The notes: generated by a model not told the origin, from the letters alone. Positions 1 through 59,578 are shown, counted from the first letter of the stretch. The stretch is 59,578 nt of DNA from Fidelibacterota bacterium (GCA_046482575.1 JAWOEU010000035.1:1-59578); one strand, 5' to 3'. Numbers and translations are program-made.

Positions 1-102
1 ACTCATTCCTATAAATACTTCAAGTTGCTTCCATTCTTCATCGGATGGGACATGCCATCCGATGAAGAATGGAAGCAACTTGAAGTATTTATAGGAATGA
101 GT
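1..102. repeat. Perfect inverted repeat (48-bp arms 1-48 and 55-102, 6-nt loop gacatg) that begins exactly at the contig start
   Basis: The reverse complement of 1-48 equals 55-102 base for base, as read directly. Confidence 0.95.
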
Positions 103-447
103 CAGGCAGATGCTGACAGCATTGGTGAAAGAGGTACTATTGCGCCAAAACTTAAATCTTCTAGTGGTTGGGAATACATTATTGATGGTCGATATTATGA
201 TGAAAACGGAACAGATGACTATGGCTTTTCGGTGTTACCTTGCGGTAACAGGCACTATTGGACATCAAGAACAACTGAGTTTGTAAATCTGAATTACGGT
301 ACTGAGTTTTGGACCTCAACTGAAAATAGCGATATTTTTGCTTGGAGTAGACGTTTTAATTGGTCTACTTCATCAATCAGACGTGGTGGATACTGGGTAG
401 GAAAAGTTAATGGTTTCTCTGTAAGGTGTGTTAAAGATACCGAGTGA
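1..447 (+). CDS. FISUMP-domain protein (Fibrobacter succinogenes major paralogous domain type), 5'-truncated at the window edge
   Basis: The frame is open from base 1, and the track start at 25 is a TTG. The pattern GW-x-PSDEEW ... FWTST ... GFSVRCVKD is typical of FISUMP domains. Bases 1-48 mirror 55-102, so the true N-terminus cannot be recovered. Confidence 0.75.
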   Translation, partial: THSYKYFKLLPFFIGWDMPSDEEWKQLEVFIGMSQADADSIGERGTIAPKLKSSSGWEYIIDGRYYDENGTDDYGFSVLPCGNRHYWTSRTTEFVNLNYGTEFWTSTENSDIFAWSRRFNWSTSSIRRGGYWVGKVNGFSVRCVKDTE

Positions 448-744
448 TTTTACGCCTGTTAAATAATACTATAATTTGACCACCGGGGACGTGCATCATA
501 TTGTCCAAACGTCCTTTCAACCAACGTGCCCCATATAGCCCCAACCCCTGGCAATACTGATTACCGCTTCCCATTTTGCCTCGCTGTATGTAGATGGTTC
601 TGCAATATACGCAATTTAATAGATATTTCAAGGGGTCATTATAGGTCTTGCGGGTTTTAACCGGTGGCTTTTTATGTGTCCTATTTGTGTACCCCTAGGT
701 CTAAAAAGCACCGTTTTTCACTACTTTTTCAGTAAAATTAAGGC

Positions 745-781
745 AATAAAAATACCCCTGTAACTACAACGTTAACAGGGG
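745..781 (-). terminator. Rho-independent terminator downstream of the minus-strand tRNA pair
   Basis: Stem cccctgt (755-761) pairs with acagggg (775-781). On the minus strand a T-rich run follows (plus-strand aataaaaata, 745-754). Confidence 0.55.
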
Positions 782-787
782 CTTAAA

Positions 788-863
788 TGGTACGCCGTCA
801 GGGACTTGAACCCCGAACCAACGGATTAAGAGTCCGGTGCTCTACCAATTGAGCTAACGGCGC
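788..863 (-). tRNA. tRNA-Lys (anticodon CTT), CCA encoded
   Basis: Hand-folded cloverleaf of 76 nt: GCGCCGT-TA-GCTC..GAGC, anticodon loop CTCTTAA, T-loop TTCAAGT, 3' end ACGGCGT-A-CCA. Confidence 0.92.
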
Positions 864-983
864 ATGAGTCAGAAGCCAGAAGCCAGAAATCTCCTTCGTT
901 CGTTAGCTGAAGGACTTCGGAGGGCAAGCCGGAAGCTTATGGCGATGGGAATAAGTTATAAGCACATATGGACATTCTGTCGG

Positions 984-1018
984 ATAACTCATAACTCATA
1001 ACTCATAACCCATAACTC
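984..1018. repeat. Tandem heptamer microsatellite (ataactc x5, fourth copy ataaccc) in the tRNA-tRNA spacer
   Basis: Read directly. A second short tandem repeat, cagaagc x2.5, lies at about 870-888. Confidence 0.9.
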
Positions 1019-1026
1019 AAAAAACG

Positions 1027-1100
1027 TACGCACGGAAGGATTTGAACCCTCGGCCTTCGGAACCGGAATCCGACGCTCTATCCAACTGAGCTACGTGCGC
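1027..1100 (-). tRNA. tRNA-Arg (anticodon CCG), no encoded CCA
   Basis: 74 nt: GCGCACG-TA-GCTC AGTTGGATA GAGC, anticodon loop TTCCGGT, T-loop TTCAAAT, 3' end CGTGCGT-A. Confidence 0.92.
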
Positions 1101-1176
1101 TCTTATCAACAAGCCAAGCAATATAACAAGTAGCTTGTGGTTTTCAAAATTGAAAAATGCTTTTTTTGCCGCCGTG

Positions 1177-3561
1177 TTATTTTAAGGTCATCCGGTATAC
1201 CGAACTTCCCCTGACCAGCTGTTTGCTCACGAAATCTTTCCGGTACTGCCCGTCGAGGAAAAGTTCTGTCTGATCACAGTAGTAAGCGCTTTTCGGAATG
1301 CCCGAGGTGCCCGTGGGGATTACGGAGAGTGAGCGGTCCCAGTCGTCCGTGGTATAAATATGCCGCTGGGAGGGCCCGTGTTTGACCTTGAAGGGATCAT
1401 AATAGCGGTATACAAAGGGCGAAGGATTGAAACAGTCGCCGCCGACGGCATACGGTCCGCGGTTCAGGCTGAAAAAGCGGTTCAGGATATTCACACCGCC
1501 CATGGGATGCTCCAGTGTCAGCGTATGGATGTCTCCCCATTCCCATTTTTCAGGATCGTCTCCCAGTTTTTCACTCAGTTCGGTCACCGCGGCCTTGAAA
1601 GCGATCTCCACCATGTCGTCAAACTGCTCAATGACATTGGGGGTATTCACGTTGTCCAGCCAGGGGGACTGCGGATCCCGCCAGACATTTTCCATGTAAT
1701 TTCGGACAAAAGAGCTGCTGCGGAGCAGCATGTCGTAATGCAGGCTGTCGAGTTCGTCGCTGACCGTCTGTTTGAGGAACTGCATGTAAAAGGTTTCAAG
1801 AATGCAGGGTGCGGCCGCCTCTTTATCCAGGACGCCGTCCCAGGTCTTCAGCAGTGCATAGGCTTTTTGTTCCGTCTGGCTTAAGTCCGCATGGTTCAGT
1901 GCCGTGCTCAGGCCGGATTTGAAATTACGGAAAAGCAGGGACTGCTGGTCAAGCTGTACATTTTTCATATCCACGACACCCAGGTAATTTTTCTGTCCGA
2001 GTAATTCCCGTATGCGGTCAATACGGTACGGAACCTCCGGCCAGTGACTGATGGGCTGGCCGTATCGGTCATCGGCGATGCGGTTGTTTGCGGAAGAGAC
2101 CATCCCTGACTCCGGGTTATAGCTGTGAGGGAGTTTCTCAAAATCCATCAGCCCCGTCCAGTCGTATTCATCCGTTTCTCCGGGATAAATTGCATAAGAA
2201 TGGTCTTTTTTAAGCGGTACGCCGGCGGCGGTCTGCAGACCGATGTTTCCCTCAACATCCGCGTAGCAGATGTTCTGGCTGACGGCCTTGAAATGGCTGC
2301 AGGCCTCGCGGAAATCGTTCCAGTTACGGGCATGGTTCAGGCGGTAAACTCCCAGGATCTCATTGCTTCTTTCGTTCCCGATCCAGCGCATGGAAATAGC
2401 CGCTTCGTCAATGTCCCTGAATGAAGAAATGACCGGCCCCCGGTGCGTAAAGCGCAGGGTGCGGGTATGCGTGTCCCCGGATTTTGTTTTAATGGCCTCT
2501 TCGCGGACATGCAGGTCCACCCAGTTGCCGTTGAAAAAATATTTTGTGGAGTCCGGACTCAGTCGCTCGATATAAAAATCGGTATCATCAATACCTACAT
2601 TGGTCATGCCCCAGGCAATGTGATCGTTGTGCCCGCAGATCACAAAGGGCTGGCCGGGTACGGCGACGCCGGTCACATTGACCTTGTTCTCAACCACGCA
2701 GTGCATCTGGTACCAGATGCCGGGTGCAAAATACCCCAGATGCATGTCATTGCACATGATCGCTGCTCCGCTGCGGGTCTTATAACCGTTGACCGCCCAG
2801 TTATTGCTTCCGTGAAAGACCCCGGTGAGGCCGATATCCCGCATCTTTTCAAAGGCCGTATACAGGGGAGTTGATATAACGGTATCCTCAAGACCGGGAT
2901 AAACCAGGGTCTGGTGTACATCCGGGTCGGGCAGGAACGCGCGGATCTTTGCTTCCCCCACTTGCCTGCGCAGCTGATGGAGGGATATCTTGCTGCGGTA
3001 TCCGCCGGTCAGGTCCCAGGACATATATCCTATCATATTCACGGAATGCTTGGGTTCCCAGGGTTCCGGCTCATAGCCCAGGATGGTGAATTCCGGGGGC
3101 AGTTTTTTCCCAAGGCTTTCAATATACTGATTGACGCCGTCGGAAAAAGCAATAAGCGAAAGGCGTATTTCGGGATCCAGATCTTTCAGTACCTGCTCCG
3201 ATTTGTCCTCAATACGCAATGCGCGCATGATGAGATCGGTCTCCAGAAGGTCTTCGCCGAAGATCTCGGAAAGGCGCCCTGTGGTCCCCCGGCGCATCAG
3301 GTCCATCTGCCAGAGACGGTCCTGGGCCATCACATATCCCACCGCGCGGTAAAGATCCTCCTCGGTCTGTGCATAAATGTGGGGGACGGCATGCTCGTCG
3401 CGGAAGATCTCCACGCTTGCCGTCATATTCCGCAGATCAACGTCTTTGTCATAGTCCGGCAGACCGCGCGAGGCGATCCGGTCGACAAGAAAAAGTCCGG
3501 ATAAAAAAACAACCACCAGAATAAGCAGAAGGATCTGCAGGACGCGCAGGAAAGTTTTCAT
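1177..3561 (-). CDS. Penicillin acylase family Ntn-hydrolase (penicillin/AHL-acylase-like), secreted or membrane-anchored
   Basis: 794 aa with an N-terminal hydrophobic anchor. The GSNNWAV autoprocessing/nucleophile Ser motif is present, and the length and layout are typical of the family. Confidence 0.9.
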
Positions 3562-3598
3562 CTTATACTCCCGTTATCAGTTATGTTCTATCACGATG

Positions 3599-4897
3599 TC
3601 AGGAATTCATGGTGCGGAGAAATTCTTTATTGCTTTTCGTATGCGACATCCGGTCGATCATGAATTCCATTGCCTCCATCGGGCTCATTTCGTTCAGGAA
3701 TTTCCGCAGTATCCAGACGCGTGCAAGTTCTTTCTGGGAAAGCAGCAGCTCTTCCTTTCGCGTTCCGGAACGGTTGATATCGATAGAAGGGAAAATGCGG
3801 CGGTCGCTGAGACGGCGGTCGAGCACGAGCTCCATGTTCCCGGTTCCCTTGAATTCCTCGAAAATAACGTCATCCATGCGGCTGCCGGTATCGATGAGGG
3901 CGGTGGCGATAATGGTCAGACTGCCGCCGTTCTCAATGTTTCTTGCCGCCCCGAAAAAACGTTTGGGTTTGTGCAGGGCATTGCTGTCGATCCCGCCGGA
4001 GAGGATTTTGCCCGAATGGGGGACCACGGCGTTGTGCGCGCGGCCGAGGCGGGTGATACTGTCCAGAAGTATGACCACATCCTGTCCGTATTCCACAAGC
4101 CGCTTGGATTTTTCAAGGACCATTTCCGAGACCTGGACATGACGTTCGGGGGGTTCGTCGAACGTGGAGCTGATGACCTCGGCATTCACATGGCGTTCCA
4201 TGTCCGTTACCTCTTCCGGCCGCTCGTCGATCAGCAGAACCATGAGAATGACTTCCGGATGATTTGCAAGAATACAGTTTGCGATCTTCTGAAGCAGAAT
4301 AGTCTTACCCGTTTTGGGCTGAGCGGTTATCAGTCCCCGCTGACCCTTGCCGATAGGAGTCAAAAGATCCATGATCCGGGTCGAATAATCATTTTCGTCG
4401 TAACGTTCAAGATGCAGCCGCATTTCCGGATACAATGGTGTCAGATTTTCAAAGGCTTCCAGGCTTTTCGCCATGGAAGGATCCTGATTGTTAATGGCTT
4501 CCACTTTCAGCAGAGCGAAAAATTTCTCTCCTTCTTTCGGGGGACGGAGCTGCCCGGAGACCATATGCCCCGTTTTGAGTCCGAAACGGCGTATCTGGGT
4601 GGGGGCTACGTATACGTCAAGTTCACTGCTCAGATAACTGAAACGCAAGCTGCGCAAAAAACCGTATCCGTCGGGGAGGACTTCCATAATGCCCATTTCA
4701 AATACATGTCCGCCGCTTTCTGCCTGAGAGGCGAGGATCTTAAAAACCAGTTCCTGTTTTTTCAGATTTTGCACGCCGGGAACTTCAAAATCAATTGCCA
4801 GTTCCTGTAATTTTTTTAATGTAAATTCATGAAGTTGAGAAATCGTATAATGTGCCGTTTTCTCTTGCTCGTTTAATGTAATAACTGTTTTTCCCAC
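3599..4897 (-). CDS. rho: Transcription termination factor Rho
   Basis: Rho N-terminal and RNA-binding region (DGYGFLR), Walker [16 protein letters not shown], and full-length Rho architecture. Confidence 0.97.
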
Positions 4898-5312
4898 AGA
4901 GATTCCTATTTAATTTTGGTTTGAGATATTAAAGTACGATGTTGTGCTGTAACATAATTAAGTTGTTACACCTTGTCAAGCTGAAAAATAAAAATTGTTT
5001 TAAAGATAATTCCGCAGATGATGTCACCGTAAAGGGCTTAGGCGGATAATAATGACACTGGTATTTTCCGGGATCGTACGGAGGGACCGTACGGGAATGT
5101 GGTAAGATCAGGAACGGAAAAAGTCCGTCACGATACAGGAAAACACTTTTTTGTAACGCTCTTTTACAAACAGCAATATTTTTCCCGGATATAAAAATTA
5201 ATTATTCCCCTAAGAAATTGTTTTTTTTGAAAATGAATGCAGGAATAAAAAAATACACAAAAAATTGATTTGATTTTATTTTCTACATGTTGTATAATAA
5301 TTTTCGCGCGTT

Positions 5313-5328
5313 ACACTATATGTAGTAT
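5313..5328. promoter_or_regulatory. Candidate NrdR box directly upstream of nrdJ
   Basis: ACACTATATGTAGTAT matches 14 of 16 positions of the published NrdR palindrome acaCwAtATaTwGtgt. It lies 17 nt before the ATG at 5345. Confidence 0.55.
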
Positions 5329-5344
5329 AACTAGTTATTAACTA

Positions 5345-7867
5345 ATGCAGATTGGGGTGCAGATGTCTTTCAAGAATATGTTCAAATATCGCGGTAAATT
5401 CTCAAAAATGGTGGGCGAAGACAAGATAAAAAGTTATCAGAATCTGTATGAACATCTTCGTGCAGAAATTGAAATGAAGAATCTGCCGGTGCACGAAAAC
5501 TATTTGAACGATAATGAACTGGCGGAAAGTATCTATAAGAAAAAGTATTATCTCCGCGATCATGAGGGAAAAGATATTGAACATTGTCCCGAAGATGTTT
5601 TTGTGCGGATAGCATCTTTTGTTGCGGCACAGGAAACCTCAAAGATCAAGCAGGTCCAGTGGGCGGAGCATTTCTATAATGATCTTTACAACGGGTACTG
5701 GATCCCCGGCGGCCGTGTGCTTGCCGGAGCCGGTGATCTTTACCGTTTGAAAACGCTTGCCAATTGTTTTGTGACCGCTATTGAAGAGGATAATATCGAA
5801 TCGATATATAAAGCCGCCTCGGAATGTGCGCGCACCTACTCGTACGGCGGCGGTATCGGTGTAGATATAAGTCCCCTGCGCCCGCGTGATTCTGTCGTGC
5901 ATAATGCTGCGGACAGTTCAACCGGTGCGGTATCATTCATGGAATTGTTTTCCATGACCACCGGTCTTATCGGGCAATCCGGACGCCGCGGTGCGCTTAT
6001 GCTGACACTCGATGTCAAACATCCCGATATCTTTCACTTTATCAAGGTAAAGAAGATGCCGAACTGGGTGACCAAACAGGTTGTTGAACAATGCCGGTGG
6101 AGTGGAAAATTCACAGGAGAACAGCTTTCGGAAATACGGCGGCAGGTAATGGATAATACGCAGATACGTTTTGCAAACATTTCCATTAAAGTTTCAGACG
6201 AGTTTATGCAGGCTGTCAAAGAGGAAAATGAATACAAACGCGATACGATCCTTATTTACCGGAAAAAGCACAAGTTCCGGCTTACTGAAGCGCTGCAGGA
6301 CAAAGGTCACTATTATTCCCTGGGTATTCCCAGCAAAAATATCGATGACTATGAGCTCCTGAAAACGTTTTCCGATACGGAAAAAATGAACGAATGGCTG
6401 GAAGAACATTTCGGGCAGTGTGTTCAGGAAGAAAACCTGAAAGACGGACAAAAACGCGATGTTTACGGCGATTATTTATTGGATATCGGGAAAAATGACT
6501 GGGAACTCGCTATAAAATACTCAGGCGATTTCCTTCTTTATTTTGCTTCCACTCCTTCCGGAGAGATACGCAAGCTTATCAAAGCGCGTGATATCTGGAA
6601 TCAGTTTGTGGAATCAAATTATCATTCGGCGGAACCCGGACTGATATTCTGGACCAAAATGGGCAAATATTCGCCTTCCAATTATGTGGATCGCCCTGTG
6701 ATCTCAACCAATCCATGTGCAGAAGTACCACTTGAAAGCGGTGGCGCCTGTAATCTGGGTTCGGTCAATCTCAGTCGTTTCGTGATGGAAAGTTTCACGA
6801 GAAAAGCGAAGATCGACTGGGAAAAGTTACGGATAGCCACAGGCAATTGTGTGCGTTTTCTTGATAATGTTGTCAGCTGGAATGAAATGCTGAATCCCCT
6901 GGAAAAGCAACGCGATGCCGCAACAGAAACACGCCGGCTGGGACTGGGTATTATGGGAATAGCGGATATGCTTTTTCAGCTGGGGATCGATTATGATTCC
7001 CCGAGAGGCATTGAGGTTATGGAAGAGGTAATGAGTTTTATTAATGACACGGCGTATCTGACCTCCTCTAAACTTGCAAAAGAAAAAGGGCCCTCTGATA
7101 TTTTTGATGTTGATAAATATGCCCGGTGCCCTTTCTATCACGACGCACTGTCCGATGAAAGCCGTGAACATATTCAGCAGTTTGGTCTGCGCAATATTGC
7201 CGTTACCTCAATTGCTCCCACGGGAACGATCAGCAATATTGTAAAATCTTTTGAGATAGGAAAAAATAACTATATCGGGGTCAGCGGCGGTATTGAACCG
7301 CTTTTTGCGCTTTTTTATACACGACGTGCCGAATCCTTCGACAATCGCTTCTTTCAGGTTTTCCACTCCACCCTTCAGGCCTATCTTGATCTGAACAATC
7401 TGAATGACAAAATACAGGACGTAAAAAAAGAATTCGATCTGGAGGATGTTCTGCCTGCATGTTTCTTTAAGACGGCTCACACCGTATCTTATGAGAAACG
7501 TCTTGATATACAGGGGGTGTGTCAGCGTTATATCGACCACTCCATTTCTTCCACTATCAATCTTCCCGAGGATATCGAACCGGAAGTCATTTCAACCATT
7601 TATCTGGAAGCATGGGCAAGGGGACTTAAGGGCATTACCATATACCGGGACGGGAGTCGTTTTCCCATCCTGAGTGTAAAAGGTGAAAAAACGGATTTTC
7701 AGGAATTCCGTGAAAAACACTTTGAGATGGAGATCGATAAGGACAAGGTGGTTGAATTTACCGGAGACGAAATCATGGTTCTGGAAGACGGTACGCTTTC
7801 CACTCCCTTTCACTATTTCCGTAAGACAATGGGAGTGAAGGACGCTAAAGAGATCGAGGTCGTATAA
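5345..7867 (+). CDS. nrdJ: Class II (adenosylcobalamin-dependent) ribonucleotide reductase, large N-terminal part (NrdJa-like)
   Basis: TNPCAEVPLESGGACNLGSVNL active-site region and class II RNR layout, with no ATP-cone. An alternative start ATG at 5363 has GGGG 4-5 nt upstream. Confidence 0.92.
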   Translation: MQIGVQMSFKNMFKYRGKFSKMVGEDKIKSYQNLYEHLRAEIEMKNLPVHENYLNDNELAESIYKKKYYLRDHEGKDIEHCPEDVFVRIASFVAAQETSKIKQVQWAEHFYNDLYNGYWIPGGRVLAGAGDLYRLKTLANCFVTAIEEDNIESIYKAASECARTYSYGGGIGVDISPLRPRDSVVHNAADSSTGAVSFMELFSMTTGLIGQSGRRGALMLTLDVKHPDIFHFIKVKKMPNWVTKQVVEQCRWSGKFTGEQLSEIRRQVMDNTQIRFANISIKVSDEFMQAVKEENEYKRDTILIYRKKHKFRLTEALQDKGHYYSLGIPSKNIDDYELLKTFSDTEKMNEWLEEHFGQCVQEENLKDGQKRDVYGDYLLDIGKNDWELAIKYSGDFLLYFASTPSGEIRKLIKARDIWNQFVESNYHSAEPGLIFWTKMGKYSPSNYVDRPVISTNPCAEVPLESGGACNLGSVNLSRFVMESFTRKAKIDWEKLRIATGNCVRFLDNVVSWNEMLNPLEKQRDAATETRRLGLGIMGIADMLFQLGIDYDSPRGIEVMEEVMSFINDTAYLTSSKLAKEKGPSDIFDVDKYARCPFYHDALSDESREHIQQFGLRNIAVTSIAPTGTISNIVKSFEIGKNNYIGVSGGIEPLFALFYTRRAESFDNRFFQVFHSTLQAYLDLNNLNDKIQDVKKEFDLEDVLPACFFKTAHTVSYEKRLDIQGVCQRYIDHSISSTINLPEDIEPEVISTIYLEAWARGLKGITIYRDGSRFPILSVKGEKTDFQEFREKHFEMEIDKDKVVEFTGDEIMVLEDGTLSTPFHYFRKTMGVKDAKEIEVV

Positions 7868-8496
7868 TGTTAAACTACAGCAAAGAATACCGCATACGGG
7901 AAAAGAAAATCGAGAAAAAAGAAGAAAAGCCCCCGCAACCGCTTACGCTTAAAAGACCGGATGTGGTTGATGCAAAAGTCTATAAAATTAAAAGTCCGTT
8001 CGTAAAATTCAATGTCTATGTAACATTGGGTTATATCATGGAGTACGGCCGGAAACGCCCTATTGAAATATTCATCAATTCAAAAGATCTTACCCATTCC
8101 GCGCAGTATGCCGTCTTGACCCGCCTTATTTCCGCGATATTCCGCCGCGCGGGAGATGCGCAATTCATTCTGGAAGAGCTGCGCAGCATCTATGATCCGA
8201 ACGGCGGCTATTTCAAGGAAGGCAAATATATTCATTCGTTCTATTCCGAAGTTGCGGATGTGATCGAGCGGTTTTTTCGCGATGAAGGCATTCTGAATGC
8301 TCCTGAACAGGGCGAGCAGATCAACATTCCGATAAAAACCCAGTTAACGGCGCAACATACGATCACCGACAATGAAAATGATCCCACAAATAACAACACT
8401 TTTAAAATATGCCCGGAATGCAACAGCCGGGCGCTGAAATATGAGAACGGCTGCGAGTTCTGTGTGCAGTGCGGGTATACGAAGTGTGACAAATAG
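7867..8496 (+). CDS. NrdJb-like C-terminal segment of class II RNR with a cysteine-rich zinc ribbon
   Basis: TAATG stop/start overlap with nrdJ. The N-terminal half resembles the C-terminal block of single-chain class II RNRs (RP..V.A.VYKIK..., PIEIFINSK, LTRLISAIFR). The C-terminus is CxxC-x10-CxxCxxC-x4-C. Confidence 0.7.
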   Translation: MLNYSKEYRIREKKIEKKEEKPPQPLTLKRPDVVDAKVYKIKSPFVKFNVYVTLGYIMEYGRKRPIEIFINSKDLTHSAQYAVLTRLISAIFRRAGDAQFILEELRSIYDPNGGYFKEGKYIHSFYSEVADVIERFFRDEGILNAPEQGEQINIPIKTQLTAQHTITDNENDPTNNNTFKICPECNSRALKYENGCEFCVQCGYTKCDK

Positions 8497-8670
8497 TGAT
8501 TCGTGAATCATAAAACGGCAATCGGGATTCGTGAAACATACCGCCGATGCATCCCCAGCCTGAGATCTGCTGTTCCCATCCTTAAACGCTAGCATTATAT
8601 GTCACCAAAACGTTTCGGTGATCTTATTGTTTTCCATTGAAATATTACGTTATCCTGCGTAATTTCCATT

Positions 8671-9318
8671 ATGGAACTGATACTTTTTCTGCTTAGTGTT
8701 TTCGTTATTTCTTTTACGGGTGCAATGATGCCCGGACCCGTTACTGCCGTTGTCCTTGCCAATGCCGGAAGATCACCGTATGCGGGATTTATTGTAGCAG
8801 CCGGACATGCGGTGATCGAGATTCCGCTTATCCTGTTTTTAGCGGTATACGCCGCAAATTTTATGGAAAATCCACTGGTATATGTGATCATCGCTTTTGC
8901 AGGCGCCGCTATGCTGGTCTATCTTGGTGTGGAAATGATCCTGTCCGCCGATAAAGAAATAAATTTGCAGAAAGAAAGCAGAGGAGCCTTTATCGGCGGG
9001 ATAATAACAAGTATTAATCCCTATTTTATTCTGTGGTGGGCGACGACGGGACTCGCGTTGATCCTTCAGGCACGGAGTTTCGGTTCATGGGCACTGATAT
9101 TTTTCATTGCCGTCCATCTTTCCGTCGATTTTATCTGGGACGGCGCGCTTGGCTGGCTGACAAACCGTTCCGGGGTTTTCAAATACCGGAAAGCGCAAAA
9201 GATCATTTACATTATCCTCGGCATCTGTCTGATTCTTATCGCCGTATATTTTGCCCTTACCGGCGTTAGAGCGTTGCCGGGAACGGGAATATTTGCAAAT
9301 AATCGAATAATTATTTGA
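8671..9318 (+). CDS. LysE/RhtB-family amino-acid exporter
   Basis: 215 aa with about 6 hydrophobic helices and an N-terminal F.GAMMPGP motif typical of the LysE family. Confidence 0.8.
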   Translation: MELILFLLSVFVISFTGAMMPGPVTAVVLANAGRSPYAGFIVAAGHAVIEIPLILFLAVYAANFMENPLVYVIIAFAGAAMLVYLGVEMILSADKEINLQKESRGAFIGGIITSINPYFILWWATTGLALILQARSFGSWALIFFIAVHLSVDFIWDGALGWLTNRSGVFKYRKAQKIIYIILGICLILIAVYFALTGVRALPGTGIFANNRIII

Positions 9319-9433
9319 CTTTTTGCTATATTTGACAGATATTACTTTGCTTTGTGGTTGTTCTTTATAAAAGAGGTGATTCGGAACATTGAATGCATTA
9401 ACATACATGGATGCCCAAAGGGACCAAAATCAT

Positions 9434-9464
9434 AACGCACATTATTAAATGTGCGTTTTTTTTA
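9434..9464 (+). terminator. Rho-independent terminator
   Basis: aacgcacat / atgtgcgtt stem with an AT loop, followed by T8. Confidence 0.7.
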
Positions 9465-9499
9465 TTAAAATAAATTTACAATAACGGAGGTTATTCAAT

Positions 9500-10213
9500 A
9501 TGCAGAAAGTACTTCAACAGCTGATAGAGCTTCAGGAACTTGATACGCGACTGGATATACTGGTCGCAAAACTGGGAGATCTTCCCGAGACGGTCAAAAC
9601 CCTTGAAAAACAGATCGTCAATGAAGAAGAACAAAATAAGATACGCGAGACCAGTATCGAGGAGAATGAAGCGTTAGAACGGCGAAACTCAGCAAAAGTT
9701 GAAGACTTGAAAGCCAAGATCGCAAAATACAAGGAACAATTATTCCTGGTTACGACTAACCGTGAATACGACGCCTTAACTGCAGAGATCGAGTACAACG
9801 AAGAGGCAATAAAGGAAGCTGAAGATCAGATCCTCCAGGCGGAAGAAGAAAACGAGCATCTCAAAGAGGCGTATGAAAATACGAAAAAAAATGTTGCGGA
9901 GATGAAAACGAAGCTGGAAAAAACAAAGAATTCTCTGGAAATAACACAAAAAGAAACTGAAAAAGAAAAAGCCGAACTCGAGGAAAAGCGCAAGGTTCTG
10001 ACATCCAAAATACCGCGCAATTATTTATCGGTATATAAACGGGTTCGTCATGCGCGTAACGGTCTGGCGGTTGTACCGCTATTGCGTGATGCATGCAGCG
10101 GATGTCACAACCGGGTAATTCCACAAAAGCGCGTTGATATTTATAAAAAGAATCAAGTAGTAACCTGCGATTTTTGCGGCCGTTTCCTCTACGCACTGGA
10201 TGAAGAAGAATAG
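9500..10213 (+). CDS. Coiled-coil zinc-ribbon protein (COG1579/DUF164-like)
   Basis: Long E/K-rich coiled coil plus a C-terminal CSGC-x20-CDFC ribbon. AGG-rich RBS (aacggagg) upstream. Confidence 0.85.
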   Translation: MQKVLQQLIELQELDTRLDILVAKLGDLPETVKTLEKQIVNEEEQNKIRETSIEENEALERRNSAKVEDLKAKIAKYKEQLFLVTTNREYDALTAEIEYNEEAIKEAEDQILQAEEENEHLKEAYENTKKNVAEMKTKLEKTKNSLEITQKETEKEKAELEEKRKVLTSKIPRNYLSVYKRVRHARNGLAVVPLLRDACSGCHNRVIPQKRVDIYKKNQVVTCDFCGRFLYALDEEE

Positions 10214-10222
10214 AAATAGCTT

Positions 10223-10605
10223 AAAGCCGGCGGGATGACCGCGTCCCGATATCCATCGGGATGAGGAAAGTCCGAACTCCGCAGAGCATGACGCCTTGTA
10301 ACACAAGGAGTCCGTGAGGACTGGAAAGCGCAACAGAGAGCAGACGTCCCGGCTTGCTCCGTTCATGGACGGACAGGCAGGGTCAAGGTGAAACGGTGAG
10401 GTAAGAGCTCACCAGTTCCGGCGGCAACGCCGGAAGCTAGGCAAGCCCCGTCAGGAGCAACACAAATATGAAGGTCCGGTCTTGCTCGGACCTATGCCTT
10501 CATGGTAGTGGCTTGACCGGGTCGGGCACGATCCGGCAAGATAAATGGTCATCGGTTTTCCGCCGTCCGGCGGAAAATGACAGAATTCGGCTTATCACCG
10601 GCTTT
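10223..10605 (+). ncRNA. rnpB: RNase P RNA, bacterial type A
   Basis: Universally conserved blocks are present: GAGGAAAGTCCGAAC (P4 5' strand), GGTGAAACGGTGAGGTAAGAGCTCACCAG, AGATAAATGGTCA and ACAGAATTCGGCTTATC (P4 3' strand). P1 pairs AAAGCCGG with CCGGCTTT. The ends are accurate to a few nt. Confidence 0.9.
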
Positions 10606-10624
10606 GAGCTTTTTGAACTACAGA

Positions 10625-12337
10625 ATGAGAGAACAAATTATGAAATGGGTTTATCCCGAAATCAGCGGGGACGATGTTCTCGAGTACAGTAAACAATTCC
10701 GCCTGTCGTATCTGTTTACAAAAGTTATCCTTAACAGAGGCATTCGTTCAAAAGAAGCAATGCAGCGCTACATCGATAAAAGCGCGTATTCCCTTTATGA
10801 TCCCTTTTCCATGCTGGATATGGACAAAGCCACCGGTATATTGGGAGCGGCGCTGGAGAATAAGAAAAAGATCATGATCTACGGCGATTATGATGTGGAT
10901 GGCGTTACCTCTGCTTCAATTCTCTATCTTTTTCTGCGCACACTGACGGATACGGTGTATTATTATATACCCGAGCGGGAAAAAGAGGGATACGGACTTT
11001 CGTGTGAAGGTATAGATTATGCCATTGAGCGCGATATCGATCTGATCATCACCTGTGACTGCGGGATCACGGCGGAGGAGGAAGTTGCATATGCACGTGG
11101 GAAAGGCATTGAACTGATAATCACCGATCACCATGAACAAGCCGGCACGCTGCCTCCGGCTTCCGCGATATTAAATCCCAAACGTCACGAGGACCGCTAT
11201 CCGTTCCGTGACCTTTGCGGAGCGGGCGTGGTTTTTAAACTTGTCGAAGCCTATTGTATCAAGCATTACGGTTCCGGGGAAACAGCCAGACAATATCTGG
11301 ACCTTGTTGCCATCGGCACCGCAGCGGATATCGTTCCGCTTAAGGATGAAAACCGCTGTATGGTGCGGGAAGGTCTTGAACGCATCAGGAACAGGGAATG
11401 CCGGTTGGGAATCCTTGAACTTTTTAATGTTTGTAAAATGGACACCGCGAAGATCTCCGTTGTTAATATTGTTTTTGGACTTGCACCCCGCCTGAATGCA
11501 GTGGGAAGGATGGGCAGTGCATCAAGAGCGATCATTCTTCTGACGGCGGATGACCGCCGTATAGCACGGCAGTACAGCATTATTCTGAACCAGGAAAATG
11601 AAGAGCGGCAGAAAGTGGAACGTTGTGTTACGGCAGAGGCTGTAAAACAGGTGTATACGAAATATGGAGAAAATATTCCAAAAGCTCTTGTCCTTTCGGG
11701 AAACTGGCATCCCGGTGTGATCGGTATCGTTTCTTCAAAGATCAAGGATAAATTCAACCGCCCGGTATTTCTGATAGCAACCAAGGATGGCGAGGGAAAA
11801 GGAAGCGGAAGAAGTATAAATGACGTCGATCTCTATGCCGCCCTCACTCACTGTAATAAATATCTAAGCGGCTACGGAGGACACCAGATGGCGGCGGGAC
11901 TTACTATAGATGAAAAAAATATACCGGCTTTTGAAAAGCAATTTCTGGAGTATGCGGAAGAACATATCCTTCCCGATATGCTTAAACCGGTCATTTATAT
12001 CGACGCTGATCTCGAGTTGGCGGAGATTAACACCCGCCTCATGGATTTTCTGCATGATATGGAACCGTTCGGTCCCGGAAACATGCGTCCGAAATTCAGT
12101 TTGCGCAATGTCCGTGCAAGGAATTCTGTTCTGTTGAAGGATAAACATCTGAAATTCAATATCAGGGAAGGCGGTCATTCACTGCAATGTATCGGCTGGA
12201 ATATGCTGAATCAGTTTGAACTTGTTATGGACACTTCTCAACGGGTCGATATTGCTTTTGTACCTACCGTTAATGAGTGGAACGGTATAAAACGCATCCA
12301 GCTGGTGATCAAGGATATTCGACCCCATATCGTATAA
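10625..12337 (+). CDS. recJ: Single-stranded-DNA-specific exonuclease RecJ
   Basis: DHH motifs (DYDVDGVTS, ITCDCG, ITDHH) and DHHA1 GGHQMAAG. The track start at 10577 lies inside rnpB. ATG 10625 and ATG 10640 are the plausible starts. Confidence 0.92.
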   Translation: MREQIMKWVYPEISGDDVLEYSKQFRLSYLFTKVILNRGIRSKEAMQRYIDKSAYSLYDPFSMLDMDKATGILGAALENKKKIMIYGDYDVDGVTSASILYLFLRTLTDTVYYYIPEREKEGYGLSCEGIDYAIERDIDLIITCDCGITAEEEVAYARGKGIELIITDHHEQAGTLPPASAILNPKRHEDRYPFRDLCGAGVVFKLVEAYCIKHYGSGETARQYLDLVAIGTAADIVPLKDENRCMVREGLERIRNRECRLGILELFNVCKMDTAKISVVNIVFGLAPRLNAVGRMGSASRAIILLTADDRRIARQYSIILNQENEERQKVERCVTAEAVKQVYTKYGENIPKALVLSGNWHPGVIGIVSSKIKDKFNRPVFLIATKDGEGKGSGRSINDVDLYAALTHCNKYLSGYGGHQMAAGLTIDEKNIPAFEKQFLEYAEEHILPDMLKPVIYIDADLELAEINTRLMDFLHDMEPFGPGNMRPKFSLRNVRARNSVLLKDKHLKFNIREGGHSLQCIGWNMLNQFELVMDTSQRVDIAFVPTVNEWNGIKRIQLVIKDIRPHIV

Positions 12338-12379
12338 GTTTTCATTGTTTACATCATTAATCTGTTTTATTTTCTTATT

Positions 12380-14767
12380 ATGAGCTTGCGAGGTGCAAAG
12401 ATGGCAGGAAAAAAGAAAAAAGAGGAAACCGGCCCGAAAATTTCAATATGGGTGATCCTGATCCTTGTATTTTTAGTCCTCTTTTCCGCCGTTATGGCAC
12501 CCAAAAAACAGACCTATCAATATAACTATGAAGTAGGCGACATCACACGGATGGATATTATCGCCCCTTATGATTTTGATATTCTGAAATCCAAAGAAGT
12601 TATACAAAAAGAACAGGAAGAAGCGATAAAAAAAGTCCCCTATGTTTTTGTTCTTGATGAGGAAGTGGTCAGCGAGCGGATCGAAAGAACGGAACTTTTC
12701 TTCCAAATGGCAAAGACCCTGAACAATCGCTATCAAAAGTATCAGCAGTCACGCAGAGTCCGGGAAATGCAGCGGTACAGCAGTGATGACTTTAAGGCCC
12801 TTAACGAAACCGTTCGTACTGACAGTAATGCATATCTGGCGGTGGTGAATGCTTTTAAGGAGCAATACGATATACACGTTGAAGAATCGCCATTTACAGA
12901 GCTTCATAAACCCGCCCATGAGCAAAAACTGGATTTTGATAAACTGCGTTCACAGTTTATAACGCATATGACATCATTGTTTGAAAGCGGGATTACGGAC
13001 ATTCCTCTCGACCTTATCCGTTCTACCCAGATATCGATCAGCTTCCAGGGAGTTGAAACTCCGGCCTCGGTAAAAAATATTTATGACCTTGTATCGGCCA
13101 CAGAGCAGCTGACGGAAAATCTATCCAAAAATTATGATATTCATTCGCAGAAAAATCTCATTTCACGTATTTCTCATTTAATGCTGAAACCGAATCTTAT
13201 TTATGATAAGGAACGCACTGTGGCACGGCAGAAAGAGGCAATAAGCCGGATTCCGCTTGTGGCCGGAAAAGTCTTCAAAGATGAAAAAATAGTGGGGGCG
13301 AACACACTGATCACGCCCGAGATCTATCAGAAGATCTACTCCCTGAATCAGGCGGAAGAACAACGCAGCTCGAGCATGCAGGGCCTGAACACGGTTTTTA
13401 AAATAACGGGGGATATTCTGGTCATGAGCATATTATTCATGATCTTTGTGCTTTTTCTTCTGCTCTATAACCGGTCGCTTTTTACCGAAGTGAACAAATT
13501 TCTGCTTTTGATCATATGTATGGCGCTGAGTCTTGGACTCGGATCGGTAGTGGCGGTACTGGCTCCCGCGCAGATGGCGCTGGTGCCGATCACAATAACC
13601 GCAATGCTGTTGATGGTGTTTTTTGATGAGCGAATTGCACTCCTCGGTTCTGCAATTGTTCTTCTTGTGCTTACCTATATTATGGGAGGAGCCTTCCGTT
13701 TTATTCTGATCCATGCCTTTCCGGTCATGATGGCGATTATTTCCCTGAGAATACGCAGAGCCCGGGAAAATGTCCTGCGCCCGCTTCTGTTTGTGCTGGT
13801 CGGTTATTGGGCCTCTGTAACAGCCGTCGGCATTTCTTCCCTTGATTCCGTTTCGACCATTCTGAACACACTGGCTATTGCATCGGGCAACGCAATTGTA
13901 TCCGTATTGGTTACCAACGGCCTGATGATGGTTATCGAACGTGTTTTTGGGGTAACAACAACCTTATCATTGCTTGAACTCTCCGATATGAACCGGCCGT
14001 TGCTGAAACGCCTTTCTCTCGAGGCTCCGGGAACATTCAATCATTCCATTGTTGTCGGTAATCTTCTTGAAACGGCTGCGAAACAGATAGGTGCTGACAG
14101 CCTTCAGGCCCGCGTGGGAGCATATTATCATGATATCGGGAAACTATCAAAAACCGAATACTATGTGGAAAATCAAGCCGATATTGAAAATAAACTCGAC
14201 CAGTTAAAGCCGCACATGGCTGCAAAAGTTGTGATCAGTCATGTACGAAACGGACTTGAACTTGCCAAAAAAGAAAAACTTCCGGATATTATTAAAGATT
14301 TCATTGCTACGCATCACGGCACAATGACGGTGGATTATTTCTATCAAAAGGCAAAAGAAGAATCCGGTGATAAAACAATAAATGAAAGCGATTTTAGTTA
14401 TCCCGGTCCAAAACCGCGGACGAAGGAAACCGGCTTGCTGATGATCGTTGAAGCGGTGGAAGCTGCCGTACGTTCACTCAACAAACCGAATGCAAAAAAA
14501 ATTGAAGCAAAGATCGATGATATTATCAACAAACGGCTGTATACCGGGCAGCTGGATGAATGTCCTCTGAACTTTGCGGATCTTACAAAAATAAAAAATG
14601 CCATTTATCCTATGCTTGTCGGCCTGTATCATGAGCGTTTGCCTTATCCCGAAGATAAAGAGGAAAAGAAAGAAGAAAAGCAGGGCAAAACGGAAGGAAA
14701 AAATGAAGATGAGGAGAAAGAAAAGCAGGATAAAGATAATGATACGGCGGAAAAAGCAAAAAAATGA
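12380..14767 (+). CDS. 7TM-HD membrane phosphohydrolase (PgpH/YqfF-like, cyclic-di-AMP phosphodiesterase family)
   Basis: N-terminal extracytoplasmic region, a 7-helix block and an HD domain (HSIVVGNL...AYYHDIGK...ATHHG). There is a K/E-rich tail. An alternative start is ATG 12401. Confidence 0.88.
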   Translation: MSLRGAKMAGKKKKEETGPKISIWVILILVFLVLFSAVMAPKKQTYQYNYEVGDITRMDIIAPYDFDILKSKEVIQKEQEEAIKKVPYVFVLDEEVVSERIERTELFFQMAKTLNNRYQKYQQSRRVREMQRYSSDDFKALNETVRTDSNAYLAVVNAFKEQYDIHVEESPFTELHKPAHEQKLDFDKLRSQFITHMTSLFESGITDIPLDLIRSTQISISFQGVETPASVKNIYDLVSATEQLTENLSKNYDIHSQKNLISRISHLMLKPNLIYDKERTVARQKEAISRIPLVAGKVFKDEKIVGANTLITPEIYQKIYSLNQAEEQRSSSMQGLNTVFKITGDILVMSILFMIFVLFLLLYNRSLFTEVNKFLLLIICMALSLGLGSVVAVLAPAQMALVPITITAMLLMVFFDERIALLGSAIVLLVLTYIMGGAFRFILIHAFPVMMAIISLRIRRARENVLRPLLFVLVGYWASVTAVGISSLDSVSTILNTLAIASGNAIVSVLVTNGLMMVIERVFGVTTTLSLLELSDMNRPLLKRLSLEAPGTFNHSIVVGNLLETAAKQIGADSLQARVGAYYHDIGKLSKTEYYVENQADIENKLDQLKPHMAAKVVISHVRNGLELAKKEKLPDIIKDFIATHHGTMTVDYFYQKAKEESGDKTINESDFSYPGPKPRTKETGLLMIVEAVEAAVRSLNKPNAKKIEAKIDDIINKRLYTGQLDECPLNFADLTKIKNAIYPMLVGLYHERLPYPEDKEEKKEEKQGKTEGKNEDEEKEKQDKDNDTAEKAKK

Positions 14768-15192
14768 GCAGTTCGGTACGTTTTTTTAATGAAAGTCCTT
14801 TTGACCTTCCGATGAAAAATGATTCAGCCGCTGCCTTGTTGTTAAAAGTAATGCGATCACTGGGCAAAACGGAAGTAAAGGTAAATATTATAGCAAAGAG
14901 TGATGAAGAACTGCGGGAAATGAAAAAAACTTATTTTGGCAAAGATCTTTATACGGATGTGATCACCTTTACAATAGAAGATGAACCGGTTCTCGAAGGA
15001 GAGATATACTGCAGTCCGGAACGTATCATAAAAAATGCCGGACGCTTTTCAGAATCTCCGTCGCGGGAATTCGCCCGTGTTCTGATACATGGCGCGGCAC
15101 ATCTTTGCGGCTACAGGGATTACAGCGAGGAGGAACGCCGGGAAATGCGGCAGCTGGAAAACGAATTTTTAACGCAATTTTATGATGAATGA
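14764..15192 (+). CDS. ybeY: rRNA maturation endoribonuclease YbeY
   Basis: HGAAHLCGYRD metal motif, with Asp where E. coli has the third His. ATGA overlap with the upstream gene, and classic ybeY-corC synteny. Confidence 0.88.
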   Translation: MSSSVRFFNESPFDLPMKNDSAAALLLKVMRSLGKTEVKVNIIAKSDEELREMKKTYFGKDLYTDVITFTIEDEPVLEGEIYCSPERIIKNAGRFSESPSREFARVLIHGAAHLCGYRDYSEEERREMRQLENEFLTQFYDE

Positions 15193-16466
15193 ATATGTCT
15201 GTTTCCGTTAATATTTTCCTTTTTGTCATACTGCTGATCTTTTCCGGACTTTTTTCCGGGAGTGAAACGGCGCTTTTCGGTGCACGAAAGGAAAATCTCC
15301 GGAAACTAAAAAGCATATCTTCACGCCGGACGCTCAAACTGTTGAGCAGACCCCAGAAACTGCTTATCACCATTCTTGTTGGAAATACGCTTGTAAATAT
15401 TGCGCTGGCCACTATCGCATCGATCACTACCTACGAGTTGGCGCAAAAGTATGGATTTTCTCATATTCTGACCGCTTTTCTCGAGGTTGCCGTTGTAACC
15501 TTGATATTGCTTATATTCGGCGAGATCATCCCGAAAACCATTGCCCTGCACAATGCAAAACGCGTCAGTCTGGCAATGAGTGCTTTTATCGGTGTCTGTT
15601 ATACCGTTTTTTTTCCGCTGACCATCATTCTTTACTATCTGGGGAGATTACTTGAAAAATCCCTGAAGGTAAGGGAAGATAGAATTATCCACAGCGAGGA
15701 AGATATTAAAACCCTTGTGCAGATCGGTGAAGAACGCGGTGCGTTCGAGGAAAAAGAGATTGAAATGATCACCTCTCTGCTGGAGTCTTCCGATACCTGC
15801 GTGCGGGAGATCATGATACCGCGCCCGGATATGATCTCTGTGGATGCAGGCCGGCCGATCGGGGAAATATTTAATTTTGTCTGTAATCAGCGTTTTGCAC
15901 GTTTTCCCGTATATAAGAATGACCTGGATAATATCATCGGATTCATTTTTGAAAAGGATGTTCTTCCGTATCTGGACGGGGAGAAGAAAACAGATATTGA
16001 AAGTCTTTTACACCCCCCGCTTTTTATTCCCGAAAATTCAAGTATTTCTTATACGATCACACTTTTTCAGGAAAAAAAGACCAAGATCGCGATCGTGGTG
16101 GATGAGTACGGCGGGACCAGCGGAATGATAACGCTGGAAGATGCCATTGAGAAGATCGTCGGCGATATTCAGGATGAAAATGAAGTCTCAAGTTCTTCAA
16201 TCAAATGGCTGACAAGAAATGAATGTGCGGTAAATGCCAGCGTCAATCTGGATGAACTTGAGAACGTATTGAAGATCAGCTTTCCCGAAGAACGCGTTTA
16301 TGATACACTGGGGGGATTTGTTATGGACCGTCTTGGACGTATACCTGCGAAACATGATGCCTTCCGTTATAAAAATCATATTTTTATTGTGGATGAAATG
16401 GAAAATAAACGTGTACAGCGGATCCGTATAACACGCGTTCACCGGAAAGCACAGCCCAAAAAATGA
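15189..16466 (+). CDS. CNNM/CorC-HlyC family membrane protein (DUF21 + CBS pair + CorC_HlyC)
   Basis: 4-TM DUF21 N-terminus, CBS pair (IMIPR...), and a C-terminal transporter-associated domain. Confidence 0.9.
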   Translation: MNMSVSVNIFLFVILLIFSGLFSGSETALFGARKENLRKLKSISSRRTLKLLSRPQKLLITILVGNTLVNIALATIASITTYELAQKYGFSHILTAFLEVAVVTLILLIFGEIIPKTIALHNAKRVSLAMSAFIGVCYTVFFPLTIILYYLGRLLEKSLKVREDRIIHSEEDIKTLVQIGEERGAFEEKEIEMITSLLESSDTCVREIMIPRPDMISVDAGRPIGEIFNFVCNQRFARFPVYKNDLDNIIGFIFEKDVLPYLDGEKKTDIESLLHPPLFIPENSSISYTITLFQEKKTKIAIVVDEYGGTSGMITLEDAIEKIVGDIQDENEVSSSSIKWLTRNECAVNASVNLDELENVLKISFPEERVYDTLGGFVMDRLGRIPAKHDAFRYKNHIFIVDEMENKRVQRIRITRVHRKAQPKK

Positions 16467-17251
16467 AATTATTTGATGAACTGATCCGTATTGTACGCAT
16501 CTTGCGTTCTCCAGAAGGATGTCCATGGGACAGGGAACAAACGCGGGAATCTCTTACGCCCTATTTTATTGAAGAAGTCCATGAAGCAGTACAGGCGAAT
16601 GAAGAGAAAAATACGGAACAACTGAAATATGAACTTGGCGATGTGCTTTTGCACGTTGTTTTTCAGACCGTGATAGCAGAAGAAAATAATGAATTCGGTT
16701 TTGAGGATGTTCTTAAAGCCGTTTGTGATAAAATGATCCGACGCCATCCCCACGTTTTCAGTAAAGACCGCGAGTACAGCTTGGAGGAAGCCAATCGTAT
16801 CTGGGAACGGCAAAAGAGCAAAGAGCCGAAAGAAAACCTTCTCGACGGCGTGCCCGGGAGTTTACCGGAATTGCACCGTTCATTACGCCTGCAGCAAAAA
16901 GCCGCTGCCGCGGGCTTTGACTGGGACAATGTGGACCGGGTCTGGGATAAAGTGGAGGAAGAATTCGCAGAATTCAGACATGCGCTTGAACAAGGGAATA
17001 AAAAAGATATTGAAGATGAGTTTGGTGATATTCTTTTTGCACTTGTCAATCTCAGCCGCTTTTATGATCTGCATCCCGGGACGGCGCTAAAAATAAGCAA
17101 TGAAAAATTCTATCGCCGTTTTTCTGCAGTGGAAAACCATTACCGGAGTAAAGGGATCTCCATGCACGGCGCCACACTCGAGGAGCTGGATGCTGTCTGG
17201 GAAAAGGTTAAAGAAAAAGAGAATAAAGAAGACGGAGAAAAAGATTCCTGA
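16463..17251 (+). CDS. mazG: Nucleoside triphosphate pyrophosphohydrolase MazG
   Basis: LRSPEGCPWDREQT motif and two MazG-type EExxE helices. ATGA overlap with the upstream gene. Confidence 0.9.
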   Translation: MKLFDELIRIVRILRSPEGCPWDREQTRESLTPYFIEEVHEAVQANEEKNTEQLKYELGDVLLHVVFQTVIAEENNEFGFEDVLKAVCDKMIRRHPHVFSKDREYSLEEANRIWERQKSKEPKENLLDGVPGSLPELHRSLRLQQKAAAAGFDWDNVDRVWDKVEEEFAEFRHALEQGNKKDIEDEFGDILFALVNLSRFYDLHPGTALKISNEKFYRRFSAVENHYRSKGISMHGATLEELDAVWEKVKEKENKEDGEKDS

Positions 17252-17513
17252 TCTGTGAATTTGTCGATCCGGTTCAGCCATCAGCCCATGGGCTTTCATT
17301 TCCGATACATATACGTTGTGAAAATAAAAAATATCTGAAATTCCTTTTTTCTGAGCGCAGATGAAGGATCCATTCGGAAGTTGCGCGTATTTTCCGCACA
17401 GACAAGCATTTTGAACAGCATTGTGTCCCGATTTCTTACCTCTGAGCTATGTTCTCTTTCCATTCCGTACAAAACGAAAAAAAACCTTGAATTTCAATAG
17501 GAATATTGTAAAT

Positions 17514-17532
17514 TATAATTGGCATATGCCAA
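17514..17532. promoter_or_regulatory. TATAAT -10-like hexamer overlapped by the perfect 14-bp palindrome TTGGCATATGCCAA (candidate operator)
   Basis: TATAAT is at 17514-17519 and the palindrome at 17519-17532. AGGAG lies at 17536-17540 and the ATG at 17550. Confidence 0.4.
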
Positions 17533-17549
17533 AATAGGAGAAGATACAG

Positions 17550-17981
17550 ATGCCGAGACCATTTAAGGCACGACGGATTTACGGTGAATTTGCAGCGGAA
17601 TACTTCAAGCCCAGGGGGAAACAATTGGCCGCTCTGGAAGAGGTGCGCCTGGAAGCTGATGAAATAGAAGCACTCCGGCTGGCCGATCTTGAAGGAGAAT
17701 ATCAGAATGATGCAGCTTTGAAAATGGGCGTTTCACGGCAGACGTTCGGAAATATACTTAAACGGGCACATCAGAAAGTTGCAGATGCGCTGATCGGCGG
17801 GAAAGCCATTCGTTTGGAAACCGCAGTTTCCGGCGCTATGTGGTGCCGGCAATGCGGAAGAAGCTGGATGGATACAGAATTAACGCCCGGTTACCGCCAA
17901 TGTCCCGCTTGTTACGGTGAAACAAAACAAATGAATGTTTCAGCAGGACGCGGACGGAGAAGAAGCAGGGGACAGAAGTAA
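17550..17981 (+). CDS. DUF134/UPF0251 family HTH protein with a C-terminal CxxC...CxxC extension
   Basis: MPRPFKARRI...FKPRG N-terminus and HTH GVSRQTFGNILKRAHQKVA. An extra WCRQCG...CPACYG ribbon and a GRGRRRSRG tail are present. Confidence 0.85.
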   Translation: MPRPFKARRIYGEFAAEYFKPRGKQLAALEEVRLEADEIEALRLADLEGEYQNDAALKMGVSRQTFGNILKRAHQKVADALIGGKAIRLETAVSGAMWCRQCGRSWMDTELTPGYRQCPACYGETKQMNVSAGRGRRRSRGQK

Positions 17982-17998
17982 TAAAAAAGGAGGATATT

Positions 17999-18316
17999 AT
18001 GCCAAGAGGAGACAGAACAGGACCTGACGGATTAGGAGCAATGACCGGAAGGAGACTCGGATTTTGCAGCGGTTATGACAGTCCGGGTTTTACAAAATGC
18101 TCAGCCGGTTTCGGCAGAGGAATGGCTTACGGACGCGGAGGCGGTTATGGATATGGATACGGAAGAGGCTTCGGCCGGAGGGCAGAGCCCGTACCCTATC
18201 CTCCGGAAGCACGCGATGATAAGAACGATGAACTCCGGACCTTAAAGGATCAGGCGCGGCAGATGGAGGAGAATCTTAATGCCCTCAACGCCAGGATCGG
18301 CGAACTGGAGAAATAA
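17999..18316 (+). CDS. DUF5320 family protein
   Basis: MPRGDRTGPDGLGAMTGR N-terminus typical of DUF5320, a GRG/GYG-rich linker and a C-terminal coiled coil. Confidence 0.8.
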   Translation: MPRGDRTGPDGLGAMTGRRLGFCSGYDSPGFTKCSAGFGRGMAYGRGGGYGYGYGRGFGRRAEPVPYPPEARDDKNDELRTLKDQARQMEENLNALNARIGELEK

Positions 18317-18318
18317 CG

Positions 18319-18717
18319 ATGGTCTATGTTGATCCGGATCTGTGTACCGGTTGTGAAGCGTGTGTAAATGCATGTCCGGATGGCTTTGTCATGGAAAACG
18401 GCATTGCCATTATCAAAGATCCCGGTATTTCCTGTATCCGGGAAGCGCAGAAGATATGCCCCGTTTCGGCCATTAAGAACGCCGGGTTTGGAAAGGAAGT
18501 GTCAACGACATCACAGGATTCCGCGTCCCCTCCGGGAAATGATTTTGCCTCCCAAAGGCGTTCCGGAGGCGGTTTCCGCGGCAGGGGACCCGGAAAAAAG
18601 GGCGGTCCCGGCGGATATTGCGTATGCCCGCGCTGCGGGCATAAAGAGCCGCACCGGGCGGGCCGGCCCTGTTATCAGCAGCGCTGTCCGGAATGCAATG
18701 CCTTGATGACACGGTAG
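18319..18717 (+). CDS. [4Fe-4S] ferredoxin-like domain fused to a cysteine-rich zinc-ribbon
   Basis: CTGCEACVNACP plus a distal CPVSAI, an RG-rich linker, and a C-terminal CxCxxC-x11-C-x4-CxxC. Confidence 0.8.
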   Translation: MVYVDPDLCTGCEACVNACPDGFVMENGIAIIKDPGISCIREAQKICPVSAIKNAGFGKEVSTTSQDSASPPGNDFASQRRSGGGFRGRGPGKKGGPGGYCVCPRCGHKEPHRAGRPCYQQRCPECNALMTR

Positions 18718-18781
18718 GGTAAATATACAAAAGATCAGGATGTGGATCGCATCGATGCGGTGACAGGGAGAATATCTATTT

Positions 18782-19663
18782 ATGAAAATTGCTGTAGCAA
18801 GCGGAAAAGGCGGAACAGGAAAAACCACGTTGTCAACCAATCTGGCATCTTTTCTCGCCGAAAGCCGTGAAACGGTTCTGGCCGACCTGGATGTAGAAGA
18901 ACCCAACTCGGGCCTGTTCATCCGGGCACAAGCGGGCGGGGAGGAAGACAAATATAAAATGATCCCGGAATGGGATGCGGGAAAATGTACTTTATGCGGT
19001 ATTTGCAGGGAAGTGTGCAATTTTAACGCCGTTACGCAGATCATGGACGAGATCATGGTCTTCCCGCAATTGTGTCACAGCTGTTATGCCTGCTCGGAAC
19101 TGTGCCCCCGTGACGCATTGCCGATGAAAAAGCAAAAGATGGGGGTGCTCCGCTATTTTAAGCAGGGAAATCTTTCCTTTGTTGAAAGTGAACTTGACAT
19201 CGGCGAAGAACAGGCGGTGCCGCTGATAGCGCAGACCATTGCATACGTGGACAGGCATTGTCCCGGGGATGTCATCAAGATCTTCGATGCCCCGCCGGGA
19301 ACTTCCTGCCCGGTGATCGAGGCGACAAAAGATGCCGACCTCGTTATTCTGGTTACGGAACCCACGCCCGTGGGACTGCATGATCTCAGCCTGGCGGTTG
19401 AGACCATGAAAGCACTGAAAAAAGATTTTTGTGTTGTCATCAACCGTGACGGTCTGGGGAATGCCGATGTGGAAAACTATTGTGTCAGGGAAAATATCCC
19501 CATCATTGCGAAGATCCCTAACCAGAGGAGCATCGCGGAGTTTTATTCCGACGGGAAATTATTGTATCATGACATTGATGTGGTGAAGGATGCCCTGGAT
19601 ATGATCATTGCATACATTGATAAAAGATCCGGGAAGACGGGAACGGATAAGGATCGCAAATGA
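18782..19663 (+). CDS. MinD/ParA-type P-loop ATPase with inserted 2x[4Fe-4S] ferredoxin module (COG1149-like), paralog 1
   Basis: Deviant Walker A SGKGGTGKTT, inserted CTLCGICREVC and CHSCYACSELCP motifs, and conserved PPGTSCP. Confidence 0.88.
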   Translation: MKIAVASGKGGTGKTTLSTNLASFLAESRETVLADLDVEEPNSGLFIRAQAGGEEDKYKMIPEWDAGKCTLCGICREVCNFNAVTQIMDEIMVFPQLCHSCYACSELCPRDALPMKKQKMGVLRYFKQGNLSFVESELDIGEEQAVPLIAQTIAYVDRHCPGDVIKIFDAPPGTSCPVIEATKDADLVILVTEPTPVGLHDLSLAVETMKALKKDFCVVINRDGLGNADVENYCVRENIPIIAKIPNQRSIAEFYSDGKLLYHDIDVVKDALDMIIAYIDKRSGKTGTDKDRK

Positions 19664-20529
19664 AAGAGATCGTGGTCATATCGGGAAAAGGCGGTACGGG
19701 GAAAACCTCACTGACAGCTTCTTTTGCATATCTGGCCGCCGGCGATATTATTGTTGCCGACTGCGATGTTGATGCGGCGGATATGCACGTGTTCCTGCAG
19801 CCGGATTTTGCAAATGAAAAGGATTTTTACAGCGGGCAGGTGGCGGTCATTGATCCCGGTATATGTACGGATTGCGGGAAATGCGTCCGGACCTGCCGCT
19901 TTGACGCTATCCGCATCATTAACGGCAGGCATGCCGTGAACGCCCTGGATTGCGAAGGCTGCGGCTATTGTTCGAGGATCTGTCCCGTGAACGCCATTAC
20001 GGACAAGGACAATCATGTGGGCTGGTGGTATCGTTCCGCGATCAAAACGGGGACAAAGATGCTGCATGCAAAAATGAAGGTCGGCGCCGAAAATTCCGGA
20101 AAGCTTGTGGCGAAGGTAAAAAAGGAAGCAAAACGTATGGCCGAAGAAGGAAAAAAGAAGCTTGTGCTGGTCGACGGTTCGCCCGGGACAGGCTGTCCCG
20201 TGGTTTCATCGCTTTCGGGAGCAAGTTATGTTATCCTGGTCACGGAACCTACTGTCTCCGGACTGCACGACCTTCAGCGAGTCTACGAACTGGTGGAGAA
20301 ATTCCGGATCAAAGCAGGATGCATTGTGAATAAGGCGGATCTGAATCGGAACAAAAGGGATGATATCGCCGCCTATCTCAAGAAAAAAGGTATAGACCAT
20401 CTTGCCGACATACCCTATGATGAAACCTTTACGCGGGCGATGGTCAGCGGTAAAACCATGGCCGAATTTACCGGGAGCAGAGTACGGAAAATTCTGGTAG
20501 AGACCTGGAATAAGATCGTTAATAAATAA
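19660..20529 (+). CDS. MinD/ParA-type P-loop ATPase with inserted 2x[4Fe-4S] ferredoxin module (COG1149-like), paralog 2
   Basis: SGKGGTGKTS, CTDCGKCVRTC and CEGCGYCSRICP motifs, and SPGTGCP. ATGA overlap with paralog 1. Confidence 0.88.
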   Translation: MKEIVVISGKGGTGKTSLTASFAYLAAGDIIVADCDVDAADMHVFLQPDFANEKDFYSGQVAVIDPGICTDCGKCVRTCRFDAIRIINGRHAVNALDCEGCGYCSRICPVNAITDKDNHVGWWYRSAIKTGTKMLHAKMKVGAENSGKLVAKVKKEAKRMAEEGKKKLVLVDGSPGTGCPVVSSLSGASYVILVTEPTVSGLHDLQRVYELVEKFRIKAGCIVNKADLNRNKRDDIAAYLKKKGIDHLADIPYDETFTRAMVSGKTMAEFTGSRVRKILVETWNKIVNK

Positions 20530-20557
20530 CATAAACGTAAAACCCAAAAGGAAAAAC

Positions 20558-20896
20558 ATGAAAATTGCATTTACATCAAAAGGAAAAGACTGGGATGCAC
20601 CTGTAGATCCGAGATTCGGCCGCACAGAATATTTTTTCATTTACGATGAAGAAAAGGATGAATCACGGATCGTAGACAATACGGAAGTCAAGAACGAAGC
20701 CCACGGTGCAGGACCGAAAACCGCGCAGAAGCTTTTTGAAGAAAAGGCGGATGTGCTGATCACCGGTAACGGACCGGGCGGAAACGCCGCATCGGTCCTT
20801 GAAAAGGCGGGTATACGCATCTATACGGATGCCGGAGATATGAGTGTTAGGGAAGCTTATGCAGCGTATAGGAAGGGCGATCTGAAGCAATTCTGA
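20558..20896 (+). CDS. NifX/NifB-C-terminal-like (dinitrogenase FeMo-cofactor-binding domain family) protein 1
   Basis: 112 aa with MKIAFTS...VDPRFGRTEYFFIYD ... VLITGNGPGGNA..L...GI.IY, typical of the PF02579-type fold. Confidence 0.85.
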   Translation: MKIAFTSKGKDWDAPVDPRFGRTEYFFIYDEEKDESRIVDNTEVKNEAHGAGPKTAQKLFEEKADVLITGNGPGGNAASVLEKAGIRIYTDAGDMSVREAYAAYRKGDLKQF

Positions 20897-21026
20897 AGAG
20901 AAACCGTATATCGAATGCACAAAGAAATTTGTCATTTATTTTCCGAAAAAAATGTATGTTGCGGGTGATTATCCGCAAGCGTTCAGCGGAACCGGAGAAA
21001 GTAAAAAAGAAAAAAAGGAGAAAAAT

Positions 21027-21362
21027 ATGGTTATTACCGTACCCGTTGTACAGAAAAGGCTTTCACAGCATTTCGGACACTGTGAGACATTTCGCTTTTA
21101 TTATACCGATAAAGACAATAATATTATTAATACCGAGGAAAAAACGCCCCCGCCCCATGAACCCGGAGTACTTCCCAAATGGCTCTCGGAAGAAGGAGCG
21201 GATGTTATTATTACCGGCGGCATGGGAATGCATGCTCAGCGCCTTTTCAGTAATTACGGCATTGAAGTGGTACTTGGAGCGCCCGCAGAAGACCCCGGAT
21301 GCGTTGTAAAGGAATGGATAGGGGGAAATCTGCAGACCGGTGAAAACCCCTGCGATCATTAA
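21027..21362 (+). CDS. NifX/NifB-C-terminal-like protein 2
   Basis: ATG 21027 has a strong AAGGAG RBS, whereas the track start at 20952 adds a low-complexity leader. Motifs: LSQHFGHCETFRFY ... VIITGGMGMHAQRLF..GIEVV. Confidence 0.8.
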   Translation: MVITVPVVQKRLSQHFGHCETFRFYYTDKDNNIINTEEKTPPPHEPGVLPKWLSEEGADVIITGGMGMHAQRLFSNYGIEVVLGAPAEDPGCVVKEWIGGNLQTGENPCDH

Positions 21363-21394
21363 TAAACAAATAAACATTTTCTGTGATAGAAAAA

Positions 21395-21419
21395 AACACC
21401 CCGCCGACGGCGGGGTGTT
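21395..21419. terminator. GC-rich hairpin acting as terminator (T-run on the minus strand after tRNA-Glu; ends the plus-strand operon)
   Basis: The aacaccccgcc / ggcggggtgtt 11-bp stem has A7 on its left flank, which is T7 for the minus strand. Confidence 0.7.
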
Positions 21420-21423
21420 GCAG

Positions 21424-21495
21424 TATCCCGTAGGGGAGTCGAACCCCTGTTGCAGGAATGAAAATCCTGAGTCCTAACCACTGAACGAACGGGAC
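21424..21495 (-). tRNA. tRNA-Glu (anticodon TTC), no encoded CCA
   Basis: 72 nt: GTCCCGT..., anticodon arm CAGGA-TTTTCAT-TCCTG, T-arm AGGGG-TTCGACT-CCCCT, 3' end ACGGGAT-A. Confidence 0.92.
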
Positions 21496-21657
21496 ACTTG
21501 TCAAAGCCCGAAAGTATAAAATGTTTTATATAAAGAGGCAAGAAAAATTTTTATATTTTCCCGAAACCCGAAAAAAATTGAAGTAAATGATATAAAAATA
21601 TTGTTTTCATTATCAATACGGACTTCTTTTCTTTTGCAGTAAGGTTTATCGACGGTC

Positions 21658-22440
21658 TCAGGGATTTTCCAGATAGCTGACCGTGAAATAGCGGTCGGGG
21701 ACATCCGGGTTCAATGCAAATTCCTGCATGATCATATCTGAACTGCGTCCGTCCTGTACATTCCGGATCTTCATGTGCGTTATCAGATAACGCGGAGGTG
21801 CTTCAGAGACTGTCTCATAGTCCGTTACGGTCAGCACCTTATGCAGAATATTGTCAAAGTCATAGTATTCGGAATGCACGGCCACACCTTCTTCCTTTGT
21901 TATCCAACTGATCTTGCGGAGAAAGCCATATTCGTCCTCCGCAGCCGTACTGACGGGCCTGATCTCTATTTTCCAGCAGGGTCGTCCCTGCTTTTTCTCT
22001 TCTCCCAGCAATACATAATTGAAATCATCCGGATTCGGAGCGGACATGTCCGCCTTGGAGAATTCCGAACCCATGAAGGAAGAGCTTTTCTCCGAAGACA
22101 CGATACGTCGCGATTTCCGGCTGACAGGAAGATATATCCACATATCGTCCTTCCGGTCTTCATAGTCGACGATGAGCATGCCCATGCCTTTGACATCCGC
22201 CGGTTCAAGAAAACGGATGATCCGTTTCTCAATATCGCCGGGATAGCTTTTTGAGGCCATGGCAGTGGTGCGCACCCGTTCCCGCTCTTTTGCATCACGG
22301 ATAATAAGAGTGGAAGTAGCCTCAAATCCCTTTAGTTTACTGCGTTCGCGGGAGGAGAGAATAATATCCCGTGCTGTTTCGGCAAAAAGTGAAGCACTTA
22401 GTAATACGATCAGGCATGCCATAGATATTTTTTTCATCAT
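21658..22440 (-). CDS. LolA-like / DUF1329-type outer membrane lipoprotein-sorting family protein
   Basis: Signal peptide, size and sequence style of the LolA_like family. It has a 4-nt overlap with the MMPL gene. The family call is by resemblance only. Confidence 0.7.
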   Translation of the reverse strand: MMKKISMACLIVLLSASLFAETARDIILSSRERSKLKGFEATSTLIIRDAKERERVRTTAMASKSYPGDIEKRIIRFLEPADVKGMGMLIVDYEDRKDDMWIYLPVSRKSRRIVSSEKSSSFMGSEFSKADMSAPNPDDFNYVLLGEEKKQGRPCWKIEIRPVSTAAEDEYGFLRKISWITKEEGVAVHSEYYDFDNILHKVLTVTDYETVSEAPPRYLITHMKIRNVQDGRSSDMIMQEFALNPDVPDRYFTVSYLENP

Positions 22441-24710
22441 TTCTTCCTTTCTTCTAAGAATTTAGGTTTCCAGAGTATACTCATGGCTGGTACAAGAACG
22501 AGGGCAGCGGTCAAGCATACCGTAATGGAGATCACAACAAGGAAACCGAAGTACTGTATGGGACGGAAAGCCGAGAAAACCAGGGCGACAAAACCGACGA
22601 TCACGGACCAGGCATTGAAAACAATACCCTTCCCCGATCCCAGCAGTGTGGTACGGACCGCCTTTTCGGGGGTATTCCCCCCGCGCAGTTCACTGCGGTA
22701 GCGCCAGAGAAAGTGAATGGTATAATCGACGCCCACTCCGATCATGATCGAAGACAGCAGGGCGGTGGCTGCATCCAGGCGAACACCACTGTATCCCATG
22801 GTACCGAACAGGATGATCTCTGCAAGCACAAGCGGCAGAGATGCAAAGAGTCCTGCCGTGAAGGAGCGGAAAATAACTATCAGAATTACGGCGATAGCCG
22901 CAAAGGCCAGTATCAACGATTTTATCTGTCCATTGACAATGGAAATGTTCATATCCGATGTGATCATGGCATGTCCGCCCAGCATACTGACACGGGGATC
23001 ATCCCGGGTGAGGTCTTCAATATAGCTGACAACTTTCCGGATAATGTATCCGTCTGCTTTATTAATTCGTACGATCATCTGCGCATGGCGGTAGTCAAAA
23101 TCGATCAGCTGTTCAAAGTCGTCCGGATCACCGTTCATATAATAGAGTTCAAGGTACTGCGCTACACCCTGTTCTTCCGGGGGGATGGTATCGTAATGCG
23201 GATGCCCCGGTTCATACAGTCCCCTGGATATTTCACGGATCGCCGTGACAATGGATTTTACATCTCCGACATCGGGATGTGAGGAAAGATTTTTTTCGTA
23301 GGCCTGCATCCGTTTCAATAAGGCCGGGTCCTTGATATTCCCTTTAAAGAGAATGGACAGATTCTGGGATCCGCCGAAGTCTTCATTAATGACCGAGGAA
23401 CTGATCTTGACGGGATGCTTCTTTTTAAAGAAGTTTTCCATATTCCCGTCTATTTTGAGCATAAAGATACCGCCTGCCAGAATAAATGTAAAAATAAAAG
23501 AAAAGAGAACGATCTTCTTCGGATGTACAATGATCCAGTCTGCGAGAAAATGCAAAATGCGGTCAAGCAAAGAAACTTTCAGCTTGCCGTTATGATATCT
23601 TTTTTTTTGTTCTTTGACCGGTAGACAACTAAGGACGGCAGGGATAAAGAAAAGACTCAAAAGCACGGCCCAGACAATACCGATGGAAGCAAGTATTCCC
23701 AGTTGCCGGGCATGAACGATGATATGGACAAGCAGGCCCAGTATTCCCGCCACCGTGGTAATCCCGGTTACCGTGACCGGCCTTTTCAAGTTGCTGAACG
23801 CGCCTATTGCCAGTTTTTTGTTTGTCCAGTCCGGATGCATGCTTTGCAGTTCGTTGTATTTTGCAATAATATGTATACCGTAATCATTAGCCACCGCTAT
23901 CAGCATGACAGGCATGAGAATGGTGACAATAGAGATATGCCAGCCGAACAGCGGCATCAGTCCGAAAGAAACAATAATAGCCATCAGGACCACCGAAAGC
24001 GGAAGCAGGACACCCCGGAAACGGCGGAAAGCAAAATACAGCATACTTGTCATCAGCAAAAAGCCGATGGGAAGAAGATAGACAACATCACGTGAGATAT
24101 CCTGCATGATGGAGGCGTTCACAATGGGCAGTCCGCCCATATAGATCTTTTCATCCCCCGGAAGTTCCTCAAGAATATTCCGTATTTTCATGATAAGATC
24201 ATTCTCTTCAAGATCTTTGTTGACATTCAGTACAATTGCCGTTTTACTGAAATCATCCGAAACGACCGTTCCCCTGACAAAAGGATTGTCGAGCAGATCC
24301 TGCCGCAATGATTCCCGTGCTTCGGGAGTTTGCGGTATGCGGGCCGGCACAGCGGGATCCACGACCATCATTCCGCTGCGGTTCTTTATGTGCTTTAAGG
24401 TAAACAGGGAGCTAACCCGCTCAAACTCATTGCGCCGTTCGAATACACGGGTCAGTTCCTTTACGCGCTGCAGGGTTTCCGGCCTGAGCACATCATCCGT
24501 TTCCAGAACAAGAATAATGATCTTATTGCTTCCGAAAATACTTTCGATCTCATTGGTTTGCATTCGTGAGGGCATTTCCTCCGGTATCAGTTCCTTAATA
24601 TCACTTTCGATTTTCAGTTGTGTGAGACCGAGAACAAAGAACAGAGTAATAAGCGGGAACAGGAAAATGATCAGGAAGCGATATTTCAAAATGAATTTTT
24701 CACTGCGCAT
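22437..24710 (-). CDS. MMPL/RND-superfamily exporter (COG1033-like)
   Basis: 757 aa with two 5-6-helix bundles, each preceded by a large periplasmic domain. Confidence 0.9.
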   Translation of the reverse strand: MRSEKFILKYRFLIIFLFPLITLFFVLGLTQLKIESDIKELIPEEMPSRMQTNEIESIFGSNKIIILVLETDDVLRPETLQRVKELTRVFERRNEFERVSSLFTLKHIKNRSGMMVVDPAVPARIPQTPEARESLRQDLLDNPFVRGTVVSDDFSKTAIVLNVNKDLEENDLIMKIRNILEELPGDEKIYMGGLPIVNASIMQDISRDVVYLLPIGFLLMTSMLYFAFRRFRGVLLPLSVVLMAIIVSFGLMPLFGWHISIVTILMPVMLIAVANDYGIHIIAKYNELQSMHPDWTNKKLAIGAFSNLKRPVTVTGITTVAGILGLLVHIIVHARQLGILASIGIVWAVLLSLFFIPAVLSCLPVKEQKKRYHNGKLKVSLLDRILHFLADWIIVHPKKIVLFSFIFTFILAGGIFMLKIDGNMENFFKKKHPVKISSSVINEDFGGSQNLSILFKGNIKDPALLKRMQAYEKNLSSHPDVGDVKSIVTAIREISRGLYEPGHPHYDTIPPEEQGVAQYLELYYMNGDPDDFEQLIDFDYRHAQMIVRINKADGYIIRKVVSYIEDLTRDDPRVSMLGGHAMITSDMNISIVNGQIKSLILAFAAIAVILIVIFRSFTAGLFASLPLVLAEIILFGTMGYSGVRLDAATALLSSIMIGVGVDYTIHFLWRYRSELRGGNTPEKAVRTTLLGSGKGIVFNAWSVIVGFVALVFSAFRPIQYFGFLVVISITVCLTAALVLVPAMSILWKPKFLEERKK

Positions 24711-24722
24711 GGCATGTATTCC

Positions 24723-26018
24723 TTAAAAAAAGACTTTTATTTCCGCAAAAAAACCGTTGTACAGTTCAGACAGGAGCTCAAAGAGAGTATCGTCATCGCC
24801 GTTATAAACAGTCGCTCCCATACGAAAACGAAGAGCATCCGCGGGTTTGATGCTTATTGCCGGGGAAAACATGTATTCACCGGTGATAAAATGATAAAGA
24901 AAGGGTACTTCCATTTCAAATGTTTCGTGGAAAAGCGTCAGGGAAGGACGGACAAAAAGACTATGCTGAACCTTTTCCTGTTGGCGGAAAAGCAGGCGTT
25001 TGTAGGAAAGCAGCCGGTAGTCCATAAACAATGCGGGATCCTGTGGAGGTGCTGCATCCGAAAATTCCGGGATAAGTTTTCCGCTGTATTCAAGCAAAAT
25101 CCGCAAAGAGCCCAGCGAACGGTCCGTGCCGAAGGACCATTGGATCTCTTTTTCGGGAATATGGACAGATTGTCCCGGCCGGTCCGGTATCATGGATGTC
25201 CCTTCAAAACGAAAACTCCATGCGCCTGCAGTAAAAGCCGCATCAATCCCGAATACCTGCTGGCGCCATGCCTTTTGGAAAAAATCATAACGTATATCCG
25301 CGGGTGAGTTTACTGTCATTTCCGACGCAAATCCGGGCTGTAGTGCATAAGCATTGAGATAAGAAAATCCGGCATCATAGTCGGACGTTACCAGATCAAG
25401 GCGGAGAGCGGCACCGCTGTTTTTGAAAGCAGGATCCGGAGCACGCAATCCGGTATATGTTACATTTTCCGGCATTTCAAAAATACCGGCCGGGATCTTA
25501 TTTGCCTGATATACCGGTATCCAGATACCCTGCAGACGGGCAAGTCCGCCGAAACGGATACTGCTGTTCAGCATAAGATTCCCCATCCGCATATCATCGG
25601 GTCCGTTATATACACGCTGCAGATCTTTCGGACTAATATTATCCGTTAGCTGAAAGGCATCCGCACGGCCCCAGATCTCAATTTGTTTTCCCAGGCGGGT
25701 GTGAAAAGGACCGAATGTCAGATCGACATACGCTTCACGGAGATCTGTGAGGAGGGTATCTTTTCCGGAAAAATGGCCGTAATGAAAGACCAGTTCCGTA
25801 AAAGCATAGGCTTTCTTTCCCGCTTCAGCTTTCAGCCTGATATCGGCGCGTGCGTGAATATCCTTTATATAGAGAGAGTCATTTTCATGCTCAAGAAGAA
25901 AGGCGCTTCGGATATCACCGTTCAGTTCATAAGCAGCACCGGAGGATTGCGCGCTCTCGAACAATCCCTGGGCAAAGATCAGAGTGAACATGAAAAAGGA
26001 GAAGAATATTTTTTTCAT
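24723..26018 (-). CDS. Outer-membrane beta-barrel protein (DUF1302-like)
   Basis: Signal peptide, alternating beta-strand pattern, and a C-terminal ...EIKVFF aromatic terminus. It is first in the operon with the MMPL and LolA-like genes. Confidence 0.6.
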   Translation of the reverse strand: MKKIFFSFFMFTLIFAQGLFESAQSSGAAYELNGDIRSAFLLEHENDSLYIKDIHARADIRLKAEAGKKAYAFTELVFHYGHFSGKDTLLTDLREAYVDLTFGPFHTRLGKQIEIWGRADAFQLTDNISPKDLQRVYNGPDDMRMGNLMLNSSIRFGGLARLQGIWIPVYQANKIPAGIFEMPENVTYTGLRAPDPAFKNSGAALRLDLVTSDYDAGFSYLNAYALQPGFASEMTVNSPADIRYDFFQKAWRQQVFGIDAAFTAGAWSFRFEGTSMIPDRPGQSVHIPEKEIQWSFGTDRSLGSLRILLEYSGKLIPEFSDAAPPQDPALFMDYRLLSYKRLLFRQQEKVQHSLFVRPSLTLFHETFEMEVPFLYHFITGEYMFSPAISIKPADALRFRMGATVYNGDDDTLFELLSELYNGFFAEIKVFF

Positions 26019-26155
26019 AATACCTGCTGTTTTTTCTGCAAATAATATGATAAAAATTATTCAAAAGCGTTCAGCTTGCGCGGATTGAACAACAAAGAGA
26101 GACTGTCCTGATGGTTTCTTGCGCCCGGACTTTTTCCTGTATCCAAAAAAGATCT

Positions 26156-27241
26156 TCAGCGTTTTTTCCGGTATTCGGAAGGGGTAAGTCCGACATGTTT
26201 TCTGAAAAGGGTATTGAAAGAAGATTTTGAATTAAAACCCGAATCATATCCGATGGCAAGGATAGTAAAACGGTCATTCCGCGGATCAGTAAGTTTTTCC
26301 TTTGCAATTTCGATCCGGTAAGTATTAATAAAATTATAAAAATTTTTACCGAGCTTTTCATTCAGGACCTGCGTGACATGATGCCGCGTTACATGTAAAA
26401 GGTTTGCCACATCAAGGATATTCAATTCGGGATCCAGATACAGCTGTTTTTCATCCATGACATCCAGCAGTTTTTGGCGTAAAAGTTCGAGTTCCCTGTC
26501 GCTCAGGCTGCTGTGCAGATATTTTTTCTGCTTCGGTTCCGGATAAATACGATCCTGCAGGAATCCGAAAATACTGAAAGCAAAGGCATGAAAGACAAGA
26601 ACGATATTTCCCATTAAGACGGGATCCAGGGAAAAATCGCTTATGACAATGCGTGTGAAACCGATAATAAAAACCGCGGCATAGAGCACGAAGAAAGAAA
26701 TGGAAACAAATAATGCCCAGCCAAGAGTTATCTTCTGGGAGGTGTAAGAATAAAGATTTTTGATACTTATACGGTGTTTATGCAATTTAATGAAAGTGAT
26801 GATAGAATACCCCATAAAGGAAAGTATAAGCAGGGCAGCGTAAGAGACACGCAGCGCGAGGAGTGAATCATTAACGAGAAAATTCTCAAAATCAAGCACG
26901 GGTTCTTTGCGGTAGATCAGAGAAACAATAAAAAAAGCGATTACCGGAACCGACAGACTTGGATAATAATAACGCAGACGCGGCTTTTCGGAGATAAGGG
27001 TATTAATATAAATATAGAGAAGAGGTCCGTAAATAAAAGGAAGAAAAGGGAATGCAGTTAGTGAAAAACGTGTGTTCAACAGTGACAACAGCATATTCAG
27101 AGAAATAAAGAACAGCCATACTGCAAGTATCCGGTCCGGTAGACGGGAATCCTTTTTCAAAAGAAACATAATGCCTGCATAAAAGGACTGTGCAAAACCG
27201 ATCGCCATTATGGCGATATTCAAATCATGATAGCCTGACAT
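26156..27241 (-). CDS. Membrane-anchored AraC-family transcriptional regulator
   Basis: About 230 aa with 6-7 hydrophobic helices, followed by an AraC HTH domain (...IGYDSGFNSKSSFNTLFRKHVGLTPSEYRK). Confidence 0.88.
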   Translation of the reverse strand: MSGYHDLNIAIMAIGFAQSFYAGIMFLLKKDSRLPDRILAVWLFFISLNMLLSLLNTRFSLTAFPFLPFIYGPLLYIYINTLISEKPRLRYYYPSLSVPVIAFFIVSLIYRKEPVLDFENFLVNDSLLALRVSYAALLILSFMGYSIITFIKLHKHRISIKNLYSYTSQKITLGWALFVSISFFVLYAAVFIIGFTRIVISDFSLDPVLMGNIVLVFHAFAFSIFGFLQDRIYPEPKQKKYLHSSLSDRELELLRQKLLDVMDEKQLYLDPELNILDVANLLHVTRHHVTQVLNEKLGKNFYNFINTYRIEIAKEKLTDPRNDRFTILAIGYDSGFNSKSSFNTLFRKHVGLTPSEYRKKR

Positions 27242-27259
27242 GGTTGTTAAATAATGGGT

Positions 27260-28375
27260 TTACGGTGTTAATCCGCGAAGTACAGAATCTCTTTTTGTCG
27301 TTTTTATTGCTTCCTGACAAACCGGGACAACAGCTATACGCAGCTCCCGGCCTTCATCCGCGATATTTTGCAAAGGGTTTTCCCTCAGGCGCAGAAAGCG
27401 GTAACCAAGTGTATAAGCTATCGGACTTTCATATACCTTCTGCTCTTCATGATCTTCATTGTAGGCTTTTATTTCTTCATTTTTCAATTCGATTTCAATA
27501 TTCTTTTTTTCTTTATCCAGATTCGATAGTGTTGCCTTGTCGATCACTTCCCGGAAAGGCTGCTCTATGGCTTCCGGGGGAGTGGAATGCAGAAAATATA
27601 CGCTGTCGTTTTCGACTATGACAAATCCGTAGTGACCCACCCATTTATTTTGTTTGTAACCACGGACAACATTGACAATATCTCCCGTTTCCAGCTGTCC
27701 CAGAATTTCCGGCATGATCTCCAGCGGTATATAGCTCCAGATAAGTGAATCTTTCGGAAGTGTATAAGGCACGCTGCGTTTTTTGAAAAATTTTCCCTTA
27801 TCCACTTTCAAGGTATCGTAACCCAGTCTTTCTCCGGCAAGTTCTCCGGTTATGTTTTCTGCCAGCCAGTCATTACTGCGCGGCCAGTCATACTCTCCAT
27901 AGTGATTTCTGGTAGTGTAACCGATGATCCCGTTCTTATATCTTATACGCTGAAGAATAGAAAAAAAGCTTTGCCAGTCGTGTGCAAGCGCCATCGCAAG
28001 TATATGTTCACAGAAGACCACGCAGTCACCCTCTTCCAGCGAATACAGCGGCTGACTGTCGTATATCTCAACAGGATACTCACCGAGAAGATAGATGTCA
28101 TAGGGCTGTCCGAGGTTTTTTCTTGCAAGATGCTTTACACGCTCCTGAAGGCCGGGTATTGTATATTGAAGATACGGCAGATAAAGATCGATCTCATTGG
28201 GAGTAAATTCATACAACGGCTTAAATAACATTGTTTTCAGTTGTTCGTGATCAATTCCGAGCGTATCAGCGGCCAGCCGCTGTTCTGCAGAAAGCTCCTC
28301 CGGCTCTTTTTCGCAACCCCCGGAGAGGATAAGAATGAATATGAGAATCAGGACAGTAAATATTTTTCTTTTCAT
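27260..28375 (-). CDS. DUF1460 (amidase-like) lipoprotein
   Basis: Lipobox LSGGC. Motifs GQPY...LEEGDCVVFCEHILAMALA and RIRYKNGIIGYTTRNHYGEYDW resemble DUF1460. Confidence 0.65.
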   Translation of the reverse strand: MKRKIFTVLILIFILILSGGCEKEPEELSAEQRLAADTLGIDHEQLKTMLFKPLYEFTPNEIDLYLPYLQYTIPGLQERVKHLARKNLGQPYDIYLLGEYPVEIYDSQPLYSLEEGDCVVFCEHILAMALAHDWQSFFSILQRIRYKNGIIGYTTRNHYGEYDWPRSNDWLAENITGELAGERLGYDTLKVDKGKFFKKRSVPYTLPKDSLIWSYIPLEIMPEILGQLETGDIVNVVRGYKQNKWVGHYGFVIVENDSVYFLHSTPPEAIEQPFREVIDKATLSNLDKEKKNIEIELKNEEIKAYNEDHEEQKVYESPIAYTLGYRFLRLRENPLQNIADEGRELRIAVVPVCQEAIKTTKRDSVLRGLTP

Positions 28376-28461
28376 GTGTGCCTCTTTTTATTGATTAAGT
28401 TACAAAGTATTTTCTTTTGCGGGAAGTAATAATTACCTTTTCATTTTATATAAGGAAAACA

Positions 28462-29838
28462 ATGCCCGAGAAAATATCACGCGTAGAAAAATTCATAAAC
28501 AACCCCCGAAAAGCAGTATGGAGCCTTTCCTTTCCCGTTTTTCTCGGCATGATCGTTCATTATCTTTATAATCTGACAGATACATTTTTCGTAAGTAAGA
28601 TAAGCGGCGATGCTATTGCAGCCATGCAGTTCAATCAGCCGTTTGTGTTTTTTGCGATCAGTATTTGTTTTGGTCTTGGTATTGGCGTTACCAGTGTGAT
28701 CTCTCAGGCACTGGGTGCAAGAGATAAACACCGTGCCAATAATGCTGCCGAACATGCGGTTTTGCTGGGAATAGTAATAGGCCTGATTATTTCTTCTGTC
28801 AGTATAATTTTCCGTTATCCGATCTTTAAACTTCTGGGAGCACCGGACAATGTCATTGATCTTGCGGTAAGCTATTTTGAAATAATTGTTTTCGGCTTTG
28901 TTTTTAATATCCTTAACGTTTTTTTTCGTTCCGTTCTTTCCGGGGAAGGTGATGTTAAAACCCCTGTCCGTTTTATGATATTCGGTACCGGTATAAATAT
29001 TATTCTGGACCCGATATTCATTTTTGTCTTTAATCTGGGAATTGCCGGTGCCGCCTGGGCTACCATTACCGCGCAGGTGGCTGTTACAATCCTGTATATC
29101 ATTTTCTTTTTTGTCCAGCGCGAAAGTCTGGTCCGGTTTGCTTTTTCCGATTTTTCTTTTTCCCGGGATATCATAGCAAAGACCTTCCGGATCGGGCTGC
29201 CGGCATCCATATCGTTTGTAATAATGTCGTTCGGCCAAATGATCTACAACCGTATTGTTGTTTATTTCGGAAGTGATGCAGTGGCCGGGGTGGGTGTCGG
29301 TATGCGCCTTGATCAGCTATTCTTTTTGCCTATTATGGCGGGCGCTTCTTCTCTGGTCACCCTTATCGGTATGTTCTATGGAGCAAAGCGTATTGATCTT
29401 ATACGATCAACCTATTTATATGTCATCCGCTGGGGCGAGATCATTGCCTTCACTTTTGGTCTTTTATTTTATCTTATTTCTCCTTACTTTGTAAAAATAT
29501 TTTCAACAGATCCTGCAATTACAGGTGTTGCTGTTATGTATATACGCTTTAACGTTTTTGCATATCCTTTCATTGTGGTCGGCATGACAACCGGCAGGGT
29601 TTTTCAGGGATTTGGTAAAGGCATTCCCGGCCTGATGATCACAACGATCAGGATCGCGATCATCATTGTGCCGCTGGCTGTCCTTTTTACACGCGTGTTC
29701 GGCTGGGGTGTACAGGGCGTGTTCATTGCTCAGATCATTGCCTCTTTTCTAGCAGCCGCCATAGCATACTTCTGGCTATCGCACAGTCTGAAAAAAATCG
29801 AAAGTGCAGAGATCCTGTACGGGGAGATTAACGCATGA
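28462..29838 (+). CDS. MATE-family efflux transporter
   Basis: 12-TM profile with MATE repeats. ATG 28462 has an AAGGA RBS, whereas the track start at 28417 is a TTG. Confidence 0.9.
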   Translation: MPEKISRVEKFINNPRKAVWSLSFPVFLGMIVHYLYNLTDTFFVSKISGDAIAAMQFNQPFVFFAISICFGLGIGVTSVISQALGARDKHRANNAAEHAVLLGIVIGLIISSVSIIFRYPIFKLLGAPDNVIDLAVSYFEIIVFGFVFNILNVFFRSVLSGEGDVKTPVRFMIFGTGINIILDPIFIFVFNLGIAGAAWATITAQVAVTILYIIFFFVQRESLVRFAFSDFSFSRDIIAKTFRIGLPASISFVIMSFGQMIYNRIVVYFGSDAVAGVGVGMRLDQLFFLPIMAGASSLVTLIGMFYGAKRIDLIRSTYLYVIRWGEIIAFTFGLLFYLISPYFVKIFSTDPAITGVAVMYIRFNVFAYPFIVVGMTTGRVFQGFGKGIPGLMITTIRIAIIIVPLAVLFTRVFGWGVQGVFIAQIIASFLAAAIAYFWLSHSLKKIESAEILYGEINA

Positions 29839-30218
29839 AGAGACATCTTAGCTATCCGCTGAATATAACGACCCGGGAAGCGTTAAAAGAGATCGCCAGG
29901 GGAATACCGGCACTAATGAAACTATTTTACCGCCTCTTGCGGGATGAAAACACACCCCGCCATGTTAAATGGTGGATCGGCGGTTCAGTATTGTATTTGA
30001 TCACTCCCATTAATCTGAAATTCCGGAACGCGAAACGCTTTCCCTTTCTTTTGTTGAATTATGTTGATGATATCATGGTGGTAGCCGGATTGGTGCAACG
30101 TGTTTTTCATGATACTCCCGATGTGCTGCTGGAAAAACACTGGACCCATGATATGTCGCTGACGGATTGGCAAAACCTGCTATTTAAAATAAAAACAGAT
30201 GTTCAAAACTTTATTTGA
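29835..30218 (+). CDS. DUF1232 (YkvA-like) membrane protein
   Basis: ATGA overlap with the MATE gene. The WWIGGSVLYLITPINL ... DDIMVVAGL pattern resembles DUF1232. Confidence 0.6.
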   Translation: MKRHLSYPLNITTREALKEIARGIPALMKLFYRLLRDENTPRHVKWWIGGSVLYLITPINLKFRNAKRFPFLLLNYVDDIMVVAGLVQRVFHDTPDVLLEKHWTHDMSLTDWQNLLFKIKTDVQNFI

Positions 30219-30227
30219 AAGGATACT

Positions 30228-31706
30228 ATGCCTGAACGATCTTCCGGACTCCTGTTGCATATAAGCTCTCTCCCTTCCGCCTGGGGAAAGGGTGATTTTG
30301 GTATGGAGTCTTATAAATTTATTGACTGGCTCGAACGGACAGAGCAGTCCTTGTGGCAGATACTGCCGCTTACCTATCCCGATATGACCGGTTCACCGTA
30401 TGCAAGTCCTTCTGCGAATGCCATTAATCCCGATTTTGTCAGTCCGGACATGCTGAGAAAAGACGGTTTATTAAATGATGATGAATGGGAGTACTGTCAG
30501 TGGGTGCGGGATGGCGATGTTCACGACGTGCGGCAACAAGCATTTATGCTGGCATATGTCAATTGGAAAAACAGGCCGGACGACGATGAATTCACGGTAT
30601 TTTGCAATGATCATTCCTACTGGCTTGACGACACGGCATTATTTATGACCATCCGCGAATATTTTCCCGGAAGCTGGTATGATTTTCCCGAAGGACTCAG
30701 GAACCGGGATAAAGAAGCGGTCACTCAATGGGAACGGGAACATGCAGATGATATTCTGCAGTTCAAGTTCGAACAATTTATCCTTTTCCGTCAATGGGGA
30801 AGAATTAAAAGTTATGCCAATGAAAAAAATATTCGCATCATTGGTGATATCCCGGTCTTTATCTCAACCGATTCCGCGGATGTATGGTCGCACCGGAAAC
30901 TTTTCAAACTTGATGAACAAGGTGTCCCGAAGGTACTGACCGGCGTGCCGCCGGATCTTTTTACCAGTACGGGACAATTATGGGGACAACCGCATTTTGA
31001 CTGGAAAGCCATGAAATCCGATGATTACCGCTGGTGGATTGAGCGTGTCCGTGTAGGAAAGCTTCATGCGGATATCCTGCGAATAGATCATTTTCGCGGC
31101 TTTTGCGCTGCCTATGAGATCCCCTATGGAGCTGAAACCGCAATGAACGGCGAGTGGGTCGAAGGTCCGCGTGACGATATTTTTCACGTACTGCACAGGC
31201 ACATTCCCGGTCTTTATATTATAGCTGAGGATCTTGGTGTTATTACTCCCGATGTGACGGCATTGCGCAAGCGCTTTCATTATCCCGGTATGAAAGTCCT
31301 GCAGTTTGCTTTTAACAGTGATGAGAACAATACCTATCTGCCTGAAAATTTTGACCCTGAAGACCGGTTCGTGGTCTATACGGGGACGCATGACAATAAC
31401 ACCACCCGCGGCTGGTATGAGAATGCAGATAAAAATGAAAAAGAAATGCTGAGGCGATATATAAAGAAAGATACCGGCATCGTATGGGAATTGATAAAAA
31501 TGGCTTTTTATTCCAATGCCATGTGGGCGGTAATACCCTTACAGGATCTGCTGGGACTGGGGAGTTCCGCACGCATGAATACTCCGGGAACGGTCATGGG
31601 AAACTGGAAATGGCAGCTGGATGAATTTAACCTGCCGGAAGAACGTGCACAAGAATTAAGGGATCTTACACGGGAAAGCGGAAGAGACACTCCATTAACA
31701 GTATGA
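30228..31706 (+). CDS. malQ: 4-alpha-glucanotransferase (amylomaltase, GH77)
   Basis: SSGLLLHISSLPS..GKGDFG N-terminus, RIDHFRGF and TGTHDN motifs. Confidence 0.93.
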   Translation: MPERSSGLLLHISSLPSAWGKGDFGMESYKFIDWLERTEQSLWQILPLTYPDMTGSPYASPSANAINPDFVSPDMLRKDGLLNDDEWEYCQWVRDGDVHDVRQQAFMLAYVNWKNRPDDDEFTVFCNDHSYWLDDTALFMTIREYFPGSWYDFPEGLRNRDKEAVTQWEREHADDILQFKFEQFILFRQWGRIKSYANEKNIRIIGDIPVFISTDSADVWSHRKLFKLDEQGVPKVLTGVPPDLFTSTGQLWGQPHFDWKAMKSDDYRWWIERVRVGKLHADILRIDHFRGFCAAYEIPYGAETAMNGEWVEGPRDDIFHVLHRHIPGLYIIAEDLGVITPDVTALRKRFHYPGMKVLQFAFNSDENNTYLPENFDPEDRFVVYTGTHDNNTTRGWYENADKNEKEMLRRYIKKDTGIVWELIKMAFYSNAMWAVIPLQDLLGLGSSARMNTPGTVMGNWKWQLDEFNLPEERAQELRDLTRESGRDTPLTV

Positions 31707-32476
31707 AAAATTTGCAAGAGAAACATCTCCATCCGCAGGTTGAAGAAATAAAACCCCCCTTCTACTTTTTTTCCGACACCCACATTTCCTCGCGTCAGGG
31801 AAAAGCACAGAAGCAGCGCATGGAAAAATTACTGAAACACCTGAAAAAGATAAAGGACACGGGAGGAACTTTATTTATACTCGGCGATTTCTTTGATTTC
31901 TGGTTCGATTGCCGTAATTATATTCCCGAAACACTTAAGCCGCTTGTCGGGATGTTGTCCGGCCTCCGGGAAAATGGCATAGAGATCCACTATGTGGGCG
32001 GTAATCATGATTACTGGGTACGGGGATATTTAACGCAGGAACTGGGAATTCATTTTTATCCGGATGCGATCGCATTTACATATGAAGGAACAAGATTTTA
32101 TTGTCAGCATGGCGATGAGGTGGTCTATAACCACGCCGTTTATCCATACATCCGGAAGATCCTGCGTTCTTCCTCTGCCATTGCACTGTTAAAATTACTT
32201 CCCGTAAAATGGATATACACACTTGGAGAAGGGGTCAGCCACTATAACCGCGCACTGACACGCATCCCCCGGGTGCCCGAAGAAATTGTTGATGAAATGC
32301 GTGCATTTCTTTATGAAAAGTTAAAAAACGGGTATGATATTACCATAAGCGGACATATTCACAAACCCTGTTATGAAACAAAAAACGGGAAAAGCATGGT
32401 TATTCTGGGGGACTGGATCCATCATTGCAGTTATGGTATATGGGATGTATCCGGGTTCCGTCTTATACAGGAATAA
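31703..32476 (+). CDS. lpxH: UDP-2,3-diacylglucosamine diphosphatase (LpxH-like calcineurin-type metallophosphoesterase)
   Basis: FFSDTHI, ILGDFFDFW, GGNHDYW and QHGDE motifs. Confidence 0.72.
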   Translation: MKNLQEKHLHPQVEEIKPPFYFFSDTHISSRQGKAQKQRMEKLLKHLKKIKDTGGTLFILGDFFDFWFDCRNYIPETLKPLVGMLSGLRENGIEIHYVGGNHDYWVRGYLTQELGIHFYPDAIAFTYEGTRFYCQHGDEVVYNHAVYPYIRKILRSSSAIALLKLLPVKWIYTLGEGVSHYNRALTRIPRVPEEIVDEMRAFLYEKLKNGYDITISGHIHKPCYETKNGKSMVILGDWIHHCSYGIWDVSGFRLIQE

Positions 32477-32480
32477 CGCG

Positions 32481-34244
32481 ATGAAATATAAATCGTACTT
32501 CGTTGTCTTTCTTTTATTTTTTTCTTTGCTTCCGTTAAAAAGTAATGCTGCGGATACTACAATGGTATATGCCGACCAGCTGAATCATTATTATATGTTT
32601 GGCGGATGGAATCATTTTTCAGCAGCTTACAATAATATCTATATCAGCAGCAACATCAGGAACAGCAGTTCCATGTACAGTGAAACTTCACGCCTGAAGA
32701 CACAAACAGATATGTCCGGTGATCTCCTGTACATGTTTTCCCCACGGACACGCGCCGGATTGACGGCAAAATATTATCTTTTCCGCGATGGACAGAGTTC
32801 CCATGCTAATGATTATGATCAGTCACGATTCGGAATAAAGGGAGATTACAAAAAAAAGCAATATACTTTTCTGCTGGAAAGCGGATATGCACGGGAAACC
32901 CGATTGGGAATACGGGATATGGGATGGTACGGCGGAATGGAACTGTCACGGAATCAAAGCGGACTGATGTTCTATCCCGAACTTGACTGGGATTATTCCC
33001 GGATGGGCGATCGCCGTAATTATACCTTTGATAATCGCATATCTTTCCGTGTAAACCCGTCGTCATCTTTTAAGAACCGTTTTTCAGCAGGAGTAAAAAT
33101 ATACAATCGTGAATACTATATCACTCATGATGCGGATACGGAAGAACGCTTCAACACCACTGCATACATTCGCAATGATCTGCGTTATCCTCTTCATGAA
33201 AAAGTTGTGCTTCATTATCGTTTACACTTTTCCAGCAGTCGCGACGGTCTGCAGTTTAATTATTACGATGAAAAGGAAACCCGTACCCGCCGGTTTCTTG
33301 GTTTGCAGAACGATATCCGTCTGCAGGCAAAATCGGGCAGTTTCAGTGGGTATATCGGTTTTTCAAATGATTATAAGCAGAGCGGTATAAGCGCGACAAA
33401 TCCCGGAATATCACTGCCTGCAGATTATATTTTTGATAAAAAAAGCGTTCTGGGCCGTCTTTCCTGGCGCATTTCGGAAAATGACAGTCTGTTCGTTAAT
33501 TATCTGGGATCATTGCTTTATTATGACACGCCGGATACGAATAATTATGATGACCGCGATGAACTTACTTATTCCATTTCCCCGGCCTGGCATCACCGCC
33601 TGGATCGTTATACCCGCTTGCGTGTTTCGGCGAATGTATTTCTTCATCACTATGTCTATCTTTTTCATCAGCGTTCGGCACAAAACCACTGGAACCGGGT
33701 TTTTTCCATTAAATCAGAGGTAAATACGCATATTCCCCGGGTGATCCGCTGGAATGCAAAACAAGAGATCTACGCAAACTATTTTGTTTACGATCATGAG
33801 GACTCTGCCTTTGTTCATGTTCAGAGCATGATATTCCGGGGACTGAAGCTTCAGCAGAATATTCAATGGTATCTCAACGCAAACTGGTTTTTGCAGGCCA
33901 ATATATTTTTCCGTTTTGAAGATAACGGTTTATTGGACTGGGAGGCATTTATTCAAAATAGGACGGACAGTAAATATACCATAAAATGTGGATTGAAACC
34001 GGGCTATAAAATAAAAGATGTCAGTATTGCCGCCGGTCCGGTTTTTTCTTACCGCAGGGATTTTCGATATGTGGATCTGGATACACGTGAAGAAAGTTAT
34101 TACTCCCGGAGAGCGGGAGGAGCCGTTTCCTTCAGGTACAAGAATAATATTTCTTTCAGCTACCGCCTGGAGCAGATCAGGCAACCGAATACCGGGAAGT
34201 CATACAATCAGTCGGGAACACTGCGAATTAACTGGATATTCTGA
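32481..34244 (+). CDS. Outer-membrane beta-barrel protein of unknown family
   Basis: ATG 32481 gives a clean signal peptide (LLPLKSNA/AD). The sequence is Y/R/N/S-rich with alternating strands and a C-terminal ...LRINWIF. The track start at 32373 overlaps lpxH. Confidence 0.6.
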   Translation: MKYKSYFVVFLLFFSLLPLKSNAADTTMVYADQLNHYYMFGGWNHFSAAYNNIYISSNIRNSSSMYSETSRLKTQTDMSGDLLYMFSPRTRAGLTAKYYLFRDGQSSHANDYDQSRFGIKGDYKKKQYTFLLESGYARETRLGIRDMGWYGGMELSRNQSGLMFYPELDWDYSRMGDRRNYTFDNRISFRVNPSSSFKNRFSAGVKIYNREYYITHDADTEERFNTTAYIRNDLRYPLHEKVVLHYRLHFSSSRDGLQFNYYDEKETRTRRFLGLQNDIRLQAKSGSFSGYIGFSNDYKQSGISATNPGISLPADYIFDKKSVLGRLSWRISENDSLFVNYLGSLLYYDTPDTNNYDDRDELTYSISPAWHHRLDRYTRLRVSANVFLHHYVYLFHQRSAQNHWNRVFSIKSEVNTHIPRVIRWNAKQEIYANYFVYDHEDSAFVHVQSMIFRGLKLQQNIQWYLNANWFLQANIFFRFEDNGLLDWEAFIQNRTDSKYTIKCGLKPGYKIKDVSIAAGPVFSYRRDFRYVDLDTREESYYSRRAGGAVSFRYKNNISFSYRLEQIRQPNTGKSYNQSGTLRINWIF

Positions 34245-34394
34245 AGGATCTTATGTTGTTAAGCTGAAGATAGCGGCTTTTTCTGTGCCGGTATAAAAAA
34301 CTTGTTTACGGATGTTCGGCCCGGTTCACGGTGCTTTGATCAATACTGATATTCACCGTTTACCGTCGCCGTACTGATCGGGAAAATATGTAGA

Positions 34395-34721
34395 TCAATT
34401 GGGTACTTTTTTATCTTCCGGCTGGAAACTCAGGCGGGACTTGTTGGGATTCTGCACTTCCCTTATCTCCCCGAAACGTTCTTCATAACGTGAAATATTG
34501 GTCGTAAGCGTTTTCATGAGCGCCTTAGCGTGCTGAGGGGAAAGGATCAGGCGTGAAATAACATTGGCTTTTGGAAGACCGGGCAGCATCTGACAGAAAT
34601 CGAGGATAAATTCGCTGGGACTGTGGGTTACGATCTGCAGATTTGCATATTTTCCCTCTGCGGTTTTTTCATTGATATTGATCTCAATGCTCCGCTTGGG
34701 ATTGTCATTTTCATTTTTCAT
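34395..34721 (-). CDS. DUF3467 family protein
   Basis: YANLQIVTHSPSEFILDF...LPG...V.SRLILSPQHAKALMKTL pattern. ATG 34721 lies 11 nt after GAGGA, and ATG 34730 is also possible. The long track start at 34802 is unlikely. Confidence 0.72.
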   Translation of the reverse strand: MKNENDNPKRSIEININEKTAEGKYANLQIVTHSPSEFILDFCQMLPGLPKANVISRLILSPQHAKALMKTLTTNISRYEERFGEIREVQNPNKSRLSFQPEDKKVPN

Positions 34722-35154
34722 CTTCTTCATCTTCCTCAAAATTAAATGCGGAATAGTCCTCTTCATCATCAGAAGACGATTCCATGTCGGCAATAAATTC
34801 ATCTTCGATGGATATCATATTATCATCGAGGAAATCCTGGGGATTGTTGTTTTCCACATCGGTAATGTCATGTTCATCATCCATTTCATTACTTTCATAT
34901 TTCAGGAAATCATTCCCGAAAAGCGATGTGTCAAAAAAATCAACATTATCGACGATACCCTGCTCAACAATATATTCTAAAAAATCAAGATATTCTTCGG
35001 ATTTTAAGTTCGTTCTGCAATGCGGACAGAATAAACGCTTTCTTAACAATTGTTTATTTAAGGGCTCGCCGCATTTCGGGCAAAGTAATTCGTTAAATGA
35101 ACTCAAAATAAACCTCTTTTCAAATTTTCGAAAAGATAAGCGTAAGTTTTTCAC
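34711..35154 (-). CDS. Zinc-ribbon protein with extremely acidic C-terminal half (hypothetical)
   Basis: CPKCG-x15-CPHC ribbon followed by about 90 aa rich in D/E. The track start is a GTG, and an alternative TTG at 35106 has an AGAGG RBS. Confidence 0.6.
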   Translation of the reverse strand: MKNLRLSFRKFEKRFILSSFNELLCPKCGEPLNKQLLRKRLFCPHCRTNLKSEEYLDFLEYIVEQGIVDNVDFFDTSLFGNDFLKYESNEMDDEHDITDVENNNPQDFLDDNMISIEDEFIADMESSSDDEEDYSAFNFEEDEEDEK

Positions 35155-35248
35155 TTTGCAAGTTAAAAATACGTTCAGATCGCAACCTTTTTTCCTCTGT
35201 TTTGAATGAGCCCGTGCCTGAGCTTTTAGCCGATGTCCTGCGGTAAAT

Positions 35249-36262
35249 TTATTTTTCGAATGCTAACTGCAGATAAACGTTTTTATCCACGTAAACATTA
35301 ACGACATCCCAGATATTCTCAGAATAATCAGGGAGCAGAACCCTGCCGAGAGGAGAAAGAATAAATTTATTTCCGTCGCGGGAAGAAAAAATGAAGGGAA
35401 TTTCGCTTGTATTTTCCAATAAGGCATCATTGCCCTGCACATCGATTTTCAGACAGGCACGAACAAAATCTTCCACGAGTTTTTCCGGACCCGCCAAAAT
35501 ATTTTTTTCCGTTACGGCAATAGATCTTCCGGCAAATAAGGCTTCTTTCACCGATTCTTCGTTGCGTTTTTCTGCAAACACCAGGGTCAGGGGGCGATGA
35601 GCGGATTCCGAAAAAGCTTCGGAAGAAATACCGTGAATGTCGGAATTCCCCAGTACGGCAAGATCATGTTCGTTTGTATATTTCAGAACAGCGGGATAAT
35701 AATCACGCCAGTTCGCGAATTCAATACCGTGCATCCAGCCGCGTTCGATCAGGGTTGTATGTATATCATACCAGCGGACCACACGGTCCGGCTGGTGCAC
35801 GATCCATCCCGGATGATTCCAGAAGATAAAAGCCCCCTGGCGGACAGCTTCCTCGATCGCCGGCAGGAACTCCTTAATAATGAGCTTATTTGCATCCTGA
35901 ATAAAAATAGCGTTAAAATGCCCCGGCGGCATCCATCGCGTAAACTCCACACCCGCAATACAAATAATATCCTTTCGCTTTGCGCGTTTAGCGGCAATTT
36001 CAAAAGAAAAATTATGGTCTTCCTTCAGATATTTTTTATGAGGCAGATATTCCAGATGATCGGTAATGGCAATTACATCAATACCTTCATTCACGGCTTC
36101 ATCCACGCGGATGGTCGGCCACACCAGACCGTCCGAAAAAACCGTATGCATATGAAGGTCGCATTTTAACGTTTTATATTCACCGAGATCGGGGACTATC
36201 TGTGCATTGAGTATTGCCGCCGATACCGGAAGCATTAACAAAAAAAGATATATTTTTCGCAT
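35249..36262 (-). CDS. Secreted PHP-domain metal-dependent phosphoesterase
   Basis: Signal peptide, CDLHMHTVFSDG ... AITDHLEY PHP motifs, and a later NSDIHG. Confidence 0.8.
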   Translation of the reverse strand: MRKIYLFLLMLPVSAAILNAQIVPDLGEYKTLKCDLHMHTVFSDGLVWPTIRVDEAVNEGIDVIAITDHLEYLPHKKYLKEDHNFSFEIAAKRAKRKDIICIAGVEFTRWMPPGHFNAIFIQDANKLIIKEFLPAIEEAVRQGAFIFWNHPGWIVHQPDRVVRWYDIHTTLIERGWMHGIEFANWRDYYPAVLKYTNEHDLAVLGNSDIHGISSEAFSESAHRPLTLVFAEKRNEESVKEALFAGRSIAVTEKNILAGPEKLVEDFVRACLKIDVQGNDALLENTSEIPFIFSSRDGNKFILSPLGRVLLPDYSENIWDVVNVYVDKNVYLQLAFEK

Positions 36263-36457
36263 ATGGCACCTTTAGTGTTATTGCATTATGCGGAAAATAT
36301 ACATTAAAAAACCTGAAAAGCGAATGCAAAAATGTCAGACATGAACAGCAGAATGAATTTTATTCTGTTTTTTGTGAAACGCCGCGTATGATGAAATTCT
36401 ATTTCAAAAACGTCTGTCTTTTGTTATATTCATTTTAACAAAAAATAAGGAATACCG

Positions 36458-37669
36458 ATGAAAAAAATACTTCTAACAGTACTGGCAGCCATCTTTTTTA
36501 CGGCATGCGGTGATATCCCCGTTCAGCCCGTACAGAAATTCGTTGATGAGATCCGGGAGGACGTATGTCCTGACCGCAGAGTAAATATTTTCGATGTGGA
36601 ATTCGAGCGACAAGGGAAAACGGTTACTCTGAAAGGACAAATGAACAGCAAATCCGGACTGGACAGTCTTGTGGCCCGTCTGGAACGGGAAGGATATACC
36701 GTCGCAAATAAGATACAATTACTTCCGGATGCCGCCCTGGATGGAAAATACTACGGAGTGGTAAACCGCTCGGTCGCGAATATACGTGTTGAACCTTCTG
36801 CGCGGAGTGAAATGGCCACACAAGCTGTTTTAGGCGTACCGCTTCGTATTTATAAAAAGCAGGGCAGTAATTACTATGTGCAGACCCCCGACGGATATTT
36901 AGGTTGGATAGAAAGCGGAGCTTTTACTGCAATGACGGTAAAAGAATTTAACACATGGCGAAACAGTGAAAAAGTAATCTATCTTAAAGATACCGGCTAT
37001 ATCTATAAGAAAGCATCGAAAGATTCCGACCGCATCGGGGATATTACCGCTACCAGCATTTTGAAAGTGATCGAACCGAAAAATGGTTTTGTTAAGATCG
37101 CTTATCCTGACGGCCGTACCGGATATATTGAACGTTCAGCCTGTGACCATTTTGAAGTCTGGAGCTTTTCGGTTCAACCGAAACCACGAAGTATTATTTC
37201 ATTGGCAAAGAGCTACATGGGACGTCCGTATCTCTGGGGCGGTACGTCAACGAAAATGATGGACTGTTCCGGTTTCGTGCGTATTGTGATGATGCTGCAC
37301 GGCATCTATCTTCCGCGGGATGCTTCGCAGCAGGCCCTTATCGGGAAGACCGTTGCGGAAGGAAAGGAAGAGATCGCGAAACTGAAACCGGGCGATCTGC
37401 TTTTCTTCGGACGCCGGCGGGATGACGGAAGCAAACGCGTTACTCATGTAGGCATATATATTGGAAATGACCGTTTTATTCATGAATCCGGTACTGTGTT
37501 TATTCAGAGCCTGAATCCGGAACATGAGGATTACAGTGCGTATCGTCATAATCAATTTCTTCATGCAAAAGATGTCATAAACCATGTTGATAATTATGGC
37601 GTCCAGCATATTCTGTCAAACTCCATGTTTTTCAGAAAAGAAATTAACAGAATGGCAGGTGGAAAATAA
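36458..37669 (+). CDS. NlpC/P60 (C40) cell-wall peptidase lipoprotein with SH3-like domains
   Basis: Lipobox FFTAC, catalytic MMDCSGFV and THVGIYIG..FIHES, and SH3b-like repeats in the middle. Confidence 0.9.
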   Translation: MKKILLTVLAAIFFTACGDIPVQPVQKFVDEIREDVCPDRRVNIFDVEFERQGKTVTLKGQMNSKSGLDSLVARLEREGYTVANKIQLLPDAALDGKYYGVVNRSVANIRVEPSARSEMATQAVLGVPLRIYKKQGSNYYVQTPDGYLGWIESGAFTAMTVKEFNTWRNSEKVIYLKDTGYIYKKASKDSDRIGDITATSILKVIEPKNGFVKIAYPDGRTGYIERSACDHFEVWSFSVQPKPRSIISLAKSYMGRPYLWGGTSTKMMDCSGFVRIVMMLHGIYLPRDASQQALIGKTVAEGKEEIAKLKPGDLLFFGRRRDDGSKRVTHVGIYIGNDRFIHESGTVFIQSLNPEHEDYSAYRHNQFLHAKDVINHVDNYGVQHILSNSMFFRKEINRMAGGK

Positions 37670-37671
37670 AG

Positions 37672-37703
37672 AAAAACGGGGCCTTGCAGCCCCGTTTCTT
37701 TTT
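37672..37703. terminator. Bidirectional Rho-independent terminator between convergent genes
   Basis: 9-bp stem aaacggggc / gccccgttt with loop cttgca, an A-run on the left and a T-run on the right. Confidence 0.85.
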
Positions 37704-37782
37704 ATATCTTCGTTTTAATCAGCCGATGTAAGCCATTACGATGCAAAGAAAGAGAATTCTGTTATTTTGAGCGGATCATTGA

Positions 37783-40305
37783 TCAGAATTCATCTCCGCC
37801 GTCAATATTGAATTCATCATCATCAAAACCGTTTCCCCCGTTCTGCCTTTTGTTTTTATAATTATTTATCTTCAATGATAAATTCAGTGATATCATCGGA
37901 GCATCCCGGTAGAATTCCGAGGTTGTAATATAATCCGGAGTTTCAACTACCCGCCGGTAATATCCGGTGCCGAAAATATCACGCACTTGCAACGTTGCCG
38001 TAAGTTTATCCCTGAAAAAATCCTGACGCAAAGCGAAATCTGTCATTAATCCTCCGGAACGTGTTCCCTGAGCGCTTGCGCTCCTGCTGCGGTAACGCAG
38101 GCCGAACTGAATGCGGGTATCATCCTTTATCATAAAGGTGTTTCGTATACGTGCGTTGTAATTGGTGCTTTTTTCATCAAAATTCTCACCATACAATTCT
38201 CCGGAAACCTTATAATGATACAGGTTTGTGCTGAGATTAAGCATCCACCATTTATAAATAGTCATATTGGTCATCAGTTCTATGCCCAGCGAACGATCCT
38301 GACCGACATTTTCATAAGTGTTCAATATGACATCATCAGCGTATACCGTTTGAATACGTTCGATCTTGTCATGGGTTTTTTTATAATAGGCATCCAGAGA
38401 AATGAAACTTTTCCCGAACCGTTTCTGTACACTGAAATCATAGGAGTCACTCATCTCGGGAACAAGATCAGGATTTCCGATACGAATATTGTAGGTATCC
38501 CACCACGTGTAAAACGGTTCCAGCTGCCAGCCGCGGGGACGTGATATGCGCCGCGTATAACTTGCCATCAGCTGGATTTGTGCAGGCAGTTGATATGACG
38601 CGTGTAAAGTCGGAAAAAGATGCAGGCGGTCAAGCACGAAAGCGGAATCCTGTGCGGAGCTGTTGATCTCACGATAGGTATATTCCGCCCGCAACCCGGG
38701 CTGAAATCCGAAACGGCCGATCTCACCGGAAAACAGAGAGTAGAAAGATATACGGTTCTGTTTTGATCTTGTCAGATAACTGTAATCATCCTGCTGTTCA
38801 AATTCACCGTTTTCCGTGTTCAGATAATAAACGTTATTTTCATCTTCTTTCCAGTTGAAACGGCCGTCAAAGCCGGCTTCAAACATGTTATCCTCGCCCA
38901 GCGGCAGCATATACTCGATCTTGGTACGGATACCGTTCGAAGGGCCCTGTTCTTCCGTTTTTTGTCCTTCGGTAGTGTCCTCAAGTTCATCCACGAGATA
39001 GGTATATGAGAATTCATCCGAATTCCAGGTGGAATATGAAGAATTGATCTTTATCTGATGAACACGGGAAGAACCGTTTTGTTCTTTCTTGCCAGAATTT
39101 TTACCTTCCGGAGAGCTTTTATTCTCCTTTGTGCCGTTGAATTTATGCGTATAATCAACATTAATACTGCTTCGCCCGCCTCCGCGTTCACTGATGTCAT
39201 AACTGTTATAATAATCCGAGTAATAAATCGTTTCATCAAGCGGATTTATATAAGAAATATTATAGGCATTGCCTGAACTTCTCTCCGAACCCCGTAAGCC
39301 ATAATATGCACTTACGCCAAGAACATCATTTTTACTGATAAACCAGTCAAGTCCCCCGCGCAGTCCGTACCCGCCGCGTGTATGTTCCCGGCTTCCCTCA
39401 GAGTCAAAGATCGCTGTGGTATCAGGATAGAATAATTCCCGGACAACATGTGATTCTCCCGAAAAATTGCGCTGCCGGTAATTAACGGAAGCGTAAGTGT
39501 TTATTTTTTCACCGGTATAATTCAGTAAAAGACTTCCGCCCAGACTATTCGTTCCGGCGTTGAGATCGGCAATACCGTTAATACCCAGGCGTTTATCGCG
39601 ACGGGTAACAAGATTAATGATCCCGGCACCACCCTCCGCCTCATATTTGGCGGAAGCATTGGTCATGATCTCAATATTTTCAATAGAGCTTGCAGGAAGG
39701 CTTTCCAGAGCGTCCTGAGGTTCGAGCACGGAAGGTCTCCCGTCGATCATCACAGTGAAATTTTCACTGCCGCGGAGAGATACATTCCCTTCAATATCCA
39801 CATCAACAGAAGGAACATTTTCCAGTATATCGACCGCTGTACCGCCCTGTGCACTGAGAAACTGCTGGGCATCCACAACGCGTTTATCGATCCTGTAGGT
39901 AACCGAGGGTTTTTCGGCGGAAACCACCACATCCTCAAGCTCCAGAGCTCTGGAAGTGAGTCTGATATCTCCGATCTTTATGGACTGTTCTTTATCCCTG
40001 ATAACCACATCGGGTATCGTTTTCCGCTCATAACCCATATAGGTGACGACAAGATTAAAGTTTCCCTCGGGGATATTGAAAATACGGAAGCTTCCGTCAA
40101 AGCCGGACATGGTCCCGGTTACCACCTCATCGTCCGGAATATTATGAAGGGCGATGTTGGCAAATTCAAGAGCTTCACCGGTCTCATTATCTTTTACATA
40201 ACCCGAAACCGTTGCTGCAGGCAATACGCCGCTTATCATTGTCAGAAAGAGAATCATTAAAAATTTTTTCATTACTGTGCCTTTTTGTTCCTGATAGTTT
40301 GACAC
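37783..40305 (-). CDS. TonB-dependent receptor with N-terminal carboxypeptidase-regulatory-like domain
   Basis: Signal peptide, VSGYVKDNETGEALEFANI (CarbopepD_reg-type), a plug region, and a long barrel that ends in F. Confidence 0.88.
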   Translation of the reverse strand: MSNYQEQKGTVMKKFLMILFLTMISGVLPAATVSGYVKDNETGEALEFANIALHNIPDDEVVTGTMSGFDGSFRIFNIPEGNFNLVVTYMGYERKTIPDVVIRDKEQSIKIGDIRLTSRALELEDVVVSAEKPSVTYRIDKRVVDAQQFLSAQGGTAVDILENVPSVDVDIEGNVSLRGSENFTVMIDGRPSVLEPQDALESLPASSIENIEIMTNASAKYEAEGGAGIINLVTRRDKRLGINGIADLNAGTNSLGGSLLLNYTGEKINTYASVNYRQRNFSGESHVVRELFYPDTTAIFDSEGSREHTRGGYGLRGGLDWFISKNDVLGVSAYYGLRGSERSSGNAYNISYINPLDETIYYSDYYNSYDISERGGGRSSINVDYTHKFNGTKENKSSPEGKNSGKKEQNGSSRVHQIKINSSYSTWNSDEFSYTYLVDELEDTTEGQKTEEQGPSNGIRTKIEYMLPLGEDNMFEAGFDGRFNWKEDENNVYYLNTENGEFEQQDDYSYLTRSKQNRISFYSLFSGEIGRFGFQPGLRAEYTYREINSSAQDSAFVLDRLHLFPTLHASYQLPAQIQLMASYTRRISRPRGWQLEPFYTWWDTYNIRIGNPDLVPEMSDSYDFSVQKRFGKSFISLDAYYKKTHDKIERIQTVYADDVILNTYENVGQDRSLGIELMTNMTIYKWWMLNLSTNLYHYKVSGELYGENFDEKSTNYNARIRNTFMIKDDTRIQFGLRYRSRSASAQGTRSGGLMTDFALRQDFFRDKLTATLQVRDIFGTGYYRRVVETPDYITTSEFYRDAPMISLNLSLKINNYKNKRQNGGNGFDDDEFNIDGGDEF

Positions 40306-40343
40306 GGAAGGGTTGGAAAAGTTAACAAAAGTTTTTTACTTAT

Positions 40344-41144
40344 CTATAGGGATAAAATAGCGTCTTTTTCAATGTCTTTAAAATAGTTAACGGTACCGAC
40401 CTTGAGCTCCATGGTCGCCTCATCATCACAAACGATCATACCGCGCGGATGCATCTGAAGTGCGGAAACTGTCCACATATGATTAATGCCTTCTTCAACC
40501 ACATGTTTTAAGGCACGTGCTTTTTTATATCCGTTGACCAGAATAAGCACTTCATCCGCATCCATTACCGTACCCACCCCGACGGTTAATGCCTGTTTCG
40601 GTACGCAGTCGATCTTATTGTCGAAAAAACGCGAATTTGCCAGGATCGTATCGAATGTCAGGGATTTGATGCGCGTACGCGAGCGCAATGAAGAACCGGG
40701 CTCATTGAACGCAATATGCCCGTCCGGACCGATGCCGCCGAGAAAAAGATTAATTCCGCCGCAGGCCTTTATTTTATCTTCGTAATCCCGGCATTCGCGC
40801 CCGGGATCTTCGGCATTTCCATTTAAAATATTAGTGTTTTCATGCTTGATATCAATATGCTGAAAAAAGTTGTGATGCATAAAATAATGATAACTTTCGG
40901 GATGATCTTCCGGAAGACCGATATATTCATCCATATTGAAAGTGACAACATGTTCAAAAGAAATTTTTCCGGCCTTATGGAGGGAAATAAGTTTACGATA
41001 GACACCAAGAGGAGAAGAACCTGTCGGCAGACCCAATACAAAAGGACGGTCTTTTGACGGTTGAAATTCATGAATGCGCCGTGCAATATGCTCCGCGGCG
41101 AACACACTCAATTTATCGTAGTTCTCTGTTATAACAACACGCAT
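40344..41144 (-). CDS. nagB: Glucosamine-6-phosphate deaminase
   Basis: Near-colinear with E. coli NagB (MRxxxL..., [52 protein letters not shown]). The ATG at 41144 matches the NagB N-terminus, and the track start at 41153 is a GTG. Confidence 0.95.
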
Positions 41145-41517
41145 TGTTAACACCTCTTATAAAAATATTTTGACTTCTTAAAAAGCTTTCAAAGATAGCA
41201 TAGAGAAAAGAGAATGAAAACATTTATTTCTCCCTTCAGGTAAACGAAAAGTTAACGGGATCATCAAAAAATCGGCGATAAAAAAACCGGTAAAAAACGC
41301 AGAACAGAAAAGATTTTCAGGCCCGTCATTCCGGCCCCGTCATCACCGTTCCGGCTAACTCTTCTCCGGTGCGGAGAAAAGCGGCAATTACTCGTCCGCT
41401 TCGTACCCGGGCATATTTTCCTTTCTTCAGAGAACTATTTATTTCCGGCAGATATGATTTTACAATTGTATTAATCAGCAGCATATTATATCTTTCAGCA
41501 TAAAAAAATCAGGTGTT

Positions 41518-42969
41518 ATGATGGATAAAATAACAGAAAGAATTTTAGACATTTTCAAGCAAATTTCACAGATTCCGCGGGAATCCAAGCATGAACAGGA
41601 AATATCCGCCTGGCTTGTCAAATGGGCGGAAAAACACGGGATCTATGTAAAAACAGACGATGTGATGAATGTGATCATGCGTGTTCCGGCAACGCCGGGT
41701 TTTGAAGACCGGCCGATTGTGGTATTACAGGGACATATGGATATGGTTTGTGAAAAAGCGGAAGGTTCCCGGCATGATTTCAGCAGGGACCCCATAGAGT
41801 TTGTATATGACGGCGATTGGCTTCATGCGAATAAAACCACTCTGGGAGCCGACAACGGTGTGGCAATTGCTTATGCTCTTGCTGTGGTGGAACTGGATGT
41901 GGCACATCCTGAAATGGAATTTCTTTTTACCGTGGATGAGGAAACCGGTCTTACCGGCGTCAGCGCCCTGAAACCGGATACTTTGAGGGGAAAGATCCTT
42001 CTGAATCTGGATTCCGATGATGAAGGGATCTTTACTATCGGCTGCTGCGGGGGAGTGGACACAAAAATCTGGTTTCCGTTAAATTATGAGCCTCTGCATG
42101 AAGATGATGCCGTTTATACGCTGACAGTCAGCGGTTGTCTGGGGGGACATAGTGGAACAGATATCGTAAAGCACCGTGCAAATGCGAACAAATTACTTGT
42201 CCGGACACTCTGGGCGTTATATGAAGCATTGCCGATGCGCCTGATCAGTATGAGCGGAGGTACGGCACACAATGCCATTCCCCGTGATGCACAGGCAAAG
42301 ATCGCAATTCCCGCCCATACGGAAAAAACGGCAAAAAACATCCTTGATGAAAGCGTGGAAATATTCAGAAATGAATATAAAACTTTTGAAAAAAACATAC
42401 GCGGCAGTCTGAAGATATCCAAAAAAGAAAAGGCGGGAATAACCGATGTTCTGGCTGAACGCATTCTGCGTTTCATGCTGGCGTTCCCCAACGGCATCGA
42501 AGAACTGGATCCGTCTGTTTACAGCGGGAATAAACTTATTGCCGAAACGTCAAACAATTTTGCCGTTATCCGCACGGAAGATAATGCCGTCCGTATTCTG
42601 TCCAGCCAGCGTAGTCAGGTAATGTCCGCGCGCGACATGCTGACCCGGAAAATAGAAATGCTGGCATATCTTGCGGGAGCGGAATTCAAAAGCGGAAACG
42701 GGTATTCTTCCTGGCAGCCTGACTGGGATTCCGGACTTTTAGCCATTTCCAAAAAGGTTTATAAGGATCATTTCGGAGAAACGCCAAAAGTTAATGTCGT
42801 CCACGGGGGACTTGAGTGCGGTGTTCTCGGGGCAAAACATAAAGGTATGGAAATGATCTCTTTCGGACCCACCATTGAAAATGCGCATTCTCCCGATGAG
42901 CGGCTTTATATTCCTTCGGTGAAAAAGGTCTGGGATTTTTTAACGCAGCTTCTGAAAACACTGAAATGA
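41518..42969 (+). CDS. pepD: Aminoacyl-histidine dipeptidase (PepD, M20C)
   Basis: IPRES.HE, LQGHMDMV, FTVDEETGLTG and HGGLECG motifs. Confidence 0.92.
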   Translation: MMDKITERILDIFKQISQIPRESKHEQEISAWLVKWAEKHGIYVKTDDVMNVIMRVPATPGFEDRPIVVLQGHMDMVCEKAEGSRHDFSRDPIEFVYDGDWLHANKTTLGADNGVAIAYALAVVELDVAHPEMEFLFTVDEETGLTGVSALKPDTLRGKILLNLDSDDEGIFTIGCCGGVDTKIWFPLNYEPLHEDDAVYTLTVSGCLGGHSGTDIVKHRANANKLLVRTLWALYEALPMRLISMSGGTAHNAIPRDAQAKIAIPAHTEKTAKNILDESVEIFRNEYKTFEKNIRGSLKISKKEKAGITDVLAERILRFMLAFPNGIEELDPSVYSGNKLIAETSNNFAVIRTEDNAVRILSSQRSQVMSARDMLTRKIEMLAYLAGAEFKSGNGYSSWQPDWDSGLLAISKKVYKDHFGETPKVNVVHGGLECGVLGAKHKGMEMISFGPTIENAHSPDERLYIPSVKKVWDFLTQLLKTLK

Positions 42970-42986
42970 AAAGGTAAAGGTCAATT

Positions 42987-43277
42987 ATGCCGATATCACG
43001 CGAAGAAGTGAAACACATTGCTTCATTGGCTCGTCTTAAACTAAGCGAAGAAGAGATAACCCTGTATTCCAGGCAGCTAAGTGATATCATCACCTATGTT
43101 GATAAGCTGAAAGAGCTTAATGTTGACGATGTAAAGACCATGAGTCATGTGCTGGATATGGTAAACGTTTTGCGCGAAGATAAGGGACTTCCTTCTTTGA
43201 GCAGAAAAGATGTAATGAAGAACGCTCCGTCGCATGATGATGAGAACTTTAAGGTACCCCGCGTAATTAAAGGATAA
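42987..43277 (+). CDS. gatC: Asp/Glu-tRNA amidotransferase subunit C
   Basis: 96 aa with I.REEVKHIA.LARL.LSEEE and a C-terminal ...F.VP.V. Confidence 0.9.
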   Translation: MPISREEVKHIASLARLKLSEEEITLYSRQLSDIITYVDKLKELNVDDVKTMSHVLDMVNVLREDKGLPSLSRKDVMKNAPSHDDENFKVPRVIKG

Positions 43278-45481
<2,204 letters not shown>

Positions 45482-45483
45482 AA

Positions 45484-46011
45484 ATGAAATATAAATATTT
45501 TATCGTGCTTTTTGCAATATTGCTTTTCTCCTGCACCGAAACCGAGAACTATACCGGTTTGTATGAAGGACGTGTTCCCGATCAGGAAATATGGAATACA
45601 ATGGTAACGGTAAGCCGTTCCGGAGAAGTAAGTTCAAAAATCTATGCGACGCATCTGGTAAAGTACGAGGATACGAGGGACATGGTTATCCGGGACAGTA
45701 TGCGTATTGATTTTTACAAGGACGGAAAACATACATCCTATCTGACTGCCGACAGCGGCCTGGTTAATGAAAAAAAAGAGAATATAGTGGCGATCGGGAA
45801 TGTCGTTATGGTATCCGACAGCGGTTTTACGGCTTATACGGACAGCCTTTTCTGGATCAATGACAGCAATAAGGTCTATACCAATAGCGCTATCCAGATA
45901 TTTTCCGAAGACGATACCTTGTACGGGACAGATTTTGTCAGCGATACAAAATTCGAAAACTGGACGATCTACAATCCGCTTGGTAAAACATATCGCCGGC
46001 TTGACGAATAA
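45484..46011 (+). CDS. lptC: LptC-like LPS export protein (lipoprotein-type signal)
   Basis: The size, beta-jellyroll-like sequence style and kdsC-lptC-lptB-rpoN synteny support the call. Lipobox LLFSC. The assignment rests mainly on context. Confidence 0.55.
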   Translation: MKYKYFIVLFAILLFSCTETENYTGLYEGRVPDQEIWNTMVTVSRSGEVSSKIYATHLVKYEDTRDMVIRDSMRIDFYKDGKHTSYLTADSGLVNEKKENIVAIGNVVMVSDSGFTAYTDSLFWINDSNKVYTNSAIQIFSEDDTLYGTDFVSDTKFENWTIYNPLGKTYRRLDE

Positions 46012-46120
46012 CGCGGTTTTTTTGCTGATCTGACGGTTATTCTGTATCGGCTGCCACATTTTCCCGTTCACACTTTGCAAAATCGAACATTCTCGTTATA
46101 TTTCTCCTGAGGAAAAAATT

Positions 46121-46849
46121 ATGGCAACATTGCGAGCAGAAAAACTGGTGAAAGTCTACGGCCGGAGGAAGGTCGTAAACGCAATTGACCTTGAAGCCAA
46201 AACCGGCGAGATCGTCGGGCTTTTGGGTCCCAACGGAGCAGGGAAAACCACCACTTTCTATATGATAACAGGCATGATACGACCGCGTTCCGGACATATA
46301 TATCTGGACGGTGAGGATATTACCTCATTAGCGATGTACAAGCGTGCACAGCTTGGAATTGGTTACCTTCCTCAGGAAGCATCCGTTTTCAGAAAATTAT
46401 CCGTTGAGGATAATCTTCGTCTTGTACTGGAAATGTTTCATAAAGACAAAAAAATCATTCGCGATAGGATCGATACCCTGATCAAAGAATTCAAATTGGA
46501 AGAAGTTCGTAAAAACAAAGGTTTTTCACTTAGCGGAGGAGAGCGCCGGCGTACGGAAATAGCAAGAGCACTTGCGACGGACCCGAAATTCATTCTTTTA
46601 GATGAACCTTTTGCCGGTATAGATCCCATTGCCGTTGAAGATATCCAGGAAATGGTCGCAGAACTTAAAAATAAAGGTATTGGCGTTATCATTACTGATC
46701 ATAATGTACATGAGACCCTTTCCATTACCGATCACTCCTATCTCCTGTACCAGGGTACGATACTGAAGGCGGGAAGCGGAGAATTTCTGGCAAATGATCC
46801 GGAAGCGCGCCGCCTGTACCTGGGTGCGAAATTCAAGCTTGACCGATAA
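46121..46849 (+). CDS. lptB: LPS export ABC transporter ATP-binding protein
   Basis: GPNGAGKTT, LSGGERRR and ILLDEPFAGIDP motifs. It lies directly upstream of rpoN. Confidence 0.93.
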   Translation: MATLRAEKLVKVYGRRKVVNAIDLEAKTGEIVGLLGPNGAGKTTTFYMITGMIRPRSGHIYLDGEDITSLAMYKRAQLGIGYLPQEASVFRKLSVEDNLRLVLEMFHKDKKIIRDRIDTLIKEFKLEEVRKNKGFSLSGGERRRTEIARALATDPKFILLDEPFAGIDPIAVEDIQEMVAELKNKGIGVIITDHNVHETLSITDHSYLLYQGTILKAGSGEFLANDPEARRLYLGAKFKLDR

Positions 46850-46851
46850 AG

Positions 46852-48207
46852 ATGAAGCAAAGATTAGTACAAAAGCAGATTCAGAAACTTGCGCCCATGC
46901 AGCTCATGCTTGCCCGTCTTTCGCAATTGGGTCAGATGGATCTGGAACGTGCTGTGGTAAAAGAAGTGGAAAAAAACCCCCTGCTGGAGATGGAAGACGA
47001 TACACAGGGAACAAATGAGAAACAAACGTATCAGGATGACCCCGAACTTGAATTTCAGGGTGACCGCTTTTCATCATCCCATTATTGGGGAAGAGAAATA
47101 GATCCCGCAGAACTGCAGCAGGAAGACGAGCTGGATTTTTTCGAACGGCTGCTTGTTCAGGTCCGGGAATCGGGGTTGCCGGAAGAGGACCTGCCGCTTG
47201 CCGAGCAAATTATCGGAAGCCTGGATGAAAATGGTTTTTTGAGAGACACGCCGCTGGAGAACATCGCCTACAAATTTTCCGTTCCTTATGAACATGCCGA
47301 AGAAATTTTGCGCAGTATTCAGGAAACGGGACCTCCCGGCATAGCGGCGCGTGATCTGAAAGAATGCATGCTTTTACAGCTAAAAGCACATCATGAGGAA
47401 CCCTTTGTCATTGATATCATTAAAAAACACTACGATGATTTTGCGGCCGGCAAATATGAAAAGATCCGCAGGGAACTTGATATTAGTGAAAACGAGATGC
47501 TGTATGCGCGAAAACAAATAGCAAAACTGAATCCCAAACCGGCAGCGGGACATACCGATTATTTGAAAAAAAGTATTATTCCGGATATTATTCTGAGCAA
47601 GAAGAACGGTAATTTCTATATTTCTCTCAATGAAACAGGCACCCCGGGGGTTCGCTTATCACCGACCTACCTGAAAATGCTTGATAACGGCGATCTGGAC
47701 CGTGATACAAAACGCTATCTGGACAGTCATAAACAAGCGGCGAGTTTGTTCATTCAGGCGATCGAACAGCGAAAGCGCTCCATTCTTGCCGTTGCACGCG
47801 CCATCGTGAATCGCCAGCGCGATTTTTTACTGGATAGAAGAGAGTATCCCGAACCTATGGTGATGAAGGAAGTGGCCGCCGATACCGGACTGGATGTTTC
47901 CACAATCTCACGCATTGCCAACGGAAAATATATGCAGACCCCGGACGGCATATATGAGCTAAGATATTTTTTCAGTGAAAAAGCCGGGCGCAGTGATGCT
48001 GTGAGTTCATCAACGCGCGATCTCGAAAAAGATCTTTTGAAAATTGTGGAGAAGGAAAAGAAAAGCAAACCTCTCAGTGACGAACAATTGCGTGAGGAAT
48101 TAATGAAAAAAGGATATCATATCGCTCGCAGGACAGTAAGCAAATACCGGGAAAAACTGCATATTCCCACTTCCCGTGAGCGGCGCAAAAAAAAGGATAG
48201 ATCATGA
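46852..48207 (+). CDS. rpoN: RNA polymerase sigma-54 factor
   Basis: Region I (Q/L-rich), HTH, and RpoN box [10 protein letters not shown]. Confidence 0.95.
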
Positions 48208-48743
48208 AAAAAATATTAAGCACAACAATACTCGGTGTACACCGGAACGGGAAAGCTGCTATTGCCGGTGACGGACAGGTAACTCTCGGGAATACCGTTA
48301 TGCGGTCACAGACCGTGAAAGTGCGCAAATTATATAATAATAAAGTACTTGCCGGTTTTGCCGGTGCATCGGCAGACGCCTTCAGTCTTTTTGAAAAATT
48401 TGAAAATAAGATCAAAGAATATAAAGGAGATTTGACACGGGCGTCTGTGGAAATGACAAAGGAGTGGCGCCGGGACAAGTATCTGCAGAAACTGGAAGCA
48501 CTTCTTATTGTCATGGATAACAATAACGGTTATGTACTGAGCGGATCCGGCGATGTGATCGATTCCGATGATCATTTGTACGCCATCGGATCCGGGGGGC
48601 CGTATGCGCTTGCCGCCGCACGGGCTCTTATGCATAATACGGAATTAAATGCCGGAGAGATCGCAGAAAAAAGCCTGCAGATAGCATCGTCAATATGTAT
48701 ATACACGAATGAAAATATAACAGTAATGGAGCTGGGTGAATGA
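48204..48743 (+). CDS. hslV: ATP-dependent protease subunit HslV
   Basis: [20 protein letters not shown] and [13 protein letters not shown] motifs. ATGA overlap with rpoN. Confidence 0.95.
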
Positions 48744-50101
48744 AAGCATTGACACCAAGAGAAATTGTAGAAGAACTGGACCGTTTTGTAATTGGCCAGG
48801 ATAAGGCAAAGCGTTCGGTAGCGATTGCCTTGCGGAATCGCTGGCGGCGTCAGCAGGCTGATGAAAAAATAAGGAATGAAATACTGCCCAATAATATAAT
48901 TATGATCGGTCCCACCGGTGTGGGGAAGACCGAAATTGCACGCAGACTTGCGGCACTGGCACAATCGCCTTTTATTAAGGTTGAGGCCACTAAATTTACT
49001 GAAGTCGGTTATGTGGGACGCGATGTCGAATCCATTGTCCGCGATCTTACTTATATGGCTGTGGATATGGTGGAAAAAGAACATCAGGAACTGGTTAAAC
49101 AGCGAGCTGAGGAATTGGCGGATAACCGGATCATGGACCTGCTTTTTCCCGTTGAATCCCAGGAAAAAATTGATGAGCAGGAACGTACCCGGATAAACAA
49201 AACCCGGGACCGCCTGCGGACAATGTACGAAGAAGGGAAATTTGATGAACGCTATGTGGAAATTGAAGCTCCCGAAAAAAAACCGAATATTTCAGGTATT
49301 TCCGTGATGGGACCCACAGACGGAGGAATGGGAAGCGATATGATGGATAATCCGGGAGAATTCATAAATGAAGCTATGAGTTCTCTGCTGGGAAAGAAAA
49401 AAATGAAAAAGAGGAAAATGAAAGTACCGGAAGCCCGGAAGATCCTTTTGGAAGAAGAATCCCAGAAACTGATCGACCGGAATAAGGTTATTGAGGAAGC
49501 TCTTGACCGTGTTCAGCATCACGGCATTGTTTTTATTGATGAGATCGATAAGATCACACTCAGCAGTGAAAGCAAGGGAGCGGATGTCAGCCGCCAGGGA
49601 GTGCAGAGGGATTTGCTTCCGATCGTGGAAGGAAGCACCGTAAAGACCCGTTATGGTTTTATCAAGACCGACCATATACTTTTCATTGCATCGGGGGCTT
49701 TTCATACCAGTAAACCTTCAGACCTTATACCTGAAATGCAGGGACGTTTTCCTATCCGCGTTGAACTTGACAGTCTTACCACAAAAGATTTTGTAGATAT
49801 CCTCACCCATCCTCAAAATGCTCTGATAAAACAGTATCAGGCTCTTCTGCGTTCGGAAAATGTGAACCTTGTTTTTGAAAAAGCCGCAATAGGGGAAATT
49901 GCTCAAAAAGCAACGGAAGTTAATGATAAAACAGAGAATATCGGAGCCCGGCGTCTGCATACCATTATGACACAGATCCTGGATGATATAATGTTCAATG
50001 CTCCCGATGGCAGAAATAAGATCGTTATTACACCGGAACTTGTCCGTGAATCCCTCGAATCGATTGTCATGGATGATGACCTCAGCAGGTATATTTTATA
50101 A
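48740..50101 (+). CDS. hslU: ATP-dependent protease ATPase subunit HslU
   Basis: [29 protein letters not shown] and [11 protein letters not shown] motifs. Confidence 0.96.
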
Positions 50102-50631
50102 TGTTCTTACGTGATTTACGTCTCAAGATCTGGATCCACCACCTTCAGAGAAAAAAAAGGATCCTCTTTTTTCCGCGGCCGGTTAACCTGCAGAAGCAGA
50201 TCGCCGGGGTAAGAAAGATCTGTATCTGCATGCCGGATGATCATAAATTATTTTATGAGGCGAGATCCTGTATTAAAGAAATCCGCCAAAAAAATCTGCG
50301 GGTGACACTGGTCCTCAACAAAGATCTTGAACTTCTGGCCGAACATTCAGGTAAAACAAGTGTCTATCCCCATATATTAAAAAAACCTTTTCCCATACAT
50401 GAAAGCCAGCTTGAAGGGATCCCGTCCGGCTATGATATTGCGATAGACCTTTCTCTCCGGCCGACGGCGTTGACGGCCTATATCACCGGTACACGCGGTA
50501 AAAAACTGACGGCAGGTTTTAAAAGCGGGGATTTTGATCCGTTTTATACCGTATTGGTCAAACCATCGGATAATTACTATACATCGGTAATGACGATGCT
50601 TTCGCTGGCAGGACTTGTGGAACCGGAATAA
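50101..50631 (+). CDS. Hypothetical protein, faint resemblance to the N-terminal Rossmann half of GT9 heptosyltransferases
   Basis: TAATG overlap with hslU. The KICICMPDD... and YDIAIDLS...A..ITG...K..GF pattern is only suggestive. Confidence 0.45.
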   Translation: MFLRDLRLKIWIHHLQRKKRILFFPRPVNLQKQIAGVRKICICMPDDHKLFYEARSCIKEIRQKNLRVTLVLNKDLELLAEHSGKTSVYPHILKKPFPIHESQLEGIPSGYDIAIDLSLRPTALTAYITGTRGKKLTAGFKSGDFDPFYTVLVKPSDNYYTSVMTMLSLAGLVEPE

Positions 50632-50791
50632 ACTGTGGATCAAGGTTCGGATATAAGGGAAGAAGCAGGTTAACAATAAAAATACTTCAGATATATTTCC
50701 GGGTTAATAACATTAACTATCCCTTACACTACCCGTATCTTCACAATTACCGCCGTTCAATAAATAAGCAGATCAGCGGACCGCCATTATG

Positions 50792-51505
50792 TTAATCCAG
50801 TCCTGCAGCTTTTTTAATTTGCATGATCTCTTTATTGTTCAGTTTTTTCCATTTTCCCGGAGGAAGGTCATTGGCGGTGACGCCGGCAAAAAAATTACGG
50901 TGAAGACGAAAAACCTGTGTATTATAGTGACGAAATATTCGTTTCACCTCGCGCTTTTTTCCTTCACGCAGGATAACACGGAAATGCGTACGGTTTCGGT
51001 TCAGTGCTACGGCACTTCCCTGAACAAGATCCGCCTTGTCTTTCAGCGTAATACCCTTCGGCAATTCTTCTTCCAGAGGACCCTGCGGCGCACGATGCAG
51101 GAGCACTTCATATTCTTTTTCCACGCCATGGCCGGGATGTGTCAGACGATAATTCATATCACCGTCATCGGTAAACAACAGGACTCCGGTAGAATCTTTA
51201 TCCAGACGGCCGACGGGCATAACGTGCAGGACGTTGGGGAGCAATTGCATAACGGTTTGAGAGTGATGAGGATCTTTCCGGCTGGTGATAACCCCCCGGG
51301 GTTTATGTAATTTAATGTACGTATAGTGACTTTTTAAACTGACCGGTTCGCCATCGACCAGTATTTCTGAGTGTTCGGGATCAATGCGTACGCCGGGATT
51401 GGTGAACGTTTCGCCGTCAACCTGAACACGCCCCTGGAAAATGATCTCGTCACAGTTCCGGCGTGAATCCACTCCGCAGTGTGCTAAAAATTTATTTAAG
51501 CGCAT
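50792..51505 (-). CDS. rluB: Pseudouridine synthase, RsuA/RluB family
   Basis: S4 domain (MRLNKFLA..G..SRR) and catalytic GRLDKDSTGVLL. Confidence 0.9.
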   Translation of the reverse strand: MRLNKFLAHCGVDSRRNCDEIIFQGRVQVDGETFTNPGVRIDPEHSEILVDGEPVSLKSHYTYIKLHKPRGVITSRKDPHHSQTVMQLLPNVLHVMPVGRLDKDSTGVLLFTDDGDMNYRLTHPGHGVEKEYEVLLHRAPQGPLEEELPKGITLKDKADLVQGSAVALNRNRTHFRVILREGKKREVKRIFRHYNTQVFRLHRNFFAGVTANDLPPGKWKKLNNKEIMQIKKAAGLD

Positions 51506-51507
51506 AA

Positions 51508-52665
51508 TTATTGCTTCTTTTTGTTAAGGAATTGCATCCGGAATTCCATAAAAAGATTAGCCAGTGAGAGCGGAACATACAGGTTCTTGCCGATACCGTA
51601 AAGGGTTCTTTCAACAAGCCGTATCATCTCAAAATGCGGGAAATCCGGATAAAACTCAACAAAACGTCCGATCTCATAATACAGGTGGGGATTAATAAGT
51701 TGTTCCTTTGCTTTAGAACCGGAAGCGATCAGTTGTGCATCACGAAGCCAGAAAATAATAAAACGTAAATAATTCCGGAATTCGGGAGGATTGTCTTTAG
51801 CGACTTTTTTGTAATAATCAATGAGCTCAGATATGTCCGCGACCGTAACCCAGCGTTTTTCGATCTGCGATCCCATCATGATACGCCAGAAATTCAGTAT
51901 CATGGAATCGATCTCGGAAAAATCCGTTTCGGAAAATTCCTTTGCCTGTTTCACATTTCCGCCGCTGAGTCTTGCTATACGCAGAGCATCGGCTTTTTCG
52001 CGTCCTTTTTCAAGCAGATAATCCACGATCTTTTTATCCGGCACCGGATTGAATTTAACGGTCTGACAGCGTGACCGGATAGTGGGAAGGATGAGGTCAA
52101 TGGATTCAGCAGTCAGAATGAACGTTGTTTCCCGGGGTGGTTCTTCAAGTACTTTTAACAGAGCACTGCAGGCTTCCCGGGTGGCAAGTTCAGCCTGATG
52201 GATCAGAATGACCTGACGTCCCCGCTCTGCCTGTCCCATGGCCAGTTTTCTTTTAAGATCTCTCATGGAGCTGATAAGAATATTATTGGCTTTAGGAATG
52301 TTTATCTGATAATAGGGATCAAGGCTCAGTTTCTGTTGCTCTCTTGTTATCAGCGCTATATCTTCATCGCTCAATCCCACAAAAGGATCGTTATCCGAAG
52401 CGTTTTTGGCTCGAGGGAATGGATGAATAAGATAAAAATTCGGGTGATTCAGGTGCCGTATCTTTGCACAGGCGGGGCAGTGTCCGCAGGCATCGCCGTT
52501 CTCGGGATTTTCACACAGGAACATAGCTGCGATATTCATGGCCATTGCCGTTTTGCCGCTGCCCCCGGGACCGGTGAAAAGATATGCGGATCCGATATGC
52601 TTATTCTTATTTAAACTCCGGAAACGTTCCGCTATTTGTTCCTGTGCAACAAGTTCGAATATCAT
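51508..52665 (-). CDS. holB: DNA polymerase III delta' subunit
   Basis: AYLFTGPGGSGKT, zinc module CGHCPAC, LLKVLEEPP and SRC motifs. Confidence 0.85.
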   Translation of the reverse strand: MIFELVAQEQIAERFRSLNKNKHIGSAYLFTGPGGSGKTAMAMNIAAMFLCENPENGDACGHCPACAKIRHLNHPNFYLIHPFPRAKNASDNDPFVGLSDEDIALITREQQKLSLDPYYQINIPKANNILISSMRDLKRKLAMGQAERGRQVILIHQAELATREACSALLKVLEEPPRETTFILTAESIDLILPTIRSRCQTVKFNPVPDKKIVDYLLEKGREKADALRIARLSGGNVKQAKEFSETDFSEIDSMILNFWRIMMGSQIEKRWVTVADISELIDYYKKVAKDNPPEFRNYLRFIIFWLRDAQLIASGSKAKEQLINPHLYYEIGRFVEFYPDFPHFEMIRLVERTLYGIGKNLYVPLSLANLFMEFRMQFLNKKKQ

Positions 52666-54368
52666 GATATTTTTAAGAGCTCCTCGGCAGTGCGCAGGCT
52701 GGCCTCACTGTCCTTTTTCCCGCCTACAAGATTTGCTATCTCTTTTACACGTGCCGAACTGCCGAGCTCATGGATATCGGCAAAGGTTTGACCGTCTTTA
52801 CTGAATTTATCGACACGGTAATGCCGTTCTCCCAGGGCTGCAATTTGCGGAAGGTGTGTAATGCAGAGGATCTGATGATGTCCGGCGAGTTCACGTATCT
52901 GTTCCCCTACAACATGTGCAATGCGTCCGCTGATACCGGAATCGATCTCGTCAAAGATCAGTGTCGGCGTTTCATCGTGCCGGGCCAATACGGACTTTAT
53001 TGCCAGCATGATACGGCTGATCTCTCCGCCGGAAGCGATCTTTACCAGTGGTTTAAAATCTTCACCGGGATTGGTGACGATGCGGAATTCAATCTCGTCA
53101 ATACCGTTTATACCCGGTTCGACATTTCTTCCCCTGAAAGAAATATACGGCTCGCTTTCCGTTTCCTTCTGATGAAGATCGACTCTGAACTTTGCATTTT
53201 TCATTCCGAGAAGCTGCAGGCGGGATTCAATATTTTTTCCGAACTCCGTTCCTGTTTTTTCCAGTGCCTTATGAAACTCCAGCGCCTTTACGGCCAGATC
53301 ATCACGAGCTTTTTCCAGCGACACTGCCAGCGCTTCAAGACGGGTATCATAATCGGCTTCCGAGCGCATTTCATCTTTCAGCTGTTCATAATATTCACAT
53401 AATTCCGAATAGTTCATATTGTGTTTCCGCATCTGATAATTTATGGAACCGACCCGTTCCTGCAGTTCTGCAAGTCTTTGCGGATCATGCTCAAGATCAT
53501 CACGGTACATTGCCATACTGCGCCCTACTTCAGTCAGGGATATTAATGCACTCTGCAGTTCTTTGGCGTTTTCCTGCAGTTCGTTGTCAATCTGAAGAAT
53601 ATCCTGTAGTATTTTCTTTAAGGTCTCTATTTGATGACTGAGCGCATTTTCATCTTCGTACAGCGCCCGTGCCAGCTGGTCGGAGGAACTTGCAAGACGG
53701 TTACTGTTTTCCAGGATCTGCAATTCGTGCTGCATTTTTTCCAGTTCGCCTTTTTCCGGTTTAACGGCATCCAGTTCCTGAAAATGAAATTCACGCAATT
53801 CGCGTTCGCGCATATACCTGTCACGGTGCTGCTGCAACTCCTGATACCGCCGGAGCTGTTGCTTGAAATTCAGATATGCTTCACGGTAGTGATGAATGAT
53901 CCGGCGGTCCTCAACACATTTTCCCAAATATAAAAGATGGTTTTTGGACTTGAAAAGTTTTTGATTTTCGTGCTGTCCGTGCATTTCTACCAGATTGCTG
54001 CCGATGGTCTTCAGTGCGGAGAGAGGAAGAAGTGCGTCATTAAAAAAAGCACGGGATTTCCCGCTTGCGTAGATTTCCCTGCGGATAAGAATATCACCGC
54101 CTGCATAATCAAGTTCTGCATCATTGAGGGCCTGCCGGACTTCCGGGCTCATATGCAATGTGTCAAATTGCGCTTCGACAATGGCTTTTTTACTGCCGCT
54201 GCGCAGAAGTCCCATATCTGCACGCGCACCCAATGCCAGTCCGAGAGCATCAATAATGATCGATTTTCCGGTACCGGTCTCTCCGGTCAGCATGGAAAGT
54301 CCGCGACCGAGTTCGACCCGGATGGAACGGATAATGGCAATGTTTTCAACGGTAAGTGTGCGTAACAT
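52662..54368 (-). CDS. recN: DNA repair protein RecN
   Basis: LTGETGTGKS, long coiled coil, SGGEISR and LIFDEIDSGISG motifs. Confidence 0.95.
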   Translation of the reverse strand: MLRTLTVENIAIIRSIRVELGRGLSMLTGETGTGKSIIIDALGLALGARADMGLLRSGSKKAIVEAQFDTLHMSPEVRQALNDAELDYAGGDILIRREIYASGKSRAFFNDALLPLSALKTIGSNLVEMHGQHENQKLFKSKNHLLYLGKCVEDRRIIHHYREAYLNFKQQLRRYQELQQHRDRYMRERELREFHFQELDAVKPEKGELEKMQHELQILENSNRLASSSDQLARALYEDENALSHQIETLKKILQDILQIDNELQENAKELQSALISLTEVGRSMAMYRDDLEHDPQRLAELQERVGSINYQMRKHNMNYSELCEYYEQLKDEMRSEADYDTRLEALAVSLEKARDDLAVKALEFHKALEKTGTEFGKNIESRLQLLGMKNAKFRVDLHQKETESEPYISFRGRNVEPGINGIDEIEFRIVTNPGEDFKPLVKIASGGEISRIMLAIKSVLARHDETPTLIFDEIDSGISGRIAHVVGEQIRELAGHHQILCITHLPQIAALGERHYRVDKFSKDGQTFADIHELGSSARVKEIANLVGGKKDSEASLRTAEELLKIS

Positions 54369-54371
54369 AGA

Positions 54372-54980
54372 TCAGTCGGTTGACGGGTTGTCTTTTTCCG
54401 GGTTAACTTCCTGCGGAATATTTTCTCCCGCCTGGAACAGTTCATTCAATTCCCGTGTACGGGGCAGGTCGGCCGGCGTCTGCAGACCAAAATAGCGCAG
54501 GAATTCTTCAGTGGTAATATACAGCAGCGGGCGGCCGGCGGCATCGGCACGGCCGGAGACGGTGATAAGCTCGCGCTCAAGCAGGGTGTTAAGTACCGCA
54601 CTGCAGTTCACGCCGCGGATCCGCTCGATCTCCGGTTTGCTGATAGGCTGCTTGTACGCAATTACTGCAAGGGTTTCCAGGGCGGCGTAGGTAAGACGCG
54701 ACCGTACATTCCTGTTGATATAATTACGGACCGTATTCTCGAATTTCCGGTTTGTTACGATCTGGAATCCTTTAGCTACCGGAACAATGTGAAACGCATG
54801 TTTTGCCTTGTTATAGTGGTCGTTCAAAGCTTCAACGGTTGCCGCAAGATCGATGCGGTGACCTTCGTCGAGGCATTCTTTCAGCCGTTCCGGTGTAAGC
54901 GGAACATCGGAAGCAATAAGCAGGGCTTCTACAAGCTGCATATCCAGGAGAGAAATAGTAATTTTGCTGCCGGTATCCAA
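54372..54980 (-). CDS. scpB: Segregation and condensation protein B
   Basis: VEALLIASDVPL..., winged-helix repeats and ...GRADAAGRPLLY.TT..FL..FGL. The TTG at 54980 has a perfect GGAGG 5 nt upstream, and ATG 54941 is the alternative. The track start at 55100 overlaps scpA. Confidence 0.88.
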   Translation of the reverse strand: MDTGSKITISLLDMQLVEALLIASDVPLTPERLKECLDEGHRIDLAATVEALNDHYNKAKHAFHIVPVAKGFQIVTNRKFENTVRNYINRNVRSRLTYAALETLAVIAYKQPISKPEIERIRGVNCSAVLNTLLERELITVSGRADAAGRPLLYITTEEFLRYFGLQTPADLPRTRELNELFQAGENIPQEVNPEKDNPSTD

Positions 54981-54981
54981 A

Positions 54982-55713
54982 TCAACCTCCGGCTTCTTGT
55001 TGTTCAATAGTAAAATCGTCAAAAGTATCACTCTGGGTAACGCGGATTTTCTGACTCCGCATAAGTTCCAGAATAGCAACGATGGTGACGACAAGAACAA
55101 GTTTACTTTTGATGGATCTGGTCAAAACCGAAAACGGCAGCCGGGGATAACGAGGGAAATGTGAATAAATGAACTCAATCTGCTTTGTTGTACTTACATG
55201 ATCCATTGCGACTTCATGCGGACCGGTGTCTGCAGGAAGTCGGTCCATTGCCTGCTTGTAGGCATTAAGTATATCAAAAAGCGATATGCGGCTGAGTGCA
55301 TCTTCCGGAAGCAGATCATGATCAATGTAGGACCAGTTTGGTTTCCGCGGAAATTTTCCTGCATTTTCTTCTTCCAGTTTTTTAAGTTCACCCCCGATCT
55401 CCTTGAAATACCGGTATTCCAGAAGCCGTTGAACAAGCTCGTTCCTGGGATCTTCGATCTCTTCATTCTCAATGGCCTCCTGAACCCGCGGGATCAGCAT
55501 CTTTGCTTTAATGCGCATCAGTAAAGCAGCCATGGCAACGAATTCTCCCGCTGTCTGTAAATTCAGGGTTTTCATCATCTCAAGATATTCAAGGTAGTCA
55601 CGGGTGATCTTCATAATGGGAATATCATAGATATTGATCTCATCACGTTTAATGAAATACAGCAGCAGATCTACAGGACCCTCAAAAACGTCTAAATGTA
55701 TCTTATAGTTCAT
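54982..55713 (-). CDS. scpA: Segregation and condensation protein A
   Basis: FEGPVDLLLYFIKRDEINIYDIPI N-terminus typical of ScpA. Confidence 0.92.
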   Translation of the reverse strand: MNYKIHLDVFEGPVDLLLYFIKRDEINIYDIPIMKITRDYLEYLEMMKTLNLQTAGEFVAMAALLMRIKAKMLIPRVQEAIENEEIEDPRNELVQRLLEYRYFKEIGGELKKLEEENAGKFPRKPNWSYIDHDLLPEDALSRISLFDILNAYKQAMDRLPADTGPHEVAMDHVSTTKQIEFIYSHFPRYPRLPFSVLTRSIKSKLVLVVTIVAILELMRSQKIRVTQSDTFDDFTIEQQEAGG

Positions 55714-55937
55714 ATTCCCCGTCAGTCAATTACATTGTAAAAAATACACTTTTTATACGGATAATAAAACAAATTATTTACACGGCCGGGACTTTGTGCG
55801 GGCGATCACCGGATACGGTAAAAATTGCTGCCCGCAGTCCGGAATATGGTTTAAATCATTTCCATACAGTCCACGATGCGGAAACTGTCCGGCAGGATAA
55901 ATGCGGCGGCTAACAGGTTTCTCTGCTTGTCTGCAAA

Positions 55938-56225
55938 CTATACCGCTTCGGTCTCCACGATCTTTGCAAGGATATCCGCATAAGGTATCAGCAGGTATTT
56001 TTTCCCCTCAAAAACAATTTCATTACCGCTGTATTCCTTAAAGAGCACGGTATCCCCGACTTTCACCTCAGCATTTTCAATATTGCTTACGCCAAGTACC
56101 TTTGCGCTTGTCTTTTTCTCTTTGGCAGTTTCGGGAATAATAATCCCGGAAGGCGTTTTTCTGTCTTTTTCCTCTTCGGAATAATCTAAAAGCACATATT
56201 CATTCACCGGTTGAAGTTCTTTCAT
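55938..56225 (-). CDS. groES: Co-chaperonin GroES (Cpn10)
   Basis: 95 aa with mobile-loop region ...TPSGIIIPETAKEK... and VGD.VLF..Y.G.E...EGK.YL.....DILA. Confidence 0.88.
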   Translation of the reverse strand: MKELQPVNEYVLLDYSEEEKDRKTPSGIIIPETAKEKKTSAKVLGVSNIENAEVKVGDTVLFKEYSGNEIVFEGKKYLLIPYADILAKIVETEAV

Positions 56226-56245
56226 ATCTTTACCCTTTCTTTTTT

Positions 56246-56839
56246 TTATCCTTTTATGTTCAGAAGGTTGTTAAGACGTTCCTTGTCAAAACCTACGACG
56301 ATCTTTCCGTTGATGTCCGTCTGGGGAACGCCGCGCTGACCACTGCGTTTCACAAGGTCCTCGGCCGCCTGCATATCACGGGATATATCCGTATCGCGGA
56401 AAGGAATGTGGTGTTCACGCAGATATCTCTTTACGGTGTTGCACCAGGGACAGGAGGGTGTAGAGTATACGGTGACGCGCTTCAGAGGCTTATCGCCGCT
56501 ACCGTCACTACCCTTTTTTCTTTCCGGACGCTGAAATATGTTTTTGTAATGCTTATAGTCATTACAGCCGCGGATAATGTTTTTCAGTTCGGATCGCTCA
56601 AATTCCAGGAGATCCGGAACGCTTGTTATGCCGTACCGCGGATGGATATCCCGTACTTTATTAAGATCCGCAACGAACAATGTGATATTTTCTGTTTGTG
56701 CAAGAGCTTTCTGAATATTAGCAAATGCACAATCACTGTGCTCATTTCCCTTTTTGAACAATAAAAGAAAAAAGCGTTCATACTTCGTGAAATGGTTCTC
56801 CAGTTCGGAAAAAGAATGGATTTCCTTCATAGTACTCAT
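56246..56839 (-). CDS. Thioredoxin-fold domain fused to a glutaredoxin-like (YruB-type, CPWC) domain
   Basis: The C-terminal half reads VTVYSTPSCPWCN.VK.YL....I.F...DIS ... GVPQTDINGK.VVGFD. The N-terminal half has a Trx-like pattern without CxxC. Confidence 0.72.
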   Translation of the reverse strand: MSTMKEIHSFSELENHFTKYERFFLLLFKKGNEHSDCAFANIQKALAQTENITLFVADLNKVRDIHPRYGITSVPDLLEFERSELKNIIRGCNDYKHYKNIFQRPERKKGSDGSGDKPLKRVTVYSTPSCPWCNTVKRYLREHHIPFRDTDISRDMQAAEDLVKRSGQRGVPQTDINGKIVVGFDKERLNNLLNIKG

Positions 56840-57295
56840 GTTAAACTCCTCATATCGGCGGTATTGTCAAACCCATCCTTTCCCCTGCATTACCGCAATG
56901 TATATAGGAAAACAAATTTAACATGTTCCCCGTAAATTTCAAGAAATTTTATCATGCAGTGGATATCGCAATGTAATGAATAATACATAAAAAGAATAAA
57001 CGGGTAATAATGGGAAATCAACGGCAGGTGAAGGACGATCAACTGCCGGATGACGATGCTTTTTCTGCTGAGCCGGGACTTTAGAGAAAATACGCCAATG
57101 TGAAGTTTCTGCCTTTTTTTCGGAAAATCAGAGTCGGTGAAAACCTGCCTTTTTGGTGTTTTCCATATTTTCATCTCTGACTGCATGCCTGTCCGCACGA
57201 TCTGTTTTTCGATCCTTGCGGGAAAAGAATGCTTATGGAAATTCTGTATTGCAATTGTATGCTTAAAATCATTACATTTATACTATATAAAAACC

Positions 57296-57369
57296 GGAGG
57301 CATAGCTCAGTCGGTCAGAGCATTCGCCTCACATGCGAAAGGCCGTGGGTTCAAATCCCTCTGCCTCCA
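57296..57369 (+). tRNA. tRNA-Val (anticodon CAC), no encoded CCA
   Basis: GGAGGCA-TA-GCTC AGTCGGTCA GAGC, anticodon arm TTCGC-CTCACAT-GCGAA, T-loop TTCAAAT, 3' end TGCCTCC-A. Confidence 0.92.
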
Positions 57370-57488
57370 CGGATTTTGTTTCGTACACTAACGCTTTCTC
57401 TGCCAGGTCCCTGCGTATAACGGACAGCCGGTAAATGCTTATCGTATGCCGCCGTTGATGTCCATTCATGTTTAGGGAGGCAATTGCC

Positions 57489-58031
57489 ATGAAAAATATA
57501 CTTGTTTTTTCCGGCAGTAACAGTTCGGTTTCGATCAATCAACAGCTGGCAGTTTATGCCGCAGGGTTCTTGAAAAAATATAAAGTGCAGACTATCACAA
57601 TGTGTGATTTCCCTGCACCGCTTTACAGCATGGACATGGAAGTGAGGGAAGGCTTTCCGGAAAACATGCTCAAACTGAATGCCCTTTTTGACCGGCAGGA
57701 GGGTTTTTTGATTTCTCTTCCTGAGCATAACGGTTCCATAACACCGGTTTTTAAAAATGCCATTGACTGGCTTTCACGTATTGAACATCCCGTCTTTAAC
57801 GGGAAAACCGTTTGCCTGCTGAGTGCTTCACCGGGTATTCGCGGCGGAGCGCATAACCTTGAACAGATCTGTGCCCTGATGCCGTTCTGGGGAGGTCGTG
57901 TTATCTCTTCGTATTCGCTGGGAAAATTCTATGACAGATGGGATGCCGACGGATCGTGTCTGAAAGATCCCGGTGAAAAGAAAAAATTACTGAAAACCTT
58001 AAATGATTTTAAGAAGGAATTGGAAACATGA
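57489..58031 (+). CDS. NAD(P)H-dependent FMN reductase family oxidoreductase
   Basis: ILVFSGSNSS and SLPEHNGSITPVFKNAIDWLSR motifs. ATG 57489 follows AGGGAGG, and the track start at 57468 is less likely. Confidence 0.85.
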   Translation: MKNILVFSGSNSSVSINQQLAVYAAGFLKKYKVQTITMCDFPAPLYSMDMEVREGFPENMLKLNALFDRQEGFLISLPEHNGSITPVFKNAIDWLSRIEHPVFNGKTVCLLSASPGIRGGAHNLEQICALMPFWGGRVISSYSLGKFYDRWDADGSCLKDPGEKKKLLKTLNDFKKELET

Positions 58032-58408
58032 AATTACAAAAATTTGCTTTAACCGTTGCAGCAGCCGGTTTCGCCGGTTTTGGACTGGTCCTTTTCATTG
58101 CGCCCGGACTTCTGGAAAGTGCCGGGGTGGCAGCGGTAACAAAATCCGGAAGTGTGGAATTGCGGGCTTTTTACGGCGGTATTGAACTGGGACTGGCTGC
58201 CTTTTTTGCATTGGCGGTGAAGCGGCCTCAATGGGCATTCCCGGCCTTGGCGGCTCTTGTGCTCACAATGACAGGCATTGTGTTACTGCGTGGTTTTGCT
58301 TTGCTTATAACGGGCTTCCAGGCAAATGCTGTTATTTATTTATCCTGGGTTGTTGAGATCGTTCTGTTTGCAATTGCCCTGCTTGCATTGATCAGGCACC
58401 GATCCTGA
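58028..58408 (+). CDS. DUF4345-like small membrane protein
   Basis: 4 TM helices and an ELRAFYGG.ELGLA motif. ATGA overlap with the FMN reductase gene. Confidence 0.6.
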   Translation: MKLQKFALTVAAAGFAGFGLVLFIAPGLLESAGVAAVTKSGSVELRAFYGGIELGLAAFFALAVKRPQWAFPALAALVLTMTGIVLLRGFALLITGFQANAVIYLSWVVEIVLFAIALLALIRHRS

Positions 58409-58477
58409 GTACGATCCGCTACATCGTTCACCCTTTTCAATCAGCGGTTTTCAGCTGAAATTTGTGTTGAATAGCTA

Positions 58478-59134
58478 ATGCATTTTACCGCCCGGAAAAA
58501 AGAACTTTTATGTCCGCTCTGCAAAAATCCGGCTTCATTTTTGCTGCATTTCCGTGACCGTGATTATTACCGCTGTTCATTATGCGGCGGTATTTTTCTG
58601 GATCCTGCGGATCATCTTCGTCCGCAAGAAGAAAAAGCGCGTTATCTTGAACATAACAACGATATAAACGATGAACGTTACCGCCGCTTTGTCCGGCCGC
58701 TTACCGATGCCGTTTTACGGGATTTTGACCCGGAACACAGCGGTCTGGATTTTGGTGCCGGTACCGGTCCGGTAATAACAGAGGTTTTACGGGAAAATGC
58801 TTATTCACCGGAAATATATGACCCGTTTTTTCATCCGGATCCCCGGTTATTGACCCGGCATTATGACTATATCGTCTGCAGTGAGGTTATTGAACATTTC
58901 CATGACCCGTACAAAGAATTTTCCCGTTTGGCAGCCATGCTGAAATCCGGAGGTGTTCTGTATTGTATGACGGAATTATATAAAGATGATACGGATTTTG
59001 CGAACTGGTATTATAAGAACGATCCGACACATGTCTTTTTTTACCATAAAGATTCCCTGCAGTGGATAAAAGAAAAAATCCTTCCCGCGGATCTTCAGAC
59101 CGGGGACAGGCTTATCGTATTCCGCAAATTTTAG
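58478..59134 (+). CDS. Class I SAM-dependent methyltransferase with N-terminal zinc ribbon
   Basis: CPLC-x17-CSLC ribbon, SAM motif I GLDFGAGTG, and post-I/II acidic residues. Confidence 0.8.
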   Translation: MHFTARKKELLCPLCKNPASFLLHFRDRDYYRCSLCGGIFLDPADHLRPQEEKARYLEHNNDINDERYRRFVRPLTDAVLRDFDPEHSGLDFGAGTGPVITEVLRENAYSPEIYDPFFHPDPRLLTRHYDYIVCSEVIEHFHDPYKEFSRLAAMLKSGGVLYCMTELYKDDTDFANWYYKNDPTHVFFYHKDSLQWIKEKILPADLQTGDRLIVFRKF

Positions 59135-59230
59135 ATGGCGGCCGTAAACATCCTGTCTTCATTTAAGTAATAAAATAGCTTTTTCTTTTTCTGCAAAAAA
59201 TATATCTTATCAACGAAAAAGGAGTCCTGA

Positions 59231-59578
59231 TTGCCAGCAATACGTATTTTATCTGAACAACTTGCAAACAAGATCGCAGCCGGAGAAGTGGTCCAGCGCC
59301 CCTCATCCGTTGTAAAGGAATTAATGGAAAATGCCATTGATGCCGATGCCACGGAGATCCTTGTTTCCATTAAAAACGGCGGAAAGGATCAGATCCGGGT
59401 AGTCGATAATGGTACGGGTATGCATGAAGACGACCTGCTTCTGGCTTTTGAACAGTATGCGACGAGCAAGATCGCGCAGCTTGAGGATCTTGAAAGCATT
59501 CACACGCTTGGATTCCGGGGAGAAGCACTCCCCAGTATTGCCTCAGTTTCCATGGTCGAAGCACAGTCATGCCCGCCC
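59231..59578 (+). CDS. mutL: DNA mismatch repair protein MutL (N-terminal 116 codons, continues past the window end)
   Basis: This gene is not in the ORF track. The TTG start immediately follows an in-frame TGA, with AAGGAG 6 nt upstream. The sequence (M)[37 protein letters not shown]...DNGTGM is colinear with the E. coli MutL N-terminus. Confidence 0.92.

Follow-up and report, generated by a model that had tools for sequence, protein, structure and literature searches.

The closest described counterpart of the locus analyzed here is the orange protein (ORP) system of strict anaerobes, which in Desulfovibrio vulgaris Hildenborough comprises Orp3 (DVU2103), Orp4 (DVU2104), Orp5, Orp8 (DVU2108), MrpORP (DVU2109) and the regulator OrpR (DVU2106). 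Both its physical complex and its regulation were studied in D. vulgaris (Fievet 2011, as cited in PMC6345978 and PMC8359166). Orp3 and Orp4 are MinD-like NTPases with two [4Fe-4S] motifs apiece, they co-purify with Orp8 in D. vulgaris and they take over Fe-S clusters from MrpORP in vitro; homologues of Orp8 carry a Mo-Cu-S cluster (PMC6345978). Expression of the orp genes occurs only at low redox potential, and the ORP authors favor a connection with cell division or morphology while calling the role unsettled (PMC8359166).

By sequence comparison, we identified a seven-gene block within a 59,578-nucleotide stretch of DNA (hereafter, the window) as a Marinimicrobia (Candidatus Neomarinimicrobiota) version of this system. 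The assignment was made because g6 matches the orange protein structure 2WFB, g7 corresponds to the C-terminal domain of MrpORP and, in four of 80 loci compared, ATPase pairs of this type adjoin MrpORP itself. An earlier note on the same DNA had held that the ensemble was known only at the domain-family level, a view that has to be abandoned, as it had already been described as the ORP cluster.

ORF calling in the window yielded seven co-directional genes on the plus strand (g1 to g7, 17550-21362) with successive spacers of 17, 2, 64, -4, 28 and 130 nt, which exactly reproduced the block and the spacing given in the earlier note. The flanking genes named there, mazG and a tRNA-Glu gene (21423-21495, minus strand) convergent to the operon, were also present. 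The GC-rich hairpin placed at the end of the block in the earlier note does exist (21395..21419) and marks the 3' boundary of the operon. On the minus strand its 11-bp stem runs into TTTTTT, and no U-tract follows it on the plus strand. Because of this minus-strand T-run, the hairpin was assigned as the intrinsic terminator of tRNA-Glu and not of this operon. The window otherwise contained only housekeeping genes, as judged from around 40 ORFs of at least 150 aa resembling real genes. No nitrogenase, CODH or hydrogenase family was found among these ORFs, a count that leaves out CorC (15189-16466), which was assigned from synteny alone and lay outside the family scan.

The two ATPases, g4 (ATPase 1 or A1, of the Orp3/Orp4 type; 18782-19663, plus strand, 293 aa) and its paralogue g5 (ATPase 2 or A2; 19660-20529, plus strand, 289 aa), share 30% identity. 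Both gave CbiA/ParA and Fer4 matches in Pfam, and each harbors the deviant Walker A motif GKGGTGKT, which includes the signature lysine, two CxxCxxCxxxC motifs and a conserved cysteine motif that reads GTSCP in g4 and GTGCP in g5, in the earlier note the putative ligand of a subunit-bridging cluster. We therefore assign them, on the basis of these predicted features, to the MinD/NifH-class P-loop NTPases into which a 2x[4Fe-4S] ferredoxin domain has been inserted, and they match the two NTPases of the ORP system, Orp3 and Orp4 being compared through their published description (PMC6345978). In the family alignment of g4 and g5, only one cysteine outside the ferredoxin insert was invariant, namely that of switch II. 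Neither protein has a CxxC outside the insert, which places them outside the Mrp/NBP35/ApbC family, and the MrpORP model aligned with their P-loops only (40 and 27 bits). At the position where NKxD is expected, A1 shows NRxx, whereas A2 retains NKxD in 74 of 83 family members, so that the nucleotide may be either ATP or GTP.

Downstream of the pair lie two small NifX-fold proteins. The first, g6 (X1; 20558-20896, plus strand, 112 aa), matched Nitro_FeMo-Co (PF02579; 1e-19, 71.0 bits against a Pfam gathering cut-off of 26.3), the family to which the orange protein belongs, and contains no cysteine. Comparison with solved structures returned 1RDU (1e-17), the D. gigas ORP 2WFB (9.8e-14, residues 2-108) and 1EO1 (3e-11), so that by these matches g6, with its one NifX-fold domain, belongs to the orange protein/TM1290/MTH1175 type. 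For the orange protein, the Mo-Cu cluster is possibly non-physiological. The second, g7 (X2; 21027-21362, plus strand, 111 aa), passed the same Nitro_FeMo-Co threshold (2e-18, 66.7 bits against 26.3) and is homologous, as a stand-alone protein, to the "Di-Nase" domain at the C-terminus of MrpORP. Its ORF can be extended at most to a start at 20952; an AAAGGAG ribosome-binding site precedes the ATG at 21027, and its homologues begin with MVI(T/S)VPV. Against the full-length MrpORP model (NF041136, cut-off 450 bits), g7 reached 120.9 bits (7e-35) over model positions 255-365 of 365, below the value for a complete MrpORP, and no Mrp-like gene was found elsewhere in the window. Complete MrpORP genes adjoined the A1-A2 pairs of L036 (510 bits), L068 (557 bits), L073 (515 bits) and L078 (498 bits), pairs with 44-47% identity to g5. 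g7 carries HFGHCE and a C-terminal CDH, the motifs named for MrpORP (PMC6345978); among X2 proteins, HFGxC was found in 52 of 56 and a C-terminal CxH in 37 of 56.

The remaining genes encode accessory proteins and a presumed regulator. g2 (17999-18316, plus strand, 105 aa) belongs to DUF5320 (PF17253; 6.5e-26, 91.8 bits against a gathering cut-off of 27), with a Gly/Arg-rich N-terminus containing two cysteines and a coiled-coil-like C-terminal helix, and a DUF5320 gene was located at most 5 kb from the ATPase pair in 38 of the 80 loci, Maridesulfovibrio among them. g3 (18319-18717, plus strand, 132 aa) joins a single-cluster ferredoxin (residues 1-57; Fer4_13, 6.6e-09) through a Gly/Arg-rich linker to a Cys6His ribbon (residues ~68-132; consensus GGxCvCPxCGxkxPHxxGxPCxxxxCPxCgxxMxR) for which no Pfam family scored above threshold. 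As an independent gene of ~75 aa, mostly just upstream of ATPase 1, this ribbon was present in 29 of the 80 loci; the fusion to a ferredoxin, which the earlier note had correctly recognized, was confined to Marinimicrobia among the loci compared. By this distribution, the conserved cluster member in g3 is the C-terminal ribbon and the ferredoxin a Marinimicrobia-specific addition, a distinction missing from that note. g2 and the ribbon would act as conserved accessory proteins, g3 having gained its own ferredoxin in this lineage.

g1 (17550-17981, plus strand, 143 aa) is a DUF134 HTH protein (PF02001; 9e-19, 68.3 bits against a gathering cut-off of 27), with weak HTH_29 and sigma-70 region-4-like matches as well. 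With g1, all family calls of the earlier note were upheld by the Pfam profile search. Its C-terminal ribbon (CRQC at residue 99, CPAC at residue 118) is of the CxxC...CxxC type seen in 20 of 36 DUF134 family members. Upstream of g1, the palindrome TTGGCATATGCCAA was indeed present at 17519..17532 (no strand assigned), its exact copy being unique in the window. It is directly abutted by a TATAAT hexamer (17514..17519, plus strand, read from the sequence), a candidate -10 element that is kept in a 91% relative (L001). The palindrome is kept in L001 and in L003, the remainder of whose spacer has diverged. The -10 call is tentative, because no convincing -35 element was found for the hexamer and a consensus promoter scan returned no plus-strand promoter there. 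The motif class TGnnCATATGnnCA, which includes this palindrome and is cross-phylum, was found upstream of DUF134 genes in 15 of 35 loci, i.e., those passing a strict criterion, compared with 19 of 1353 other genes (odds ratio 53, p 5e-17), and palindromes of this class are likely candidates for the DUF134 operator. No sigma-54 -24/-12 match with up to three mismatches was detected in 17252-17549, nor was a gene for an OrpR-type enhancer-binding protein (EBP) found beside the block; across the 80 loci, OrpR-like PAS sigma-54 activators were neighbors in seven. We suggest that g1, with its DUF134 HTH and Cys4 ribbon, serves as a dedicated regulator in place of OrpR and sigma-54 and that it probably binds the CATATG-centred palindrome abutting the -10 region; the operon would therefore be autoregulated.

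The arrangement recurred across 80 species-level genomes, with the gene order repeated in relatives at 66% identity and the ATPase pair accompanied by NifX-like genes in 72 of the 80 loci, spanning about 20 bacterial and archaeal phyla, and synteny is therefore strongly conserved. That no nitrogenase, CODH or hydrogenase genes accompany the block, as pointed out earlier for the window, proved general for the cluster, with no such recurrent neighbor across the 80 loci. The neighbors recorded were CGGC proteins (16 loci), radical SAM proteins (12), IscU/NifU_N (11), CoADR-rhodanese (9), DUF364 (5) and Fur (5). Fusions comprised NifX1::NifX2, Mrp::NifX2, DUF134::NifX1, DUF134::ribbon, NifX::ribbon and CDF::NifX2, and may reflect functional coupling of the cluster parts. 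Missing from the window were three companions that the ATPase pair has elsewhere, namely the Mrp P-loop domain, the CGGC protein and IscU, and any cluster donor would therefore be encoded elsewhere.

Taken as a whole, the explanation that we favor, and consider reasonably probable, is that of a DUF134-regulated Marinimicrobia ORP locus in which an NTPase heterodimer and its carriers handle metal-sulfide clusters in a nucleotide-gated manner. g4 and g5 most likely form a nucleotide-dependent heterodimer, a proposal made because A1 lies directly upstream of A2 in 61 of the 80 loci, the start of g5 overlaps the stop of g4 by 4 nt (ATGA), natural A1::A2 fusions occur (L020 and L052) and both paralogues have the signature lysine. 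Some 30 representatives with lengths near 600 aa also aligned to the query in two separate stretches. Each subunit would contain two ferredoxin-type [4Fe-4S] clusters in addition to the invariant switch-II cysteine, and would act under strongly reducing conditions. As partners of the heterodimer, g6 would hold an inorganic metal-sulfide cluster non-covalently and g7 would offer Cys/His ligands for an Fe-S cluster. Nucleotide binding and hydrolysis may then gate electron transfer and/or cluster hand-over to or from g6 and g7, the cluster being presumably a metal-sulfide one, Fe-S or possibly Mo/W-S. The earlier reading of a nucleotide-gated metallocluster handler agrees with the published homologues (PMC6345978) and with IscU-like, MrpORP, CGGC, Fur and DUF364 neighbors and the CDF::NifX fusion. 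That interpretation survives in part: families and synteny hold and metallocluster handling fits, and the domain-level-only status and the hairpin as part of the operon do not hold.

It is rather unlikely that the pair is instead an ATP-driven low-potential reductase (NifH/BchL-like or activase-like) for a client enzyme, with the NifX-fold proteins as adaptors. NifH, BchL and the Fe proteins of methylthio-alkane reductase were among the structural matches, and the lineage gained a dedicated ferredoxin (g3). The switch-II cysteine lies 7 residues past the Walker B Asp, a spacing equal to that of D125-C132 in NifH. NifH ligates its cluster through Cys97 and Cys132 of each subunit in A. vinelandii. 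However, the profile aligned with a NifH sequence over the P-loop and the C-terminal part only, and the switch-II cysteine did not align with Cys132 by sequence. A partial Fer4_NifH match was limited to g5 and lay exactly at the cut-off (25.0 bits); this borderline score and the single invariant cysteine outside the insert place the ATPases outside the NifH/Fe-protein family. Moreover, a NifDK-like, BchNB-like or dehydratase partner was found neither in the window nor as a recurrent neighbor, and no locus contained a NifH-like ORF above 80 bits.

Also improbable is that the MinD-like pair acts in spatial regulation (for instance, septum placement or polar localisation), a role put forward first for the ORP complex of Desulfovibrio, with the Fe-S clusters as redox sensors only. 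The nearest folds to the AF2 model of g5 (pLDDT 88.5) were MinD and FleN/FlhG, followed by NifH; cell morphology is defective once OrpR is lost, MrpORP has a polar location, and a C-terminal amphipathic helix resembling that of MinD has been ascribed to Orp3/Orp4 (PMC6345978, PMC8359166). However, the C-terminus of g4 is a charged tail with no amphipathic helix, and the NCBIfam models minD_bact and minD_arch scored 30-51 bits against cut-offs of 202-213 (51 against about 202 at best). In addition, the recurrent neighbors across the 80 loci were Fe-S, metal and sulfur proteins, and division genes, min and fts included, were not among them; the obligatory NifX-fold partners and the CDF::NifX2 and Mrp::NifX2 fusions would be poorly explained. 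A role as accessory to the maturation of a nitrogenase, CODH or hydrogenase by a pathway located elsewhere in the genome is very improbable: PF02579 is common to NifX, NafY and NifB and the view was limited to 59.6 kb of the genome, but the window genes are all housekeeping and hold no nif genes, the NifX-fold proteins reached 20.2 bits against 112 for nifX (TIGR02663) and 15.3 against 344 for nifB (TIGR01290), and no such enzyme family recurs in the 80 loci, which represent about 20 phyla. That unrelated small genes came together by chance, a reading for which generic ferredoxin and P-loop motifs are all that speaks, has next to no probability and is refuted by the order kept at 66% identity, by A1-A2-NifX in 72 of the 80 loci and by the multiple fusions.

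Compared with other known systems, g6 and g7 share the NifX-like domain (IPR003731/PF02579) with NifX/NafY/NifB-C and with IssA (PF2025), the thioferrate iron-sulfur storage protein of Pyrococcus furiosus, and this domain holds inorganic metal-sulfide species (PMC5524996, PMC8351635). IssA has a cationic C-terminal tail (PMC6345978), whereas g6 and g7, each with one domain and about 111 aa, lack it and lie far below the nifX and nifB model cut-offs. With the SIMIBI-class NTPases (Mrp/NBP35/ApbC and NifH/BchL/CooC), g4 and g5 have in common the deviant Walker A, the signature lysine, the predicted fold and, in switch II, a conserved cysteine that may be placed at a dimer interface. They differ in the two-cluster ferredoxin domain inserted between switch I and the remaining fold, in lacking the CxxC of Mrp, in that no second NifH-type ligand was found, in NKxD of A2 and in their probable nature as a heterodimeric paralogue pair. 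Like the ORP system of Desulfovibrio, the Marinimicrobia block combines paired MinD-like NTPases with two [4Fe-4S] motifs each, an orange-protein-type PF02579 protein and a homologue of the MrpORP Di-Nase domain with HFGHCE and CDH, and it is limited to anaerobes and independent of nitrogenase. In contrast, it has the Di-Nase domain alone, without the Mrp/NBP35 P-loop domain, and is devoid of OrpR, a sigma-54 promoter and the CGGC protein; its host is a Marinimicrobia bacterium and no sulfate reducer, and the two divergent operons of Desulfovibrio are replaced by a single operon that includes DUF134, DUF5320 and the ferredoxin::ribbon protein.

The seven plus-strand genes that the earlier note had described as one co-directional block were recovered by ORF listing and translation with exactly the intergenic gaps reported there (17, 2, 64, -4, 28 and 130 nt), and every proposed family membership was upheld by Pfam. 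In order, the block encodes a DUF134 protein (g1, 17550-17981, 143 aa; Pfam 9e-19), a DUF5320 protein (g2, 17999-18316, 105 aa; 6.5e-26), a Fer4_13 ferredoxin fused to a ribbon (g3, 18319-18717, 132 aa; 6.6e-09), two CbiA/ParA ATPases with Fer4 insertions (g4, 18782-19663, 293 aa, and g5, 19660-20529, 289 aa) and two Nitro_FeMo-Co, i.e., NifX-fold, proteins (g6, 20558-20896, 112 aa, 1e-19, and g7, 21027-21362, 111 aa, 2e-18). The motifs ascribed to g4 and g5 (GKGGTGKT, two CxxCxxCxxxC and GTSCP/GTGCP) were all present. The GC-rich hairpin said to border the block also exists, at 21395-21419, but with its T-run on the minus strand, directly downstream of the convergent tRNA-Glu(ttc) gene (21423-21495), and with no U-tract on the plus strand, and it is therefore assigned as the terminator of that tRNA gene. 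An Rfam search of 17200-21700 returned no RNA element other than the tRNA.

Pfam annotation of the real-looking ORFs of at least 150 aa in the window, about 40 in number, placed the block among housekeeping genes: penicillin amidase, rho, ribonucleotide reductase, LysE, RecJ, a 7TM-HD protein, CorC (15189-16466, named from synteny with the related locus L003 and not itself scanned), MazG, a LolA-like protein, MMPL, AraC, AmiA, MatE, MalQ, CTP synthase, LptC/B, rpoN, HslVU, ScpAB and RecN. Within this annotated set, no nitrogenase, CODH or hydrogenase gene was found, in agreement with the initial reading. Two sizeable ORFs, at 32373-34244 (623 aa) and 50101-50631 (176 aa), gave no Pfam match at E <= 1e-5. 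Among species-level genomes the closest, with g5 91% identical, is a Candidatus Neomarinimicrobiota MAG (L001), in which the ferredoxin::ribbon gene is broken across two reading frames (L001 1238-1679, MAG JAGYLW010000007), representing either an assembly frameshift or a pseudogene. A 66% relative (L003) retains the upstream synteny (RecJ, 7TM-HD, YbeY, CorC, MazG) and the order DUF134, DUF5320, g4-type ATPase (A1), g5-type ATPase (A2), NifX, NifX; the ferredoxin::ribbon gene is wholly absent from the 66% relatives L003-L005. The g6-g7 spacer varies in length: L003 has 47 nt, the window 130 nt and L001 141 nt.

Relatives of g5, counted as representatives of 50%-identity clusters, number 5567 at E <= 1e-3 and fall to 767 at E <= 1e-30. 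Around 30 of the best matches are proteins of about 600 aa aligned over two separate stretches, and for this reason are likely natural A1::A2 fusions; the two examined with one profile for A1 and another for A2 (L020 and L052) were confirmed as such. A locus scan in which each GTDB species was represented by a single genome yielded 80 loci, from Marinimicrobia, Bacteroidales, Calditrichota, Spirochaetes, Campylobacterota, Cloacimonadota, Synergistaceae, Desulfobacterota, Dehalococcoidia, Planctomycetes, Omnitrophota, Clostridia, Elusimicrobia, Acidobacteriota and Verrucomicrobiota in the Bacteria, and from Methanohalophilus, Methanocellaceae, Thorarchaeota and Altiarchaeota in the Archaea. The ATPase family spans approximately 20 phyla, with methanogens and Asgard archaea among its carriers. 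To count genes within 5 kb of A2, profiles derived from the seven proteins of the block were applied. This neighbourhood census, which the earlier note had proposed as a check, detected A1 in 72 of the 80 loci (immediately upstream of A2 in 61, fused to it in 2) and a NifX-fold gene likewise in 72, with the g6 type in 65, the g7 type in 49 and both in 42. DUF5320 was present in 38/80, the g3-ribbon family in 29/80, DUF134 in 25/80, and at least one of DUF134 and DUF5320 in 51/80. It is thus confirmed that the seven-gene arrangement is far from a chance juxtaposition, and its conserved core consists of the A1-A2 pair and NifX-fold carriers, together with a Cys6His ribbon and DUF5320.

With regard to the ATPases, 16 diverse family members share without exception the deviant Walker A motif with its signature lysine, D34, D36, the eight ferredoxin cysteines, the Walker B aspartate D172 and the motif G176-x-x-C179-P180, whose cysteine lies seven residues past the Walker B aspartate. 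The same spacing separates D125 and C132 in Azotobacter vinelandii NifH. In a profile comparison with NifH, alignment was confined to the P-loop and the C-terminal part, leaving the switch-II cysteine and the Cys132 region outside, and hence a role of this cysteine as a bridging cluster ligand is something that we infer. The AF2 model of g5, a confident one (pLDDT 88.5, pTM 0.79), was closest in fold to MinD and FleN/FlhG, followed by NifH/BchL, ATPase-type HypB, Cfd1 and ApbC; no solved structure was found within the A1/A2 family itself. A1 and A2 show a consistent difference at the base-recognition motif: NKxD, the guanine-specificity motif of P-loop GTPases, occurs in 74 of 83 A2 proteins and in none of 80 A1 proteins, which have NRxx instead. 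In the window, g5 carries NKAD at residues 224-227 (20326-20337) and g4 carries NRDG. Given NKxD in A2, either ATP or GTP may be the nucleotide used, and judging from these motifs, nucleotide specificity may be asymmetric between A1 and A2; we regard this difference as being among the most useful new leads.

A further lead, one of the three most useful, is the Cys6His ribbon family. Residues ~68-132 of g3 (window 18520-18717) comprise a Gly/Arg-rich part followed by a ribbon with the consensus GGxCvCPxCGxkxPHxxGxPCxxxxCPxCgxxMxR, in which six cysteines and one histidine are conserved at 90% or more. Small genes of the g3-ribbon family were considered as ferredoxins, an assignment that was rejected, given that the part of g3 recognised by the profile is the ribbon (residues 68-132). 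Such stand-alone ribbon genes (e.g., L035 8808-9032 and L081 7565-7795) encode about 75 aa, usually lie just upstream of A1 and fall below every Pfam threshold, with an N-terminus that is weakly DUF5320-like (26 bits, cut-off 27). The ferredoxin::ribbon fusion was seen in Marinimicrobia only; the other matches were NifX::ribbon fusions, and DUF134::ribbon also occurs.

The key lead to the identity of the system came from g7, which matches the NCBIfam equivalog "iron-sulfur cluster carrier protein MrpORP" (E 7e-35), exclusively over positions 255-365 of 365. Furthermore, g6, which has no cysteine, matched the structures of the Desulfovibrio gigas orange protein (2WFB, E 1e-13), TM1290 (1e-17) and MTH1175, while g7 contains HFGHCE and a C-terminal CDH; among g7-type proteins, 52/56 have the HFGHCE-type motif and 37/56 the CDH-type motif. 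Four A1-A2 pairs (L036, L068, L073 and L078) adjoin an MrpORP gene scoring 498-557 bits against a curated cut-off of 450, and in L071 the P-loop part of MrpORP and its g7-type part are encoded by separate genes. Based on this adjacency and on the split form, the window cluster and the orange protein (ORP) system of anaerobes belong to the same family.

Recurrent neighbours of the 80 loci, named by Pfam, were a CGGC domain protein (16 loci), radical SAM and metallo-beta-lactamase proteins (12 each), ARMT1-like/DUF89 and NifU_N/IscU proteins (11 each), an FmdB-type Zn ribbon (10), a CoA-disulfide-reductase-like flavoprotein with rhodanese (9), a PAS sigma-54 activator resembling the ORP regulator OrpR (7), the "heavy-metal chelation" family DUF364 and Fur (5 each) and an ArsP_2 permease (4). 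Orp5 is presumably a CGGC protein, an assumption based on gene order in Maridesulfovibrio (L070) and on Maiti 2016. None of these accessory families is encoded elsewhere in the window. In the 97 large neighbour ORFs lying nearest, the 25 commonest families included none of nitrogenase, CODH or hydrogenase, and no NifH-like ORF above 80 bits was found in any locus with a NifH query sequence. Fusions were also observed (A1::A2, NifX1::NifX2 of the g6 and g7 types, Mrp::NifX2, DUF134::NifX1, DUF134::ribbon, NifX::ribbon and CDF::NifX2), which tie all seven gene types into a single functional unit. The CDF::NifX2 gene (L029 14938-16116), in a Candidatus Vecturithrix MAG, encodes a cation-diffusion-facilitator transporter (CDF superfamily, 6.8e-59) with a C-terminal g7-type domain (residues 280-387) and lies about 5 kb from an A1-A2 pair.

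The role of the ORP system has been described as "still unclear", with a role in cell division as the hypothesis (PMC8359166). Judged by its neighbours, the cluster has to do with the handling of Fe-S, metals and sulfur more than with cell division. The interpretation of the earlier note is upheld in part: metallocluster handling, which we infer as that note had done, is the reading best supported here. The conserved core, these neighbours, the A1/A2 motif split and the candidate DUF134 operator sharpen the question of function without thereby fixing the biochemistry.

The palindrome noted upstream of g1, TTGGCATATGCCAA, was found at 17519-17532, right behind a TATAAT hexamer. It is kept in the 91% and 66% relatives, the remaining spacer having diverged in the latter, and its exact form occurs once in the window. 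Two near-copies, TCGCATATGGCA at the start of a PHP-domain gene, in a divergent intergenic region with an NlpC/P60 gene, and TGGCATATGTCA within malQ, lie at 36257-36268 and 30550-30561; both are probably due to chance. Palindromes of the form TGnnCATATGnnCA precede DUF134 genes across phyla, as exemplified by TGAACATATGTTCA in Bacteroidales, TGCACATATGTGCA in Calditrichota and TGGACATATGTCCA in Dehalococcoidia; a Methanocellaceae archaeon has a related site. In L002 (7407, 7440) and L017 (6816, 6849) the palindrome is present twice, at a distance of about 33 nt, and further sites include L008 7579, L013 8366 and L083 2590. By a fixed criterion, the motif was found in 15 of 35 DUF134 upstream regions versus 19 of 1353 for other genes (odds ratio 53, p 5e-17). 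Cluster operons starting with NifX or A1 genes likewise have it upstream, as do ORP-type operons lacking an adjacent DUF134 gene (L030, L032, L033, L037). A literature search found neither a published description of this motif nor a functional publication on DUF134, DUF5320 or COG1149. DUF134 thereby gains a concrete candidate operator, which is also among the most useful new leads.

The ensemble, which the earlier note had regarded as uncharacterised, has already been studied in Desulfovibrio. [quoted passage not shown] Orp4 and Orp8 co-purify with His-tagged Orp3, and MrpORP transfers Fe-S clusters in vitro to Orp3 and Orp4 (PMC6345978). The Desulfovibrio orp operons depend on sigma-54/OrpR, and their expression is confined to very low redox potential (PMC8359166). 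A sigma-54 promoter upstream of g1 was rejected, as no -24/-12 element is present. The rpoN gene at 46852-48207, in an lptC-lptB-rpoN-hslVU arrangement, indicates that the organism has sigma-54, yet the ORP-type operon is without such an element. Since OrpR-like activators occur in 7 loci only, the form with DUF134/DUF5320 is the more common of the two. A far-reaching proposal, to which we give little credence, is that the DUF134/DUF5320/ribbon/A1-A2/NifX ensemble would represent an ancient machine, self-contained and nucleotide-driven (ATP or GTP), for metal-sulfide cluster trafficking or storage, common to anaerobic Bacteria and Archaea and independent of ISC, SUF and NIF, under a pan-anaerobe DUF134 regulon with TGnnCATATGnnCA as operator, and that the sigma-54/MrpORP form of Desulfovibrio would be derived. 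ORP-type clusters are among the most widespread anaerobe-specific gene sets of unsettled function, and the assignment links an uncultured marine lineage, the Marinimicrobia, to the small corpus of Desulfovibrio biochemistry: the locus adds to the ORP family a member from a phylum new to it, whose regulatory and accessory genes differ.
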